Shown piece after piece: positions 1 through 64,000 of a DNA stretch of 64,000 bases. The position numbers were made by a program, and so were the translations under genes. Location of the stretch: contig JAZSRA010000107.1 in assembly GCA_045538195.1 (NCBI GenBank), forward strand, positions 5,904-69,903, in the 5' to 3' direction. Source of the DNA: Eubacteriales bacterium (GTDB taxonomy: Bacteria > Bacillota > Clostridia > Oscillospirales > CAG-272). Numbering within the stretch: the stretch's first letter is position 1; the number at the start of each line of letters is the position of its first letter. The notes below the pieces were generated by a model. That model worked only from the letters and a program-made list of their open reading frames with translations, made no database searches and was not told the origin of the DNA.

Positions 1-1275
1 GCTCTGACCTTCGCGCACGGGACACTCGCGCAAAAATCTCTTTCTGTTTGCGCCCTTGAGCGTCTTACACCATGAAGCGGTGCAATCAGAGTCGTGTGAA
101 CCCGAATAGACGACACAGTTGTCGGTTTCGAACATTTTGGGCATATATTCACTGTCCTCGGCGTAAAACCCGAACTGCATGATCTTCATGCCTGGAAATC
201 CCGTTGTAGCCAAAAGCTCACGAACGTCATCGGTTATGAATCCGAGATCCTCGGCGATTATCTTTGACTTAGGCATAGCTCCTCTGATCGCTTCAAAAAG
301 AGCAAGACCTGGAGCTTGACACCATTCTCCTCTGCGAGCGTTTTTGTCGCCGTAAGGAATGGCATAGTAGCTTGCAAATCCTCTGAAATGGTCGATTCTG
401 AGAATATCATAAAGAGCGAAAGCCGAGCGGACACGCGCTATCCACCACTCAAAATGCTCTCTCTCCATTTTTCTCCAATCGTATATGGGATTGCCCCAAA
501 GCTGACCGTCCTCGCAATATGCGTCGGGAGGACATCCCGCAACTTCAAGGGGATTATAATCGTCGTCAAGTAAAAACTGCGCGGGGGCAGCCCAAACGTC
601 AACGCTATCGTGCGCGACGTAGATCGGAATGTCACCGATGATAGAAATTCCCTTTTTATGGGCGTAATCTTTGACCGCCTTCCACTGCTTGAAGAATTCG
701 AACTGTATCCACTTCCAGAAATCATTCTCGTCTTTATACTTATCAGCGTTCATTCGAGCCTGACGGGAATTTTTTTCACAATCATCCCATTCGGTCCATG
801 GTCTCCAACCGTTCTTGATCTTGAGCGCCATAAAAAGAGCATAATCGTCAATCCAATCGGTATTCTTGCGACAGAAGGACGAAAATTCCCCACCCTTTTT
901 ATATCTTGAATACGCCTTACGCAAAATATCGTATCTTACGTTGAAAAGCCAACCGTAATTAACTTTTTTTGCCTTACTTTTCGCACTCTTGAGTTCATCA
1001 GCAGTAAGCAGACCTTCCCCTGCCAGAAGATCAAGATCAACAAAATAAGGGTTACCCGCCGCGGAAGCGGGCGACTGATAAGGGCTATCGCCATAGGACG
1101 TGGGGTTCATAGGAAGAACCTGCCAACAGGTTTGATTGGTGTCGGCAAGAAAATCAACAAAATCAAATGCTCCTTTGCCAAACGATCCGATGCCATAGGC
1201 ACAGGGCAAAGAGCTTATGGGCATCAAAATGCCGCACTTATGCTTAAATCCAAAATTTTGGGTGTTGTTTTTCAA
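1..1275 (-). CDS. malQ: 4-alpha-glucanotransferase (amylomaltase, GH77); 3' end lies beyond the left window edge
   Basis: Own minus-strand translation (absent from the ORF track because there is no stop inside the window): ...GILMPISSLPCAYGIGSFG...IIGDIPIYVAHDSVDVW...LRIDHFRGF... TTG start at 1275 with GGAGAG (1283-1288) upstream. Alternative ATG at 1224. Confidence 0.85.
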   Translation of the reverse strand, partial: MKNNTQNFGFKHKCGILMPISSLPCAYGIGSFGKGAFDFVDFLADTNQTCWQVLPMNPTSYGDSPYQSPASAAGNPYFVDLDLLAGEGLLTADELKSAKSKAKKVNYGWLFNVRYDILRKAYSRYKKGGEFSSFCRKNTDWIDDYALFMALKIKNGWRPWTEWDDCEKNSRQARMNADKYKDENDFWKWIQFEFFKQWKAVKDYAHKKGISIIGDIPIYVAHDSVDVWAAPAQFLLDDDYNPLEVAGCPPDAYCEDGQLWGNPIYDWRKMEREHFEWWIARVRSAFALYDILRIDHFRGFASYYAIPYGDKNARRGEWCQAPGLALFEAIRGAMPKSKIIAEDLGFITDDVRELLATTGFPGMKIMQFGFYAEDSEYMPKMFETDNCVVYSGSHDSDCTASWCKTLKGANRKRFLRECPVREGQS

Positions 1276-1325
1276 AATATTACTCTCCGCAAATTGAAAT
1301 TGAATAATATAATAATTGCAATATC

Positions 1326-1354
1326 AGTATAACATCTTAAAATAATTTTGTCAA
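1326..1354 (-). promoter_or_regulatory. SigA-type promoter candidate for malQ
   Basis: Minus strand reads TTGACA (1354-1349), a 17-nt spacer, then TATACT (1331-1326). Confidence 0.45.
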
Positions 1355-1460
1355 GAAAAATAATGTTATGCTGTTATAACGAAACAAGGGCATTTTTGGT
1401 TAAGATTGTCGTTTTTATTAATGTTTTGTTTTGTTTTCTACAATTTGTTACAATATCCGA

Positions 1461-1501
1461 CAAAAAACAGATCGGCCGATGGCAAAAACCAACGACCGAT
1501 C
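1461..1501 (-). terminator. Intrinsic terminator after plsY
   Basis: Minus strand GATCGGTCGTTGG-TTTTT-GCCATCGGCCGATC hairpin followed by TGTTTTTTG, directly after the plsY stop. Confidence 0.55.
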
Positions 1502-1512
1502 AGGATATTTAA

Positions 1513-2169
1513 TTATTTCTTTTTGCTCTTCTTACCCTTGGATGAGTAAAGCTGGAATTTAGACTCTTTTCCGTTTGCGAGCCTTACAAAGTTTTCTTTA
1601 TGCCTCCACGCCATAAACAAAACCGAAGCGGCGCACAGGAGTATAGCAGGGACAGAAGCTCCGAAGAACCAGAGTGCAAAGGGACAAACAAGCATAGCAA
1701 CTGTCGTGGAAAGAGACATATATTCGGTAACCAACAAAAGCACCACCATTACGGCAGTAGCTATAAGTCCGACCTTCCAATCTACCGCCCACATAGCAGA
1801 GAGACAGACGAGAAATCCTTTTCCACCGCGAAATCCGTACCATACAGGATATGCGTGTCCTATCATAGAGAAGAGACAAGTAAAGGTCACTCCAAGATGC
1901 CATTCTCCCCAAAGGTTATTGAACACGATACCGAAAATCACCGCAGGCAGAGCGGATTTCAACAGGTCAAGTATCATGACAACTATAGCCCATTTCATAC
2001 CAAAGTTACGCTTAAAATTGGTAAATCCGGGATTTTTGCTGCCAAGAGTTCGGATATCCTTGCCATAAATAGCCTTTGAAAGGATTATGGCGGGGTTTAT
2101 ACCCGAAACAAGATATGCACTGACCGCAGCCAAAGCAAAGATGGCAACAGTTAAAAATTCAAATTTCAT
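1513..2169 (-). CDS. plsY: Glycerol-3-phosphate acyltransferase PlsY
   Basis: 218-aa polytopic protein with GSKNPGFTN and GHAYPVWYGFRGGKG motifs typical of PlsY. Confidence 0.9.
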   Translation of the reverse strand: MKFEFLTVAIFALAAVSAYLVSGINPAIILSKAIYGKDIRTLGSKNPGFTNFKRNFGMKWAIVVMILDLLKSALPAVIFGIVFNNLWGEWHLGVTFTCLFSMIGHAYPVWYGFRGGKGFLVCLSAMWAVDWKVGLIATAVMVVLLLVTEYMSLSTTVAMLVCPFALWFFGASVPAILLCAASVLFMAWRHKENFVRLANGKESKFQLYSSKGKKSKKK

Positions 2170-2181
2170 AGATCTAACCTT

Positions 2182-3909
2182 TTATTCAAGAATGATTATA
2201 TAGTCGTAAACGTCCTGACCGCCGTCTATAACGTAAACTTCCTTACCTCTGTAATTCGAGTTCACGTAGCTTTCGATCTCTGCGGCCTCATCGGCAGTAC
2301 CATCCTTGCCGGATACCACGATACATATATCATAGTCACGTATGCCCATATTGTCTACGGTGTCACACACGGTCTTAAGCCTGTCGGTACCGGAAGCTAA
2401 AAGCTTTTTACCTGCAAAACCGATATAATCACCTATCTTAAGCTCCATACCGTCCATATTTGCGTCTCGCACGCAACGGGAGATCTCTGCAGTAAGTACT
2501 CCCGACATAGCCTCGGTCAACTCGGCAACTATTGAGTCGGCATCGCCGGAGGGAGCGAGCATAGAAAGCGCCGCGTAGCCGTCACCGATGGTGTGGCTCT
2601 CAATAACGCGAATATCGGAGCTGGGATAAAGCTTTGCCGCCTGATGAGCGGTCAGAATTATATTTCCGTTGTTGGGGAAAACAAAGATCGTATCGGCGTT
2701 CACTCTGTCAAATGCTTCAAGGAAGGTCTCGGCGGATGGGTTCATGCTCTGACCGCCGTCAACCACTACGTCACATCCAAGGTCAAGGAAGGTCTGTTTA
2801 AGTCCTTCGCCCGACGCAACCGCGATCACACCGTATTTTTTGCGCTCGGCATTAGCCTCGGGTGCCTTTTCCATAACGGCAGATGTCTCCTCATCATTGT
2901 TGCTATTATGTTGGAGGGACATATTTTCGATCTTAACGGTCAAATACTCACCGTACTGCTGACAATATTCAAGCACCTTATAGGGTGTCATAGTATGAAC
3001 GTGTATCTTGATAACACTTCCGTTTTTCACCGCAACCACAGAGTCGCCGATGCTTTGGAGATAATCGCTTATAACCTTAACGTCAAAGCTGTCAATATCG
3101 GTCTTTGCTCTCATAAGTCTGAGCAAAAGCTCCGTGCAGTAGCCGAATTCAAGCACACTGTCGGGTCCAAACGCGTCAAGATCGAGCTTCTTTGCCTTTT
3201 CCGCGACAACAGTCGACACAAGCTCAACGGTCTCTCCGCAAACGGCGCGGATCATGCCGTCGATTATGTAAACAAGTCCTGCCGCGCCCGAGTCGACCAC
3301 GCCCGCCTTTTTAAGAACGGGAAGCAGATCGGGAGTGCGTTCCAGCGACCTCTTTGCTTCCTCGATAAACTCCATAAGGAACTCCTTAGGAGTTTCGGTG
3401 TCCTTGGAGCTTGCGTATTCGGTCGCCTCACGGATAACCGTAAGAATAGTACCCTCGGTAGGTTCCATTACCGCGTTATACGCTTGGGTCACACCTCCTT
3501 GAAACGCCTTTGCAAATGCTCTTGAATCGGCAGCTTCAAGACCCGAAAAGCTTCCTGCCATTCCCTCAAAGAACTGAGAAAGAATAACTCCGGAGTTTCC
3601 GCGAGCGGAAAGCAGCATACCGTCGGACGCCTTTCTTGCCGCCTCACCGATACTCTCGTCAGCACTCTCCTCGTCGGAAACGCCGCCCATAATGGTAGAG
3701 AGCATATTGTCACCGGTATCACCGTCGGGAATCGGAAAAACGTTAAGGTCGTTGATCTCCTGCGCGTGAGCCTTAAGGTTCGCCGCGCCGGCATTGATCA
3801 TCTCGGTATACATTTTTCCGTCAAGCACCGTATCGTCCTTTTCGGCAGTTTCGGCATAAACGTTGTCGTGCTTTGTCATATCTATCTTTTCGTCAAAATT
3901 CGTAGTCAT
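2182..3909 (-). CDS. DAK2-domain fusion protein, YloV family
   Basis: 575 aa with an N-terminal Dak2-like domain (DGDTGDNM, ARGNSGVILSQ) and a C-terminal DegV-like/YloV region. Adjacent to degV, as is usual in Firmicutes. Confidence 0.85.
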   Translation of the reverse strand: MTTNFDEKIDMTKHDNVYAETAEKDDTVLDGKMYTEMINAGAANLKAHAQEINDLNVFPIPDGDTGDNMLSTIMGGVSDEESADESIGEAARKASDGMLLSARGNSGVILSQFFEGMAGSFSGLEAADSRAFAKAFQGGVTQAYNAVMEPTEGTILTVIREATEYASSKDTETPKEFLMEFIEEAKRSLERTPDLLPVLKKAGVVDSGAAGLVYIIDGMIRAVCGETVELVSTVVAEKAKKLDLDAFGPDSVLEFGYCTELLLRLMRAKTDIDSFDVKVISDYLQSIGDSVVAVKNGSVIKIHVHTMTPYKVLEYCQQYGEYLTVKIENMSLQHNSNNDEETSAVMEKAPEANAERKKYGVIAVASGEGLKQTFLDLGCDVVVDGGQSMNPSAETFLEAFDRVNADTIFVFPNNGNIILTAHQAAKLYPSSDIRVIESHTIGDGYAALSMLAPSGDADSIVAELTEAMSGVLTAEISRCVRDANMDGMELKIGDYIGFAGKKLLASGTDRLKTVCDTVDNMGIRDYDICIVVSGKDGTADEAAEIESYVNSNYRGKEVYVIDGGQDVYDYIIILE

Positions 3910-4021
3910 TTATTTTCTCCTGAAAAATAAGTAAGTGTTTCGCAATGTCTCTCCATAACCTATGACGGACAGCGCGAATCCGCCTCCTCTCGGGAGGAAA
4001 TTCAAGTCGTAATTTATTTAA

Positions 4022-4915
4022 TCAGCTCTCGCTGACGAAGGTGACCTCTTTACCAAATGCCCAGAATCCGATAACGCTGGGACCAACCGACGCGCCGACG
4101 ATAGGACCGACGAGGCCTATGTAAACGTCCTTGCAGGGGATCTCGGCGCGAAGCATAGCCTCGACCTCCTTGACCTCCTCCATATCACAGTCAGAGTGCC
4201 AGAGATAGATCGTCTGGTTTTCGGGGTCGATAATATTTTCTTTAAGAAGATTTATGCACTCCTTAATTGCGGGAACTCTGCCCTTGACCTTCTTGATAGC
4301 CGCCTGATTACCAACAGCGTCGGCAATAAGGATAGGCTTAACTCCAAAGAGGTTGCCAAAGAATGCGCTGGAAGCGGAAACTCTGCCCGCTCTTCTGAGT
4401 GTATCAAGAGAATGAACGGTAAAGAATTCAAGAACGTTGTTTCTCATACCGTTGATCTTCTCAGCGATCTCATCTGCACCCATGCCATCAGCCGCCATCT
4501 TGGCAGCCTCCATAGCGAGCATGCCCTCTCCGATAGTAGCATTGAGAGAGTTAATGCAGTGTATCTTTGCGTCGGGATATTTTTCAAGCAGCTTTTGAGC
4601 AGTTACGTGACCTGTGTTTACAGAGCCCGACTGCTTCTGAGAGCAAGCGATATAAACGATATCCATACCCATATCAAGGTACTTGGTAAATACGTTAGAA
4701 AATTCCTCGACCGAAACCTGAGCGGTAGTAACACGCTTACCGTCTCTGATAAGATTGTAGAGTGCGTGCGCCTCCTCGTAGCTCCATGTCAGGAGCGCGG
4801 GGGTTTCAACGCCCTCGTAAATAGTAGACATTTTAACGTAATCAATGTCGTATTTTTCCAAAAGCTCGCCGGTAAGGTCAGCGCAGGAGTCGGTAATGAT
4901 CTTGACTTGTCTCAT
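4022..4915 (-). CDS. DegV family fatty-acid-binding protein
   Basis: 297 aa, begins MRQVKIITDSCADL... The length and N-terminal motif are typical of the DegV family. Confidence 0.9.
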   Translation of the reverse strand: MRQVKIITDSCADLTGELLEKYDIDYVKMSTIYEGVETPALLTWSYEEAHALYNLIRDGKRVTTAQVSVEEFSNVFTKYLDMGMDIVYIACSQKQSGSVNTGHVTAQKLLEKYPDAKIHCINSLNATIGEGMLAMEAAKMAADGMGADEIAEKINGMRNNVLEFFTVHSLDTLRRAGRVSASSAFFGNLFGVKPILIADAVGNQAAIKKVKGRVPAIKECINLLKENIIDPENQTIYLWHSDCDMEEVKEVEAMLRAEIPCKDVYIGLVGPIVGASVGPSVIGFWAFGKEVTFVSES

Positions 4916-5167
4916 AAATCTCGCCTTTCTTAAATCAAATTAATTGGGATCAATAAATCCACACACTTCACGCCTAGTATATCAAATAATTGTAAACTGA
5001 ACTTTAATTTTTTCTCCAAAATTGCGTTCAAAGCGATTTTTTGTGACTTTAGTCAACATTTTTTGAACTGATTGGGATCGTTATCCACACGATCTTTTTA
5101 AATTTTATGTCCATGCCTTATTATTAATGCTTACATATAGCGAATTTGGCTACATTCCAACACAGAA

Positions 5168-5205
5168 AGAACGTCCTCCATCCAAATTTGGATAGAGGAC
5201 GCTCT
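5168..5205 (-). terminator. Long hairpin terminator downstream of the opp/DUF3899 operon
   Basis: Near-perfect 19-bp palindrome AGAACGTCCTCCATCCAAA/TTTGGATAGAGGACGCTCT, 15 nt after the stop at 5220. Confidence 0.5.
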
Positions 5206-5219
5206 GTTATTATAACTTT

Positions 5220-5612
5220 TTAGCTGTATTGATAATAGAGAAAAAGCATAACGAAAGATACTGTCAAAAAGAATACTCCGCAGATCAGCAAAAAGCCAAA
5301 TCCGGTCTTTTTATCGGCTCTGCTTTCCTTGTAATCGTAAAAGGTTTCATATTTTTTGTTGCTCTTTTTCCTAAACATATCGGCAAAAGAGGACAGTCCG
5401 TACGCAATCAGGTCAAACGCGCCTTCGTTGCTTGTGAAAACGATCAAACCCGCGCCCGTAATAAAGACTCCTACGGCAAAGAAAGCATCTGTCAAGATGT
5501 GGAAGATGGCGGACAATTCGGTTTGAGAGAATATATCTCTCAGCCAAATTATCAAGCCAACTCCTATAAATCCGATAAGAAGGGCGATCAAATACTTTTT
5601 AATAGCTTTCAT
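5220..5612 (-). CDS. Small 4-TM membrane protein (DUF3899-like)
   Basis: 130 aa with hydrophobic segments flanking a basic loop (MFRKKSNKKYETFYDYKESRADKK). 4-nt overlap with oppF. Confidence 0.5.
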   Translation of the reverse strand: MKAIKKYLIALLIGFIGVGLIIWLRDIFSQTELSAIFHILTDAFFAVGVFITGAGLIVFTSNEGAFDLIAYGLSSFADMFRKKSNKKYETFYDYKESRADKKTGFGFLLICGVFFLTVSFVMLFLYYQYS

Positions 5613-6694
5613 TTTGTTGTTTCTTCATATTCCTTACGGTATTTTTCGTATTCCTCAGTGTTGCAAAGAACGAAATGTCCGGGATATACCTCTCTCATAG
5701 TGGGTCCTTCCTGAGAATAGTCGTGATCCAAGACAGGATTATAAATTATTCTCTGTCTGTTCTTCTCGGTGACAGGGTCAGGAAGCGGGATCGCAGACAG
5801 CAAGGATCTCGTATAAGGATGGAAGGGGTGAGCGAACAACTCGTCACTGGTTCCAAGCTCAACTATCTTACCAAAATACATGACCGCAATTCTGTTTGAG
5901 AAGTACTTTACGACCGCAAGGTCGTGAGCGATGAACAGGATCGTCAGACCCATCTTCTCACTAAGCTCGTTAAGAAGATTGATGACCTGCGCCTGGATAG
6001 ATACGTCCAGAGCGGAGATAGGCTCGTCGGCAATTATCAGCTCGGGGTTCATAATGACCGCGCGAGCGATACCGATACGCTGCTTCTGACCGCCCGAGAA
6101 CTCGTGAGGATAACGGGTCGCGTGTTCGCGAACCAGACCTACGGTCTCAAGTATCTTATAAACCTGCTCGTCGATGTATTTTTTATCCTTGATACCACGG
6201 ATGATAAGTCCCTCCGCAATAATATCACGAACGGTCATACGGGGGTCAAGAGACGAGTCGGGATCCTGGAATATCATCTGGATCTCGCTTGTCAGCTGAT
6301 TTTTGCCCTTTGTACGGGACCATTTTTTATGATCCTCGATCGCCGCCTTGATCTCTGCGCGATTTTCAGCAACTATCTTGTCAAGCTCTTCCTTGGAGAT
6401 CTTATTCTCCTTAAAAGCCTTGCGCGCGGCGGAGATAGCATCCTTATAGGTACGTGTACCTGCACAGATGCGCTCGCCCTTGTAGTATACCGAACCGCCT
6501 GTGATGTCGTAAAGTCTGATGATCGAACGACCTGTTGTGGTCTTTCCGCATCCCGACTCACCAACGAGACCGAAAACCTCGCCCTTATAAACGTCAAAGC
6601 TTACGTTATCTACCGCCTTAAGCTCGCGTCTACCAAGCTTAAAGTACTGTTGGAGATTTTTAACACTTAATAATACTTCTTTATTATTTTCCAT
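5609..6694 (-). CDS. oppF: Oligopeptide ABC transporter ATP-binding protein OppF (with ~60-aa insertion)
   Basis: Walker A GESGCGKTT, QMIFQDP, signature FSGGQKQRIGIARA, Walker B LIIADEPISALD and an Opp C-terminal HPYT motif. Confidence 0.9.
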   Translation of the reverse strand: MENNKEVLLSVKNLQQYFKLGRRELKAVDNVSFDVYKGEVFGLVGESGCGKTTTGRSIIRLYDITGGSVYYKGERICAGTRTYKDAISAARKAFKENKISKEELDKIVAENRAEIKAAIEDHKKWSRTKGKNQLTSEIQMIFQDPDSSLDPRMTVRDIIAEGLIIRGIKDKKYIDEQVYKILETVGLVREHATRYPHEFSGGQKQRIGIARAVIMNPELIIADEPISALDVSIQAQVINLLNELSEKMGLTILFIAHDLAVVKYFSNRIAVMYFGKIVELGTSDELFAHPFHPYTRSLLSAIPLPDPVTEKNRQRIIYNPVLDHDYSQEGPTMREVYPGHFVLCNTEEYEKYRKEYEETTK

Positions 6695-6695
6695 A

Positions 6696-8843
6696 TTATT
6701 CTCTCTCCTTCTTCATTCGTTCGATACGTTCTCTGATTATTCTGGGCATTTCGACCTCGGGAGCATTCGGGTGAAGCAACCAGGTTGCCGCAGAATGGGT
6801 GGGAGTGATCTCAAAGAGAGGAGGCTCAAGCTCAAAGTCAATATCAAGCGCATACTTGTTTCTCGCAGCGAATGCGTCTCCCTTGGGTGGGAAGTGCAGA
6901 TCGGGGGGAGTGCCGGGGATAGAATCCATCTTGCCTGACGTGTGAAGGTCGGGCATAGAGGAAAGGAGCGCCCAGGTGTAAGGATGAGCAGGAGCGTAGA
7001 ATATCTCCTCCGACTGACCGTACTCAACGATCTTGCCTGCGTACATAACGGCAATTCTGTCCGCCATGTTAGCAACGACACCCATGTTGTGCGTAATGAA
7101 TATTACAGAAAGCTTTCTCTTGTTCTTGATATCGTTGATAAGCTCAAGGATCTGAGCCTGAATAGTAACGTCAAGCGCCGTAGTAGGCTCGTCACAGATA
7201 AGAATATCGGGGTCAGCGGCAAGCGCGATAGCGATAACGACTCTCTGTCTCATACCGCCCGAAAGCTCGAAGGGATACTGACTGAATCTGGCAGCAGGCT
7301 CAGGGATACCAACCTCCTCAAGAAGCTTGATAGCCTTCGCTTTTGCGATTTTCTTGTTCATCTTAACGACGAATCGAGAAGCCTGATCTTTAAGATAGTC
7401 GATTATCTGAACGACCTCGCCGTTTGCGTCGAAATACTGATCGTTTGCGATCTCATTGGTGTAATGGTTATAAAGATCCTCTATGACCTTGCATATATTT
7501 GCGATCTTCAGATCAATATCGACAACTACCTGAGGGGTCAATACCCATTCGGGCTGACGTCCCTTTGCAACTATCGCATCGTATTTTGCCTTGTTTTTCA
7601 GATAGATCTTCTCTTGAATGGGATTATTCCTAATACCGTAGAAGTACTCTCTGATAGCATTTTCCAGCGCGGAGCTGAATACATGCTCTACGCTTTCCTT
7701 TCTGATCTTGAGGCGGTCAATAGCTCCCGCAACCTTTACAGAAAGGTTCTTGAGATATTTGTTTGCCACGCCCTCGTCGATCTTGCCTGCCTTAAAGTAG
7801 TCAAGAGCTTCACGAAGATCGGGGAGACAAGCCTTTTTATTCTCAATAGAGATCTTATGAGAATAATCGGATCCCTTTTCAGCTGTAGCGATGAAATCAA
7901 GCATAAAGTCTTCGTCGAGGAACTCGCGGGTCAGCTTGTTCATCTCGGAGACCGACATACTTGTGAGATCTGCGGTGGGGTTAGTCATAACGTAATAGCT
8001 CATGGTAAAGAAGTTGGGCTTTTCCTTGTTAAGAGCTTCCTTGACAAAAGCACTGATCTCCTCTGTAAGAGCAAGAGTCTTTTCAAGATCAATATTTTTG
8101 CCCTCGGAAATAAGAGCCGTCATTCTTGCCTCATACTCTTCCGCAAAAGAGTTCTTAACTATAACGTAAGGATTGTAGCATTGAACAAACAGCTTGCGCA
8201 TGCCCTTCAAGGTCGACACAACGTCAAACTTTTTCTGCTTTTGGAGCATAAGGAGCGCGTTGTCAACGTCCATTTCGAGCTGAACGGCGCTTCCGTACGC
8301 CTCGTTGAAATCATGCTCGATCTTGGTAGCCTCAATACAGAAGGAGTCAAACTTTTTGAGCTTTTCAGCAACCTCTGCATTTTTGTTTAAGCCCATAGCG
8401 GCGTTTGCCGCCATTATATTGTGGCCCAGCAATTTGAGCCTTGAATTGAACGCGTTTCTAGCGTTTTTCTTTCCCGTCTTAGCCTTGAGTATCATCGCCT
8501 CGGTCATTTGCTCGCCGACACGCATGATAGGGTTAAGGCTGGACAAGGTATTTTGGAAGACCATTGCCACCTTGTCTCCGCGGAGCTTGTGGAAGTCTTC
8601 CTCAGAAATTTTCAGTAAATCTTGTCCGTCATATAATATCTCGCCGCCCTCGACGATAGAGTTTCCTGCCAGAATACCCATAATAGCCTTACTGGTTACG
8701 GATTTTCCAGAGCCGGATTCTCCAACTATCGCCAAAGTTTCTCCCTCGTAAAGATCAAAGGAGATGTTACGAACGGCTTTTAAAATTCCACCTTGAGTAC
8801 GGAATGATATTTGCAGATTCTTTACTTCTAATTTCTTATCCAT
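6696..8843 (-). CDS. oppD: Oligopeptide ABC transporter ATP-binding protein OppD with ~390-aa helical insertion
   Basis: Walker A GESGSGKS, Q-loop MVFQN, then signature LSGGMRQR and Walker B ILICDEPTTALD about 400 aa later, and HPYT. ATG at 8843 preferred over the track's GTG at 8876. Confidence 0.85.
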   Translation of the reverse strand: MDKKLEVKNLQISFRTQGGILKAVRNISFDLYEGETLAIVGESGSGKSVTSKAIMGILAGNSIVEGGEILYDGQDLLKISEEDFHKLRGDKVAMVFQNTLSSLNPIMRVGEQMTEAMILKAKTGKKNARNAFNSRLKLLGHNIMAANAAMGLNKNAEVAEKLKKFDSFCIEATKIEHDFNEAYGSAVQLEMDVDNALLMLQKQKKFDVVSTLKGMRKLFVQCYNPYVIVKNSFAEEYEARMTALISEGKNIDLEKTLALTEEISAFVKEALNKEKPNFFTMSYYVMTNPTADLTSMSVSEMNKLTREFLDEDFMLDFIATAEKGSDYSHKISIENKKACLPDLREALDYFKAGKIDEGVANKYLKNLSVKVAGAIDRLKIRKESVEHVFSSALENAIREYFYGIRNNPIQEKIYLKNKAKYDAIVAKGRQPEWVLTPQVVVDIDLKIANICKVIEDLYNHYTNEIANDQYFDANGEVVQIIDYLKDQASRFVVKMNKKIAKAKAIKLLEEVGIPEPAARFSQYPFELSGGMRQRVVIAIALAADPDILICDEPTTALDVTIQAQILELINDIKNKRKLSVIFITHNMGVVANMADRIAVMYAGKIVEYGQSEEIFYAPAHPYTWALLSSMPDLHTSGKMDSIPGTPPDLHFPPKGDAFAARNKYALDIDFELEPPLFEITPTHSAATWLLHPNAPEVEMPRIIRERIERMKKERE

Positions 8844-8938
8844 AAATAGACCATTCCTTTCTGCCGAATATGACACGGGACAATTCCCTGCCGCATCGGC
8901 TCAATCTTATTTGTAATAGAAATATTTTGGTAAATTCC

Positions 8939-10498
8939 TTATTCTTCATTTCCTCTCAAGGACGGGTTGAACGCGTCGCGCAATCCGTTACCGAACAGGT
9001 TGAAGCAAAGCATCAACAAGCTGATAAAGATCGCGGGGAACAAAATGATGTGAGGATGTGTGAACAATTTACCCTGTCCCATGGAAAGCAGAGTACCTAC
9101 ACTGGTCATTGTATCACCGTTAAGGTTGATGATACCCAGATAGCTGAGGCTCGTCTCGGAGAAGATAACTCCGGGAATTACAAGAACACTGCTGGTAATG
9201 AGCGTTCCGATAGCGTTGGGGAAAATATGCTTGAACATAATTCTGGAGTCCTTAGCTCCGAGAGTTCTTGCAACCAAAACGTATTCCTGGTTCTTAAAGC
9301 GGTAGAACTGCATTCTCGTTCTTGCTGCCATTCCCGTCCAACCGGTAAGGAAGAAGGAGATAAACAGAATAACGAGGTCGGATACGTCAAGATTATATCT
9401 GAGAAGCGATATAACTATCATAAAGGGGATCGAGGAAAGAAGGTCAACGATTCTCTCCATGACAATATCGATCTTGCCGCCGTAGTAGCCCTCGATAGAG
9501 CCGTAAATAGCGCCAACGAAAAGGTTAACGGTCGCAACTATGATCGCAAGAATAAAGGAGAATCTTGCGCCGCTTGCAAGACGGGTAAAGAGATCGCGTC
9601 CTGCATCGTCGGTACCGAAGAGGAAGGAGGGCTCGGTAATGCCATCCTTAAGAACCTCACTGTGGTAGTACGAGTAATACTGCTTGTAGTGTACACGGAC
9701 CTCCCACTGATCACCCTGCATCTTCTTAGCATAGCTGTATATCTTTTCGCCATCCTCAAGGAGCATTTTACTGGTGTAGTGGTCGGTACCGTCCTCTGTT
9801 CTGTAAGCAGGGATAAGATCACCGTTGTCATCATAAATGACCTCGGTCTTATTACCGTCTCCAACCTTTGTCTGATACCAGATGTTAGCGTTATTTGCAT
9901 CCTGACGCGCTTCTGCGTGGTTTGCATAGGGCAGAATTATCTGAACGTCATGCTCGTCCTGATATCTCTGGACAGCCTCATACTGGGCAGTATTGAGAAG
10001 CAGATACTTCGCGCCAACTGCGTTGTAGGTATCAACTCTGAAGGCGAAGAGCTTCTTCATTTTACCTACCTCAAACTTTTCGACCTCGGTAACGTCGGAC
10101 ATGATAACGGAATAGTCGGGATCAGCCTTCTTGAACTCTTCCTCGATAGCAAGATATTCCTTATATGTCTTTTCGTTTACTTCCTTATCCTGACCGCCAT
10201 CCCAGAAGGGGATGCCGAGATCGTATAAGATCTGGTTTTTTGGTACTACCAACGCGTATGCCTCGTCCTTATACGAAACGCTATAGGAGGAGATAACGGG
10301 ACCAACGATGGCAAAAAGCACCAATAAAACGATGATAACTGCCGCCGCGATAGAAGCCTTGTTTCTCGCAAAGCGATAGAGCGCATCCTGGAAATAGGAC
10401 ACGGGCTTCGTATCGAGCTTTTTATCGTGAATATTTCCCTCTGTGGAATGGAAAACGAATTTTTCTTTAGAAATAACGTATTCTGACGCCTTCATCAC
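8939..10498 (-). CDS. oppC: Oligopeptide ABC permease OppC with enlarged extracytoplasmic loop
   Basis: 519 aa. GTDDAGRDLFTRLASGARFS OppC N-motif preceded by a ~230-aa loop after TM1. BPD-transporter core follows. Confidence 0.85.
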   Translation of the reverse strand: MMKASEYVISKEKFVFHSTEGNIHDKKLDTKPVSYFQDALYRFARNKASIAAAVIIVLLVLFAIVGPVISSYSVSYKDEAYALVVPKNQILYDLGIPFWDGGQDKEVNEKTYKEYLAIEEEFKKADPDYSVIMSDVTEVEKFEVGKMKKLFAFRVDTYNAVGAKYLLLNTAQYEAVQRYQDEHDVQIILPYANHAEARQDANNANIWYQTKVGDGNKTEVIYDDNGDLIPAYRTEDGTDHYTSKMLLEDGEKIYSYAKKMQGDQWEVRVHYKQYYSYYHSEVLKDGITEPSFLFGTDDAGRDLFTRLASGARFSFILAIIVATVNLFVGAIYGSIEGYYGGKIDIVMERIVDLLSSIPFMIVISLLRYNLDVSDLVILFISFFLTGWTGMAARTRMQFYRFKNQEYVLVARTLGAKDSRIMFKHIFPNAIGTLITSSVLVIPGVIFSETSLSYLGIINLNGDTMTSVGTLLSMGQGKLFTHPHIILFPAIFISLLMLCFNLFGNGLRDAFNPSLRGNEE

Positions 10499-11517
10499 TT
10501 CGCCCCCATTCTGATTCTAGGATCTATGAAACCGTAGGAAAGGTCGATGACCAAGCCTGCCGCCAGACCTACCAAGAGGTAGAAGCTGGAGAGAAGCATG
10601 AAGAAATCGTAATCCTGCGCGTTGATTGCATTCAAATAAAGTGCTCCGACACCGGGGATCGAGAAGATCCTCTCGATAACCAGAGATCCGGAAAGAACGC
10701 TCAACACCTCACCGATGATGGACGGGAAGATCGGTACCATCGCGTTACGGAGAGCATGTCTTACGGTTGCCTGAGACTTGGTAAGTCCCTTTGTTCTTGC
10801 CAGAAGCATAAATTCGCTGGTAAGAACCTCAGTAAGCTCGGCGCGAGTGAAACGGGTATATCCTGCGATAGATCCGAAGGACATACAAAGCACTGCGGGA
10901 AGCATGGATTTGATCATTGTGGGATTGAAATAAAGATCCCAGTTTGCCGTAAAAGGAATGTACTGGAGAGCATACTGCTTAGCTATTGCGGGCAAGGAGG
11001 CGATCTCCTTCGGCAAAATGCCCAGCTTAAAGCATATAACGTAAAGGAAAAGTGAGCCGTACACAAAGGAAGGTACGGAGATGATAACCATTACCGCCGT
11101 ACTGATAACGTGGTCCTGCCACTTGTTTTTCTTAAGAGCCGCAAAGATACCGAGTGCGATACCTACGGGGACTGCCAACAAAGATGACATAATATTTATC
11201 AAAATTGTAGGAGGAAGTCTCTCAATGAATACGTCAATAACGGGAGTATTCATTTTGATATTGGGCATCTTATCGTATGCTCTACCAAAATCTCCGTCTT
11301 TAACGATTCTCTGGATATACAAAACGAGCTGCTCGGGAATAGGCTTATCGTAGCCTCTATCCTTGATCTGCGCTATCAGTATATCCTTGTCCTGACCGAG
11401 ACCAACGCTCGTATTAATAGGAACGAGTCTGATCAAAACGAAGCATATTACAAAAATAATGGAAAAGATAACGAGCATAAGCCCCACTCTTTTGCATATA
11501 TATTTGAACATATACAT
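10495..11517 (-). CDS. oppB: Oligopeptide ABC permease OppB
   Basis: 340 aa, 6-TM BPD_transp_1-type core (ARTKGLTKSQATVRHALRNA). 4-nt overlap with oppC. Confidence 0.9.
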   Translation of the reverse strand: MYMFKYICKRVGLMLVIFSIIFVICFVLIRLVPINTSVGLGQDKDILIAQIKDRGYDKPIPEQLVLYIQRIVKDGDFGRAYDKMPNIKMNTPVIDVFIERLPPTILINIMSSLLAVPVGIALGIFAALKKNKWQDHVISTAVMVIISVPSFVYGSLFLYVICFKLGILPKEIASLPAIAKQYALQYIPFTANWDLYFNPTMIKSMLPAVLCMSFGSIAGYTRFTRAELTEVLTSEFMLLARTKGLTKSQATVRHALRNAMVPIFPSIIGEVLSVLSGSLVIERIFSIPGVGALYLNAINAQDYDFFMLLSSFYLLVGLAAGLVIDLSYGFIDPRIRMGAK

Positions 11518-11609
11518 GATATTGCAATCTCCTTTCTTTGTTAATTAAACCGACAATGAGGGATAGTTGAAACTATCCCTCAAAGTCGTTAACATTAAGA
11601 CGATAAATA

Positions 11610-14024
11610 TTACTTGTAATCGAACTCGCCGTTTGCTTCAGCAACCTGTTCTGCCCACTCTGCATCGGTGAAGTTGTAGGTCATGTACTTCATTCCACCG
11701 TAAGCCATGAAGGTGTTGTAGGTGTAGGTTATGTAGTCAACCTTGTAAGAGAGCAAGGATGCGCTGAAGTTGTTGTAAAGGGGTACTGTGTAGTAAACCT
11801 TAAGAACTTCCTTCTCAAGCGCTGCGATAAGGGGAAGTCTGTCTTCCTGATCAAGAGCAACGTCACTCCAGTCGTGTTCGCCGGTACCGTTAAGGCAGTT
11901 GTACCAGTCCATAAGAGACATGGTGTACTCCTCACCCATCATGGTGAAGGTCATCTCCTGGGAGCTGGTGTCCCAAGCTGCGGAGTACATGTAAGCAGGG
12001 CTGAGGTAAGCGAGGAGGAAGTAGCCGGGATCCCAGGCTGCTCCGGTCCAACCGCCCATACATACGTCGTACTTACCTGCGCGGAAGTCTTCAGCCCAAG
12101 CAGAACCGAAGTCCTTAACCTCAGTCTCAAGTCTGCCCTCAAGGGGAGTACCCTTAACGAGCTCCTTCCAAGCCTCGGTGATGTAGTCGAATCTTCTCTG
12201 TACAGTTTCATTGATAGCGCCGCTACCCATGGTAATAACTACCTTATCGGTTGCGCTGATCTTACCTGCTGCGAGTGCATCGTTGTAAGCCTCGGTAACG
12301 AGTGCTCTTGCTGCATCAATATCGTAACCGGTGATAGCGTCAACAGCCTCGTCAAGAGTTGCGTACTGGGTGTAGTCAACGTTGTAGATCTCGCAAAGAA
12401 CCTTCTTTGCTGCGTCAGACTCTCTGTAAGCCTTACCGTTAGCAACGTCGTAGTAGTGCATAGAGTTGTAAAGACCAAAGCCCTGGAGAGAGGAGGTAGT
12501 GGTCTCAGCTGCAAAATCTGCTCTGTTGATGGAGAGAGAAAGTGCCTTTCTGAATCTTACGTCAGCAAGAATAGTCTTGTTAACGCCTGCGGACTGACGA
12601 GCTGCAAGCTGCTCCTCGCTGGACTGAAGCTGGAGAGAAGCAACGAAGTCATCGGGAGTGAAGTAAGCTCTGTCAGAGCCCTTGTAATCGTCAGCAACGG
12701 ATACGTCGATACCGATACCGTCGATCTCACCTGCAAGGAACTTAACCCATGCAGAGTTCCATTCCTCGATGGTGTCGCAAACGATCTTGTCGGTCTGGTA
12801 GAGGCCTTCGTTCTCAGGGAGAGCGTAGCCGAACCACTGGTCGTTCTTAACGAGAGTGTACTGCTTACCAGCCTGGAAGCTTTCAAGCTTGTAGGGACCC
12901 CAGCTCATGGTGGTCTCTACGCTGGAGTTGTAAGTAGAGGTCCAAAGATCGGAACCGGATGCAGGCTCCTGCTTGTTAGCCTCGTAAGTTGCCTTGTGAA
13001 CGAGGGGGAGAGAAGCCATATTGTATGCTGCCTTGTAGGAAAGGCTGCCGTCTTCCTTAAGGAGGTCAAGAGACTTCTCAAGAACGAGAACGAGCTCGTA
13101 GTCGGAAGCTGCGAAAATACCAACCTTATCGAAGGTCATCTCAGGGTAGGTGTAGGAAGGAATAATCCAGTAGTAGGGAAGGTTCTCAGGTCCCTCAAAT
13201 CCCCAATCCTCAGTGTAGATAAGGGTGGTCCAGAGAGCAACGGTCTCGTCGGTAATAGCAACGTAGCCGTTTTCATCAGCGAGTGCCTGAAGAGCTGCAA
13301 AAGAATCAGCATTCATATAGGGAGAATACTGAGTTACAGTCTTACCGCCGCACCAATCAAGAGGAGTGGTGAGAGCGAAGTAGATAGCACTGCCATCGGG
13401 CTGAGTGTAAACGCCGTCAGCGTTCTTCACGAGGTCAGCGAGAGTGTAGAGACCTGCAACACCGTTGTCGAGGTTCTCAATAGTCTCGTTCTGCTTTGCA
13501 TAGCCCTGAGCGTTAGCGATAATGGTTGCACCAACGTAGAAGGAGTCTGCACGGTAGTTCTTGAATGCGGGATCAAGCTGCTGCTCCATAGTATAAACGA
13601 AGTCTTCAGCCTTGATGGGATCGCCATTCTGCCACTTAAGATCATCACGGAGAGTGATCTTGTACGCGTAGCCCTTGCCGTCAGCGGGGAGACCCCAAGC
13701 CTCAGCGTAAGCTGCGGTAACGTCTTCGAGCTTGGTAGCTGCTTCGTACTTGATCTCGAAGTCGCCGGTAACGATCTCGCCGTTCTCGTCGAACTTGAAG
13801 TCGAAGGTGAAGAAGGAGCTGCCGAGGTAGCTCATGATCTGGGTGTCGTTGTTATCCTGATAGGTCAACTCATTCCAGTTTGTGGGAGAGATTGTTGTAA
13901 ATGTGTTATAAGTATAGTACTCTTCCTCATTCTGGGTTGCAGGAACACAAGCGACGATTGACAGCATCATAAGTGCTGCGAGAAGCGCTGCTAAAACGCC
14001 TCTGAAAATCTTTTTGTTGTTCAT
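11610..14024 (-). CDS. oppA: Family-5 (peptide/oligosaccharide) ABC substrate-binding lipoprotein, oversized (804 aa)
   Basis: Signal peptide with lipobox-like MLSIVAC, SBP_bac_5-like core. First gene of the opp operon. Confidence 0.8.
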   Translation of the reverse strand: MNNKKIFRGVLAALLAALMMLSIVACVPATQNEEEYYTYNTFTTISPTNWNELTYQDNNDTQIMSYLGSSFFTFDFKFDENGEIVTGDFEIKYEAATKLEDVTAAYAEAWGLPADGKGYAYKITLRDDLKWQNGDPIKAEDFVYTMEQQLDPAFKNYRADSFYVGATIIANAQGYAKQNETIENLDNGVAGLYTLADLVKNADGVYTQPDGSAIYFALTTPLDWCGGKTVTQYSPYMNADSFAALQALADENGYVAITDETVALWTTLIYTEDWGFEGPENLPYYWIIPSYTYPEMTFDKVGIFAASDYELVLVLEKSLDLLKEDGSLSYKAAYNMASLPLVHKATYEANKQEPASGSDLWTSTYNSSVETTMSWGPYKLESFQAGKQYTLVKNDQWFGYALPENEGLYQTDKIVCDTIEEWNSAWVKFLAGEIDGIGIDVSVADDYKGSDRAYFTPDDFVASLQLQSSEEQLAARQSAGVNKTILADVRFRKALSLSINRADFAAETTTSSLQGFGLYNSMHYYDVANGKAYRESDAAKKVLCEIYNVDYTQYATLDEAVDAITGYDIDAARALVTEAYNDALAAGKISATDKVVITMGSGAINETVQRRFDYITEAWKELVKGTPLEGRLETEVKDFGSAWAEDFRAGKYDVCMGGWTGAAWDPGYFLLAYLSPAYMYSAAWDTSSQEMTFTMMGEEYTMSLMDWYNCLNGTGEHDWSDVALDQEDRLPLIAALEKEVLKVYYTVPLYNNFSASLLSYKVDYITYTYNTFMAYGGMKYMTYNFTDAEWAEQVAEANGEFDYK

Positions 14025-14098
14025 GATTTTCTTTCCTTTCTTAAAAAAGTTTACTCAAATTTTATCACAACGGCTCTCAAAAATCAATATATAACCAC

Positions 14099-14132
14099 AA
14101 TTGTTAACACTATAATCCATAATTGTTAACAC
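14099..14132. promoter_or_regulatory. Two direct copies of AATTGTTAACAC (palindromic core TGTTAACA), candidate operator upstream of oppA
   Basis: Exact 12-mers at 14099-14110 and 14121-14132, 22 bp centre to centre, 75-110 bp upstream of the oppA start. Confidence 0.3.
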
Positions 14133-14513
14133 ATTGGCAACATTCGAGACGCGTCAAATGTATATTCAGTGTTTTTATGCATTTTTTTGCCATAAAAACG
14201 TTATTTTTTATCGCTTGCGACACAAGCATTTCTGCATTTTTAAACAAAAGATTAAGTTTTTTAATAAAAGAGAATCAAAACGCTTTGTTCATCACTTCAC
14301 CTCTTCCCTACCCGCGAAAACGTCATCATATTGAGAAAAAATCACAGCGAGCGAATCCGTTTAAAGATAAGTATAATAAATAATGATAGAAATCGTCATT
14401 TTCACGCACAATTCCCAGTAAAAATCGCCATTGTTCGTCAAAACCGCGGCATAAAGCGCATCGCGCTTAATATCTGTTTATTCCGGCTACCTAAAAAATG
14501 TTACTGCACTTGA

Positions 14514-14547
14514 TACAAAAAGATAAGGCGGCGCGATGCGCCGCCTT
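14514..14547 (-). terminator. Intrinsic terminator after the purine permease gene
   Basis: AAGGCGGCGC-GAT-GCGCCGCCTT hairpin followed on the minus strand by a U-run. Confidence 0.7.
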
Positions 14548-14579
14548 GGGATATTTAGCCTCAATTCCCTACCGTCTAA

Positions 14580-16058
14580 TCAGAACAGTGTTGCGGGAAC
14601 AAAGAAGTATACGCAGAACAGGATAGAAACGATTATCGCGATAACCGAAACGTTCCATGTGGGCTTATCCTTCTTTGTGATAGCATACTTGATGATCTCA
14701 ACAAGGTATGCAACGATGGACATAAGGGTGTAGGAGATAAGACCGACACCGATACCCTTGGTGATTGAGTAGGAAAGAACCATGATCACGATGGTAAGGA
14801 AAGCAGAGGTCGCGTTGATAGCGTTGCTAAAATTAATATCCTTGATATTGTTCTTCATCATAAGAACACCAACGTAGATAAGAGCAGCCGCCGTTGCAGC
14901 AGAAGGAATGACCGCGAAAACGGGCATTGCAAACATAGCCGCAAAGAACAAACCTGCGGTGGTAAGAGCGGTAAGACCGGTTCTGCCTCCTGCGGATACG
15001 CCCGCACCCGACTCAACGAAGGTAGTAACGGTGGAAGTACCAAGCATAGCACCTGTGCAGGTTGCGACAGAGTCAGCTATCATGATCTTGCCGTAGTTGT
15101 GGGGCTTGTTGTTCTCGTCGGAAAGAATTCTATTACCTCCGCAGCAACCAACGATAGTTCCCATGGTATCGAACATATCGATCATACACATGGTTATAAC
15201 TATCATAATAGCGGAGAAGATCGAAACGCCCGCGGGGAGCAGACCGTCGCCTGTGAATACGTCAACAAAGGAAGCGAACACGGTGTTTTCGCCTGCAAAG
15301 AAGTTCTGGAAGTTTTCCCAGAATTTCCAGGAGATACCGGGAACGTCGCCCGAAAGGACCGAAAGATCGGTAACTCCGAAGGGTATACCAATAATGGTAG
15401 CTCCGAGAATACCGAGAATAACAGATCCTCTGACGTTCATCTTGTCAAGAATAGCAATAAGGAAGAGACCAATCAGGGCAACGATAGCTGCCTTGGAAGC
15501 TTCCCAGCTTGTGAGGTCAACAAGAGCTACCTGAGTGTAGGGGTTACCAACGATGATGCCTGCATTCTGGAAGCCTATGTAAGCGATAAAGAGACCAATA
15601 CCAACAGAGATAGCACCTCTTACCGCAACGGGCATACCGTCGAATACAAGCTCGCGGAAGGTCTTACCCTTGATCTTAATAAGAGAAAGAGCAAGGAAAA
15701 GCAAACCCGAAACGAGGACCAGGAAGAATGCCTGACCGGGTGTGAATGCTGCGGCGTAACCTGCCCAACCGCCGATGATACCGCCGAGCATGGAGTTAAG
15801 ACCCATACCCGAAGCCTGAGCCAGAGGCATCTTAGCGAGGAAAGCCATCAAAAGAGTACCGATGACTGCGCCCAGAGCAGTGGCGATAAATGCGCTCGAC
15901 CAATAAGGGCTTGCAGCGCTGCCAAAGATCTGGTTAGGGTTGACCGTCAGAATGTACGCCATAGCAAGGAACGTAACCACGCCCGCTACAAGCTCAGTTC
16001 TGACACTTGTTTTCTTTGCTACGGGATCAAAGCCCACTAGCTTAGCAAACTTATTCAT
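14580..16058 (-). CDS. NCS2/AzgA-family purine (adenine/guanine/hypoxanthine) permease
   Basis: 492 aa, polytopic. N-terminus ...TSVRTELVAGVVTFLAMAYILTVNP... is typical of PbuG/PbuO-type permeases. Confidence 0.85.
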   Translation of the reverse strand: MNKFAKLVGFDPVAKKTSVRTELVAGVVTFLAMAYILTVNPNQIFGSAASPYWSSAFIATALGAVIGTLLMAFLAKMPLAQASGMGLNSMLGGIIGGWAGYAAAFTPGQAFFLVLVSGLLFLALSLIKIKGKTFRELVFDGMPVAVRGAISVGIGLFIAYIGFQNAGIIVGNPYTQVALVDLTSWEASKAAIVALIGLFLIAILDKMNVRGSVILGILGATIIGIPFGVTDLSVLSGDVPGISWKFWENFQNFFAGENTVFASFVDVFTGDGLLPAGVSIFSAIMIVITMCMIDMFDTMGTIVGCCGGNRILSDENNKPHNYGKIMIADSVATCTGAMLGTSTVTTFVESGAGVSAGGRTGLTALTTAGLFFAAMFAMPVFAVIPSAATAAALIYVGVLMMKNNIKDINFSNAINATSAFLTIVIMVLSYSITKGIGVGLISYTLMSIVAYLVEIIKYAITKKDKPTWNVSVIAIIVSILFCVYFFVPATLF

Positions 16059-16312
16059 AAAAACCTCCTATACGTGCTTTAAGCACAATATTTAATATAA
16101 TAATAATGCATTTTCCAAGAAATTGCAAGATGTTTTTCGAAATTTTCTATAATTTTTTAAAAATTTTCGCAAATTCTCGGCAAAATTCGAGTTTTTTGTC
16201 TTTTCGGACCTTATATAAATAGATTTTTTCTGTCTGTTTAACAAAAAGTTCATCAACGCGTACTGTCTGTATGATATAATGATATAAATACACGAAAAAG
16301 GAAAATGATTTA

Positions 16313-17440
16313 ATGGAACACCACAAAGGCAAACATAAGATAATAATAACCTTCGCAATACTGTTTATATCTTTGTTGCTTCTTTTAGCGTTAGTGTTTT
16401 TCGCGGGCAAAAAGACCTACGTGGTGCGTTTTGATCTCAACGGAGGCACGCTTATCAGCGGTTCTCTTGAACAACACATAACTCAGGGACAGGATGCCGT
16501 TCCGCCTGCCGTAGTAAAGGACGGCGCGTATTTACGAGGATGGAGCGCATCATACCGTCAGATCACCAAGGATATCGTGATCAGAGCGATATGGGAGTAC
16601 GAAACATCTACGGGAATTATATATTCAAGCAGTCAAAACCAGAACTTTGCCGAAATTATAGGTTCCTATGAGCATCTGCGCGGCGAGGTATATCTGGGCG
16701 CATACTACGGCGACAAAAAAATCCTCGGAATATGCGAGAGAGCCTTTGCAGACCGTAAAGGCATAACAAGGTTCTACCTTCTTGACGGACTTATTTCTAT
16801 TGAAAAAGAGGCTTTTTCGGGATGCAGCGCCCTGACGGAGATCGAAATTCCCCGCACAGTAACTCATCTTGGCGAGGGGGCTTTCCGTGGATGTGAAGCT
16901 CTTGAAAGGATCGTACTTAATGAAGGACTTTTGGAAATAGGAGCAGGTGCGTTTGAAGGCTGCGTCGGTCTTAAGGAAATCGTATTACCCGCAAGTCTTG
17001 AGCGAATAGGCGCCGGCGCCTTTAAGGGATGCGACGATCTGGTCATAACCGTCACTCACGCCGAAGGAAAAACCTACGAGAATTGGGCGAAGGGATGGAA
17101 AGGAAGCGCAACGGTAATATGGCCTGAAGAAGTTTTTCTCGAAGATCCCGATTTTAATGAATCGGATTTTGAAGAAAGCAAGTCAGAAGAAACAGAGTCA
17201 GACGGATTGAAAAGACCGGGACACAAGTTGGATATCGACCTTGGTGGAATAAAAATTCCGTTCCCAGGATTACAAATAAACCCCGACCGTATAGAAAAGC
17301 CAAGCCTTGACATAGAGATCGATACCGAAGGCATAAAGAGACCAAGCCTTGATATAGAGATAGACACAAAGCCAAGTATCGATACTGACGCTGAAACCGA
17401 ATCCGACACCCCTGACACAAGTGAAACGGAAGAAGAATAG
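16313..17440 (+). CDS. Membrane-anchored BspA-type leucine-rich-repeat surface protein with acidic repeat tail
   Basis: N-terminal TM, a Listeria-Bacteroides-type repeat (VVRFDLNGGT...GW), then LRR_5 repeats (EAFSGCSALTEIEIP, GAFRGCEALERIVL, GAFEGCVGLKEIVLP). C-terminal PSLDIEIDT repeats. Confidence 0.8.
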   Translation: MEHHKGKHKIIITFAILFISLLLLLALVFFAGKKTYVVRFDLNGGTLISGSLEQHITQGQDAVPPAVVKDGAYLRGWSASYRQITKDIVIRAIWEYETSTGIIYSSSQNQNFAEIIGSYEHLRGEVYLGAYYGDKKILGICERAFADRKGITRFYLLDGLISIEKEAFSGCSALTEIEIPRTVTHLGEGAFRGCEALERIVLNEGLLEIGAGAFEGCVGLKEIVLPASLERIGAGAFKGCDDLVITVTHAEGKTYENWAKGWKGSATVIWPEEVFLEDPDFNESDFEESKSEETESDGLKRPGHKLDIDLGGIKIPFPGLQINPDRIEKPSLDIEIDTEGIKRPSLDIEIDTKPSIDTDAETESDTPDTSETEEE

Positions 17441-17451
17441 GAGGATATAGT

Positions 17452-18234
17452 ATGCACATAATGCACATGCTCGGCATACTGACCTTGGTGTTCTTTGCGG
17501 CACTGTTTCTGATGTGCTTTTTCCGCGAAAAGCTAAAAAATCCTATCGTTAATACTCTGTTCGTATGTGCTTGCGCAGTATTCTTTTTTCTTTGGAATTA
17601 CTCCATGTACGAGCATCGCGGCGGAGATACGAATGGGTTTATGATACTTGAAAACATAAGTCCGTATATCTGCGCGGTTATAATTGCAACTCCATTTTTG
17701 CACAAGAGGATAAGGGATTTTGCTTATTGCGGCATCGCTTTTCTTGGTTTCGGCATGTTCGTTGCTTTGTTTATCAGTCCCGAGGTTGAGTTTCTTTTCA
17801 ATTATCATCAAGACGCAAAATTTATACATGTATGCGAGGCGATATGTCACCTCATAATGTCGCTCTACGGATTTTATCTTATACTTTCCGAAAAGGTGAA
17901 GCTCGAACTCAAAAACTACGGAAAGGCGCTGGCATTTATCTATGCGTCGATAGGCTTTGGAGTTTTCCTCAACTGGTGCTTCCACCTTTCAAACTTCGGC
18001 ATGGATATGTACGGAAATTATTCGATCTACTTCCTCGATATTTTCGGCAGCTTTGAAGCAACCCTGCTCGCATATCTTACAGGAGTTCTCTTTACTATTA
18101 CCGCCGGATTTCTAGTGGGAATCCTCCTTGATTTTCTTAGCACACACAAGAAAAAAGAAGATAAGCCAATGCAGCCCGTCGAGGATCAGGAGAGGCACGT
18201 CGAGGAACAGACAAAACCCGTCTCAAAAGAATAA
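17452..18234 (+). CDS. Polytopic membrane protein, unknown function
   Basis: 260 aa, about 7 hydrophobic segments and a charged C-terminal tail. Family not recognised. Confidence 0.55.
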   Translation: MHIMHMLGILTLVFFAALFLMCFFREKLKNPIVNTLFVCACAVFFFLWNYSMYEHRGGDTNGFMILENISPYICAVIIATPFLHKRIRDFAYCGIAFLGFGMFVALFISPEVEFLFNYHQDAKFIHVCEAICHLIMSLYGFYLILSEKVKLELKNYGKALAFIYASIGFGVFLNWCFHLSNFGMDMYGNYSIYFLDIFGSFEATLLAYLTGVLFTITAGFLVGILLDFLSTHKKKEDKPMQPVEDQERHVEEQTKPVSKE

Positions 18235-18256
18235 CTCGCTTTGCGTTTTTGACGTT

Positions 18257-18545
18257 CTGAACTCAAAAATATCAAAAAGGGGCTGCTTCATTTAGCGCAG
18301 AACAAAAGCCACTTTTAAAAAGCAAGGACAAAATTAGGTTTAAAAATATAGTTTTCAACTTTTATATGTCGAAATCCGCCGATTTCTCGGCGAATTTCGA
18401 TATTTTATGTGGCTTTTTAGTCGCGTTTTGGCTATCTGGCGTACCCCCGTACGCCTACGAGAAACCAAACCACGCCTTCTGGATCTAAATGACTCAGCCC
18501 CTTTTATGTTTTGGAAATCTTCAAATTTTGATTTTTGAGAGTTAA
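18257..18545. repeat. Nested imperfect palindrome with ~40-bp terminal inverted repeats (MITE-like or structured RNA)
   Basis: Left end CTGAACTCAAAAATATCAAAAAGGGGCTGCTTCATTTAG versus right end CTAAATGACTCAGCCCCTTTT...TGATTTTTGAGAGTT. Inner inverted pair AAAAGCCAC/GTGGCTTTT. Central hairpin TCGAAATCCGCCGA-TTTC-TCGGCGAATTTCGA. Confidence 0.4.
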
Positions 18546-18940
18546 ATACTAACGTTTCTTATCAACAGCGATAACGAAAACAGTCATCAATCACAAGCGA
18601 TTGATCGGCGAAAATTGTTTTGTTTTTTACAGTTTTATAAGAATTTTGACTATGTCCACCGGTAAAATGTAATCAAGCATTTCTACTCATTTATCCAATA
18701 CGCTTTTTGAATGATATCGTAAGCGTATTTCTCGTCCTAGGTTTGCGGGGGATGATCGAGATAATATGACATACATCGGTAAAGGGTAAGTTTTACTTGA
18801 TAATATGGCTTCAGGTCTATCATTTTCGCGCTCCTTTCGGGTGGTAGCACATATTATACCGAAAGATTGCGGAAAGTCCAGAGGTTTTGGAAATTTATTT
18901 GTTGAAATAATTATATCATATTTTTAGGAGTTTGTAAAGA

Positions 18941-19111
18941 GTGATGTTGCGGCAAAGCCGCAGTGTTGTAGTGCTACGCACAGTGATGTTGTCCCGACGG
19001 TCTCAGTGAAGTGATGTGTTCCTTACTCACGCGCGAAGCGCACATCACAAGGCGAAGCCGTCATCACGCACGTAGTGCGCATCACGTTCCGCTTGCGGAA
19101 CACATCGTTCC
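18941..19111. repeat. Array of heptamer + mini-hairpin units: 4 x GTGATGT-type forward, 4 x ACATCAC-type reverse
   Basis: GTGATGT at 18941, 18983 and 19011, GTGTTGT at 18963. (A/T/G)CATCAC at 19042, 19061 and 19079, ACATC at 19102. Each is adjacent to a short GC hairpin (GCGGC-AAA-GCCGC, GCGC-GAA-GCGC, GGC-GAA-GCC, GCAC-GTA-GTGC, GTTCCGC-TT-GCGGAAC). Confidence 0.5.
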
Positions 19112-19150
19112 AAAAACGAAAAAGCAGTCCAATGGACTGCTTTCGTTTTT
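19112..19150. terminator. Bidirectional intrinsic terminator (serves the kinase gene on the minus strand)
   Basis: AAAAACGAAAAAGCAGTCC-AAT-GGACTGCTTTCGTTTTT. Confidence 0.7.
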
Positions 19151-19178
19151 GTGTTATCTTGACAAAATAGATGCCACG

Positions 19179-20726
19179 TTAAAAAAGTTCGGTTGCGCAC
19201 CTTTCGACATCGAGCATCCTCTTATAGTTTAGCATATAGGTCTTAAATCCTTCAATTACCGAAGCGTCGGGAGAAAGTGTATCTCCTCGAACTTTACCGA
19301 ACACTCGGCTGTCAAGAAAATGATCGAGTGAGTCGTGCTTGCCATTTTCATACATATATGCCGTAAGCAGTGCCATTCCGTAAGGTCCGCCCTCGCCCGA
19401 GGTTTCAAGACACACTATGTCAGTATTGCACGCCGCCGCTATATAGCGCTGTGCTACGTTCTTCGTTTTGAAAAGCCCTCCATGGCCGGTAAGACGATCT
19501 ATCTCAACACGTTCTTTCTCGAAAATTTCCATTCCGATTGTAAGTGTTGCCATTGCACTGTATATCTGTGAACGCATAAGATTCGGGAGAGTGAAGGACG
19601 AGCCGGGTCTGCGAAGCAGCATGGGCACGCCACGCTCAAATCCCGTCAGCACCTCACCTGAAAGGTAATTACAAGCGATCACTCCGCCGCAGTTATCCTC
19701 ACCGTTAAGTGACGCTTCGTAAAGCCTTGTATAAAGCTCGTCGTCAGACACTTCCTTACCAAACAGTGAAAGCGTTTCTTTGAAAACGGACACCCATTCA
19801 TTTATCTCATTCGTGCAATTGTTGCAATGCACCATCGCAATCGGCTTTCCGTCAGGGGTTGTTACCATGTCGATCTGCTCGTAAAGATTAGAGAGCTGTT
19901 TCTCAAGCACTACCATAGCAAAAATAGACGTTCCTGCCGAAATGTTACCCGTCTTATATGAGATCGAGTTGGTCGCCACCATCCCCGTTCCCGCATCCCC
20001 CTCGGGAGGTGCAAAAGGAGTTCCCTCGCTAAGCAAGCCTCCAAGACGGATTTCCCCCTCTTTTGTAAGCGTTCCGCCCAGGGCGCCTGCTACAAGTACC
20101 TTCGGAAAAACGTCCTCGGCTCGTCTTTTGAAGCCGTGAGCAGCGAATTTTTCGTTAAGTTTTGCGAGCATTTCTGCGTTATATTCGAGCTTTTTCGAAT
20201 CGATAGGGAATATTCCCGATGCCTCACCGATGCCGACTGCGTTGACACCGGTGAGCATGTAATGGACATAGCCCGCGAGCGTTGTTATGTGTGCAACACG
20301 TGATATGTGCTCCTCTCCACGCAGTATAGCTTCATAAAGATGAGCTGACGACCACCTCTGCGGAACGTTGAATTGGAACAGCTCGGTGAGTTCCTTTGCG
20401 CTTCTTGCCGTCATCGTATTTTGCCACGTGCGGAACGGAGTAAGAAGGTTCCAATCCTCGTCAAAGGCAAGATAGCCGTGCATCATACCCGAGATACCGA
20501 CTGCCTCGACACTGTCAAGCCCTTCCATTTGGGAAAGCACGCATTTTAGCCCGCGCCATGCGTCGTCAAGATCGTAAGTCCATACGCCGTCGCGCAGCTC
20601 ACTCTTCCAAGAAAAGCTTTTGCTTGACAAGGGTGTCAGCGATTCGGCGTCGACGGTTACCCCTTTTATTCTCGTTGAGCCAAGCTCGATTCCAAGATAA
20701 GATTTATTCATAGCGTTTTCCATCAT
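19179..20726 (-). CDS. FGGY-family carbohydrate kinase, probable L-fuculokinase
   Basis: 515 aa. N-terminal [18 protein letters not shown] phosphate-1 motif and an FGGY C-domain. 4-nt overlap with fucI upstream. Confidence 0.75.
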
Positions 20727-22525
20727 TTTTTATACATAGGGCCGTAAGCTGCACACGCTCTGTAATCCTGCGCTTCCTTATCCATGCCGAAGGCGTTCCA
20801 AGCGGCAGGTCGGAAGATCTTTTCCTCAGGCACGTTATGCATACATACGGGAATGCGGAGAATAGAGCAAAGCGTGATAACATCCGCACCGATGTGCCCA
20901 TAAGAGATCGCTCCGTGATTTGCGCCCCAATTTGCCATCACCTCGTAAGCAGTTTTAAAAGGACTGCCGTCTTTTCCGTCGCATCTGGGGGCAAACCAGG
21001 TGCACGGCCAAGTGTAGTCGGTGCGCTTCCAAAGTGTATCGGAAACCTCCTCGGGAAGATGCACGGTCCAGCCCTCCGCAAGCTGCAGAACAGGTCCAAG
21101 CCCCTTTACAAGATTGAGTCTTATCATAGTAACGGGCATTTCAGCCTTCGTTTCGAAGCGGGAGGAGTAACCGCCGCCCCGAAAATATCCGTTATCAGCG
21201 GCATTCCACGTTGTGCTTGCCATTATGGCATCGATGTCCGCTTCCGTTATATCGTACCATGGCTTCATAAGGGCATTTCCGCTTTCATCCTTTGCCTCTC
21301 CGGTTGCATCAAGACAACAAGCACCGGAGTTTATAAGATGGATGATACCGTCAGAGCTCTTTGCAATGCCATCAATCTCATATCCCGTAACTCTCTTGAT
21401 TGAGTCGCTTGACCAATAGGTACGGACGTCAGCGAACATCTGCGCACGGTTTGTAAGAAGCTTCATAAAGAGCATACCGATGCCGTTGAGAACATCGTTC
21501 TCGGTTGCGAGTATGTAGGGCTCACGTGCGCCCTCCCAGTCGAACGAGGTGTTGAGAATTGCCTCTGCAAAGTCAGCGTTCGGATAGAAGTCGGTCCACT
21601 GTCTTTGACCTTGGAATCCTGCGGCAATGGCGTTGTGACCTACTGCCTCCTCCTCGCGTCCCTCGGGAAGATTATCGTTGCCACACATCAGATCCTTTAT
21701 GATGACTGCCATTTTGACAACGAACTCAAACTGCTCTTCCTTTTCCTTGTCGCTCTTGCGAACAAAATCGGGGTTTTTGTCAAATCCTATTATGCATTTT
21801 TCCTTTGCCCAAGCAAGCGCTTTTTGATATTCCGCTTCATCATAGATGCCCTCGGACATTCGACGAATGATCTCAACCTCATCAACACTCTCCACCCGGA
21901 GTCCAAGATAAGATTCAAGAAAATCTGAATCCAGGATAGAGCCGCCGATGCCCATACAGATAGATCCAATTTGAAGGTAGGATTTTCCTCTCATAGTGGC
22001 CGCGGCGATGGCAGCGTGGGCAAAGCGAAGCAGCTTTTCCTTTATATCCTCACCAATGCTCGTACCGTCTGCATCGACCACGTCATGTCCGTAAATGCCG
22101 AACGCCGGCAACCCTTTTTGCGCGTGTGTTGCAAGGACGGATGCCAGATATACTGCGCCGGGACGCTCCGTAGCATTCAGCCCCCACACTGCCTTTATGG
22201 TTGTAGGATCCATATCCATCGTTTCCGAGCCATAGCACCAACAGGGCGTAACGGTAAGGGTAACCGAAACTCCCGCTTTCCTGAACTTTTCCTCGCACGC
22301 AGTGGCTTCCGCAACACCACCTATGGTCGTGTCGGCGATGACAACCCTTACGGGTGTGCCGTCCGAATATTTAAGATTCTGCTCAAAAAGCTTTTTGGCG
22401 GTATGCGCCATGCCCATTGTCTGTTCTTCAAGTCCCTCGCGAACCTTCAATGGACCTCTGCGTCCGTCAATGACAGGTCTGATTCCAATTGCGGGATAGC
22501 CGCCGATTAGTCTTGGCCTTTGCAT
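20723..22525 (-). CDS. fucI: L-fucose isomerase
   Basis: 600 aa. [11 protein letters not shown]...REGLEEQTM...[16 protein letters not shown] is collinear with E. coli FucI. Confidence 0.95.
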
Positions 22526-22637
22526 AATAATCCTCCTTAAATTTATTGATTATACTTGTATTATAGTGCAAAATCTGATATAATACTTGTATAATATGCG
22601 CTTTAATGTGTAACGATCTTCGCTTTTTGGAGGTAAA

Positions 22638-23489
22638 ATGCAATATTCTGATCTGATTGAAAAAAAACACCACGGAACACCGTATTTCCCCGTCGAATAC
22701 TATTATATATATAAAGCTCACCCACGGTATATTATGTCATTGCACTGGCACAAGGAATTTGAGATCGTCAAGGTGATAAGCGGGAAGCTGACGGTTTATC
22801 TCAATCATACACCGTACGAAATGGAGGCGGGAGATTGCCTTTTTATTGAGGGCGGTTGCTTGCAAAGAGGATATCCCGATCACTGTGTCTATGAGTGTCT
22901 TGTATTTGACACTGTTATGTTGGACGGAAAAATCGGTAACTGCGCGGAGGGGCGCTTTTTTGAGTGGAAAGGTAAGGACATCAAATATAAAAATTTTATA
23001 GATCCGAAAAATACGCAAATTCTTTCCACGGTAGACGAGCTGTTGAGGTCAACCAAAGAGGCAAAGCCGTTTTACGAGCTGGAAACGATCGGCTTGTTCT
23101 ATCAGTTGTTTTATCATCTTTATGTATCGGGGCATATCGTCAAAAGTCAGAATTCTGCGTCAGAGAAAGGCATTCATACCGTTATTACCCTGCTGGAATG
23201 GATAGAGCTTCATTATTCGGAACGTATCACGCTTGCCGAAATATCTCATGTGATGGGACTCAGCGAAAAGTATATTTGCCGTATCTTCAAGGAATACACC
23301 GCAAAGACGGTCATAGATTACGTAAACGAGAGCCGCATTGAGAAGGCGTGCGCAAGGATAGGAGTAAACAGTATTACCCAAACTGCGTTCGACTGCGGAT
23401 TTAACGATCTTAGCTATTTTTGCAAAATTTTCAAAAAGTATAAGGGGATGTCACCGAGTGAATATAAAAAACAAATCTTACGAAAATGA
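22638..23489 (+). CDS. AraC-family transcriptional regulator (cupin + HTH), divergent from fucI
   Basis: 283 aa. C-terminal AraC HTH (...ITQTAFDCGFNDLSYFCKIFKKYKGMSPSEY). Confidence 0.85.
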   Translation: MQYSDLIEKKHHGTPYFPVEYYYIYKAHPRYIMSLHWHKEFEIVKVISGKLTVYLNHTPYEMEAGDCLFIEGGCLQRGYPDHCVYECLVFDTVMLDGKIGNCAEGRFFEWKGKDIKYKNFIDPKNTQILSTVDELLRSTKEAKPFYELETIGLFYQLFYHLYVSGHIVKSQNSASEKGIHTVITLLEWIELHYSERITLAEISHVMGLSEKYICRIFKEYTAKTVIDYVNESRIEKACARIGVNSITQTAFDCGFNDLSYFCKIFKKYKGMSPSEYKKQILRK

Positions 23490-23740
23490 AAATCATGTTT
23501 CATTTTTTCTCTCCTTTCTTGAAAATAAAAAAGAAGACTGCAGAGAATATTTCTACAGTCCTCGATTCATACACAAAGTGTTTACAAATATTTTTTGAAA
23601 TAAACGAAAAAAGGAGAGTCTGTGCGACTGAAAAACGTACGAACTCCCTTTGCAAGGTCGATTATTTAAGTTCAAATCCCATCCACACGACGATTTCATT
23701 AATTGGCATCTACCAAATTTGCACTGTGAAAAATGAGTAC

Positions 23741-23775
23741 AAAAAGCCCAGAAGCTGCTTCGCCTCTGGGTTTTT
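23741..23775. terminator. Hairpin flanked by A-run/T-run, probable terminator of the tRNA pair
   Basis: AAAAAGCCCAGA...TCTGGGTTTTT, 30 nt past the 3' end of tRNA-fMet. Confidence 0.45.
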
Positions 23776-23805
23776 CGTGTTGGCATCTATTTTGTCAACA
23801 CAACA

Positions 23806-23883
<78 letters not shown>

Positions 23884-23969
23884 ATATTTAATTACGGCTT
23901 GGGGTCTCTCCCCCCCTCATTTCATAACCCTCCGGGTTATCGCTTCGCGCCGCTTTTTGCACCAACGGG

Positions 23970-24058
23970 TGGTGCCGGTGACCGGTCTCGAACCGGTACG
24001 ATACTTTCGTATCACGGGATTTTAAGTCCCGGGCGTCTGCCAATTCCGCCACACCGGC
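23970..24058 (-). tRNA. tRNA-Leu (TAA)
   Basis: GCCGGTG acceptor, anticodon arm CGGGA-CTTAAAA-TCCCG, long variable arm GATAC-GAAA-GTATC, T arm ACCGG-TTCGAGA-CCGGT, CCA end. Confidence 0.9.
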
Positions 24059-24233
24059 AACTTATATCTCCGTCCGTGCATATTATTATATCACATATTG
24101 TCTCCATTGTCAACCCCTTTTTTGCAAAATATAAAAATATTTTTAATGTATTTTTCTCTCTTTTTTTATTTCACTTGACATTCTTCCCCTTTAACTGTAT
24201 AATTATTACATCAAATCATAAAAAGGAGACCAA

Positions 24234-24989
24234 ATGATACTTGATCGCTTTAAGTGCGGATTTTTAAGCAACAACACGCTGAAGATCATCGCAGCCGTCG
24301 CCATGGTATGCGACCATACGGGAGTGCTGCTCTTTCCCCAAGTTACCGTTCTCAGGATAATAGGTCGCCTTTCCTTCCCCATCTTCGCTTATCTGATTGC
24401 CGAGGGTGCCAAGCACACGCGAAACAAACTTCGCCATCTGATCGTTTTCGCTTCGTTTGCCGCGGTCATACAAGCGGTGTATTTTCTTGTTAATCCCAGC
24501 CTTGAAATGAGCGTTATGGTCACTTTTACCCTTTCGTTGCTTATGATATACGCTCTTGACGCACTAAAAAACGTTTTTTTTGCTACAAAACCGTCAAAAA
24601 GACGGATCGCTCTCACCACGTTTCTTTTTATAGGTTCTCTGGTGCTTGCGATACTGCTTGACCGCATTGTAGATCTTGATTACGGTCTTTCGGGTTGTAT
24701 TCTCCCCCTGTTCCCTGCAATTTTTACTGCACCAAAATCCGAGGGAACGCCCTCAATATTCAAAAAAGCAGACACCAAGCTTTTACGCGTGGCGGCGACA
24801 GCTCTCGGCGTTCTTGCCCTCTCTATTGACTACGGAGGACTTCAATTTTTCTCGCTCCTTGCTATTCCGCTCCTGCTTCTCTATTCAGAAAAGCGAGGCA
24901 AACTGAATATGAAATACTTCTTTTACATATTCTATCCACTGCACTTGGTTTTGCTGTACCTCATAGCAATTCTCATGAGATACCTATAA
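24234..24989 (+). CDS. TraX-family membrane protein
   Basis: 251 aa. LKIIAAVAMVCDHTG N-terminal motif and polytopic profile typical of the TraX family. Confidence 0.7.
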   Translation: MILDRFKCGFLSNNTLKIIAAVAMVCDHTGVLLFPQVTVLRIIGRLSFPIFAYLIAEGAKHTRNKLRHLIVFASFAAVIQAVYFLVNPSLEMSVMVTFTLSLLMIYALDALKNVFFATKPSKRRIALTTFLFIGSLVLAILLDRIVDLDYGLSGCILPLFPAIFTAPKSEGTPSIFKKADTKLLRVAATALGVLALSIDYGGLQFFSLLAIPLLLLYSEKRGKLNMKYFFYIFYPLHLVLLYLIAILMRYL

Positions 24990-25060
24990 CAGTGCAAAGA
25001 TTCCCCCATAAAACGGTCATTCGCGTTTTATGGGGGATTTATTATCTTATTAATGACGTA

Positions 25061-26668
25061 TTACAGCACGTTTGCACTCATACTGGGAAGTGCTTCAACG
25101 AACACCCAGCTCTGCTCCTTATCCTTATAAGCGAGAAGTTCCTGATCAAGGGGTTCAATACGATCGACCTTACCGTCGCAGTATTCAAGAATATACTGAC
25201 GAACCGTCTGCATACGGCGAATAACACCACCTATACGAAGGTCAAGCGCCTCAAGTCCCGAGAACTTGTTCTCCTTCTTCCACTGAATAGCGTGCGCCTT
25301 GCCGTAAGCGTCTATACGCTTAACGACCTCTACGTAATCCTCGTTTGCAAGACGGCGAAGCTCTTCCTTGTCGCCTGCCTCGTAAGCGCGGCGGGTTTTA
25401 AGACCAAGCTCGTACTTTATCTCCATAGCGTCGCAAAGTCTTGCGGCGGTCTCGTAAACGTAGCCGTACTTTCTCGACTTCTTCGCAAGCGCGTGCATAT
25501 CCTTAGCTACCTCGGCAAACTGATAGGATGCGCCAGGCTTGACGGTCCAGTCCATAAAATCGTTGATAGTATCCGCGTAAAGCATATACTTCGAAGGGTT
25601 ACGGGAGTGTGTAACGTTTCTCTCGTTGCCCGCGATGTAGTTACCGAAGTCGATGCGGCTGCACTCGTCGTAATCAAGGCCAACTATTCTCTTGAACTTT
25701 GCCTTGATAGCTGCCTCGTCGGTATTTCCCTTTGCGTACTCGGCAATGTAGCAGAGTGAGGGCAGAACCGAATAGTAGGAGCATTCGCCTCCGTTGTTGC
25801 TCCAAAGGGTCATAAATACGTTCTTTATCTTATTCTCACGGCAAGCGTCGATGGCAGATCTCATGGATTTGATAGTCCACTCGTTATCGGGGATAGTGCC
25901 GCACCAAGTCCATACGCCACCTGCAAACCAGGTCTTGTTGGACATCTGTGCGTGCATCTCGAGCATATCGCTGAATTCCTGCTTTTTACAGTGATAGTAA
26001 TCCCAGAAAACGGGAGTTATATTCTTGGGGAGCGCACTTCTGTAAGGCTCGGGAACCTCCTGCTTGGGAACTACGTAAACGCCGTTGTTCCAGCCGTAGA
26101 AAAGCATATCCGACCAGATCATAGGCTCCATATAGCCGTACTTTGCTGCGATCTCGTTAACGCGAGCCAGATGCTTTTTCATTATATCGATCTTAGACTC
26201 ATAGCCGTTCTTATCAAGATAGTTGCCTCGGCCAAGCATGTGCGCCTCGTCCATACCGATGTGGATAAGGCGGGTCTTGAAGCACTTGGAAAGAGTCGCA
26301 AACATGTGGTCGATAAGCTCGTAGACTCTCTCATCGCCTACCATAAGCTCCTGATCGTGGTCGAATGACACCTGTCCCCATCTCTTGTAAGTAGCAAGAT
26401 GAGCGAGGGTCTGAATACAAGGAATGACCTCAATTCCGATAGAAGTGCAGAACTCGTCAAGCTCCTTCATCTCGGCAATAGAATATTTGCTTCTCATGTA
26501 ACCGAAATAAGGCTCGCCCTCAACCTCGTAGGTGTCCTCAGTATAGAGAAAAAGTGCGTTGTAACCCATCTTTCGAAGAAGCGGTAAAAATTTTTTCAAT
26601 TCATCAACTGTTTTAACCGCGTTTCTGGACATATCAAGCATTACGCCAAAGGTTTTGAAATTTTTCAT
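25061..26668 (-). CDS. GH20-family beta-N-acetylhexosaminidase-like protein (cytoplasmic), paralog 1
   Basis: 535 aa. GVMLDMSRN and IHIGMDEAH (GH20 catalytic D-E pair). No signal peptide. Confidence 0.75.
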   Translation of the reverse strand: MKNFKTFGVMLDMSRNAVKTVDELKKFLPLLRKMGYNALFLYTEDTYEVEGEPYFGYMRSKYSIAEMKELDEFCTSIGIEVIPCIQTLAHLATYKRWGQVSFDHDQELMVGDERVYELIDHMFATLSKCFKTRLIHIGMDEAHMLGRGNYLDKNGYESKIDIMKKHLARVNEIAAKYGYMEPMIWSDMLFYGWNNGVYVVPKQEVPEPYRSALPKNITPVFWDYYHCKKQEFSDMLEMHAQMSNKTWFAGGVWTWCGTIPDNEWTIKSMRSAIDACRENKIKNVFMTLWSNNGGECSYYSVLPSLCYIAEYAKGNTDEAAIKAKFKRIVGLDYDECSRIDFGNYIAGNERNVTHSRNPSKYMLYADTINDFMDWTVKPGASYQFAEVAKDMHALAKKSRKYGYVYETAARLCDAMEIKYELGLKTRRAYEAGDKEELRRLANEDYVEVVKRIDAYGKAHAIQWKKENKFSGLEALDLRIGGVIRRMQTVRQYILEYCDGKVDRIEPLDQELLAYKDKEQSWVFVEALPSMSANVL

Positions 26669-26879
26669 TTTTTCATCCTTTCAAATCAGATCAAATCTAT
26701 GAAAACCAACGCTCCGCACAAAAACGAGCGCAAGGATATCATCAAATAAAATTATAACACTATTCACACGCAAAGTCAATAACTTTTCCATAAAAATCCA
26801 GTAAAAAGTCCGATTTTGATAATATCAAATCAAAACAGCTTTGCGCTAAGTGCTGTTCTGCCGCAACGCTAATACAGAA

Positions 26880-28274
26880 TTATACATTGAACCCGATATT
26901 TTTAATAAACGCTTCCTTGAACACGTCGCTTTGAGTCAGATCGCAATATTCCGCTTTTTCGGCAAGCTCATTTGGCTCTGCATCTCCAACGGCGTACTTC
27001 AGCGTCCCTCTAACACAAGAATCCTCGATCAAGACGCATCTGTCGGCAAGCTGACGCGGAATAAGCCCTACACCTCTCGCGTGGGGTATCGAGAGCTTTG
27101 CGGCAAAACCTCCCGAAATATAAAGCTTTTCGACTTTCTCCCACCCCGCGTCGGCAATATCAAGAAGTGCCTCGATAGCAGAATGGACGGCAGACTTCGC
27201 AAGCTGGAGCTGACGGACGTCGGCAGGGCTTATATACACCTCATCAGCAAGATAAAACCTACCGTCAAGATACCCGCTTTCGTCTATCTCTCCCAATCGC
27301 AGAAGCTCGTATATAGCGTCAATAAGTCCCGTAGCACACAATCCAACAGGGGGAGCGCCGTCCACAGTTTCGACAATTTTTTCTCCGCCAATCGTGCAAA
27401 ATGAGCAGATAGCGCCCTCGGCGGCGCTCATTCCACACTCTATATTAGAACCCTCAAAGCAAGGTCCTGCCGCCGCCGCGGTGCAAAGTATCCGATCTTC
27501 GGAAAGCAGAACGATCTCGGCATTTGTTCCGAGGTCTGCGAAAAGTGACCACTTCCCTTTTTTAGGCAAATCGACGCACGCAAGTCCCGCGATTATATCC
27601 GCACCAACGAATGCGTGAGCAGACGGAAGAACTATCAGATCTTCCACTCCTACAACGCCTACCGTTTTGGCGCGTACCTCTCTTTTCCCAAGAAATCTCG
27701 CCGTATAAGGGGCGTGACCCATAGAGGAACAATCCTCACCCAAAAACAGGTGGAGCATCGTGGCGTTGGCAGAGACGAACATACGCTGGGTCTTCCGCCC
27801 CATGCAGGAAAGCATCTCGTTTATGCGAGCTATAAGCGGCGCTTGAAGCGTTCTTGCACCCAAACGGGAGCAAGCGTTTATTCGGGAGATCACGTCCGCG
27901 CCAAACACAGTCTGAGGATTAGTTGACGTAATTCTTCGCAGTATTTTTCCGTCATTTGAGCAAAGCGCCATTATCAGCGTGGTCGTTCCGATGTCAAGCA
28001 CTGTAAAAAGCTCGTCCGATCTAAAAAATTCCGAGCTTTCGACGTCCTTGACCGAAAGACCGCTCTCGGTGGGAAGATATAGGTTAACGTCTCTGTCTAT
28101 TTTGTATTGGCAGGTCAAAATCTCTTGCCCGTCAACAAGTGCTTTGCATTTTTTGCATACACCTCTGCCCGAGCATGGGTGAGGAGCAGAGATACCGTGG
28201 CGCATCAAAAGCTCGGAGAGCAACTCACCCTCCTCGGCTTTTAACGTCTTACCGCCTACGTTCACCTTATACAT
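26880..28274 (-). CDS. 2Fe-2S ferredoxin-like + ASKHA ATPase (DUF4445/RACo-like) protein
   Basis: 464 aa. N-terminal CSGRGVCKKC...C cysteine pattern, then an actin-fold-like VLDIGTTT and DLGTNAE phosphate motifs. Confidence 0.65.
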   Translation of the reverse strand: MYKVNVGGKTLKAEEGELLSELLMRHGISAPHPCSGRGVCKKCKALVDGQEILTCQYKIDRDVNLYLPTESGLSVKDVESSEFFRSDELFTVLDIGTTTLIMALCSNDGKILRRITSTNPQTVFGADVISRINACSRLGARTLQAPLIARINEMLSCMGRKTQRMFVSANATMLHLFLGEDCSSMGHAPYTARFLGKREVRAKTVGVVGVEDLIVLPSAHAFVGADIIAGLACVDLPKKGKWSLFADLGTNAEIVLLSEDRILCTAAAAGPCFEGSNIECGMSAAEGAICSFCTIGGEKIVETVDGAPPVGLCATGLIDAIYELLRLGEIDESGYLDGRFYLADEVYISPADVRQLQLAKSAVHSAIEALLDIADAGWEKVEKLYISGGFAAKLSIPHARGVGLIPRQLADRCVLIEDSCVRGTLKYAVGDAEPNELAEKAEYCDLTQSDVFKEAFIKNIGFNV

Positions 28275-28368
28275 AGCTCTGTTTCACCCTTTAATTTCAA
28301 TACCTTTGATTATCGCGTTGTTTTCAATATTTTCTTTAACCTACAACGCATGACCCGTTCCCAAACGA

Positions 28369-29988
28369 TCACCTGACGATATACTGTGCGGACACGCTCA
28401 TAGTCTTCAGCGCATCGTTGTAATTTATGCTTACTCCCTCGGTTCCAAATGGCAGGATCTCCTCCTCAAGCTCGGGAATCTTATCTATCTTGCGGTCAAG
28501 ATAGAGATTTAGGGTCTTGCGGCAGTATTCGAGACGGCGCAAAAGACCGCCAAAACGAATATCGTGACAATCAAATCCCTGAGGCTTGTTCTCGGTCATC
28601 CACTGTTTTTCAAACGCCTTGGCAAAGCCCTCGACTTGACGGATCATCTCGGGATAATCTCTCTTTGCGTAAAGCTCAAGATCCCATCTCTTACCATCCT
28701 TGTAAGCCTTGCGAACAAGCACACCCATTTCGTATTTGAGAGCTAACACGTCGCAAAGACGAGCCGTAGTCTCGAAAATGTAACCGTATTTGCGGTTCTT
28801 TTTTGCAACCGCGTGCAGCTTCTCGGCAAGAGTGGCGTATCTCTCGTTTCCGCCCTCGGCGACGGTGTAGTCGGTGTAACCGTTAAAGGTGTCGGCATAG
28901 AGACCGTACTTGGAAGGATTGATGGGAGGATAATGCTGGAGCATCTGCTTGTCCGCTACGTAGTTGACCATATCAAGCAACATAAAGTCATCAAAGGAGA
29001 GACCGAATTTTTTCTCAAACTTTTCTTTTATCTTGGCTTCATCGCGGTTCCCCTTTGCGTACTCCGCAAGATAGAACAGAGCAGGCAGAGTTGCATAGCG
29101 AGAACACTCGCCGCCGTTGTCGCCCCACATCGTAAAGAACACGTTTTTTGTGCGGTTCTTTCGGCAGGCGTCAAGTGCGGGAAGCATAGTTTTCAAGGTA
29201 TAATTGTTGTTTGGAGCAAAGCCCGTCCAAGTCCAAGCACCGCCCGCAAACCAGAAGTCCTTGGTAAGCTGCTTGTGATTATACATCATATCGTCGTAGT
29301 TTTTCTCGGAGGTATGGTAGTAGTCCCAATATACTGGCTTAACTCCCTTGGGCATAGCGTTAAGAGCCGACGCAGGCATCTTCATCTTCTCACAGTAATA
29401 CTTGTGAGTTGTTGCCTCGGCAAAGAACATATCCGACCACATAAGCAGCTCGTAATCGTACTTCTTTGCGATCTCGCAAACTCTCTCAAGATGCTTTTTC
29501 ATAATGACGTCAACAGACTCAAGACCGTTCTTATCCATATATTTGCCGCGACCAAGCTCTAACGCCTCGTCCATACCGATATGTATCCTTTTTGTGGTAA
29601 AGCACTTTGAAAGAGTGGCAAACATATTGTCAATAAGCTCGTAGCATCTCTCATCTCCCACCATTATGGTTCGGTGATCATCGGACGGAAACTTGCCCCA
29701 GCGAACAGTGGTATCAAGGTGGGAAAGAGTCTGGATGCAAGGAATGACCTCCATTTTTATCGATCGACCGAAAGCGTCGATCTCCTTCATCTCGGATATT
29801 GAGTATCTTCCTCTCATATAGCCGAAATAGGGTTCTCCCTCAACCTCGTAGGTGTCCTCGCAGTAAAGAAGAATGGCATTGTAGCCCATCTTCTTGATGA
29901 TCTGCATGTATTTTTTCAAAGCGTCAACGGTCATGACCGCGTTGCGCGACATATCAAGCATTACGCCAAAGGTCTTAAAAATTTTCAT
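28369..29988 (-). CDS. GH20-family beta-N-acetylhexosaminidase-like protein, paralog 2
   Basis: 539 aa, collinear with 25061-26668 (GVMLDMSRN, IHIGMDEAL). The first ~45 nt are nearly identical to paralog 1. Confidence 0.75.
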   Translation of the reverse strand: MKIFKTFGVMLDMSRNAVMTVDALKKYMQIIKKMGYNAILLYCEDTYEVEGEPYFGYMRGRYSISEMKEIDAFGRSIKMEVIPCIQTLSHLDTTVRWGKFPSDDHRTIMVGDERCYELIDNMFATLSKCFTTKRIHIGMDEALELGRGKYMDKNGLESVDVIMKKHLERVCEIAKKYDYELLMWSDMFFAEATTHKYYCEKMKMPASALNAMPKGVKPVYWDYYHTSEKNYDDMMYNHKQLTKDFWFAGGAWTWTGFAPNNNYTLKTMLPALDACRKNRTKNVFFTMWGDNGGECSRYATLPALFYLAEYAKGNRDEAKIKEKFEKKFGLSFDDFMLLDMVNYVADKQMLQHYPPINPSKYGLYADTFNGYTDYTVAEGGNERYATLAEKLHAVAKKNRKYGYIFETTARLCDVLALKYEMGVLVRKAYKDGKRWDLELYAKRDYPEMIRQVEGFAKAFEKQWMTENKPQGFDCHDIRFGGLLRRLEYCRKTLNLYLDRKIDKIPELEEEILPFGTEGVSINYNDALKTMSVSAQYIVR

Positions 29989-30180
29989 ATAAAAAACTCC
30001 TTTTAAGGAAAATATTTATCAAACCAATTATACCAAACAAATAAATTTTTTGCAACAAATAATCCAAAAAATACTTGATTTTTTATAGGGATATAGCAAA
30101 TCAAGGGAGAAAACTCTTTATTTCAAAAATTTCTCCCTTGATTTTTATAAAATTATCAATATTGTTGCGTTTTTCAAGAC

Positions 30181-31167
30181 TCAAAGCAGCTCTGCGATGA
30201 TCTCGCCGTAGCTCTTGGGTGAGAGGTACGCGGGCGGCACGTCAAAGACCGTCTTGCATCCCACGACTCCCTCTTTCGCCATTCTTGCCGCAGCGCGAGC
30301 GTAAGCAACTATCACCGACGCGGTAAATTCGGGGTTTGAATCCAACTTGAGACTGTACTCGATAATATGATTGTTCTGAAGCTCGGTGCCGGTCTTGCCC
30401 GACCTGATAACGAATCCGCCGTGAGGGATGCCGCCATGGTCGCGCTTCAATTCTTCCATGGATATGAAATGAACCGTCGTGTCGTAGTCGGCAAAATAGT
30501 TGGGCATCTCGCGTATCTCTTTTTCGATGCGAGCCTTATCCGCTCCCTCCTCGGCAACCACAAAGCACTCGCGTGTATGCTTCTGTCTCACAGTCAGCTC
30601 GGGATTTTCACCGCGTCTGACCGCATCCAGCGCCGCCTCAACGGGAATAGTATATTGCTTGCCGTCAAGCACACCCTCGACTCTGCGTATAGCGTCGGAG
30701 TGACCCTGACTTACTCCCTTGCCCCAGAAGGTATAATCCTTTCCGTAGGGAAGTATCGCGCCTGCCATAAGACGGTTTACAGAAAACATACCGGGATCCC
30801 AGCCGACCGAGATCATAGCTATATTGCCGCCCTCGCGAGCCGCCTCGTCCACGCGGGCAAAATGCTCGGGGATCTTGGCGTGAGTGTCAAAGCTGTCGAC
30901 CACTGTAAAATGCTTTGCCAAAGCGGGGGTCTGCTGGGGCAGATCGGTAGCACTGCCTCCGCAGATTATCATAACGTCGATGTCGTTCTTATATTTTTCT
31001 ACGTCAGTAGCGGAATAGACCGCTACACCTTCAGTTGATATCTTAAGCTGCTCGGGCGCTCGTCTTGTAAACACCGCCGCAAGCTCCATATCTTCGTTTT
31101 GACGTATAGCGTTCTCCACGCCGCGTCCTAAGTTTCCGTATCCGAAAATTCCAATTCTTGTTTTCAT
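30181..31167 (-). CDS. ddh: meso-diaminopimelate D-dehydrogenase
   Basis: 328 aa. IGIFGYGNLGRGVE, GWDPGMFS, FWGKGVSQGHSDA, LKLDSNPEFTAS are collinear with Corynebacterium Ddh. Confidence 0.9.
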   Translation of the reverse strand: MKTRIGIFGYGNLGRGVENAIRQNEDMELAAVFTRRAPEQLKISTEGVAVYSATDVEKYKNDIDVMIICGGSATDLPQQTPALAKHFTVVDSFDTHAKIPEHFARVDEAAREGGNIAMISVGWDPGMFSVNRLMAGAILPYGKDYTFWGKGVSQGHSDAIRRVEGVLDGKQYTIPVEAALDAVRRGENPELTVRQKHTRECFVVAEEGADKARIEKEIREMPNYFADYDTTVHFISMEELKRDHGGIPHGGFVIRSGKTGTELQNNHIIEYSLKLDSNPEFTASVIVAYARAAARMAKEGVVGCKTVFDVPPAYLSPKSYGEIIAELL

Positions 31168-31307
31168 CGTGATTACCTTTCGCTAAGGGTTTGTTATCGT
31201 TTTTAGTATATCACTTTTTTTCTTTGTTTTCAATAGCTTTTCAAAAGTTTTTTACAAACGGCAAATATCTTTATCGAATTACGGAACTCTTTGCTTTTAT
31301 GACGAAG

Positions 31308-31336
31308 TTGACAATTCGCAAAAAGAGTGATATAAT
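31308..31336 (+). promoter_or_regulatory. Consensus SigA promoter for the metal ABC operon
   Basis: TTGACA (31308-31313), 17 nt, TATAAT (31331-31336). Confidence 0.55.
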
Positions 31337-31403
31337 TACACCGTATATTTTTAGATAACCTTGTAGTTTTACATATACGCAATTTTCAAAAACGGAGACA
31401 AAA

Positions 31404-32297
31404 ATGTCCTTTTTTTCTAAAAAAAGCAAACCGAACCACGGTGCGAAAATACCGCCCAAAAGTGCGTTCGGTCACTATAATAAAAAGCAGGGTGTAAGGC
31501 TTTCCCCTTCCGACGGAGACAAAAGCCCTCAAAAAAGCCGCGGCGTTCTCATCACCGCAGAGAATATTACCCTTTCTTACGAGGGAAAAGCAGTCATTGA
31601 CGGACTCTCCTTTGAGATACGAGAGGGTGACTATCTGTGCATCATTGGCGAGAACGGAAGCGGAAAATCCACGCTTATGAGCGCTCTTTTGGGGCTGATC
31701 GATACATCAAAAGGCAAGATTACAATCGCGGTCTCAAAAAACGAGATCGGAGTTCTCAATCAGTCCACTCTCACGGAAAGCGATTTTCCCGCCACGGTGC
31801 GCGAGGTGGTTCTGTCGGGATGTCTCGGAAGGGATTCCAAGGGGCCGTTTATCGGCAAGGCGGCAAAGCAAAAAGCCTTTTCCGCCATGGAAAAATTAGG
31901 AATCACCTCTCTTGCCGACCGCTCATTCCGAGAGCTTTCGGGAGGACAAAGACAAAGGGTGCTGATCGCTCGCGCGCTCTGCTCGGCAAAGACGGTTCTC
32001 TTTCTTGACGAGCCTGTAACGGGACTTGACCGCGCAACCGTTGCCGACGTTTACTCTATAATTGACGATCTCAACCGTAGCGGTATGACTATCGTGACCG
32101 TCACTCACGACGTCCGCGCCGCCATGGAACGCAGCTCGAAGATCCTTCGTATCAACAAGGACTCCTATCTTTTCATTGACACCGAAGATTACCGAAAGCT
32201 ATCCGAGGCGCAGGCTCTGCTCTCCGACAAGGACGACAAGAAAGACTCTCTCCCCTACGGTGAGGGCGGATTCAGATACACGGGCGGTGAAAAATGA
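31404..32297 (+). CDS. Metal (Zn/Mn-type) ABC transporter ATP-binding protein with ~55-aa N-terminal extension
   Basis: Walker A GENGSGKST, signature LSGGQRQR, Walker B LFLDEP. ZnuC-like size apart from the basic N-terminal extension. Confidence 0.8.
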   Translation: MSFFSKKSKPNHGAKIPPKSAFGHYNKKQGVRLSPSDGDKSPQKSRGVLITAENITLSYEGKAVIDGLSFEIREGDYLCIIGENGSGKSTLMSALLGLIDTSKGKITIAVSKNEIGVLNQSTLTESDFPATVREVVLSGCLGRDSKGPFIGKAAKQKAFSAMEKLGITSLADRSFRELSGGQRQRVLIARALCSAKTVLFLDEPVTGLDRATVADVYSIIDDLNRSGMTIVTVTHDVRAAMERSSKILRINKDSYLFIDTEDYRKLSEAQALLSDKDDKKDSLPYGEGGFRYTGGEK

Positions 32298-33172
32298 GTA
32301 TGAATTATTTTTGTTTAAGCATTTTAAGTTCTCTTCCGCAGAGGCTTTCAAAGATACCCGAATATCTGGGCAGCTATTCCTTTGTACGAAATGCCCTTGC
32401 GGTGTCGGTCATGATCGCGCTCTGCGCCGCTCTTTTGGGAGTTGTGCTTGTGCTTCGCCGATTCTCTCTTATAGGAGACGGACTTTCACACGTCGCATTC
32501 GGCGCGGCGACGATAGCGGCAACTCTGGGGATATTTGATTTCAGTCTGACGCTCCCTATAACGGTCATCGCCGCAGTTCTGATATTGAAAACAAGCCAAA
32601 AGAGACGCATTATGGGCGACGCCATGATAGCTGTGATCTCCGCAGGCGCTCTCGCCATCGGCTATCTTGTTCTCGACGCGGGGGGCGGAGCGTCAAATCT
32701 TGGCGGCGACGTTTGCACCGCTCTGTTCGGCTCGTCGGCAATTTTGTCAATAGATACGGCTGAGCTTATCTTTACTTTGGCGGTAACCGTCATTCTCGTG
32801 GCACTTACGGTCATTTTTTACTACAAGATATTCTCTATCAGTTTTGACGAAAGCTTTGCCAAGGCAACGGGAACAAAAACCGACGTATATAATCTATGTA
32901 TAGCCATCGTCACGGCGGTAGTTATCGTTATAGGGATGAAGCTTGCGGGCGCGCTCCTTATCTCCGCGCTTATCGTATTCCCCGCTATGTCGGCTATGAA
33001 AGTATGTAAAAGCTTCAAATTCACGCTCATTGTCGCCGCGACTATCTCGGTGATCTGCTCCATATTCGGCGTTCTGCTCTCGATAGTTCTTGAGACCCCC
33101 GTAGGCGCGACTATTGCCGCGATTGACATCCTGGCTTACGGAGTATTTGCGATAGTGGGTAGAAGAAAATAA
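32294..33172 (+). CDS. Metal ABC transporter permease (ZnuB/ABC-3 family)
   Basis: 292 aa, polytopic, ABC-3-like. 4-nt overlap with the ATPase gene. Confidence 0.8.
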   Translation: MSMNYFCLSILSSLPQRLSKIPEYLGSYSFVRNALAVSVMIALCAALLGVVLVLRRFSLIGDGLSHVAFGAATIAATLGIFDFSLTLPITVIAAVLILKTSQKRRIMGDAMIAVISAGALAIGYLVLDAGGGASNLGGDVCTALFGSSAILSIDTAELIFTLAVTVILVALTVIFYYKIFSISFDESFAKATGTKTDVYNLCIAIVTAVVIVIGMKLAGALLISALIVFPAMSAMKVCKSFKFTLIVAATISVICSIFGVLLSIVLETPVGATIAAIDILAYGVFAIVGRRK

Positions 33173-33341
33173 AATGCGATGCTGTAATCGAGCAAACGAT
33201 AGGAAGTTCTGAATCATCGCCCAATAAAGCCGTATATCAAGGCAGTTACCTTTATCAACACCGCCCTCCTTGTATCTGTTCGTGCAAAAACGACATATAA
33301 TGTAATGGTGCTTCACCAAGATTTACAAAGGAGGTAATTTT

Positions 33342-33800
33342 ATGAGCAGACAAAATCCGTTTATGCGAAGCACAAGCGAACGATACTGCAACAACTGCCA
33401 AAACGGTTGCCAAAATAACTGCAATGATCAGTAGCCCTGCTGCGATGATGATAGAGATAAAAATCCGTGTGTAGTCTGTCCGCCCGGACCTATGGGTCCG
33501 CAGGGACCCGAAGGACCGAGAGGTCCTGTCGGCACGTATCAGATACTCTTCCAAGTCAGCGTCACCGAGGCGGGACAGTTGATCTTGACCTTGAACGGTC
33601 AGGATCTTGATTATACTGTCGTAGGTCGCGCTACGGGAACGTCGCAGATCGTTGGAATGGCCGTGATAACGACCACGGCGGTCAACTCGGTTCTCACAGT
33701 CCGCAATCCTGCGGGCAACGCCGCGGCGCTTACCATCACTCCCCTCGCAGGCGGAACTCGCCCCGTGTCAGCACACCTTGTGATCACGCAGATATCCTGA
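33342..33800 (+). pseudogene. Cys-rich / collagen-like / BclA-C-terminal-domain protein gene interrupted by a single in-frame TAG (33432-33434)
   Basis: AAAGGAGG RBS 6 nt before ATG 33342. Reading MSRQNPFMRSTSERYCNNCQNGCQNNCNDQ-TAG-PCCDDDRDKNPCVVCPPGPMGPQGPEGPRGPVG... continues in the same frame into track ORF 33492-33800, which has no RBS of its own. Confidence 0.55.
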
Positions 33801-33835
33801 TATGAACGGCAAGAAGTTAAAATAGTCGGATAAAC

Positions 33836-33876
33836 AAAAATGCCGCCGAGGAGTTGTTCCTCAGCGGCAATTTTTA
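33836..33876. terminator. Bidirectional terminator between the BclA-like gene and trkA
   Basis: AAAAATGCCGCCGAGGA-GTTGT-TCCTCAGCGGCAATTTTT. Confidence 0.7.
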
Positions 33877-33882
33877 TTAAAA

Positions 33883-34533
33883 TCATTTCAGCTTCCCAAG
33901 CTTTGCCGTGTTGGCGATAACGATCAGCGTGGTTTCCCCGTCAAGTATCTGCTCGGGATTGATATTTACGTTGACCTTTTCGCCCTTCTTGATAGCGACG
34001 ATATTGAAGCCATATTTTTTGCGGAGATTTAATTCGATCAAATTCTTGCCGCACCACTCATCCTTTACGTCGATCTCGACCATAGACACGTCGCGTGACA
34101 GAGAGATCATATCAATAAAGCCCGAGCTTAGCAGGTTTTTGGCAAGACGGATACCCGATTCGTTTTCGGGGAAGACCACCTGATCAGCTCCAACGCGAAG
34201 CAGTATCTTTTGATGCATCTCGCTGGCGCATTTTACAATAACATTCTTAACGCCCGCTTCCTTGCAAAGAGTTACCGCCATCACACTCGCTTCAAGGTTG
34301 CTCGCCATACAAACGATGACAGTATCGATATTGCCGATACCAAGACGGGATATGACCTCCGCATCGGTCACGTCGGCGCATTTGCACACGGGCAAGTATG
34401 CCGCTGCATCATTGACGATCCTTTCCTCGTTATCTACGGCAATGACCTCCATGCCGTTTTCCACAAGCTCTCTTGCCACGGCTATACCGTATCTTCCAAG
34501 TCCAAAAACTGCGTATGTTTTCTTTGCTTTCAT
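33883..34533 (-). CDS. trkA: K+ uptake system NAD-binding subunit (TrkA/KtrA)
   Basis: 216 aa. Rossmann VFGLGRYG motif and RCK N+C domains. Confidence 0.85.
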   Translation of the reverse strand: MKAKKTYAVFGLGRYGIAVARELVENGMEVIAVDNEERIVNDAAAYLPVCKCADVTDAEVISRLGIGNIDTVIVCMASNLEASVMAVTLCKEAGVKNVIVKCASEMHQKILLRVGADQVVFPENESGIRLAKNLLSSGFIDMISLSRDVSMVEIDVKDEWCGKNLIELNLRKKYGFNIVAIKKGEKVNVNINPEQILDGETTLIVIANTAKLGKLK

Positions 34534-34544
34534 AATCTTCTCCT

Positions 34545-35906
34545 CTATCCTATACTGATGTCTTCCGTCGGTTCGGAAATCACGTTCTGACTTTCGTTCT
34601 TGCTGCCGAGAGCCACCGCAAGCGATATGGGGCCGACTCTGCCGAAATACATTGTTACGATGATAATAAGCTTTCCAAACGTGTTAAGCGTTGCCGTTAA
34701 GTTCCTCGAAAGACCTACGGTTGCCGTTGCACTGACCGTTTCATAGACCGCATCAATAACAGATGCGTTGCTCGTTGCCATCAAGAGTACGGTGGAGGTA
34801 GCGCAGATCGCAAGAAATGTTACCGCTACCGCTACCGCCTTCTTTACCGAACCCTCGGAAATACGGCGACCAAACAGAGTTGCGCTGTTTTTATTTCGGA
34901 TCGTAGCAAATGCCGAGCAAATGAGGACGGCAATTGTTACGGTCTTCATACCGCCCGCCGTTCCCACGGGCGAACCGCCGATCAGCATCAGAATAATAGA
35001 AACAGCGGCAGAGGCATTCGTCAGATTCTCTTGCGGGATTGTGGCAAAGCCTGCGGTTCTCGTGGTGACCGATTGAAAAAAGGACACTTGAATTTTATCG
35101 AACAATGACATATCTCCGATGGTCAACGGGTTGGAATATTCAAAAACACATATAAAAATTGCGCCGACAAGAATGAGTCCTGCCGTAACCGTGATCGCTA
35201 TCTTACTATGCAAGGTCAGGTGCCTGAATATCTTTCGGTTCTTTGACGAACGGCTCCTGACAACACGCAACACGTCCCACCATACGATATAACCGAGACC
35301 GCCGAGAATGATAAGCACGGATGTAACCGCGGTGATCAAGGGATTCGTAGCATAATTGCAAAGGCTGTTTTCCGCAACAATGTCAATTCCGGCATTACAA
35401 AAGGCGGAAACGGAATTGAAAACCGATATCCAAATGCCCACAGCGCCAAACTCGGGGACGAAAACAAACATATACAGAATAGCCCCGACGCCTTCGATGA
35501 TCAGCGTGCCGAACAGTACGTTCTTGACAAACCTTGCAAGCCCCGACATTGTATTGAGATTGAAGGCGTCCTGAATGAGCAAGCGGTCGCCGATACCCAT
35601 TTTTCTGTTCAAAAGAAGCATCAGCCCCGACATGATCGTGACAATACCAAGTCCGCCGACCTGTATCAGAACCAAAATAACGACTTGTCCAAACACGCTC
35701 CACGCAGATACCGTGGGCAGTGTAACGAGTCCCGTCACACAGGTGGCAGTGGTCGCCGTAAAGAGCGCGTCGAGGTATGGCACGGCTTCGCCGCTTGCGG
35801 AGCTGATCGGCAACGTCAAGAGCAGGCTTCCCACGAAGATGGTCAAAAGGAAGCTTAACAATATGACCTGCGTAGTCGAGAGTGTGAATTTCTTTTTTCT
35901 AACCAT
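34545..35906 (-). CDS. trkH: K+ uptake membrane subunit (TrkH/KtrB)
   Basis: Polytopic TrkH-family protein. ATG at 35906 (GAGGAAG RBS) preferred over the track start at 35942. Confidence 0.85.
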   Translation of the reverse strand: MVRKKKFTLSTTQVILLSFLLTIFVGSLLLTLPISSASGEAVPYLDALFTATTATCVTGLVTLPTVSAWSVFGQVVILVLIQVGGLGIVTIMSGLMLLLNRKMGIGDRLLIQDAFNLNTMSGLARFVKNVLFGTLIIEGVGAILYMFVFVPEFGAVGIWISVFNSVSAFCNAGIDIVAENSLCNYATNPLITAVTSVLIILGGLGYIVWWDVLRVVRSRSSKNRKIFRHLTLHSKIAITVTAGLILVGAIFICVFEYSNPLTIGDMSLFDKIQVSFFQSVTTRTAGFATIPQENLTNASAAVSIILMLIGGSPVGTAGGMKTVTIAVLICSAFATIRNKNSATLFGRRISEGSVKKAVAVAVTFLAICATSTVLLMATSNASVIDAVYETVSATATVGLSRNLTATLNTFGKLIIIVTMYFGRVGPISLAVALGSKNESQNVISEPTEDISIG

Positions 35907-35983
35907 AAGGATCTTCCTCAAAAAGCATAAAGGGACCAACATTCTCTGCTGTCAGCTGGTTCCTTTATTTTTCAGTTTTTATA

Positions 35984-36012
35984 ATTATATCACGTTGCTC
36001 TCCTTCTGTCAA
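35984..36012 (-). promoter_or_regulatory. Consensus SigA promoter for trkHA
   Basis: Minus strand TTGACA (36012-36007), 17 nt, TATAAT (35989-35984). Confidence 0.55.
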
Positions 36013-36016
36013 TATG

Positions 36017-36066
36017 TTTTTCGCGAGACGCGCGGTTTCTATTTTTCGCGAGACGCGCGGTTTCTA
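36017..36066. repeat. Perfect 25-bp tandem duplication
   Basis: TTTTTCGCGAGACGCGCGGTTTCTA at 36017-36041 and 36042-36066, each with a CGCG-AGAC-GCGCG hairpin. Confidence 0.8.
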
Positions 36067-36082
36067 TTCCGACTTCGTCGGA

Positions 36083-36229
36083 GTGATATTATCGCCCATG
36101 CGACAGTGGTATTAAAGCCTGCGGCTTTAGTGATATTTTATTCGACTCTTAAAATTGCGAAGCAAATATCACTCGTCGCAAGACGAATATCACTGCGAAG
36201 CAATATAACTCGCCTCAGGCGAATAAAAC
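36083..36229. repeat. Second heptamer + mini-hairpin array (3 forward GTGATAT-type, 4 reverse ATATCAC-type)
   Basis: GTGATAT at 36083 and 36130, GTGGTAT at 36106. ATATCAC at 36166 and 36187, ATATAAC at 36203, ATAAAAC at 36223. Interleaved hairpins AAAGCC-TGC-GGCTTT, TCGTC-GCAA-GACGA, TGC-GAA-GCA, TCGCC-TCA-GGCGA. Confidence 0.5.
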
Positions 36230-36230
36230 T

Positions 36231-36257
36231 GCGAGACTTCCTTGTGAGAAGTCTCGC
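36231..36257 (-). terminator. Hairpin terminator after the DUF1295-like gene
   Basis: GCGAGACTTC-CTTGTGA-GAAGTCTCGC, T-rich on both flanks, 24 nt after the stop at 36281. Confidence 0.55.
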
Positions 36258-36280
36258 ATTCGGACTTTTTTGTTTTAATA

Positions 36281-37150
36281 CTATTTTTTGCTTTTTGGAA
36301 TGGGAAGCAATGCTCTCGTCGCCGTCTTGTACTCCGTAAAGCCGTCTTTTTTGGACTGTCTGCCGTCCGCCAAAGGAATACTTACGAAAAAGAAGAGCAT
36401 CGTATTGGCAACCGCTCCAACAAGCAGATAGGAATAATTCACGCCAAGCGCGCTGACGGCGCATATTCCCACTCCCCACCACATAATTATCTCGCCGAGA
36501 TAATTGGGGTGACGGGAATTTTTCCAAAGCCCTTCACGGATAAATCCGCCCTTACCGCTTTTACGAAATCTGTGCATCTGTATATCTGAAGCACCTTGAA
36601 GCACCGCCGCGCCGAAGCACAGGACTATGGCAATATATGAGAGGACGTTCCCCTTCGAGCTGCTCAGCGCGACTGCCACCGCGGGCAGAGTGCAAAGATA
36701 GACCACAAGTGTCGGAACCAAATGTATTCCTACAAAATTTATTATGGGATAAAGCTTTCCCGTTTTTTCTCGGAGCATACGGTATCGCCAATCCTCCAGG
36801 GCAAGCGACTTAAAGGTATACGCCCAGTTCGCCGTAAGCCTGACACCCCAGAAAAGCACCGCCAGAAAAAGAAGCAGCTTCAAGGGCGTTAGCTTCTGTC
36901 CTATCATAAAGCAGACGAGAATGACTATAGGCTGAACGCTCCAATAGGGGTCGTATACGGAGGCATTTCTAAATATCAGACTAAAGATAAAAACCGCTAC
37001 GGTTGCAGACAGGTCGGCTATGAGAAGTCTTAACCAAAAGCTCCACAAAGATGGTGTCAGCAGATACGCTCCAACGCCCACCGCCGACGCAACAGCGTAC
37101 ACTATAGCGACGATGACAAAGCTCTGTGTTCTCGTAAAATTAAACTTCAT
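36281..37150 (-). CDS. DUF1295 / steroid-5-alpha-reductase-like polytopic membrane protein
   Basis: NSRHPNYLGEIIMWWG motif. ATG 37150 with GGGAGAA RBS preferred. Overlaps the upstream decarboxylase stop by 11 nt. Confidence 0.7.
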   Translation of the reverse strand: MKFNFTRTQSFVIVAIVYAVASAVGVGAYLLTPSLWSFWLRLLIADLSATVAVFIFSLIFRNASVYDPYWSVQPIVILVCFMIGQKLTPLKLLLFLAVLFWGVRLTANWAYTFKSLALEDWRYRMLREKTGKLYPIINFVGIHLVPTLVVYLCTLPAVAVALSSSKGNVLSYIAIVLCFGAAVLQGASDIQMHRFRKSGKGGFIREGLWKNSRHPNYLGEIIMWWGVGICAVSALGVNYSYLLVGAVANTMLFFFVSIPLADGRQSKKDGFTEYKTATRALLPIPKSKK

Positions 37151-38528
37151 TTTGCTTTTCTCCCTTAAGGTCGGCGACAAGCTCGTTCATTATCTCCTTC
37201 TTGTGGAACGGGAAGATGATGATATGCGCCCGCTGATCTCCCTTTGAATCGATAAAGGTCGCCAGCTGATATTTTTTGCATATATTTTCGTCGGGCTTTC
37301 TTATAACAAAGGTGTTGGAATTTCCAAATCTTTCGTATTCTATCCCGCATTTTTGCAAGGAATCCTCAAAATAAGTAACGTTTTCAGAGTAGTGACCGCT
37401 CTCGCATCTGAGCAGCATTTCACGCGCTCTTTGATAAGTGGAAAACGGCAGATAGTCTCGCGATCCGAGCAGCGTGGAATCCTCCTGACCTATGTAGTCT
37501 ATAACGGGGCGATCACGTCTGGAAAGCGCCAGAAGAACGCCGTTAACTCTCGCAGTACCCATAAATTTGTGCATGCTCACCGCTATCGAGTCAACTCCAA
37601 GCTCGGAAAGATTTTCGACGTAGGGAGCGTTCTCTTGATTTTTCGCGATTCCGCCGAAATGTGCCGCGTCAAGGTGACAGTAATACTCTATTCCCAGCTT
37701 GCGCAGTCCGTCGGTGATCTTTTTGACCTCGTCAACCGCTCCGCGGCAGGTAGTTCCCCAAGTAAGCACCACTATTGCCCCATTTACACCGCTTTCGCGG
37801 TCTTTTTTCACCACTTCAAGCAGTTTTTCGGCAGAAATGCGACCAAATCCATCCACCGCGATCTTTTCGTAAGGGTATCTTTCGCAATTTTCTCCGTCAA
37901 AAACGTACTTTTCAACACTGTAATGGGTATCCTCGGAAAAATAAAGCTTTCCCTTTGGGAAACGGTTAAATCCCTCGCGTATCCCCCAGAAATTGCTCTC
38001 GGTTCCTCCCGAGGTGATATAACCCCAATATTCTCCCTTGGCAACTCCGAAATTCTCCGCCACAAGGGAAATTATCTTCTTTTCGGTGGACTTTGAGTCC
38101 ATACCATAATTGCCCTTTTGATATGGGTCGCCGCAGTTGTTCATAAGGTACATTTTGCTTTCAAGATGACGCAGATAGCTTGTGGTATAGGAATAGTCCT
38201 CCATATTGGCGGGATAGCCGAACATATACTTTCTCTTGCAAAGATTATCTCTGTAGTACTTGTCCACCTTGGCAATATACTCCGAGTCCTCGCGCTCAAA
38301 GGCGCATATCTCCTCGCGGCTAAAGCCCTTTTTCTTCAAGTCGTTATAGTCAAGGATGCGTCCAAGTCTTGCGCGGAGCTTTTCCAGTCTGTCTATCTCG
38401 GCTTCAATGCCCTCCACCAGCTCAAGCAGCTCGATACTTTCGTAATCGTGGAGAGTTTCGTCACTCTCGATTATACAAGCCCTCGCGCCGTCGTATCTCT
38501 CCTGCCACTCGTCAAAATTTTTACTCAT
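37140..38528 (-). CDS. Group II PLP-dependent decarboxylase (histidine-decarboxylase-like) with ~100-aa N-terminal extension
   Basis: FGYPANM, NNCGDPY, TSGGTESN and SMHKFMG (PLP lysine) motifs. Confidence 0.75.
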   Translation of the reverse strand: MSKNFDEWQERYDGARACIIESDETLHDYESIELLELVEGIEAEIDRLEKLRARLGRILDYNDLKKKGFSREEICAFEREDSEYIAKVDKYYRDNLCKRKYMFGYPANMEDYSYTTSYLRHLESKMYLMNNCGDPYQKGNYGMDSKSTEKKIISLVAENFGVAKGEYWGYITSGGTESNFWGIREGFNRFPKGKLYFSEDTHYSVEKYVFDGENCERYPYEKIAVDGFGRISAEKLLEVVKKDRESGVNGAIVVLTWGTTCRGAVDEVKKITDGLRKLGIEYYCHLDAAHFGGIAKNQENAPYVENLSELGVDSIAVSMHKFMGTARVNGVLLALSRRDRPVIDYIGQEDSTLLGSRDYLPFSTYQRAREMLLRCESGHYSENVTYFEDSLQKCGIEYERFGNSNTFVIRKPDENICKKYQLATFIDSKGDQRAHIIIFPFHKKEIMNELVADLKGEKQNEV

Positions 38529-38769
38529 CTTAAAACCTTCATTCCGAAAGAATTTTTTCGTCGCAAAGCCGAATTACGCTCGCAAGCTCACAATTAACCA
38601 TTTTGATTATATCATAAATATTATTCCGTGTCAATGAGCGGCGGTCGATATTTGTCGATTAAAAATTTTGAATTAACAAAACTTAAACATTTCATAAAAA
38701 GGACGCAAACAAGAGACTGCTATAATACCGTCGTAATCAAAAGAAATAATTGAAAAGAGGTAACCATTT

Positions 38770-39147
38770 ATGAATCGCAATGACAAAGAATTTCTCGTAG
38801 AAAAGATCCGCACACAGTACACAGGCACGGTTCACGAAGACGTAGACCGTCTCAAAGAGCTTGACAGTAAGGTAAAGCGTCCCCCCGCGGTCTTCGCATA
38901 TATTTTCGGAAGCGTAAGCGCGGTGATCATGGGCATGGGAATGTCCCTTGTAATGACCGACATCGGCGCGACGGTGAAGGAATACGTAAACATCGGCGAC
39001 CCAATGATAACAGGAATAATCATCGGCGTTATCGGTATGGCTCTCGCTATCGTCAACTACCCTATTTACACCGCTATGCTCTCTTCGCGAAAAAAGAAGT
39101 TCTCGGCAGAGATAATCGCCCTCAGCGAAAAGATCTTAAACAAGTAA
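38770..39147 (+). CDS. Small 2-TM membrane protein, paralog A
   Basis: 125 aa. Shares the pattern IR..Y......L.RLK.LD..V...........MG.GM and a C-terminal basic helix with 39186-39605. Confidence 0.55.
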   Translation: MNRNDKEFLVEKIRTQYTGTVHEDVDRLKELDSKVKRPPAVFAYIFGSVSAVIMGMGMSLVMTDIGATVKEYVNIGDPMITGIIIGVIGMALAIVNYPIYTAMLSSRKKKFSAEIIALSEKILNK

Positions 39148-39185
39148 TATCATAAGAAACCCGACTGCTCGCGCAGTCGGTTTTC

Positions 39186-39605
39186 TTATTCTACCATATC
39201 GTCGGTCAGCTTCAATATCTCGGGAGCGACCTTTTTTCTCATTCTGTTCAGGGTTGCCCGATAGACCGAATACGCCGAGCTTGCAGTCGCTATTCCCACG
39301 ACACCCACGGGAATTCCAATGATCATGCCGACAAGCTCTGAGATAAAGAGCGCCGAGCTGAACTCGGGGACCATACAAAAGCACATTCCCACGCCCATCA
39401 AAAGAGCGCCCACAACGCCTACCGATATTGAATACGCCATAGCTCTGTTGACAACGCTCCTGTCAAGCTTTTTTATCCTTTCAAGACGCTCGTCAAGCTC
39501 GGTCTTGTCCTCGGGAAGATACTTTTCGCGTATTTTTTTGACCTCGCTCATCTGCTTTGCGGAATACGTCAGATTAAAGCCTTCTTTTTTCTCGTTATTA
39601 TCCAT
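39186..39605 (-). CDS. Small 2-TM membrane protein, paralog B
   Basis: 139 aa, convergent paralog of 38770-39147. Confidence 0.55.
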   Translation of the reverse strand: MDNNEKKEGFNLTYSAKQMSEVKKIREKYLPEDKTELDERLERIKKLDRSVVNRAMAYSISVGVVGALLMGVGMCFCMVPEFSSALFISELVGMIIGIPVGVVGIATASSAYSVYRATLNRMRKKVAPEILKLTDDMVE

Positions 39606-39618
39606 ATTTTCTCCAAAT

Positions 39619-40530
39619 TTATTTACTTTCCTCAGACCGACAATTCTCCCTTGCCGCCCTTATTTTCTTCAAGCCCTTTGACGAACGGATTATCATAAAT
39701 ATCGCAAGCCAAAGCACGAACGCCATTACGGCAACACCTGTTGACGCGGTAACTATAAGCGTTGTCCTCTCGTCCATTGAGCCGTCACTGAACGTAGAGA
39801 GCATCGCGCTTTCAAGCGTCATCACAGAAACAACAGCCGACGCAAGATTTATATCCTTTGATGCCGAAAACACGGGACTGTTATATTTGCGGTAGCCGAA
39901 CACGTTCACTATTCCTATCGTAAGCGTCGTAAAGGTGTACGCCGCCATAGTTATTGCTACTATTTCGTTATACTCGGTGGGAAGTCCGTCTATCACCATA
40001 TAGGTAATCATCACCGAAAGCGCCACGTTTAATATCAGCATAACGATACCGCAGGTGCGGTATTTTTTAAATTCTCTTTCGAGCAGTACTCCGTGAGCGT
40101 TTGACCTAACAAATCCCAAAAGGTACATTCGCATAAAGGCGAGCAGCAGATAGTAAGCCGCAAGCGCGTAAAACCATACCGATGAGTGATAAAGCGCAAG
40201 CCCCAACTGAAAGAGCGCGTAGGCTACGTTGAAATAAAAGGAGAAATAAAGAGACACCTTTACTCTGAAATGCGCGTCGTCAAAAGCTCTCTTTATGAGC
40301 TTATTTTCGGTCTTTATCTTTTTAAAAAATCTTATTCCCCATGGGATCCTGAAACAGACCACTGTCAGAGCGTACGCGGAGACCGCATAAGAAATATAGC
40401 TGATGATCCCCTCTCCGTCGGCAAAGGCAAAAGCGTATATCAACAGGACCGCCGCTATGGGTATCAGCGCGATCACGATGGCGAGATGCGGAAAAATCAA
40501 CGCCCATAATACTCGTTTCCGAAAGCTCAT
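39619..40530 (-). CDS. Polytopic membrane protein co-transcribed with the two-component system
   Basis: 303 aa, 6-8 TM. 4-nt overlap with the kinase gene. Confidence 0.55.
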   Translation of the reverse strand: MSFRKRVLWALIFPHLAIVIALIPIAAVLLIYAFAFADGEGIISYISYAVSAYALTVVCFRIPWGIRFFKKIKTENKLIKRAFDDAHFRVKVSLYFSFYFNVAYALFQLGLALYHSSVWFYALAAYYLLLAFMRMYLLGFVRSNAHGVLLEREFKKYRTCGIVMLILNVALSVMITYMVIDGLPTEYNEIVAITMAAYTFTTLTIGIVNVFGYRKYNSPVFSASKDINLASAVVSVMTLESAMLSTFSDGSMDERTTLIVTASTGVAVMAFVLWLAIFMIIRSSKGLKKIRAARENCRSEESK

Positions 40531-41603
40531 ATCCTTTTCGCCACCTTCTTTATTTTTACGGTAAAGGTACTTCCCTCTCCCAGAACACTGTCTACGCTGA
40601 TCTCACCCTGAACTATATCGATTACTCGCTTGACAAGAGCAAGGCCCAGACCGTTGCCCTCGGTAGCTCTTGACGTATCCCCCTGATAAAACTTTTCAAA
40701 CAAATGGGCGCCGACCAAGGCACTAATGCCGCAGCCTGTGTCGGAGACCTTCACAAAAACGTATTTTTCGTCTTCTGTAAGCGAGAGCGAGACCTTACCG
40801 CCAGCCTCGGTAAATTTAAAAGCATTTGAAAGCAGGTTGTTCCAGACCAGGGACAAAAGCTCGTCATCCGCCTTGATCTTTACCTCGTCAGGCAGATCCA
40901 GCTCTATCTCGACGCCCTTCGTCTCCCATACGCCCTCAAACTGCAAAAAGCATTCTCGAAGCTGCTCCGCAAGGTCAAATTCTTCTGCCTTGGGGTATAT
41001 CTGTTGATTTTCAAGCCTGTTGAGCTTCAGAATATTCGTCATCATATCCGAAAGCCTGCGTGTCGCGTCGGAAATTCCCTTGATATATTCGCGCCGTTCT
41101 TCCTCCGTAAGACAGTCGGACTCAAGAAGCTTTGCATAGTTGCTTATGACCGCAAGCGGAGTTTTCATCTCGTGAGACACGTTGGAAATGAAGTCGGTCC
41201 GCAGTGTTTCAATACCCGAAAGCTCCTCGCCAAGCAGATTTACACTTTCGGCAATAGAGTAAAGATCGTTGCCGTCTCTTGACATTTTGGAAAGCCTTAT
41301 TCTTGCGGAAAAATCGCCGTTTTTCATTTTGTCAAGAGCCTTTTGTATCTCTCTTGCGGGACGGTCTACCGTTACCCTTCTTCGGATATAGTCGACGATC
41401 GAAAAAAGGAAAGCTATAAATATAGCGTTAATAAATACCTGCGGTGCCATCTCGCGCATCTGAGCCTCGTTTACGTCAAATCCCGAGAAAAACAGCAAAA
41501 ACGAGCAGGTGATAACAAACGCGACCACGGCAAAAAAGATAACAAAGGAATACATCTGCATCAAGGCAGCCTTGAAAAATCTCCGAAATCTGCGGCTTTT
41601 CAT
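40527..41603 (-). CDS. Sensor histidine kinase (2 TM, HAMP, HisKA, HATPase)
   Basis: H-box FISNVSHEMKTPL, N box LLSNAFKF, G boxes DTGCGI and GNGLGLALV. Confidence 0.9.
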   Translation of the reverse strand: MKSRRFRRFFKAALMQMYSFVIFFAVVAFVITCSFLLFFSGFDVNEAQMREMAPQVFINAIFIAFLFSIVDYIRRRVTVDRPAREIQKALDKMKNGDFSARIRLSKMSRDGNDLYSIAESVNLLGEELSGIETLRTDFISNVSHEMKTPLAVISNYAKLLESDCLTEEERREYIKGISDATRRLSDMMTNILKLNRLENQQIYPKAEEFDLAEQLRECFLQFEGVWETKGVEIELDLPDEVKIKADDELLSLVWNNLLSNAFKFTEAGGKVSLSLTEDEKYVFVKVSDTGCGISALVGAHLFEKFYQGDTSRATEGNGLGLALVKRVIDIVQGEISVDSVLGEGSTFTVKIKKVAKRI

Positions 41604-42271
41604 TTCAGCACCGCCTTATATCCAAGTCCGTGTACCGTGACTATCTCAAAGGAGTCGCAATCTGTCAGCTTTGCTCTTAATTTGGTGATGTAAACGTCGA
41701 CCGCGCGGGGAGCGGTCTCGCTGTCAACGTCCCAGAACTCGTCCATAAGCTGCTGACGGGTAAAGGTTTTTTTCGGATAGGACAAAAGCTTGTATAAGAG
41801 GTTGAATTCCCTTGCGGTCAGAACTATCTCCTCGTCGCGGAGCGTGGCGGAACGCTCGTCGGCATCCATTACGAAGTCGCCTATCTGAAGCCTGCGGCTT
41901 GACGCTATCTTCGCGCGCCTGAGCAGAGCGCCGATACGCAAAAAAAGCTCGTCAAGGTCTATGGGCTTGACCATATAGTCGTCTATTCCCACTCTGTAAC
42001 CTCTCTGCTTGGACGCAAAATCGTCCCTCGCCGTCATAAAGAGTATCGGTATTTTGGTATTTATCTGACGCACCGTGCGGACGAACTCAAAACCGTCGAT
42101 ATCGGGCATCATAACGTCTGATATGATCAGATCGAAAATTTTCTCGTACATAGCGTCGTACGCCTCGGCAGCACCAAGACAACCGACCGCCTCGTATCCG
42201 CTTCCGTTCAAAAATGTGCATACCGTCTTATTCAGCTCTCTGTCGTCTTCAACTACAAGTATCTTAAACAT
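41600..42271 (-). CDS. OmpR-family response regulator
   Basis: 223 aa. Receiver domain (LVVEDD, DLIISDVMMPDIDG) plus winged-helix output (LTAREFNLLYKLL, VHGLGYK). Confidence 0.9.
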   Translation of the reverse strand: MFKILVVEDDRELNKTVCTFLNGSGYEAVGCLGAAEAYDAMYEKIFDLIISDVMMPDIDGFEFVRTVRQINTKIPILFMTARDDFASKQRGYRVGIDDYMVKPIDLDELFLRIGALLRRAKIASSRRLQIGDFVMDADERSATLRDEEIVLTAREFNLLYKLLSYPKKTFTRQQLMDEFWDVDSETAPRAVDVYITKLRAKLTDCDSFEIVTVHGLGYKAVLK

Positions 42272-42438
42272 TTCTTTCCTCCAAACAGACTTTTTCAGCT
42301 TAACGGATATATTTTACCACACAAATGTTAAAGTTTTGTTTATGAATTGCTTATAATCAAAAAAGCATTGTGCCAGCCGTTCGAAATTTTGAGACCAAAA
42401 TACCTTCTCGGCTATTTACGATTAAAAAGTGTCCTTAT

Positions 42439-43674
42439 TTATGATGCCTTTCTGTAGGTCTTGCGATAGGTGGCATAAACAACGATAGCGATCAGTGGGA
42501 AAAGCATACCGACTATCATACCAAGCTTCATGCCGAACTGCTCGGGCGAGAGCTTCAAGCTCTCCGCAAAAGACACAAGCGCCGAGCTTTCAACAGCCGC
42601 GTCGGTAACAACGCCAACCATCTGAGGAACTACCGAAGCGCCAAAATCTCCTCCCGCAGCCATGAGGGCAAAGATAAACACTCCTCCCTGCGGATAGCGG
42701 TCGCTTGCCACGATGAGACTTCCGGGCCACATCATAGAAACGCAGAAGCCTGTCAGAGCGCAAGCGAAAAGCCCTACCACGGGGAAAGGCGAGATCGCCG
42801 CTATAAGATAGCAAAGCGTAGCCCCGATAGCACCCAGGAAAAGGACGCGAGAAATATTCTTACCAAACTTTGCGTAAAGCGATCTTCCAAGTCCCAGCGC
42901 AACGGCAAATATTGCCACGCCGAAAATGTCGCCCCATATCTTGGGGAGCGAGAGCGCTTGCTCAATGTAGCTCGACGCCCACTGCGCCATAGTCACCTCT
43001 GCCGCGCCGCCGAGAAAAATTCCAAGCACGCATAGCCAAACTCCGCCGTTTTTCAAAAATCTGAGCGCTCCCGACGTCCTTTCGGGTGTTTCCATCTTGG
43101 GCAACTTTGCGTTTGACAAAAACACAAGGGCGGCTATCGGCACCGCAATAAATATCACGGGTAACCACCGCCAGTTCTCACGTCCGCAGAAATAAAGAAA
43201 TACGGTGGAGATCACCGCTACCCCCACCACGCCCCATGCATAGATAGAGTGAAGCTTGCTCATCTCGCGGTCAGGGTCATCTGCGGGGAGAGCCGCGATA
43301 ACGGGACTGATCAGCACCTCGCAAAATCCGCTGGAAAGAGAAAACAGAACCGTTCCGATACAAAGTCCCGCGTATACGAAATTCGGGAAGATTATGGGCG
43401 AGAGAGCGTAGATCGCAAGTCCAGCCACGGTCAGCATAGGCGCGCATTTTACCGCGAAGGGAATATTGAATTTATGAGAGAAAAACGAGAAGATCAGGTC
43501 AACGGCAAGCTGAGTGCAGAAATTTATCAGCACCAGGAGACCGAGCAATGAATAAGAAATATCATAAAGCTCGTGAAAGGTCAGAAAAAGCAGTGGGGAG
43601 AGGTTTCCCACCACGCTCATTGAAATATTTGAAGCGTAACAGCCTAATTTTACGCGCAATGTGTTCTTGTCCAT
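42439..43674 (-). CDS. MFS transporter
   Basis: 12-TM profile. ATG 43674 (MDKNTLRVKLG, AAAGGA RBS) preferred over the track start 43764. Confidence 0.75.
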   Translation of the reverse strand: MDKNTLRVKLGCYASNISMSVVGNLSPLLFLTFHELYDISYSLLGLLVLINFCTQLAVDLIFSFFSHKFNIPFAVKCAPMLTVAGLAIYALSPIIFPNFVYAGLCIGTVLFSLSSGFCEVLISPVIAALPADDPDREMSKLHSIYAWGVVGVAVISTVFLYFCGRENWRWLPVIFIAVPIAALVFLSNAKLPKMETPERTSGALRFLKNGGVWLCVLGIFLGGAAEVTMAQWASSYIEQALSLPKIWGDIFGVAIFAVALGLGRSLYAKFGKNISRVLFLGAIGATLCYLIAAISPFPVVGLFACALTGFCVSMMWPGSLIVASDRYPQGGVFIFALMAAGGDFGASVVPQMVGVVTDAAVESSALVSFAESLKLSPEQFGMKLGMIVGMLFPLIAIVVYATYRKTYRKAS

Positions 43675-43925
43675 ATAAAGCGTCCTTTTGGCATAAGAGA
43701 AAATGTCGGCTATCTCAATTTTGACAGCTACCGAGATTATACCACCAAGATATTGCTTTGTCAATCATAAACGGCGATTTTATATTAGGAAAAAGCTTTT
43801 CTTCTTTTGTTTTTTTATAATTTCAGCCTCTTGACGTCAAAATTCTACCTTTTAGTTAAAATCTCTTTACAAAATTCCCGAAAAATGATAAAATAGAGGC
43901 AGAGATCAACGAGGGGAGGGTGGAA

Positions 43926-44375
43926 ATGAAGATTCGCACCGAAATTTCGGACACAGAAGAAATAGTCATTCGTTGCCGAGAGCGAAACGACAAGATCCGC
44001 TCTCTTGAAGCGTCGATCGAGGTGGCTTTGCGCGGAGAGAACGATATCGCGCTCTCGTCCGATGGGATCGAGTTTTTCGTGCCGAAAATAAGCATCCTCT
44101 TTTTTGAAAGCTCGGACGGCAGGGTCTATGCTCACACTCGCGACCGCATCTACACCGCCCCATATAAGCTTTTTGAGCTGGAAGGACTTATGCCGTCAAG
44201 CTTTGTGCGCGTGTCAAAATCGGTCATCGCCAACATCGCGGAAATATCGTATCTTCGCCGTGAGCTTGTGGGCAACGGTGAGATCGGTTTTCGCGGTTGC
44301 GACAAAAGAGTCTATTTTTCAAGAGCTTATTTCAAGCTTTTGCAATACAAAATTGATGAAATGAGGTTAAAATAA
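43926..44375 (+). CDS. LytTR-domain DNA-binding protein
   Basis: C-terminal LytTR pattern (ILFFESSDGRVYAHT...FVRVSKSVIANI). ATG 43926 follows a GGGGAGGG RBS. Confidence 0.8.
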   Translation: MKIRTEISDTEEIVIRCRERNDKIRSLEASIEVALRGENDIALSSDGIEFFVPKISILFFESSDGRVYAHTRDRIYTAPYKLFELEGLMPSSFVRVSKSVIANIAEISYLRRELVGNGEIGFRGCDKRVYFSRAYFKLLQYKIDEMRLK

Positions 44376-45079
44376 TGAAACCGTGGAAGATCTTCTGGGG
44401 AATAGGTTTTCTCCTTGCAGCAGTATTTATCGTTCTTGACGTAACAGGCGTTATCGATCCTTTGGTCGGCTTTATGGGCGAAGTGTCGGTCTTTGCGCTG
44501 ATCCTGGCATTTTTGCTTATCGCTTTTATCATTGCAAGGCTTATTAAGGGCAAGATAGCGTCGATCTTCTTCCCTCTCGCCTTTATATTTATGCTTTTTG
44601 AGAAAAACATTGCAAAGATAGCGGGTGTTGAGGGCGAAAACATAATCGAAAATTGGTCGGTCCTTCTCATAGCGCTTTTCCTCACGATAGGCTTCTCTAT
44701 CCTCTTGTCCTCCAAAAAGAAGAAAAGTAAGCATAAAATAAACGTAGAATATAACGGAGACGGTGCCGAAAGCAATCTCGGAGCATCGGCAATATACGTT
44801 GACTGCGTCACCTTCACCCCCGCGCGCATCGAAAACAATCTCGGCGCATGCTCGGTTCATTTCCAGAACGTCGAAAGCTATAAGGGTGGCGAGACCTTGT
44901 ACGTTGAAAACAATCTCGGTGCTCTGTCTATTCACGTGCCCGAGGGTTGGACGGTAAAGTCCTCTATCGAAACCAATCTTGGCGGTACGGGTGTCGCGAA
45001 TAGCGAGACGCAGGACGGTCCCCTCCTCTACATCAAAGGCGAAAATAATCTCGGCTCAATTTCGGTAAAATACGTCTAA
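44375..45079 (+). CDS. LiaF-like membrane protein with repeated ENNLG beta-strand module
   Basis: 234 aa. 3 TM, then five (E)(N/T)NLG(A/G/S) repeats. 1-nt overlap (TAATG) with the LytTR gene. Confidence 0.65.
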   Translation: MKPWKIFWGIGFLLAAVFIVLDVTGVIDPLVGFMGEVSVFALILAFLLIAFIIARLIKGKIASIFFPLAFIFMLFEKNIAKIAGVEGENIIENWSVLLIALFLTIGFSILLSSKKKKSKHKINVEYNGDGAESNLGASAIYVDCVTFTPARIENNLGACSVHFQNVESYKGGETLYVENNLGALSIHVPEGWTVKSSIETNLGGTGVANSETQDGPLLYIKGENNLGSISVKYV

Positions 45080-45086
45080 AAGTAAT

Positions 45087-45121
45087 GCGTTACACCAAAA
45101 AAGTGTAACGCCTTATTTTTT
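45087..45121 (+). terminator. Intrinsic terminator
   Basis: GCGTTACAC-CAAAAAA-GTGTAACGC followed by CTTATTTTTT. Confidence 0.7.
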
Positions 45122-45231
45122 ATAAGATTTTTTGATAAAATTCAAAAATTTAGCAAGACAATAAATTTTGTCTACATTAACTAAAAAATTGGAATAATTA
45201 TCGGAAATTTTTACGAATTTTTAAAAAACTG

Positions 45232-45260
45232 TTGACTTTGTCAGGCTATATTGTTATAAT
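45232..45260 (+). promoter_or_regulatory. SigA promoter for the GPH/SBP/GH2 operon
   Basis: TTGACT (45232-45237), 17 nt, TATAAT (45255-45260), preceded by an A/T-rich UP-like tract. Confidence 0.55.
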
Positions 45261-45376
45261 ACTATAGTAAGTTAAACACCACAAAAAGACAGTTCGTTCT
45301 CGGTCGATTGCTATCACCTTCTGCACGGCTGTTATTTTTATGAGATTACTTAAATACATTTTGAAAGAGGTACAAG

Positions 45377-46828
45377 ATGAAAAAAACTCCTAAGCTTGAC
45401 GCAAACGGCAAGCGCAAGTTTGGTATTCTTGACAGCATCTCTTATGCAGCCGGTGACTTCGGCTGTAATATGAGCTTTGCTCTCAAGGGTACAATGGCAA
45501 TCTTCTGGACCCAGTTTATGAGAATGGACTCCGTCCTTTACGCAGGACTCCTTATTCTCGTTCAGATCTGGGACGCTATCAACGACCCGCTTATCGGTTC
45601 TATCATAGACCGAGACAAGAGAAAGAACTACAAGAGGGGCAAGTTCCTCGCGTATATTTGGCTCGGTTCCATCGGTCTGCTAGTAGCAGGCGCTCTATGC
45701 TTTATCCCATGGGTACAAAACGCAGACACACTCATTAAAGCTATCGTTTTCGTAGCAGGATATATCCTCTGGGATGCCTTCTACACAATAGCAAACGTTC
45801 CCTACGGTTCTCTGCTCTCCTTGATCTCCAAGGATCCCGCAGACCGCGCATCTCTCTCTGCTTGGCGTTCAGTCGGATCTATGGTAGGAAACATGGTTCC
45901 CATGGTGATCCTTCCTATGATTATTTACGACAGCAATAACAACATTATCGGTGAGCGTGTATTCATAGCTGCTCTCATTATGGGTGTGCTTGGATTTGTC
46001 GCTTTCCAGTTTATGATCCGCACCACTACTATCCGAGTTGAAGAAGATATTACCGTCAGCGAGGAACAGCCCAAGTTTAACGTATTAAAGGCTATGTGGA
46101 ACTTTATGAAGAACCGTCCCGCAGTCGGTGCAACTCTCGGCGCTATGGGTATGTTCATCGGTATGCAGGGCGCAGCTACTGCCGTTACCGTTATGTTCCA
46201 GTCCTACTTTAAAAACGTCGCACTTTCCGGTGTCGTTACAATGTTCGCGATGATACCGATCGTCGCATTTACCCCTCTCGCTCGTAAGCTGGTCGTCAAG
46301 TTCGGTAAGAAGGAGCTTTCGGTTCTCGGATCTATCTGCTCTCTTGCTGCTTGTGCGCTCATGCTCATCCTTCCCATCACCCCCGATGGCAAGGGTCTCA
46401 TCATTTATATTGTATGTATGCTCCTCAACTCTCTGGGAACAGGTATCTATACTACCGTTTCCTGGTCTATGATGGGCGACGCTATCGACTACAACGAGTG
46501 GAAGAACGGCACCCGCGAGGAAGGAACAGTATACTCTCTGCACTCCTTCTTCCGTAAGCTGGCTCAGGGTCTTGGTCCCTCCCTCGCTCTCGTTATCATG
46601 GCGGCTCTCGGTTATTCCGAGATCAACGGAGGAAACCAGCTCTTCTCTGTAGCGCTCAATATGCGCTATCTCGTAGCAGGTCTCTATCTCTTTGCGGCTA
46701 TTATGCAGTTCATCGGTCTTGCTCTTATCTATAACCTTGATAAGAAGACACTTGAGAAGATGAACAAGGAGCTGGCAGAGCGTCATGTAGCAGCAGAAGT
46801 ATCCGCAGATCAGCCTGCGGAGCAGTAA
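45377..46828 (+). CDS. GPH-family glycoside-pentoside-hexuronide:cation symporter
   Basis: 483 aa, 12 TM. DAINDPLIGSIIDR...KRGKF motif of the MelB/LacS/GusB family. Confidence 0.85.
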   Translation: MKKTPKLDANGKRKFGILDSISYAAGDFGCNMSFALKGTMAIFWTQFMRMDSVLYAGLLILVQIWDAINDPLIGSIIDRDKRKNYKRGKFLAYIWLGSIGLLVAGALCFIPWVQNADTLIKAIVFVAGYILWDAFYTIANVPYGSLLSLISKDPADRASLSAWRSVGSMVGNMVPMVILPMIIYDSNNNIIGERVFIAALIMGVLGFVAFQFMIRTTTIRVEEDITVSEEQPKFNVLKAMWNFMKNRPAVGATLGAMGMFIGMQGAATAVTVMFQSYFKNVALSGVVTMFAMIPIVAFTPLARKLVVKFGKKELSVLGSICSLAACALMLILPITPDGKGLIIYIVCMLLNSLGTGIYTTVSWSMMGDAIDYNEWKNGTREEGTVYSLHSFFRKLAQGLGPSLALVIMAALGYSEINGGNQLFSVALNMRYLVAGLYLFAAIMQFIGLALIYNLDKKTLEKMNKELAERHVAAEVSADQPAEQ

Positions 46829-46848
46829 TGGCAAGGAGGTTATTAATT

Positions 46849-48054
46849 ATGAAAAAAATATTAGCGTTAATACTCGTTGCTCTCTTTGCTTTAACAACGT
46901 TAAGCCTCGCGGCTTGCGGAAGCATTAACAAATCCGAGGTTTCTATCCTCTGGAGCGGTAAGGACACCATAGAAGCTCCCGACAGCCTCATCAACTGCAT
47001 TGATCGAGCAATGTATATTGAAAACATCAGCTACAAGAACTATGGCGCAAATGGCGACGCTGATGCACAGTATGAGCAGGCTAAGACCGCTGTTGAAGGC
47101 GGTTGCGCCGTGCTTATCGTAGAACCCGTAAAAGCTCTTGAAACATACAAGTATATTGAGCTTGCAAAAGATAAGAATATCCCTATAATCCTTATCGGTG
47201 ATGCGGGTATCAGCCTTGCAGTTGACGCTTATAATAAGATTTACGGCGAATATGACAACTGCGTTATCATAAGAACCAACAGCGAGAGTCTCCCCACGGT
47301 ACAGGGAAAGCTTATTGCCGACTACGTTAAGGCTAATTTTAACAAGCTTGACCGCAACGGCGACGGCAAGATCAGCTACGTTAATTATACAAGCAGTCTT
47401 TATAGCAGTGCGGATGAAGCAAACAAGCTTCTTACCGAGAGTGAGGACTACGAGATCGAGATCGGTAGCGGCTGTAGAAAGGAAAAAGTCAGAACCGAGC
47501 TTGTTTTCTACGATGACAAGAACGCGGCAAAGCTCCTTCCCTCGGTCGGAGCCGGTATTGCACAGTTGGCTATTATGGAAAAGTACAACGACGAAGCTAA
47601 CAACACCGTTGAGCTTATCATTACCGACAACGACGCTACTGCGCTGGAGATTCTCGTAGCTCTTCAAAGCAAGGGATTCAACACCGACAAGTTGACCACT
47701 CACAACATCCCCGTGTTCACCGTTGGATTTGAGACCGACTACAAGGCATACGTTCTCTCGGGCGCTCCCGCAGATGAGGATGCCAAGAAAGAGCATCTTG
47801 AAAACAACAAATACCTCTGCGATCTCACCGTCGTCGAGGAAGAGGATGTTGAGATAATGATCTGGAACACCAAGAACGTTATCGCTACGGGCAGACTTGC
47901 CGGAACCGTTATAGAGGATCAGGACACGATCGCAGAGACAATCGCATCGGTCGTTCGCAATTTCGTTAACGACAAGGCAGCGTTTGACGGTCTCAACGCT
48001 GAATACGTCAGCGAAAGCGGCAAGGAATATCTTGTTCCCTATATCAGCAATTAA
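46849..48054 (+). CDS. MglB-like (type I periplasmic-binding-fold) sugar-binding lipoprotein, orphan
   Basis: Lipobox LSLAAC. Collinear motifs with E. coli galactose-binding protein, including the Ca-loop DRNGDGKISYV (MglB DLNKDGQIQFV), ITDNDATALEILVAL and GRLAGTVIED. AAGGAGG RBS lies 20 nt after the GPH stop. Confidence 0.7.
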   Translation: MKKILALILVALFALTTLSLAACGSINKSEVSILWSGKDTIEAPDSLINCIDRAMYIENISYKNYGANGDADAQYEQAKTAVEGGCAVLIVEPVKALETYKYIELAKDKNIPIILIGDAGISLAVDAYNKIYGEYDNCVIIRTNSESLPTVQGKLIADYVKANFNKLDRNGDGKISYVNYTSSLYSSADEANKLLTESEDYEIEIGSGCRKEKVRTELVFYDDKNAAKLLPSVGAGIAQLAIMEKYNDEANNTVELIITDNDATALEILVALQSKGFNTDKLTTHNIPVFTVGFETDYKAYVLSGAPADEDAKKEHLENNKYLCDLTVVEEEDVEIMIWNTKNVIATGRLAGTVIEDQDTIAETIASVVRNFVNDKAAFDGLNAEYVSESGKEYLVPYISN

Positions 48055-48168
48055 TATCTTCAAGGTCTCACTTTGCCACGGTAGGTCGAGGCAGGTGAGA
48101 CCCTGTTTAAATTAGCTTAATATTAGTTTTATACAATATATCCGTAAACTTTTAATTAGGAGATAATA

Positions 48169-50451
48169 ATGAGACAAATAATCAAACTCAACGAAAATTG
48201 GCTCTTCAAGAAGGACACCACAGATATTACAGCACGCGACGGAGCGAGCGTTAATCTTCCCCACACTTGGAACGCGGAGGACGGACACGACGGCGGTAAC
48301 GACTATTTCCGCGGTTCTTGCCTTTACGTCAAGACCTTAAAGAAGGCTGACCTCCCTGCCGCTGACCGCTACTATCTTGAAATTCTCGGTGCAAACTCCT
48401 CCGCTGACGTTTACGTAGGCGGCGAAAAGCTTGCTCACCACGACGGCGGTTACTCCACTTGGAGAGTTGACCTCACCGAGAAGCTCTCGGACGAGACCGA
48501 CATCGCTATCGTAGTTGACAACTCCCCCAATGAGATCGTCTATCCCCAGATGGCAGACTTCACCTTCTACGGCGGTCTTTACAGAGACGTAAACCTCGTT
48601 TGCGTCAACAACACTCACTTTGATCTTGACTACTTTGGCGGTACGGGTCTTGTTATCACCCCCGCAGTTGAAGGCAAAGACGCAAAGGTTACCGTCGAGG
48701 TCTACACCACCGACCTAAAGGAAGGTCAGAAGCTGGTCTACACCATTTACGATAAGGAAGAAAACGAGCTTCAAAAGATAGAGACCACCGACAAAAAGGT
48801 AGTATTTGAGATCGCAGACGTTCACCTTTGGCACGGACGCAAGGATCCCTACCTATATTGCTGTGAGGTCGAGATCGTAGAGGGTGACACCGTTCTTGAT
48901 AACGTATGCCACCGCTTCGGTTGCCGCACCTTCAAGATCGATCCCAACAACGGATTTATCCTAAACGGTGAAGAATATCCCCTCCGCGGCGTTTCCCGTC
49001 ATCAGGACAGACTTGGCATCGGTAACGCCCTCCTTCCCGAGCATCATGAAGAGGATATCGGATATATTATGGAGATGGGAGCAACCACTATCCGTCTCGC
49101 TCACTATCAGCACGATCAGTATTTCTACGATCTTTGTGACGAAAAGGGTCTGGTCATCTGGGCAGAAATTCCCTATATTTCCAAGCACATGCCCACAGGT
49201 CGTGAGAACACTATCTCGCAGATGAAGGAGCTTATCACACAGAACTACAATCACGCATCTATCGTGGTTTGGGGACTTTCCAACGAGATCTCTATCGGTG
49301 GTTCTGACGAGGATCTGCTTGAAAACCACAGAATACTCAACGATCTTGTTCACGAGATGGATAAGACCAGACTTACCACCATCGCGGCAGTTTCTATGTG
49401 CAAAATGGACGACCCCTACCTCCTTATTCCCGACGTAGTTTCCTACAACCACTACTTCGGCTGGTACGGCGGGGACACAAGCATGAACGGTCCCTGGTTC
49501 GACAAGTTCCACGAAATGCACCCCTCAATCCCGATCGGAATTTCCGAGTACGGCTGCGAGGCTCTCAACTGGCACACCAGCGACCCCAAGCAGGGCGACT
49601 ACACCGAGGAATATCAGGCTTACTATCACGAGGAGCTTATCAAGCAGCTCTTTACCCGTAAATATATCTGGGCTACCCACGTATGGAATATGTTCGACTT
49701 CGGCGCTGATGCAAGAGCCGAGGGCGGCGAGAATGGTCAGAACCACAAGGGTCTTATGACTATGGACCGTAAGTACAAGAAGGACTCCTTCTACGCTTAC
49801 AAGGCATGGCTTGTCTCTCCCGAGGACGATCCCTTCGTTCACCTCTGCGGAAAGAGATACGTTGACAGAGTTGAGGACGTTACAAAGGTAACCGTTTACT
49901 CTAACCTCCCCGAGGTCGAGTTGTTCGTCAACGGTGAAAGCATCGGCAAGAAGACTGCCGAGGATCACTTCTTCTACTTCGACGTTAAGAACGTTGGCGA
50001 GTCCACTATCACCGCCAAGGCAGGTGAGCTTTCCGACGAGGGCAAGATCCGCAAGGTAGAAGAACCCAATATGGATTACGTTCTCCGCGAGGTCGGCGCA
50101 GTCCTCAACTGGTTCGACATCGACGCCCCCGAGGGCAGATACTCTCTCAATGACAAGATCTCCGACATCATGGAGAGCAAGAGAGGTAAGCTCTGGTTCA
50201 TCGGCATGGGCCTCAAGATCAAGAAGAAGATGGATAAGAACAAGAAGGCTGAAAAGGGCGGCGAAAAGAAATCCGGTGGATTTGACGTCGATCTTAAAGC
50301 CGACGGCGGTCTTATGCAGATGATGGGCGGATTTACCGTTCTTCGTCTCACAAGCATGATGGGTATGATGAATATCAGCTTCACCAAGGAAGAGCTTCTC
50401 AAGATGAACAAGAAGCTTAACCGCATCAAGAAACCTAAGCACGTAAAGTAA
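48169..50451 (+). CDS. Glycoside hydrolase family 2 (beta-galactosidase/beta-glucuronidase-like)
   Basis: 760 aa. NLPHTWN sugar-binding domain, TIM-barrel motifs IRLAHYQ, WGLSNE, ISEYG. Confidence 0.85.
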   Translation: MRQIIKLNENWLFKKDTTDITARDGASVNLPHTWNAEDGHDGGNDYFRGSCLYVKTLKKADLPAADRYYLEILGANSSADVYVGGEKLAHHDGGYSTWRVDLTEKLSDETDIAIVVDNSPNEIVYPQMADFTFYGGLYRDVNLVCVNNTHFDLDYFGGTGLVITPAVEGKDAKVTVEVYTTDLKEGQKLVYTIYDKEENELQKIETTDKKVVFEIADVHLWHGRKDPYLYCCEVEIVEGDTVLDNVCHRFGCRTFKIDPNNGFILNGEEYPLRGVSRHQDRLGIGNALLPEHHEEDIGYIMEMGATTIRLAHYQHDQYFYDLCDEKGLVIWAEIPYISKHMPTGRENTISQMKELITQNYNHASIVVWGLSNEISIGGSDEDLLENHRILNDLVHEMDKTRLTTIAAVSMCKMDDPYLLIPDVVSYNHYFGWYGGDTSMNGPWFDKFHEMHPSIPIGISEYGCEALNWHTSDPKQGDYTEEYQAYYHEELIKQLFTRKYIWATHVWNMFDFGADARAEGGENGQNHKGLMTMDRKYKKDSFYAYKAWLVSPEDDPFVHLCGKRYVDRVEDVTKVTVYSNLPEVELFVNGESIGKKTAEDHFFYFDVKNVGESTITAKAGELSDEGKIRKVEEPNMDYVLREVGAVLNWFDIDAPEGRYSLNDKISDIMESKRGKLWFIGMGLKIKKKMDKNKKAEKGGEKKSGGFDVDLKADGGLMQMMGGFTVLRLTSMMGMMNISFTKEELLKMNKKLNRIKKPKHVK

Positions 50452-50461
50452 TTTCAAAAGT

Positions 50462-50497
50462 AAGGGCAGGCGATATCGCCTGCCCTTGTATTTTTTT
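50462..50497 (+). terminator. Intrinsic terminator after the GH2 gene
   Basis: AAGGGCAGGCGAT/ATCGCCTGCCCTT perfect hairpin followed by GTATTTTTTT. Confidence 0.8.
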
Positions 50498-50597
50498 CTA
50501 TCTCAAAAAACTTAAATATCTATTGACAAAAGTACAAAATAATTATATAATTATATGTGTCAAAATTCGACCGAAAAGGTCAAAGAAAGGTAAAACT

Positions 50598-51242
50598 ATG
50601 AAGAAATTTTTTGAAGAATTTAAGAAATTTATCACCCGCGGCAACGTGGTTGATATGGCAGTCGGTGTTATCGTCGGCGGCGCGTTTACTGCAATCGTAA
50701 ACGGACTCAGCAACAACATACTCAAGCCCCTCATCAATATGTTCCTGTTCAAGTTGCTTGGAGAAGGCTCTCTTGAAAACATTTATACCGTTCTTCACCC
50801 GGTTTATATGGTTGATGCGACCACCGGAGAGTTCGTATTTGACCCCGAAACAGGCGCAAGAATGTTGGATCTTGCTAAGTCTATCTACATCGACTGGGGC
50901 TCCTTCATTAACGCCGTTATCAACTTCTTCATTATCGCATTCGTTCTCTTCGTTATCGTTAAGATAATCAATAAATTCAGAGAAAACCACGAAGAAATGC
51001 TTGATAAAATTAACAGCAAAAAGCTTTCGAAGGACCAGCGCAAGGAGCTGAGGGAGGCAGGAATCAAGATTACCAACAAAGCGGCAGTTGAAGCATATTT
51101 CGCAGAAAAGAAGCGCATCGCCGACGAAAAGGCTGCTGAGGAAGCGGCAGCGGCGGCTGAAGCAGCAAGACTTGAACGTGAGGCTAATCCCACCACCGAG
51201 GACCTGCTTAAACTGATACTTGCAGAGCTTAAGAATAAATAA
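50598..51242 (+). CDS. mscL: Large-conductance mechanosensitive channel MscL with extended loop and ~70-aa charged C-terminal tail
   Basis: MKKFFEEFKKFITRGNVVDMAVGVIVGGAF... canonical MscL N-terminus. ATG 50598 preferred over the track start 50523. Confidence 0.85.
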   Translation: MKKFFEEFKKFITRGNVVDMAVGVIVGGAFTAIVNGLSNNILKPLINMFLFKLLGEGSLENIYTVLHPVYMVDATTGEFVFDPETGARMLDLAKSIYIDWGSFINAVINFFIIAFVLFVIVKIINKFRENHEEMLDKINSKKLSKDQRKELREAGIKITNKAAVEAYFAEKKRIADEKAAEEAAAAAEAARLEREANPTTEDLLKLILAELKNK

Positions 51243-51256
51243 AAAAACACGAAAAT

Positions 51257-51281
51257 GGGCGGTCAAGCACCGCCCGTTTTT
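51257..51281 (+). terminator. Intrinsic terminator after mscL
   Basis: GGGCGGT-CAAGC-ACCGCCC followed by GTTTTT. Confidence 0.7.
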
Positions 51282-51294
51282 ACACTTTAAAAAC

Positions 51295-51329
51295 AAAAAG
51301 CCACTTGCAAAAAAGCAAGTGGTTTTTTG
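51295..51329. terminator. Bidirectional terminator (serves the small membrane protein gene on the minus strand)
   Basis: AAAAAGCCACTTGC-AAAAAA-GCAAGTGGTTTTTT. Confidence 0.7.
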
Positions 51330-51342
51330 TATGTAACGTAAA

Positions 51343-51609
51343 TTACTCAGCGTCTGCCTTGGGCTTTCCGGAAGGAATACCAGAAAGAAGAGTAGCCTTA
51401 TCAGCTGCTTCGTATGCCTCATCAGACATGCAAAGGATCTTGATACCCTGAATGATACCCATGATAGCATTGATCAATGCAATGATACCGCAAGTAATAA
51501 CTCCAAAAACGATTCTGAGAATACCAGCCTTAACATTACCTGTGATAAAGCAAGGAACACCAATCTGGTTAAACAAAATGGTAAGAATACCAAATACGAT
51601 CTTGTTCAT
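51343..51609 (-). CDS. Small 2-TM membrane protein (TM2/NINE-like topology)
   Basis: 88 aa. AAGGAGG RBS. Glycine-rich TM pair. Confidence 0.55.
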   Translation of the reverse strand: MNKIVFGILTILFNQIGVPCFITGNVKAGILRIVFGVITCGIIALINAIMGIIQGIKILCMSDEAYEAADKATLLSGIPSGKPKADAE

Positions 51610-51641
51610 AGCAAAAAACCTCCTTCTTTAAAGATACTATG

Positions 51642-51670
51642 ATTATAGCACGGTTTTGACAGTTTGTCAA
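51642..51670 (-). promoter_or_regulatory. Consensus SigA promoter whose -35 is half of a perfect palindrome TTGACA-N3-TGTCAA
   Basis: Minus strand TTGACA (51670-51665), 17 nt, TATAAT (51647-51642). Palindrome spans 51656-51670. Confidence 0.6.
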
Positions 51671-51891
51671 GAGTTTCGCCGTACTTTTTAAAAACAGTTG
51701 ACTTTAATCAACATTTTTTCTTCATATCACGTGTTTCAAACAGTCCTTGTGATCATGCAATATTTATATATGAAATCAAATCCGATTTTATAACTATATA
51801 AACACTCATCCGTTTACCTTCTTTTCGATATAATCGATAACGAATGTCTCCATTTTTTCTAGCGTCATCAAAAAACTGTTTTTCTGTTCGC

Positions 51892-52485
51892 TCATGCAGA
51901 TGGTTCTTGCGTTGTCTCGCCTTCATCCTTTACTTCAGGCATAGGATATGTACTCCCATACTCTATATCAGCATTGAGAACCACGCCCCAACGAGGCTCA
52001 AGAATAACTTTCGTTGTTTTCGTCACTGTAATCTTAAACTTGAACGGGTCTGTTCTCGCTTCGCTCTTATCAACATTGGCGGTATTGTCTCCAATGATTG
52101 CAGCGGTATGTTGTTCTGCACCGTCTCCTATCGTTACAACACAGTGTCCCTTAACTGTGGATTCCGTTGTCAACGTCAAAGTAATCTCATATGTTCCCGG
52201 ATAAAGAGTACAAATGTATCTTCCCGCCTTAGCAGAATCTTCAGCTAATTCAACATTGCTCGCAGTCGCAACGCCATCATCGACCTTCGATACAGCTATC
52301 GTCACGTCAAAGGATCCCGATGTAAGCGTATTCCTGCTACTCGTTGTTTCAGCGGTAAACCAAGCGTAAGTCATGGAGCAGAGCGCGACAAGGCATAGCA
52401 AAATACTGACCACCGATATGATCAGACTTTGCGAAAACGCCTTTTCTGTTATTTTTTCGTCTTTGCAATCAAAAAAGTTTTTCAA
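51892..52485 (-). CDS. TasA/camelysin-like protein with SipW-cognate signal peptide (small subunit 3)
   Basis: TTG start 52485 after AGAGGAGGA. ...ILLCLVALCSMTYAWFTAETTSSRNTLTSGSFDV... matches the TasA-type signal/cleavage motif. Confidence 0.7.
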   Translation of the reverse strand: MKNFFDCKDEKITEKAFSQSLIISVVSILLCLVALCSMTYAWFTAETTSSRNTLTSGSFDVTIAVSKVDDGVATASNVELAEDSAKAGRYICTLYPGTYEITLTLTTESTVKGHCVVTIGDGAEQHTAAIIGDNTANVDKSEARTDPFKFKITVTKTTKVILEPRWGVVLNADIEYGSTYPMPEVKDEGETTQEPSA

Positions 52486-52528
52486 GAGTTTTCCTCCTCT
52501 CGGATATCTATATGAGTTAATATTTTCA

Positions 52529-52597
52529 GCAATCAAAAGACACAAGCAGGATTCTCTTATGTCCTTTGATTGCCGCCCAACCCCCGAAGGGGTTGGG
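52529..52597 (-). ncRNA. Intercistronic dual-hairpin RNA module, copy 1 (C(UUCG)G-capped GC stem + AU-rich stem)
   Basis: RNA sense: CCCAACCCC-UUCG-GGGGUUGGG (52597-52576), then GCAAUCAAAGGACA-17 nt-UGUCUUUUGAUUGC (52573-52529). Confidence 0.55.
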
Positions 52598-52607
52598 GAC
52601 TTTAGGT

Positions 52608-54380
52608 TTATTTATTGTTGTAAACAACGGTTACTCCGTCGTGAGTAGGACATCCGTAAACACCCTGCCCACCGCCAAAGAGTTGATCGAATATAAGCAG
52701 AATGTTATGGTCTTCACCATCATTATGAACGTGGTTGTCGTCTACTGCCTTGTTGCCATTCGCATCCGTGGCTACGCCGTAACGTGGATTGGAGTAGGGG
52801 GCACTTTGACCGCAGGCATTACCTGCCTGTACTCTTACGTAAGGCCAGTTCGTGCCTGCAAATTCACAGTAGGTGTAATTCGCCCAATCTCCGTAGGTGA
52901 CGGTACAATTCGTTGCCGTCAAATAGGATGCTGTTGCACTGGTTCTACCATCTGCCGTCACTGTTTCCTCGGAATTACCGATTAACATGCCTGCTCTGCG
53001 GTATGCATACCATTGATAAGAGGACGTAACGTCGTTGTATGTATTGAGCTCACAAGCAACGTCGCAATCTTCAAATGTCAGTGTTGCATCTCCCCACTTA
53101 CCGCCTACGATACCGCCAAGTGAGCAGTCGAAATCACCCCACAGGCTGGAAACTACGACGTCAGAGGCTACGTCAACATTCTTAAAGGTCTGCGTGCCGT
53201 TTACTTCACCGACTACACCGCCGGTATAACGCTGATAGTTGGCAATGGTGCTATTGGAAACGGAAATGTTTTCATATGTGCAGTTGCCGTAGGAATATCC
53301 AACAAGAACACCCATATCAATGCACTCCATGACGATTTCAGCACCGTCAATCGCTACGTTTTTAATAGTTGCATCCACAACAGAAGCGAACAATCCACCA
53401 CCTTCGGTGCTATAATCTAATCCAAGAGCCCAACCATTCTGATAAAGATTGAAAATGGTGTGCCCCTGACCATCAAAGGTTCCCTTAAATACGACATCAT
53501 AGCCGTAACCAATGGGGTCAAAGCTTTTAGGTTCAGTAGCTCCATCAGGGATGTAGCAAAGATCCATATCAGCATCAAGCTTTATGGTTTTACCCGCAAA
53601 ATTATTGCCACCATCTACCAATTCAGCAAGACCTGCAAGTGCTTCTGCAGTGGAAAGAGTAAATTCGGTATCGGTATCATTGTACCAAGAAGTATCTGCC
53701 GTTCCGTCCCAAACGTCGACCTTATTCAACACGGGATATTCAGCATTCGCATCATAATCTTTACCGAAAGCATCTTCTTCAACAGCAGCCTGAGTTGCAA
53801 CCAAGGTTACGCCAAGTTTTGCATAAAGCTTTTCGCCGGCGACGTTATAATCGTTGTCGTTAGCGGAAGGTGCCCAATATATTGCAACGTAGAACTCGTC
53901 AACACCAGTCTTTGCTTCAAGAACACAATCGCTCTCCAAAGCAAAGGTCTCAAGATCCCGAGTTGCAGCAGTCGCGATATTATCGCGGGTGGGCTGAACG
54001 TTCAGAACCGCTACCTTAAGTACGTCAGCAAAGCTCTTACCCTCAACAACGCTAATACTAGAAACATTTATGGTAAGAGTGTACTTGAGATCAAGGCTAC
54101 CGAGATTCTTAACAGTGAACTTTTCCCAAACCATTGCTCCGGGTTCCCAAAGGGTTACGTCGTCGAACAGCGTGGTAGTGTCGCTAACAGGCTCATCAGT
54201 GTCAGTACCATTGGCGTGATACAGTTCCACATCCAAATTACCAGCGACAATTTTGTTCGATGCGCTGGTAACGCTATCAGTGAACCAAGCGAACGTCGTC
54301 CCGAGCAGCATAGCGAAGCAAAGGAACAGAGCAATCACGCTGGAAATCAAAGCAGACTTCGTGCTTCTCGTCTTTGTCAT
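52608..54380 (-). CDS. TasA-like N-domain fused to GLUG-type beta-helix domain (590 aa), SipW-cognate signal peptide
   Basis: MTKTRSTKSALISSVIALFLCFAMLLGTTFAWFTDSVTSASNKIVAGNLDV. Then FKGTFDGQGHTIFNL and repeated GG(L/V/I)(F/V)(A/G) beta-helix rungs. Confidence 0.75.
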   Translation of the reverse strand: MTKTRSTKSALISSVIALFLCFAMLLGTTFAWFTDSVTSASNKIVAGNLDVELYHANGTDTDEPVSDTTTLFDDVTLWEPGAMVWEKFTVKNLGSLDLKYTLTINVSSISVVEGKSFADVLKVAVLNVQPTRDNIATAATRDLETFALESDCVLEAKTGVDEFYVAIYWAPSANDNDYNVAGEKLYAKLGVTLVATQAAVEEDAFGKDYDANAEYPVLNKVDVWDGTADTSWYNDTDTEFTLSTAEALAGLAELVDGGNNFAGKTIKLDADMDLCYIPDGATEPKSFDPIGYGYDVVFKGTFDGQGHTIFNLYQNGWALGLDYSTEGGGLFASVVDATIKNVAIDGAEIVMECIDMGVLVGYSYGNCTYENISVSNSTIANYQRYTGGVVGEVNGTQTFKNVDVASDVVVSSLWGDFDCSLGGIVGGKWGDATLTFEDCDVACELNTYNDVTSSYQWYAYRRAGMLIGNSEETVTADGRTSATASYLTATNCTVTYGDWANYTYCEFAGTNWPYVRVQAGNACGQSAPYSNPRYGVATDANGNKAVDDNHVHNDGEDHNILLIFDQLFGGGQGVYGCPTHDGVTVVYNNK

Positions 54381-54419
54381 TTTCTAATGACCTCCTTTTT
54401 TAATTTTTGTCGATTTATT

Positions 54420-54485
54420 CGGCAATTAAAAAGCACAAACGGATTTATGCTCTTTAATTGCCGCCCAAGCCCCGAAGGGCTTGGG
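54420..54485 (-). ncRNA. Intercistronic dual-hairpin RNA module, copy 2
   Basis: CCCAAGCCC-UUCG-GGGCUUGGG (54485-54464), then CGGCAAUUAAAGAGCA-11 nt-UGCUUUUUAAUUGCCG (54463-54420). Differences from copy 1 are compensatory in both stems. Confidence 0.55.
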
Positions 54486-54519
54486 GGTAAATTCCTATTG
54501 AAATATAAATCGATTTAGC

Positions 54520-57500
54520 TTAGTAAACATCTACGCCGTCAACAACAACGTTGAGCTTGTCTTTACTCATGGAGTTCTTGTTGCCCCACAGAGTAGTTCC
54601 AGTGTTGATACCCTTGTCGTTGATCTCGTAACCGTTAACAACAGTATTGTTAACGATAAGCTCGTAAGACTTGCCGTAATCGTTTCCAATCTCAACAGCA
54701 GCCTTAAGGTCGGTGAGACCGCCCTTGTCGTTAAAGGTACAGTCATTCAACGTAAGCTTAGTATTTGCCGTACCATAGAGCAACAGAGCCTTACCGTCAG
54801 AGTTGAAGGTGCAGTTGTTGAAAGTAGCCTCAGGAGCGCCCCATGTCCAGATATTGTACTGGTCGCCACTGATATTAAAGGTACAATCGGTGAACGTCGA
54901 ATCTTTATACAAGCAATAGGTATTCTCAAAATGACAGTTGTTGTACGTACCGCTCATACGTACATAACCTGCGTAGGTATTGTTGTTGGATCGAATGGTT
55001 ACGCCATTAAAGGTAACGGTAGAGCCATCAAATCCATAGTCAGACTGACCGCCATTTTCCGATCCCGTACCAACGATTGTAAGAACAACATCCTTTGTTC
55101 CGTTAATGGTCAAGGTCTGGCCGCCGCAGCCGTAAACATCGTACTCGCCGTCAGCAAGATACAGCTCAGTAATACCATTCGATACCTTTTGAGCCAATTC
55201 TTCGGCATTTGTGACGTAAGTACCAAATACATTCGGGAAGTTTTTAATGCTCAAAACGCCCAAGCCAACATTTTCGGCAGTGGTACAAGGATTGCCCCAG
55301 CAACACCAAGAGGGATCCTCGCTGTTGCCTGCCTTCACATTGGAAGTATCGCAAGCAATATTTCCAACGAAACCAATAGCATTATGACCTGTACCGATTC
55401 CTGCGCCAAGCCAGCCGCCCTGCGCGGTTATCACGGAATCAGCATCGATCGTAACAGCGATAACAGGAGTGGGCGTTACACCCGAGCAATATGTGTTATA
55501 GCCGCTTCCGATACCTGCGCCAAAGTCGCCGCCTGTAGCATTGACTGTGGAATTAGCAATGTTTATGGTAACGTTCTGAAGATCGCCAGACTCATACTTG
55601 GTCATACGTGAGCCGCCAATACCTGCAGAAGAACTGCCGCCCACAACATTTTTAATGACAGAGTCAACGATATTGATGGTTACGCCAGTATGATAACGAG
55701 CTCCGATACCTGCGCCCTTGGAACCGCCAAGAGCCTCATCAACAGTTACATTGTTCAGAGTGATCTCAGCTCCTGTGTAGCCCGAACCGATAGCAGGCGC
55801 GCCCTCAAAATCCTGTTTGCCATAATTATTACCGATCTTGGAATCCACACCGGCACCGGTTGCCTTTACTATATGAACATTGCTGATATTGAGCTTAGAA
55901 ACATTCATACCGCCAATACCGAAAGCTGCTTTTACATCCGTAGCAATTGCGGTCAGATTACCTGTGCCGGAAATGGTCAAAGTGCCATTTGCGGTGATTG
56001 CGGAGCCGTCAAAGGTCGTGACGGTCTCTGCTACAGTCGCAACACCGCTTCCGTTTGCGTTTACGACTACGTCGCCAACGATCACGATGTTTGCGTTGCC
56101 CGCAGCCTGAACAGATTTAATTGTAGAGTCTTTGATCGTCAAAATACCCGTATAATCGGTGGGAAGATTTATGATAGCATCAGGCTCGTTGCAGTTGCTC
56201 AAAATTGCCGCGGTAGACAAAGCGTCTCCGGACAATCCTGCCAACTCCTTATTCAACAGAGCCGTGCTTGTTACGTTGATCGAACGCTTCATGGTCACAT
56301 TTTCCACGGTATTGGTTCCCATAACGGGAGCTACACGCGTACTAACGATTTCGCCGGGATTACTCTTGGTTACGGAAACATAGTTTATAACTACGTTTTT
56401 GAGAGTATTACCTGTTACAGATACACTGGTCTGCGCTACACCCGCAAGACCGCCAACATCACCAAAAGCGTTGAGAATAGCGGTATCAACAGTATTATTG
56501 GTCAACTCGCTGCCGTTATCTGCATAGCCAACCAAAGCTCCAACCTTAGTTCCGTCGGTATCGTCATTGTAATAAGAACAGTTTATGGTAACATTCTTAA
56601 CGGTACAGTTAGTAACAGGAATGTTTATCCAGCCTGCAATAGCTCCTGAGTAACGATGAGAATTTATAGTAACACCGTCAATCGTCAGATCCTTAATGCT
56701 ATTGCTTCCGCTGTGGTGTTCGACCCAACCAAACAAACCTGCCGCGCCATATTGGCTTGTGTTGGCAGTGTTATCAATGTTAAGGTTATAGATGGTATGT
56801 CCGTTTCCGTCAAACGAGCCTACAAACTGAGTAGAGCCTGTTTGACCAATAGGCGTCCACAATCTGTTTCCAAGGTTGATGTCAGCAGCCAGCTTTATAG
56901 TCTTACCCGAGTAGGTGTTACCGCTATTAACAGCTGCGGCAAATCCTGCAAACTGCTCCGCGTTAGTGATAGTTATCACACCGTCAACCGCTTCAGGTAC
57001 AGCTTCAGTTTTGCCCGTCCAAGGAAGACCTGCCAACTCATCGTAATTCTCATTGAAGCTATCGGACTCAGAAGAGTACTGTGTCGCAAAGAGCGTTACA
57101 CCAATATCAATGGTAAGAGGCTCGCCCTTGCCGTTGTTCATGTTATAATCGTTATCATTTTCACTGGGTTCCCAATAGATAACGACCGTGTATACGTCCT
57201 TGTCATCTTTATTGATAAGATTACCCGTCTTTGTGAAGGAAGTGAGCGCGGTCCACTCCTCATCCTCAACCTCGGCGATCAAAGCGGCGCGGTCGTCGGT
57301 TGCGGTCGCTCCGCCCTTGATCACGCCTACCTTCAATACGTCAGCAAGCGTGTTACCGTTGGCATTTGCGTTCGCATTTGTTACGTTAACGGAAAGCTGA
57401 TATTTGAGCGCAAGGCTACCCTCGTTTACGACCTCAAATGTCTCGTAAACGACTGCGCCGGGCTCCCAAAGCGCAATGTCGTCAAACAACACTGTGTTGC

Positions 57501-57699
57501 TGCCGACCTTCTCATGTGTGTCTATATCATCGGTATGATAAAGCTCAATGTCAAGATTACCGGACTTGATGATGTTGTTTGCACTTGTCACACTGTCAGT
57601 GAACCATGCGAATGTTGAACCCAAGAGCATTGTGAAGCAAAGCAAAAGGGCTATAACGCTGGAAATCAGAGCAGACTTTGTGCTTCTTATTTTTGTCAT
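54520..57699 (-). CDS. Giant TasA-like N-domain / GLUG beta-helix / GxGIG-repeat / CxF-repeat beta-helix fusion (1059 aa), SipW-cognate signal peptide
   Basis: ATG 57699 after GGAGG. MTKIRSTKSALISSVIALLLCFTMLLGSTFAWFTDSVTSANNIIKSGNLDI. Then FVGSFDGNGHTIYNL, six (A/G)(A/F)GIG rungs, and C-terminal NNCHF/FTDCTF/FNNCTF/LNDCTF repeats. Confidence 0.75.
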   Translation of the reverse strand: MTKIRSTKSALISSVIALLLCFTMLLGSTFAWFTDSVTSANNIIKSGNLDIELYHTDDIDTHEKVGSNTVLFDDIALWEPGAVVYETFEVVNEGSLALKYQLSVNVTNANANANGNTLADVLKVGVIKGGATATDDRAALIAEVEDEEWTALTSFTKTGNLINKDDKDVYTVVIYWEPSENDNDYNMNNGKGEPLTIDIGVTLFATQYSSESDSFNENYDELAGLPWTGKTEAVPEAVDGVITITNAEQFAGFAAAVNSGNTYSGKTIKLAADINLGNRLWTPIGQTGSTQFVGSFDGNGHTIYNLNIDNTANTSQYGAAGLFGWVEHHSGSNSIKDLTIDGVTINSHRYSGAIAGWINIPVTNCTVKNVTINCSYYNDDTDGTKVGALVGYADNGSELTNNTVDTAILNAFGDVGGLAGVAQTSVSVTGNTLKNVVINYVSVTKSNPGEIVSTRVAPVMGTNTVENVTMKRSINVTSTALLNKELAGLSGDALSTAAILSNCNEPDAIINLPTDYTGILTIKDSTIKSVQAAGNANIVIVGDVVVNANGSGVATVAETVTTFDGSAITANGTLTISGTGNLTAIATDVKAAFGIGGMNVSKLNISNVHIVKATGAGVDSKIGNNYGKQDFEGAPAIGSGYTGAEITLNNVTVDEALGGSKGAGIGARYHTGVTINIVDSVIKNVVGGSSSAGIGGSRMTKYESGDLQNVTINIANSTVNATGGDFGAGIGSGYNTYCSGVTPTPVIAVTIDADSVITAQGGWLGAGIGTGHNAIGFVGNIACDTSNVKAGNSEDPSWCCWGNPCTTAENVGLGVLSIKNFPNVFGTYVTNAEELAQKVSNGITELYLADGEYDVYGCGGQTLTINGTKDVVLTIVGTGSENGGQSDYGFDGSTVTFNGVTIRSNNNTYAGYVRMSGTYNNCHFENTYCLYKDSTFTDCTFNISGDQYNIWTWGAPEATFNNCTFNSDGKALLLYGTANTKLTLNDCTFNDKGGLTDLKAAVEIGNDYGKSYELIVNNTVVNGYEINDKGINTGTTLWGNKNSMSKDKLNVVVDGVDVY

Positions 57700-57791
57700 T
57701 TCTATGACCTCCAAAAAAATTTGTTTGCCGATATTTAGGTAAAACCGTTTTCCGACCATATCGGCTAGCCTTGTCGGAAGCGGTTATTAAC

Positions 57792-58688
57792 TTATACTTC
57801 GTCCGTTGTTTCCGTTGGAGCAACATCTTTCGATTTCGTTTCAACTGTTTCATCGGTCGCTGTTTCCGCAGGAGCATCTTCCGATTTTGTTTCAACTTTC
57901 GTTTCAACTGTTTCATCGGTCGCTGTTTCCTCCGTAGGAGTTACCTCGGACGTAGGCTCGGCGGGAGGTGTTCCCTCTCCACCGTTCTTTTGGTCAAGCT
58001 GTGCTTTAAGGGCTAACAGCTCTTGTATCATACGCTGATTTTCAGCGCGTTCCGCGTCGATCTTATCCCTCTCAGCTTTCATTGCCTCCATCTGTTCACG
58101 CTTATATTTGCGGAACAGGCGGATTACATTCACGCCGTTATAGAGGATCAGAAGCAGGAATGGTACGAGAATACAAATGATATATCCGGGCGTTGACTTC
58201 ACAAAAGCGAAGAATTTGCCGAGCGCGGGGAGCTTACCCGAGTAAACACCCAAAACGTATTCAGGCTCTACCAAAGATTCATCGTCCGTTCCCGTATTCG
58301 TACCGTAGGTCACGTAGCCAAGGACTTTGCCCTCTTCGGTTTTCATGACCTCACGGATCATATGTGTGACGGTCTCTCCGTAGCTTACGCTGTTGGTTGA
58401 CATAAAGGCGATTACGTCGCCCGCCTGCAAAGCTCGGGGATCCTCCACGTTTTTGATAATGACAATATCTCCTGCGTTAAAATGCACGTCCATATCCTTG
58501 TTATTCTCTGACAAGCTCATTGAATCAGTCTGGACTATGTAAAACTTTACGCCGAAAATACTGCGGTCGTTTCTGTCAACGGTGGTTACCGTGACAACGG
58601 TGAATATCATCATAAAGACGGTAAAGGCAACGAGAAGCCAAGTTACGACCTTCAATGCAATATTCATTATTTTTTTAATTGTATTCAT
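57792..58688 (-). CDS. sipW: SipW-type (ER/archaeal-type) signal peptidase I with ~120-aa coiled-coil + acidic T/E-repeat C-terminal tail
   Basis: N-terminal TM, catalytic-Ser context VQTDSMSL, VTHMIRE His motif, second TM, then KYKREQMEAMKAERDKIDAERAENQ... and a duplicated ETATDETVETK (a 31-bp exact nucleotide repeat at about 57836 and 57900). Confidence 0.8.
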   Translation of the reverse strand: MNTIKKIMNIALKVVTWLLVAFTVFMMIFTVVTVTTVDRNDRSIFGVKFYIVQTDSMSLSENNKDMDVHFNAGDIVIIKNVEDPRALQAGDVIAFMSTNSVSYGETVTHMIREVMKTEEGKVLGYVTYGTNTGTDDESLVEPEYVLGVYSGKLPALGKFFAFVKSTPGYIICILVPFLLLILYNGVNVIRLFRKYKREQMEAMKAERDKIDAERAENQRMIQELLALKAQLDQKNGGEGTPPAEPTSEVTPTEETATDETVETKVETKSEDAPAETATDETVETKSKDVAPTETTDEV

Positions 58689-58702
58689 TGGGAAATCGCT
58701 CC

Positions 58703-59296
58703 TTAATTAAGCTTTGCATTACCCTGTACCGCATATACGGTTACGCCAATACCCGTATAGATCTTGCCTTGAAATTCGTTGCCCACGGATTCCTTCATTT
58801 TGATAAATAAGTAATAAGTGTCGCTGCTTTCTCCGGCAGCCAAGCCATTCACCTTGAACTCGGTGATCCGCTCCGCGCCCCGTAAATCGTCGCCTTTCTT
58901 TACGATCCAAAGCTCAAAGGCTTTATCGAACTCTTCCATATCGATCTTATCGTCCTTGCTGACCGAAAGGCTGAAATTCACGGGAATATCTCCCGTATTC
59001 TTGATCTTAAAGCCCTGCGTATAAAAGGTAGCGCCGGGTTCAAAAAGAACGTTTCCGCTATCGGTTGGCGTACCGGAAGTGGTCATGAAAAGCAAAGCTT
59101 TATTTTGAAGCGTAGCTCCCGACGTATCCACGATATCGATCTCAACATCGCCTGACGTCGTGATGATACCGATGATTCCATCGTTCGGATCGCTTGTGAA
59201 GAGAGCGAGCGTCGCTCCCACAAGGCTCACGAGGCAAAGCAGGATGACCAATGCCGTCATAATGAACGCTTGTTTATGTGATTTATAACGGAACAT
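58703..59296 (-). CDS. TasA/camelysin-like protein with SipW-cognate signal peptide (small subunit 2)
   Basis: ...VILLCLVSLVGATLALFTSDPNDG...SGDVEI... C-terminal ...VGNEFQGKIYTGIGVTVYAVQ is typical of the TasA-fold last strands. Confidence 0.75.
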   Translation of the reverse strand: MFRYKSHKQAFIMTALVILLCLVSLVGATLALFTSDPNDGIIGIITTSGDVEIDIVDTSGATLQNKALLFMTTSGTPTDSGNVLFEPGATFYTQGFKIKNTGDIPVNFSLSVSKDDKIDMEEFDKAFELWIVKKGDDLRGAERITEFKVNGLAAGESSDTYYLFIKMKESVGNEFQGKIYTGIGVTVYAVQGNAKLN

Positions 59297-59340
59297 TTTT
59301 CCCTCCTTGCCGTTAGAAATTATTTGTCAGTAAATTTTAA

Positions 59341-60657
59341 TTATTTTACAGATGCATTTGCTGTGTTCGCTGTTACAAGAGTAGCAAGGTTCTCTGCGGT
59401 AAGAGCAACTCCGCCAATGGTGCAATTTTTAAAGGTAACTGCCGCACGGGCATCCATCTCAAATCCTACTTCAAACTCGCATCCTACAAATTCGGTAGGA
59501 GCATAAGGACGGCAGTAAGCGTAACCGTTGCCCTCGCCAAAATTACAGCTAACAAACTTTGCCTCACCTAGAGTTGCGGCATAAGAAGTCCAACCGTTGA
59601 ATGTGGAATTGATAGCCTCAAGTCCCTGATTGGTTCCCTGGTCGCAGCTGATGGTATAAGTAGTTCCGTCAATAGTAACGTTCTCAAGAACTACTTTTTC
59701 ACTGTGAGTGCTGTTATGGTTGATGAAAATACCACGGAAAGAGCCTGTTACGGTGATATTACGAATGATACCGCCGGTAGTGTTGATGCCGGAGTCCCAT
59801 GTGCCGTCAGCACCTGCAATATCAAGCGTATTTCCGCCGCCGTCGATCGTTTGACCGTTCTTTACGTTGATACCGGTCGTACCGTAAGCGTTGCTCATAC
59901 CTGCGGGATCAATCTTAACGTCGTTCTTCAAAAGAACGTTTTCTCCGCTTTCAAGAGTTGCTACAAGTCCGTCGGCATCGGCAACTGCTTTACCACCAAA
60001 CAATTCAACGGTAGCATCTCCACCGATTACAATGTCAGCATTGCTCTGAACTGCTTCGACCAAAACGTTGATAGCAACGTCCTTTTTGCCCTGATACTCG
60101 TTACCTGCGGTAACAGGAAGTTCAACGACGATTTCAACGTTTCCGTTATCAGTAATGCTCTCGCCTACTGCAAGTGCAGTCCAAGCAGAAGTATAAGACT
60201 TGAGCGCCTGGTAAGGAGCATCGTTGATATAAACAACGAGTCCTTCCATAAGCGCCTCACCGTTTACACATTGAATGATATAACGGCACTGAACAGCTAC
60301 GTCGCTATTGTTCGTAGCCTTAATCTCAAACGAAATCTTATCACCAGGAGTGATTTTGTCGAGATTAATCATAGAACCGTTTTGAACGGCAGTTCCACCG
60401 TTAGCAAACGTACCCTTGTCGGTGCGATTATCATACTCATATTTGCCACCATTTTCATCAACGATGGTTCCGTTAGGATCTGCTTTGACCGAGAAATATT
60501 TGAAGTTTTCAACAGTCGCAACCACATCTACATTACCGGCAGTGACGGCAATATTGGTTTCACTCTTACTCGTAAACAAAGCGAAGGTCGATCCTGCGAT
60601 CAGACTAAGGCAAAGAGCGATTGTCGCAATCGAGGACAGCAAAATTTTCTTTTTCAT
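59341..60657 (-). CDS. TasA-like N-domain fused to right-handed beta-helix (CxF-repeat) domain (438 aa), SipW-cognate signal peptide
   Basis: ATG 60657. MKKKILLSSIATIALCLSLIAGSTFALFTSKSETNIAVTAGNVDV. The C-terminal FVSCNF/FVGCEF/FKNCTI repeats resemble the C-terminus of the 1059-aa protein. Confidence 0.7.
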   Translation of the reverse strand: MKKKILLSSIATIALCLSLIAGSTFALFTSKSETNIAVTAGNVDVVATVENFKYFSVKADPNGTIVDENGGKYEYDNRTDKGTFANGGTAVQNGSMINLDKITPGDKISFEIKATNNSDVAVQCRYIIQCVNGEALMEGLVVYINDAPYQALKSYTSAWTALAVGESITDNGNVEIVVELPVTAGNEYQGKKDVAINVLVEAVQSNADIVIGGDATVELFGGKAVADADGLVATLESGENVLLKNDVKIDPAGMSNAYGTTGINVKNGQTIDGGGNTLDIAGADGTWDSGINTTGGIIRNITVTGSFRGIFINHNSTHSEKVVLENVTIDGTTYTISCDQGTNQGLEAINSTFNGWTSYAATLGEAKFVSCNFGEGNGYAYCRPYAPTEFVGCEFEVGFEMDARAAVTFKNCTIGGVALTAENLATLVTANTANASVK

Positions 60658-60756
60658 TTTGCGTTTTCTCCTTATATTATTTTTCGAAGCTTGATTTCGG
60701 TCGAAACGCGAACTCAAGCTTCAGCAAGTTCTGCGTTCGTGTTTGTTTCTTTACTC

Positions 60757-61458
60757 TCACGGAGTGGGAGCAGTGGTTCTTTGTACTGCATGAACAATCA
60801 AGTCAAAGGTCAACTTCTGAGCCTTTGCAGCATTGTTGTTTGCACCGTCAACGAACTCCATCTTAACGGTAAACTCGTCAGAATCGCCGAGCGTTAGCGT
60901 TCCGATGGGAGCGGTATCACTTCCAATCGTTAATCCTTCGCTTAACAATGCAGACACAGGCTTTGCCAACTCTTCCGAGCTGACCGTAATCATCAACTGC
61001 TCGTCAAGCTTCAGCGCCTCGATTTCTTCTGCCGTAAGCCCGTCAACCTTCAACTTAATCTCAATCCAATAATCGTATGCAACGTCACTGTTCTGTTTGT
61101 TTTCAGTAACTGTTGCCGTGTTGTTGGATATTTTCATCGTTGCGGTATAATAACTGCAAGGCACAATCTTCGAAGTCGTCGTGAGGTCAAACACGTTTTT
61201 ATCCGTAGGATTGGAGAAATTCACAACATCATCGTTTGTCGTGGACACAAGATACCCCGTAGCAGCGTCAATCGAATAAGTTTCAAGTTTGGTTCTCTCC
61301 AACGTAATGTTTAGATCTCCGGCTTGCAAATGGTTTTCGACCGTTGCTGTATCGGTGAACAATGCCCACGTCATTCCCACGATAATCGTCATACACAACA
61401 GGATTACTGAAGCGGAAACAAGCAAAGCCCTTATTCTGTTCGTACTTTTCATAGTCAC
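60757..61458 (-). CDS. TasA/camelysin-like protein with SipW-cognate signal peptide (small subunit 1)
   Basis: ...VILLCMTIIVGMTWALFTDTATVENHLQAGDLNI... 233 aa. AAAGGAGG RBS. Confidence 0.75.
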   Translation of the reverse strand: MTMKSTNRIRALLVSASVILLCMTIIVGMTWALFTDTATVENHLQAGDLNITLERTKLETYSIDAATGYLVSTTNDDVVNFSNPTDKNVFDLTTTSKIVPCSYYTATMKISNNTATVTENKQNSDVAYDYWIEIKLKVDGLTAEEIEALKLDEQLMITVSSEELAKPVSALLSEGLTIGSDTAPIGTLTLGDSDEFTVKMEFVDGANNNAAKAQKLTFDLIVHAVQRTTAPTP

Positions 61459-61508
61459 TCCTCCTTTCTCACAGATTTTTGTTTATTGAAACGCTGAAAT
61501 CAGCGGCT

Positions 61509-62039
61509 TCAATCTTTAAGGATAATAACCGTACCGCCCGTCAGCTCAATCATCTTGATTGCCTGAATGGAATAGCTTTCGGACTTGATGGTGAGCGGCT
61601 TATTAAGCATACCGTCAGCCAGAACCTTCATTCTGCCTGCCTTCTTGGAGATCAATCCTCTTTCTTTCAACACCGCAAGAGTAATTACGTCGTTTGCATT
61701 AAAGTTGTCGTCCAGCACGCCGATATTGATAATTCCCTCCTGTCCGTGTCCTGCACCGCTTTCGTAATTGGCAGTCTGCATAGCCAGCGAGTCGGAGATC
61801 ATAGCATCTGCTTCCTCGGCGTCGATATGCTCAACGAATTCGGGCATAACCTCGGGCGGTGCCTCCTCAAGAACGGGAACAGGAGCGGGAGCGGCAACCA
61901 CAACGGGGGCTTCTTTCTTTTCTTCCTTGGTTTCCTCTTTGTTGCGCATTTCAAGAACGACGTCAACGGCGACGTATCCGAGAGTACCCAACGCAAAGAT
62001 CGTCGCAACGATCATAAATATAATGACGAACACGCTCAT
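61509..62039 (-). CDS. Membrane-anchored protein with Pro/Glu-rich linker and ribosomal-protein-uL15-like C-terminal domain
   Basis: N-terminal TM (VFVIIFMIVATIFALGTLGYVAV). The C-terminal INIGVLDDNF...VITLAVLKERGLISKKAGRMKVLADGMLNKPLTIKSESYSIQAIKMIELTGGTVIIL aligns by eye with the E. coli L15 C-terminus (IRLSDL...VDLNTLKAANII...[35 protein letters not shown]). ATGA overlap with the upstream peptidase gene. Confidence 0.6.
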   Translation of the reverse strand: MSVFVIIFMIVATIFALGTLGYVAVDVVLEMRNKEETKEEKKEAPVVVAAPAPVPVLEEAPPEVMPEFVEHIDAEEADAMISDSLAMQTANYESGAGHGQEGIINIGVLDDNFNANDVITLAVLKERGLISKKAGRMKVLADGMLNKPLTIKSESYSIQAIKMIELTGGTVIILKD

Positions 62040-62812
62040 TCCGTTTTATCCTCCTTTTTCTCAGTATTTACTGTCGTTTGCTCGGACTTTTCCCTTTCAA
62101 GCTCTGCGATCTTACGGCGAAGCTCTTCAAGCTCACTCTCTTTCTGAGCCTTCTCCTCTTGCTCCCGTTTCTTTTTGTCCGCACCGAGCACCTTTGCGAT
62201 TTTCAAAACTTCGAGCAAGATAATAATAAAACACGGTACGATAATGAGAAGAATAATACCAACGGGCTGCATCAAGAAGCTCATAATGAGACCAAACAGA
62301 TATGTTTGCCCAGTGACCTTTCCGATCACGTAGTCCGTATTGTTTGGAATAGATGTGTCAATGACCTGCGTGAGTTGACCGTCCTCGGAGTTTTTGTTAT
62401 CTCCTGCGAGAGTAATCTTGAAGCCTCCATCTACTTCTTCTATATCCGTGATACGGTGGGTGATCGTTACTTGCGTTGTGACAACGTAACGGAAGGTAAG
62501 CACGTCACCGACCTTCAAGCTGCGATAAAACGCTTCAGCCTCGTCCGTATCGTCGGGCATTACCTTCACGAACACCATAGAACGAATCGGGATATCCTTG
62601 ATCTCGAAGCTTGACACATCAGTAAGCTCGCATGCAGCCATAGAATTAGAGGTGACTACTCGCATCTGGTATCCAAAAATCTCGGCGGCACCATCCGAAT
62701 CCCTTTTCGATAACACGGTAACAAACACCGAAAAAATGCAAATTGCAAGGAATATGTAAAGAAGTACGTCAAGAGATATTTTGCCTATCTTTTTTATCTT
62801 TGCTTTATCCAT
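62036..62812 (-). CDS. sipW: Second SipW-type signal peptidase I with K/E-rich coiled-coil C-terminal tail
   Basis: N-terminal TM, VVTSNSMAAC Ser motif, ITHRITD His motif, second TM, then KKKREQEEKAQKESELEELRRKIAELEREK. Confidence 0.8.
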   Translation of the reverse strand: MDKAKIKKIGKISLDVLLYIFLAICIFSVFVTVLSKRDSDGAAEIFGYQMRVVTSNSMAACELTDVSSFEIKDIPIRSMVFVKVMPDDTDEAEAFYRSLKVGDVLTFRYVVTTQVTITHRITDIEEVDGGFKITLAGDNKNSEDGQLTQVIDTSIPNNTDYVIGKVTGQTYLFGLIMSFLMQPVGIILLIIVPCFIIILLEVLKIAKVLGADKKKREQEEKAQKESELEELRRKIAELEREKSEQTTVNTEKKEDKTE

Positions 62813-62820
62813 AGATTACC

Positions 62821-63318
62821 TCACTCGTTAGTCGCCTTCAGCAGCAGTTCAAAGACCGCCTCTGCTTTTTTGGCCTCATTTCCAACATCAAGGGGGAGAT
62901 AGTACACAATTTTAAGCTCAGTGTTATTTCCCTGGTCAAAGTCAACGGGTAAGATAATTATATCGTTTTCAAAGACATCCGAAAGCAACTCATCGCATAC
63001 GACCTCGCCGTTTGCAAGGATTTTCACACGAGCGTAGTTCTTTAACGTTTTTTCTTCGTCAGTGTCAACGAAATCAATCTCCAAGTCGTATTTACTTGCG
63101 CCGGATTTTTCAAGCTTTACGATGTATTCACATTCTTCACCGGGTACGAGAGTGAGATCTTCAAATGCCAGCGACTCTGTTTTGCCGTCCTCCAGCTTAA
63201 CCTCAATTACGCCTCGTTCATCTTCTGTTGCGTGCATCCAGCCCATCAATGAAACGCCGACGATAATCAACACGCTTCCGACAATTAAGATGATTCGAAT
63301 TAGCTTGCTTTTAGGCAT
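62821..63318 (-). CDS. Signal-anchored TasA-fold-like beta-sandwich protein lacking the A-x-F-T-D cleavage motif (TapA-like role?)
   Basis: 165 aa, N-terminal TM. FEDLTLVPGEECEYIVKLEKSG and C-terminal YYLPLDVGNEAKKAEAVFELLLKA resemble the conserved first and last strands of the neighbouring TasA-like paralogs. Confidence 0.5.
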   Translation of the reverse strand: MPKSKLIRIILIVGSVLIIVGVSLMGWMHATEDERGVIEVKLEDGKTESLAFEDLTLVPGEECEYIVKLEKSGASKYDLEIDFVDTDEEKTLKNYARVKILANGEVVCDELLSDVFENDIIILPVDFDQGNNTELKIVYYLPLDVGNEAKKAEAVFELLLKATNE

Positions 63319-63358
63319 CGTTGTCCTCCTTTCCTAAAATCGCAAAAGTATCGGGATC

Positions 63359-63607
63359 TTAATCCTCAATTTTTGAACGGAATATAACGGCTCTGCAATT
63401 TGAGCAAATAGATTCGCTCTCCGCTATCGGTCTGTTGCATATCATACATTTTTTGGAAGATGTTCCGATTTCGCATTCCATACAGACGAGCATACCCTCG
63501 GGGATATCTCTGCCGCAGGCAATACAGGTGTTGATACTCGTATCAACGTACATCACCTTATTTTCCGTTTGTTGTTCTGTTTTCTTCTTTTCTTTTTGTT
63601 TTTTCAA
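63359..63607 (-). CDS. Small zinc-ribbon protein (4 CxxC) with Lys-rich N-terminus
   Basis: CIAC, CMEC, CMIC, CSNC. TTG start 63607 (alternative ATG 63553). Confidence 0.55.
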   Translation of the reverse strand: MKKQKEKKKTEQQTENKVMYVDTSINTCIACGRDIPEGMLVCMECEIGTSSKKCMICNRPIAESESICSNCRAVIFRSKIED

Positions 63608-63627
63608 TTTTTATACCTCTGCACAAT

Positions 63628-64000
63628 TCAAGACGCTTTCGCCGAATCCTTGAAATACGTCATCATCATGCAGTACAGGACGTTGAAGATATGCGGTCTG
63701 TTTATTTCGTTATCTTCAAGCTCGCCGTTATAAACACGGATGGCAAAATCAAACATTGCGGTGAAAACACTATGTAAGATAGAGGCTACATCCGCTTCTT
63801 CCTTGAAAATAGAATTCATTTCAGAAATCATTTCGTTAAAGAGCGTTTTGTGTGCCTCAAGCGAATTTCCTTTGAAATAAATCGAATAGTAATATCTGAC
63901 ATAGCACCGGCAACGTTCTTCATTGCCCAAGATAAAATTCCAAGCCATCGAAAAGAACATACTTAGACGTTCCTTCGTATCCTGCTCAAAGCCGCCAACT
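63628..64000 (-). CDS. C-terminal part of an all-helical protein, possibly a TetR-family regulator ligand domain; N-terminus outside the window
   Basis: The reading frame stays open to the window edge (…VGGFEQDTKERLSMFFSMAWNF…). Only 20 nt separate its stop from the zinc-ribbon gene. Confidence 0.35.
   Translation of the reverse strand, partial: VGGFEQDTKERLSMFFSMAWNFILGNEERCRCYVRYYYSIYFKGNSLEAHKTLFNEMISEMNSIFKEEADVASILHSVFTAMFDFAIRVYNGELEDNEINRPHIFNVLYCMMMTYFKDSAKAS

Follow-up and report, generated by a model that had tools for sequence, protein, structure and literature searches.

The 64-kb window, i.e., the whole stretch of DNA that was analyzed, contains a locus from an uncultured gut bacterium of the Clostridia (Oscillospiraceae-like). 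By analogy with characterized systems, this locus on balance probably specifies TasA/BsaA-type surface fibres that depend on SipW and need no sortase. It is most likely an elaborated form of a known biofilm-fibre system rather than a new type of machine. The locus itself is real, and the interpretation offered in an initial annotation of the window was partly supported.

The initial annotation had described an eleven-gene locus. All of its ORFs (11/11) were found on the minus strand where it had placed them (Table 1), with intergenic gaps from g01 to g11 of 40, 8, -4, 50, 99, 44, 14, 92, 139 and 122 nt. Both of the tight junctions it reported were read in the sequence, namely the ATGA overlap of g03 and g04 (62036-62039) and the string TAAGGAG, in which the stop codon of g07 lies inside the RBS of g08 (58703). 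The count of eleven was nevertheless too low, since upstream lies the 3' part of a twelfth gene, which runs past the end of the window. Its frame contains no stop before the window edge and is 89% identical to L001:7463-8077, a conserved 204-aa protein; orthologs of ~204 aa are also located upstream in the loci L001-4, L006, L008 and L015. The match to TetR_N was weak (17.8 bits; cut-off 24), and a TetR-like regulator is possible.

Table 1. Genes of the locus and the basis of their assignment (arrows, predicted cleavage sites)
Gene	Position	Strand	Size (aa)	Assignment	Basis
Twelfth gene, 3' part	63628..64000	-		Truncated at window end	
g01	63359..63607	-	82	Double zinc-ribbon protein	DZR/DZR_2 just sub-cut-off, CxxC motifs
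g02	62821..63318	-	165	TM anchor + TasA-like jelly-roll	TM prediction, AF2 model, Foldseek
g03 (SipWa)	62036..62812	-	258	ER/archaeal-type signal peptidase I	NF046067, catalytic boxes
g04	61509..62039	-	176	TM-tethered uL15-like protein	PF00828
g05	60757..61458	-	233	Small L-class TasA-like subunit (TWA↓LFTD)	PF12389, TIGR04088
g06	59341..60657	-	438	L-class TasA-like carrier (TFA↓LFTS)	PF12389, TIGR04088, PF20585
g07	58703..59296	-	197	Small L-class TasA-like subunit (TLA↓LFTS)	BLASTP paralogy, motifs
g08 (SipWb)	57792..58688	-	298	Divergent SipW-type signal peptidase	NF046067, TIGR02228
g09	54520..57699	-	1059	W-class carrier (TFA↓WFTD)	PF12389, g10 paralogy
g10	52608..54380	-	590	W-class carrier (TFA↓WFTD)	PF12389, TIGR04088
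g11	51892..52485	-	197	W-class (TYA↓WFTA), TTG start	TIGR04088, hhalign

The locus is flanked by sugar-use, channel and transport genes, and neither a sporulation gene nor a sigma-factor signal was seen beside it. Both observations count against a spore-surface or sporulation-linked coat component in place of a vegetative biofilm or adhesion fibre, which we regard as very improbable, even though many Clostridia sporulate. TasA was itself first described as spore-associated (PMC9674648).

The two SipW-type peptidases proposed inside the locus were confirmed by the SipW model NF046067 (SipWa: 72.4 bits, E 3e-20; SipWb: 84.1 bits, E 9e-24). TIGR02228 (cut-off 51.85 bits) scored 42.8 bits with SipWa, which is below the cut-off, and 53.1 bits with SipWb, which is above it. 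These are two SipW paralog classes, both retaining the catalytic Ser and His (S57 and H119 in SipWa, S56 and H109 in SipWb), which were invariant among 58 peptidase sequences. The boxes of SipWa are canonical, with the His box THRI and GDN in 23/23 SipWa sequences. In SipWb, the His box is THMI, GTN replaces GDN in 35/35 sequences and the GDN-box Asp is absent. TM segments were located at residues 16-34 and 184-202 of SipWa, with a charged C-terminal tail, and at residues 14-32 and 170-188 of SipWb, with a long, acidic, T/E-rich tail.

Six proteins had been said to share a SipW-cognate N-terminal signature, and this was borne out. When all 64 kb of the window were translated in six frames, the pattern C[LFMIV]..[GSA].T[FWLY]A[WL]F[TS] was found exactly 6 times, as was its 6-residue core, TxA(L/W)F(T/S), and all 6 signature occurrences lie at the N-termini of g05, g06, g07, g09, g10 and g11. 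The suggested HMM searches also returned matches. The model of the SipW-dependent-type signal peptide, TIGR04088 (cut-off 19 bits), matched g05 (23.4 bits), g06 (21.9), g10 (22.2) and g11 (20.4); g09 scored below it (18.5), and g07 gave no match to this model. The M73-type model PF12389 was above its gathering score in g05 (31.8 bits), g06 (34), g09 (32.5) and g10 (35.3), covering only the first ~50 residues of g05 and g06. Cleavage after A-x-F, as initially proposed, is not expected: the donor strand of TasA comprises residues 28-38, with which the mature protein begins (PMC9674648), and by this analogy the cut is expected after T-x-A, before L/W.

The first residue of the predicted donor strand divides the substrates into two classes. 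Those encoded between SipWa and SipWb (L class: g05, g06, g07) have A↓LF, and those encoded after SipWb (W class: g09, g10, g11) have A↓WF. Among substrates with a detectable motif, orthologous loci included, L was found in 84/84 of the L class; in the W class, W was found in 60/61 and F in 1/61. Across 35 loci, the class tracks gene position relative to both peptidases. This split, the systematic difference between the peptidase classes (THRI/GDN vs THMI/GTN) and the fact that the g07-SipWb-carrier-g11 half can stand alone would fit two separate assemblies: an L-class fibre (g05, g06, g07) served by SipWa and anchored by g02, and a W-class fibre or coat (g09, g10, g11) served by SipWb. We consider such a division unlikely, although it deserves weight. 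In the half-loci, the L-class protein g07 is paired with SipWb only, and in the window it is translationally coupled to SipWb. Moreover, the half-loci L011, L030 and L038 contain one peptidase, yet both L and W substrates, which argues against a strict rule of one peptidase per class. Since the split rests on only about five independent orthologous groups, a partition of this kind would arise by chance in roughly 6% of cases (our estimate, not computed). Nevertheless, the initial claim of a single heteropolymeric fibre was overstated: because of the L/W split and the half-loci, two fibres or an ordered assembly are also allowed, and one fibre is only one of several readings.

Comparison of sequences points to a TasA-like domain in five proteins, solidly for g09 and g10 and indirectly for g05, g06 and g07. 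Three small TasA-like subunits had been listed; g05 and g07 are TasA-like over their full length, but g11 only in its first ~70 residues. The most conserved subunit is g07, which is always located directly upstream of SipWb, and g05, with a C-terminal ...VHAVQ motif, falls to 43-49% identity in relatives where g07 still reaches 85-89%. No family HMM matched g07, but in BLASTP it was related to g09 (E 2e-8) and, with 25% identity over 207 aa (E 4e-8), to the N-domain of g10; it also has 26% identity to g06 over 219 aa. Its motifs EPG and G.GVTVYAVQ are common to the paralogs, as is the ending ...A(V/T)Q. The AF2 model of g07 was moderate (pLDDT 62.5), and Foldseek gave weak matches (E about 1e-3, TM 0.3-0.44) to donor-strand pilins, including the archaeal TasA-like pilus 7ueg; TasA was not among these matches.

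In the carriers, a TasA-like N-domain precedes a passenger: a ~840-aa mosaic after ~215 aa in g09 and 375 aa in g10. The two proteins are 45% identical over 394 aa, their PF12389 alignments cover model positions 6-115 (g09) and 6-130 (g10), and 40/42 orthologous N-domains match this model. A search of PDB sequences with the N-domain profile found nothing. The beta-helix fusions of the initial annotation came down to weak matches, namely PF20585 (Pectate_lyase_5) in the C-terminal part of g06 (24.4 bits; cut-off 24.3) and Beta_helix_3 in g09 (18.7 bits, sub-threshold). The g06 passenger might, tentatively, be a pectate-lyase-like adhesive domain; it is optional, since the shortest g06 ortholog has 207 aa and the longest 964 aa. 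The passenger of g10 had no Pfam or PDB match. Modules of the g09 passenger recur in other carriers, g06 orthologs among them, and the carrier count differs even among near-identical strains; passenger domains are thus exchanged among carrier genes. Note that g05, g06, g09 and g10 evolve fast, whereas the machinery is conserved.

When g11 was aligned with the TasA-like N-domains using hhalign, only residues 15-70 aligned (probability 98.6%). It does not end in ...A(V/T)Q, has its own conserved residues (Y99, G113, W166-G167) and, in most relatives, ends the locus. Its sequence places a TasA-type signal and donor-strand segment ahead of a different domain, and by analogy we propose g11 as a TapA-like initiator or cap.

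The description of g02 as a membrane-anchored TasA-fold protein without the cleavage motif was upheld. Its TM segment comprises residues 6-24, the SipW cleavage motif is absent and the AF2 model had a pLDDT of 78.9 overall and about 90 over residues 37-164. In Foldseek, TasA (5of2, E 3.9e-4) had the highest query TM-score (0.52), and CUB jelly-rolls ranked ahead of it by E-value (2e-5). The C-terminal GNEAK...LLKA aligns with GNE...ATQ of the TasA-like paralogs, with a weak hhalign score (probability 3%, E 0.014). The model thus depicts g02, found in about 23 loci, as a membrane-anchored jelly-roll resembling TasA, and we propose that it anchors the fibre in the membrane or terminates it.

The uL15-like nature of the membrane-tethered protein g04 was likewise confirmed with PF00828 (49.6 bits; cut-off 21.5), and it is not ribosomal L15, because its score with rplO TIGR01071 was 41.1 bits against a cut-off of 77.95. 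An N-terminal TM helix is followed by a K/E- and P/A-rich linker and the uL15-like globular domain, which is predicted to be cytoplasmic; the ATGA overlap indicates translational coupling to g03. Giant surface proteins usually end, at the C-terminus, in this same combination of TM segment, linker and uL15-like domain. In 7 loci, the place of g04 is taken by a protein that shares its TM segment and linker and has another C-terminal domain. The Zn-ribbon assignment of g01 agrees with its four CxxC motifs and with DZR (26.1 bits) and DZR_2 (26.6 bits) scores just under the cut-offs.

Conservation of the eleven-gene order had been predicted, and it held for g02 to g11, whose order g02-SipWa-g04-g05-g06-g07-SipWb-[1-3 big carriers]-g11 is kept in gut MAGs of about 25 species (Oscillospiraceae/Clostridia, from ruminants and humans) with g07 identity as low as 47%. 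It did not hold for g01: orthologs were found in L001-4 and L010 only, and a Cys-rich ORF upstream of g02 is absent from most loci. The core of the locus does not include g01, which is confined to the closest relatives.

Taken together with the known systems, these characteristics allow us to infer that fibres would form via donor-strand exchange. After Sec export, SipWa and/or SipWb would cut behind T-x-A and expose an N-terminal strand beginning with L in g05, g06 and g07 and with W in g09, g10 and g11. As in TasA, this strand would enter the jelly-roll of the next subunit. The carrier subunits g06, g09 and g10 would show their C-terminal passengers, which may be adhesin- or enzyme-like and shuffled between species, along the fibre or at its end. 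With a donor strand and no TasA-like acceptor domain, g11 would start or cap the fibre like TapA, which may supply the first donor strand (PMC9674648). With its acceptor fold and uncleaved TM anchor, g02 would receive the final donor strand and hold the fibre at the membrane, and g04 may organise the assembly site. The first donor-strand residue could set either the cleaving peptidase or the permitted succession of subunits. Alternatively, no fibre would form, the N-domain being only an export and retention tag for secreted or surface-retained adhesins or enzymes and the small paralogs being chaperones or decoys. The large, diverse, shuffled passengers and the weak fold prediction for g07 are consistent with this, as is the finding that BsaB, a TasA-like paralog of C. 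perfringens, gives dimers only (PMC11580942). We judge it rather improbable: the characterized family members (TasA, CalY, BsaA, archaeal AbpA) all make donor-strand fibres, no part of the six signature proteins is better conserved than the donor-strand segment, and the membrane-anchored, acceptor-like g02 would be left without an obvious role.

The fibre reading can be compared with several known systems. As here, B. subtilis tapA-sipW-tasA (5OF1/5OF2; fibre PMC9674648) combines the gene of a dedicated SipW-type peptidase with those of its substrates. TasA shares the G-x-T-x-A↓x-F signal/donor-strand motif, the PF12389 domain and the jelly-roll fold, and TapA, like g11, joins a TasA-like N-terminal strand to a domain of another kind. 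However, two peptidase paralogs and five TasA-like paralogs are present here instead of one each, together with a TM-anchored TasA-fold protein, carriers with 220-840-aa passengers and a uL15-like membrane protein; no TapA homolog was found in the locus by HMM and no SinR/SinI context at it. The C. perfringens sipW-bsaA-bsaB-bsaC operon (PMC7395162, PMC11580942) is also clostridial and likewise encodes several paralogs resembling TasA, together with an additional large secreted protein. Its oligomers are membrane-anchored and sortase-independent, and its subunit tolerates C-terminal fusion (PMC11580942). The operon differs in having one peptidase, in BsaC being a separate VWA protein rather than a fusion, with secretion that needs type IV pilus genes, and in the N-E-K isopeptide triad that locks BsaA subunits; the N-domains of g09 and g10 have no invariant Lys. 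In B. cereus sipW-tasA-calY with CapP (PMC13082335), two TasA-family subunits form heterofilaments with a chaperone-like accessory protein, but there are no passenger fusions and one peptidase, and a CapP-like gene is absent from our locus.

The archaeal bundling pili AbpA/AbpB (7UEG; PMC9245690) share a TasA-like jelly-roll pilin and N-terminal donor-strand polymerisation, with a TapA-like partner proposed as fibre starter and adhesin; their operon has a single pilin, no dedicated peptidase and other accessory membrane proteins. To chaperone-usher and sortase pili the analogy is functional only (ordered heteropolymer, tip adhesin, shaft subunits, terminator/anchor; in chaperone-usher pili, the order of subunits is set by donor-strand complementarity): the folds belong to another family, export takes another route, and the locus has neither chaperone nor usher, nor a sortase or LPXTG motif. 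The novelty is below that initially claimed, as multi-paralog BsaA/TasA operons with possible heteropolymers (PMC11580942) and TasA/CalY heterofilaments in B. cereus (PMC13082335) have already been published. New points of the analysis include the L/W split by peptidase position, the passenger shuffling, the uL15-like module as a tail of giant surface proteins, a g11 that is TasA-like in the signal/donor strand only and a predicted g02 jelly-roll whose best structural coverage is by TasA.

The eleven minus-strand ORFs of the initial annotation (51892-63607; g01 to g11 in order of transcription) were recovered with exactly the same boundaries. From g01 to g11, the intergenic gaps are 40, 8, -4, 50, 99, 44, 14, 92, 139 and 122 nt. 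Both junctions described earlier are present in the sequence, namely an ATGA overlap between g03 and g04 and a stop codon inside the ribosome-binding site at g07/g08, which reads TAAGGAG. In a promoter/terminator scan, no convincing promoter for the operon was detected within the window, and the number of sites was not above that in shuffled sequence. The reading frame upstream of g01 continues past the window end. It shares 89% identity with the 204-aa protein that precedes the locus in several relatives, a putative regulator with a weak TetR_N match. The G+C-rich hairpin in the g10-g11 gap (CCCAACCCCTTCGGGGGTTGGG) has no U-tract on the coding strand; it might act in RNA processing or stability, or partly terminate transcription and so set the g11 dosage.

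Features of the window and of related loci (L handles) on other contigs
Feature	Sequence	Position	Strand	Description
g01	window	63359-63607	minus	Zn-ribbon protein; four CxxC motifs; score slightly below double-zinc-ribbon cut-offs
g02	window	62821-63318	minus	TM-anchored jelly-roll protein
g03 (SipWa)	window	62036-62812	minus	SipW-type signal peptidase
g04	window	61509-62039	minus	TM + uL15-like protein
g05	window	60757-61458	minus	small TasA-like subunit
g06	window	59341-60657	minus	carrier with passenger
g07	window	58703-59296	minus	small TasA-like subunit
g08 (SipWb)	window	57792-58688	minus	SipW-type signal peptidase
g09	window	54520-57699	minus	carrier with passenger
g10	window	52608-54380	minus	carrier with passenger
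Hairpin	window	52575-52600		g10-g11 gap
g11	window	51892-52485	minus	TasA-type signal on different domain
Sigma-70 promoter	window	51642-51670	minus	perfect consensus
TM2-like protein gene	window	51343-51609	minus	88-aa membrane protein
MscL	window	50598-51242
Glycoside hydrolase, probable	window	48169-50451
Gut-1 RNA (RF01706) match	window	36161-36231	minus
Trk-like system	window	33883-35942
Collagen-like ORF	window	33492-33800	plus	102 aa
Two tRNA genes	window	23809-23883 and 23973-24058	minus
Integrase and neighbors	L001/L002	1-6914		just upstream of locus
Carrier gene	L002	about 15001-17118		705 aa
Extra uL15-like gene copy	L003	3392-3739		115 aa
g04-position substitute	L006	3885-4703
g04-position substitute	L012	2140-2961
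g04-position substitute	L021	5597-6406
g04-position substitute	L023	5430-6248
g04-position substitute	L029	7358-8497
g04-position substitute	L031	2760-3845
g04-position substitute	L033	5567-6376

Just downstream of the locus, the gene for a TM2-like protein is preceded by a sigma-70 promoter (TTGACA, 17 nt, TATAAT, extended TG). The window also contains a match (54.5 bits; gathering score 50) to Gut-1 RNA, an sRNA motif from gut metagenomes whose function is unknown. The collagen-like ORF begins with MGPQGPEGPRGPVG and contains a short G-x-y repeat and, after it, a small domain; either the ORF is spurious or it may encode a surface or spore protein resembling BclA. The remaining window carries ordinary chromosomal genes, including ABC transporters, sugar-use genes and a two-component system.

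A locus scan using one genome per species yielded 35 loci, all of them in MAGs named Clostridia, Eubacteriales, Oscillospiraceae, Candidatus Flemingiibacterium or uncultured Subdoligranulum and obtained from the hindgut of sheep, roe deer and cattle and from the human gut. According to ORF calling and phmmer, the order g02-SipWa-g04-g05-g06-g07-SipWb-(1-3 large carriers)-g11 is kept in about 25 of the 35, with a lowest g07 identity of 47% among them, and the same gene order was found in four further contigs with an 82%-identical g04. g01 is not part of this conserved order and is restricted to the closest relatives. Four half-loci (L011, L030, L036 and L038) contain g07-SipWb-carrier(s)-g11 only.

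Carriers, i.e., subunits with a TasA-like N-domain and a C-terminal passenger (g06, g09 and g10), vary between loci. The large ones differ in number and size (300-1945 aa), and g06 orthologs range from 207 to 964 aa, so their passenger is optional. Passenger modules recur at differing positions in carriers of both the classes described below. Between close relatives, g07, SipWb and SipWa show 78-89% identity, compared with only 35-50% for g05, g06, g09 and g10. Among contigs with identical g04, L001 differs from L002 and L003 in the presence or absence of the 705-aa carrier gene, and L003 has an extra uL15-like copy; both are strain-level cassette variation. Genes for a tyrosine integrase, a resolvase-like protein, an HTH protein and a 1002-aa N6-methylase/SNF2 helicase fusion were found upstream of the locus in L001 and L002. 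A mobile-element origin as a general feature was rejected, as the window and most other loci contain no integrase, resolvase or methylase genes there.

The core of the N-terminal signature reported for six genes was found at the N-termini of all six products (g05, g06, g07, g09, g10 and g11). When the full 64 kb are translated in six frames, its 6-residue form, T[FWLY]A[WL]F[T/S], is present at these six N-termini and nowhere else; the signature is no chance pattern. The TIGR04088 model of the SipW-dependent signal peptide (cut-off 19 bits) was matched by g05 (23.4 bits), g06 (21.9), g10 (22.2) and g11 (20.4), and marginally by g09 (18.5). The HMM search gave no TIGR04088 match for g07, although the motif GATLA/LFTS (the slash marks the predicted cut) is present in it. 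With the camelysin/TasA model PF12389 (Peptidase_M73; gathering score 22.5 bits), matches were obtained for g09 (32.5 bits, model positions 6-115), g10 (35.3 bits, model positions 6-130) and 40 of the 42 orthologous N-domains from related loci; a TasA fold of g09 and g10 is supported by homology. g05 and g06 also exceeded the gathering score, but their first ~50 residues alone align; g11 remained below it (13.2 bits) and g07 had no PF12389 match. g07, too, can be linked to the TasA family, through its paralogs g06, g09 and g10, with which it is 25-30% identical across some 110-220 residues (E ~1e-5 to 4e-8), and through the EPG and G.GVTVYAVQ motifs that it has in common with the TasA-like paralogs. 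For g05, g06 and g07, the TasA fold is only indirectly supported.

With respect to the N-E-K isopeptide triad of BsaA-type 'exchange and lock' subunits, E86, N100 and K114 are conserved in g07, and an invariant Lys is absent from the mature N-domains of g09 and g10. A phmmer comparison of g09, g10 and the g09 passenger with PDB sequences gave nothing useful, and no Pfam family was found for the g10 passenger. A profile of the 42 N-domains did not match TasA among PDB sequences; the similarity lies mostly in the signal and donor-strand part, which is absent from the crystallised constructs. An hhalign comparison of A1 with A3 (E 1e-46) was discarded as circular evidence, since A1 includes paralogs from the window.

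Modeling of g02 with 34 homologs led to a pLDDT of 78.9 (~90 over residues 37-164) and placed a beta sandwich after the TM helix at the N-terminus. A Foldseek search of the PDB identified it as a jelly-roll; CUB domains were best by E-value (2e-5), and TasA (5of2 and 5of1, E 4e-4; 3.9e-4 for 5of2) had the highest query TM-score, 0.52 over 187 columns. The C-terminal GNEAK...LLKA of g02 aligns with GNE...A(V/T)Q of the TasA-like paralogs, with a weak profile-profile score (E 0.014, probability 3%). A TasA fold of g02 is reasonably supported by this model. The g07 model was of moderate confidence (pLDDT 62.5, with residues 27-83 low) and gave weak matches (E ~1e-3) to pilins of the donor-strand type (the PapG pilin domain, FimG and Csu), to cannulae and to 7ueg, a TasA-like bundling pilus from archaea; TasA itself was not among its PDB matches. 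In a g11 profile of 12 orthologs, residues 15-70 alone could be aligned to the TasA-like N-domains (probability 98.6%). Beyond residue 70, g11 has its own conserved Y99, G113 and W166-G167 and does not contain the C-terminal motif of the TasA-like paralogs. Neither g11 nor g02 matched TapA-family models of NCBIfam or Pfam at E up to 1; g11 resembles TapA, the accessory protein of B. subtilis TasA, in logic only, by combining a TasA-like donor strand with a domain of another type.

Both proposed peptidases match the Bacillus SipW model NF046067 (E 9e-24 for g08 and 3e-20 for g03), with scores far under its 190-bit equivalog cut-off. For TIGR02228 (ER/archaeal-type signal peptidase I, cut-off 51.85 bits), g08 is above the cut-off (53.1 bits) and g03 below it (42.8 bits). 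The catalytic Ser of the S-M box (S57/S56) and His of the T-H-x-I box (H119/H109) are invariant in 58 SipWa and SipWb sequences. The two classes show a fixed difference: THRI with GDN in SipWa and THMI with GTN in SipWb. GDN was present in 23/23 SipWa sequences and was replaced by GTN in 35/35 SipWb sequences, where a conserved D/DD follows a few residues later. The Asp of the G-D-N box is known from mutagenesis to be important in SipW.

The substrates are divided in a similarly strict manner. Every protein with a detectable motif encoded between the two peptidase genes carries T-x-A/L-F (84 sequences; g05, g06 and g07 in the window), and those after SipWb carry T-x-A/W-F (60 sequences; g09, g10 and g11 in the window), with F in one more. 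This split by gene position is valid in the window and all related loci. Since mature TasA begins at residue 28 and its residues 28-38 form the donor strand (PMC9674648), the L or W would be both P1' for the peptidase and residue 1 of the presumed donor strand. In the half-loci, the L-class g07 is accompanied by SipWb only, which argues against a strict one-peptidase-per-class rule; the alternative is a donor-strand code. Another reading of two substrate classes in one locus is two separate fibres. Because the L/W split is found in no more than about five independent orthologous groups, it is suggestive but no proof. The strict rule and the two peptidase classes provide a simple testable handle on what specifies subunit order or processing.

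The g04 protein matched PF00828 (uL15/L27A) with 49.6 bits. Its score for the rplO equivalog TIGR01071 was 41.1 bits against a cut-off of 77.95, over model positions 75-143 only. This score and the architecture, with a TM helix at the N-terminus and then a P/A-rich linker, indicate that g04 is not a ribosomal protein uL15, with which it has the PF00828 domain alone in common. A search of 1.8 billion cluster representatives with g04 revealed 708 proteins at E up to 1e-10, many of them 1000-4259 aa long with a near-full-length g04 match at the extreme C-terminus (P0382, P0393, P0398, P0404, P0415, P0491 and others). Of the giant proteins scanned, 7/7 had PF00828 at the C-terminal end and 4/7 had Listeria-Bacteroides repeats upstream. 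On inspection, they show a consistent layout of a signal peptide, a giant ectodomain, a strong TM helix, a K/R stop-transfer, a P/E-rich linker and the uL15-like domain, which is predicted to be cytoplasmic by the positive-inside rule. g04 is a head-less copy of the TM-linker-uL15-like module. One 1599-aa giant surface protein is named 'uL15 family ribosomal protein' by NCBI, which is clearly a misnomer. In seven loci, the g04 position is taken by a 270-380-aa protein with the same N-terminal TM helix (MEILFMVFM...) and P/A/E-rich linker and a different, conserved C-terminal domain for which no Pfam family was found; it looks as if the domain had been exchanged while the membrane stub stayed constant. 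A literature search for Ribosomal_L27A with transmembrane proteins returned no relevant paper. Many giant surface proteins have such a uL15-like tail, predicted to be cytoplasmic and currently annotated as a ribosomal protein, which raises a question in its own right.

To the established gene set, family links, conserved order, catalytic residues, L/W rule and passenger shuffling, steps of fibre formation can be added by homology with TasA, C. perfringens BsaA, B. cereus CalY and archaeal AbpA, all of which form donor-strand fibres (PMC9674648, PMC11580942, PMC13082335, PMC9245690). The observations of the initial annotation stood, and its interpretation as a heteropolymeric fibre was borne out in part only. 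By analogy, the six pre-proteins would be exported and cut after T-x-A, and the released N-terminal strand would enter the next subunit. A rival reading is that no fibre is made and the N-domain is merely an export or retention tag; another is a spore-linked role. If a fibre is formed, it would display the passengers of g06, g09 and g10; BsaA tolerates C-terminal fusions (PMC11580942). With its donor strand on a non-TasA domain, g11 may start or cap the fibre in a TapA-like manner. An acceptor fold with an uncleaved anchor would allow g02 to end the fibre and hold it at the membrane; an unknown factor anchors BsaA oligomers to the membrane (PMC11580942).

The most unusual version of this model is a sortase-free modular Gram-positive pilus built in ordered steps, with g11 as a TapA-like initiator, passenger-carrying TasA-fold and small shaft subunits, and g02 as a membrane-embedded TasA-fold terminator. 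The two donor-strand classes (L/W), each co-evolved with its own SipW paralog, would encode the order, and the uL15-like cytoplasmic tail would couple the assembly site to the translation machinery. Taken as a whole, we consider this version rather unlikely. If the TasA-type fibre model in its general form is right, it would describe how these bacteria adhere to fibre, mucus or one another with no need of sortase pili, and it would offer a natural scaffold for protein display on self-assembling fibres.

In the literature searched, no description was found of two fixed classes of peptidase linked to L/W substrates, of a TasA-fold protein with a TM anchor, of carriers whose passengers are shuffled or of a uL15-like membrane module, and no relevant paper on TIGR04088 was found. 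The idea of heteropolymers from operons with several TasA/BsaA paralogs has already been put forward (PMC11580942), and TasA/CalY heterofilaments have been demonstrated (PMC13082335). The closest systems are tapA-sipW-tasA of B. subtilis, sipW-bsaA-bsaB-bsaC of C. perfringens, sipW-tasA-calY with CapP of B. cereus and archaeal AbpA/AbpB. To our knowledge, TasA-type fibres have been found mainly in Bacillus, in a single Clostridium and in a few archaea; in each case there is one peptidase, and the plain subunits number one or two. Here, the same TasA chemistry appears enlarged to a conserved 10-12-gene cassette of abundant uncultured gut Clostridia in ruminants and humans, with subunits that have fast-changing, interchangeable outer domains.
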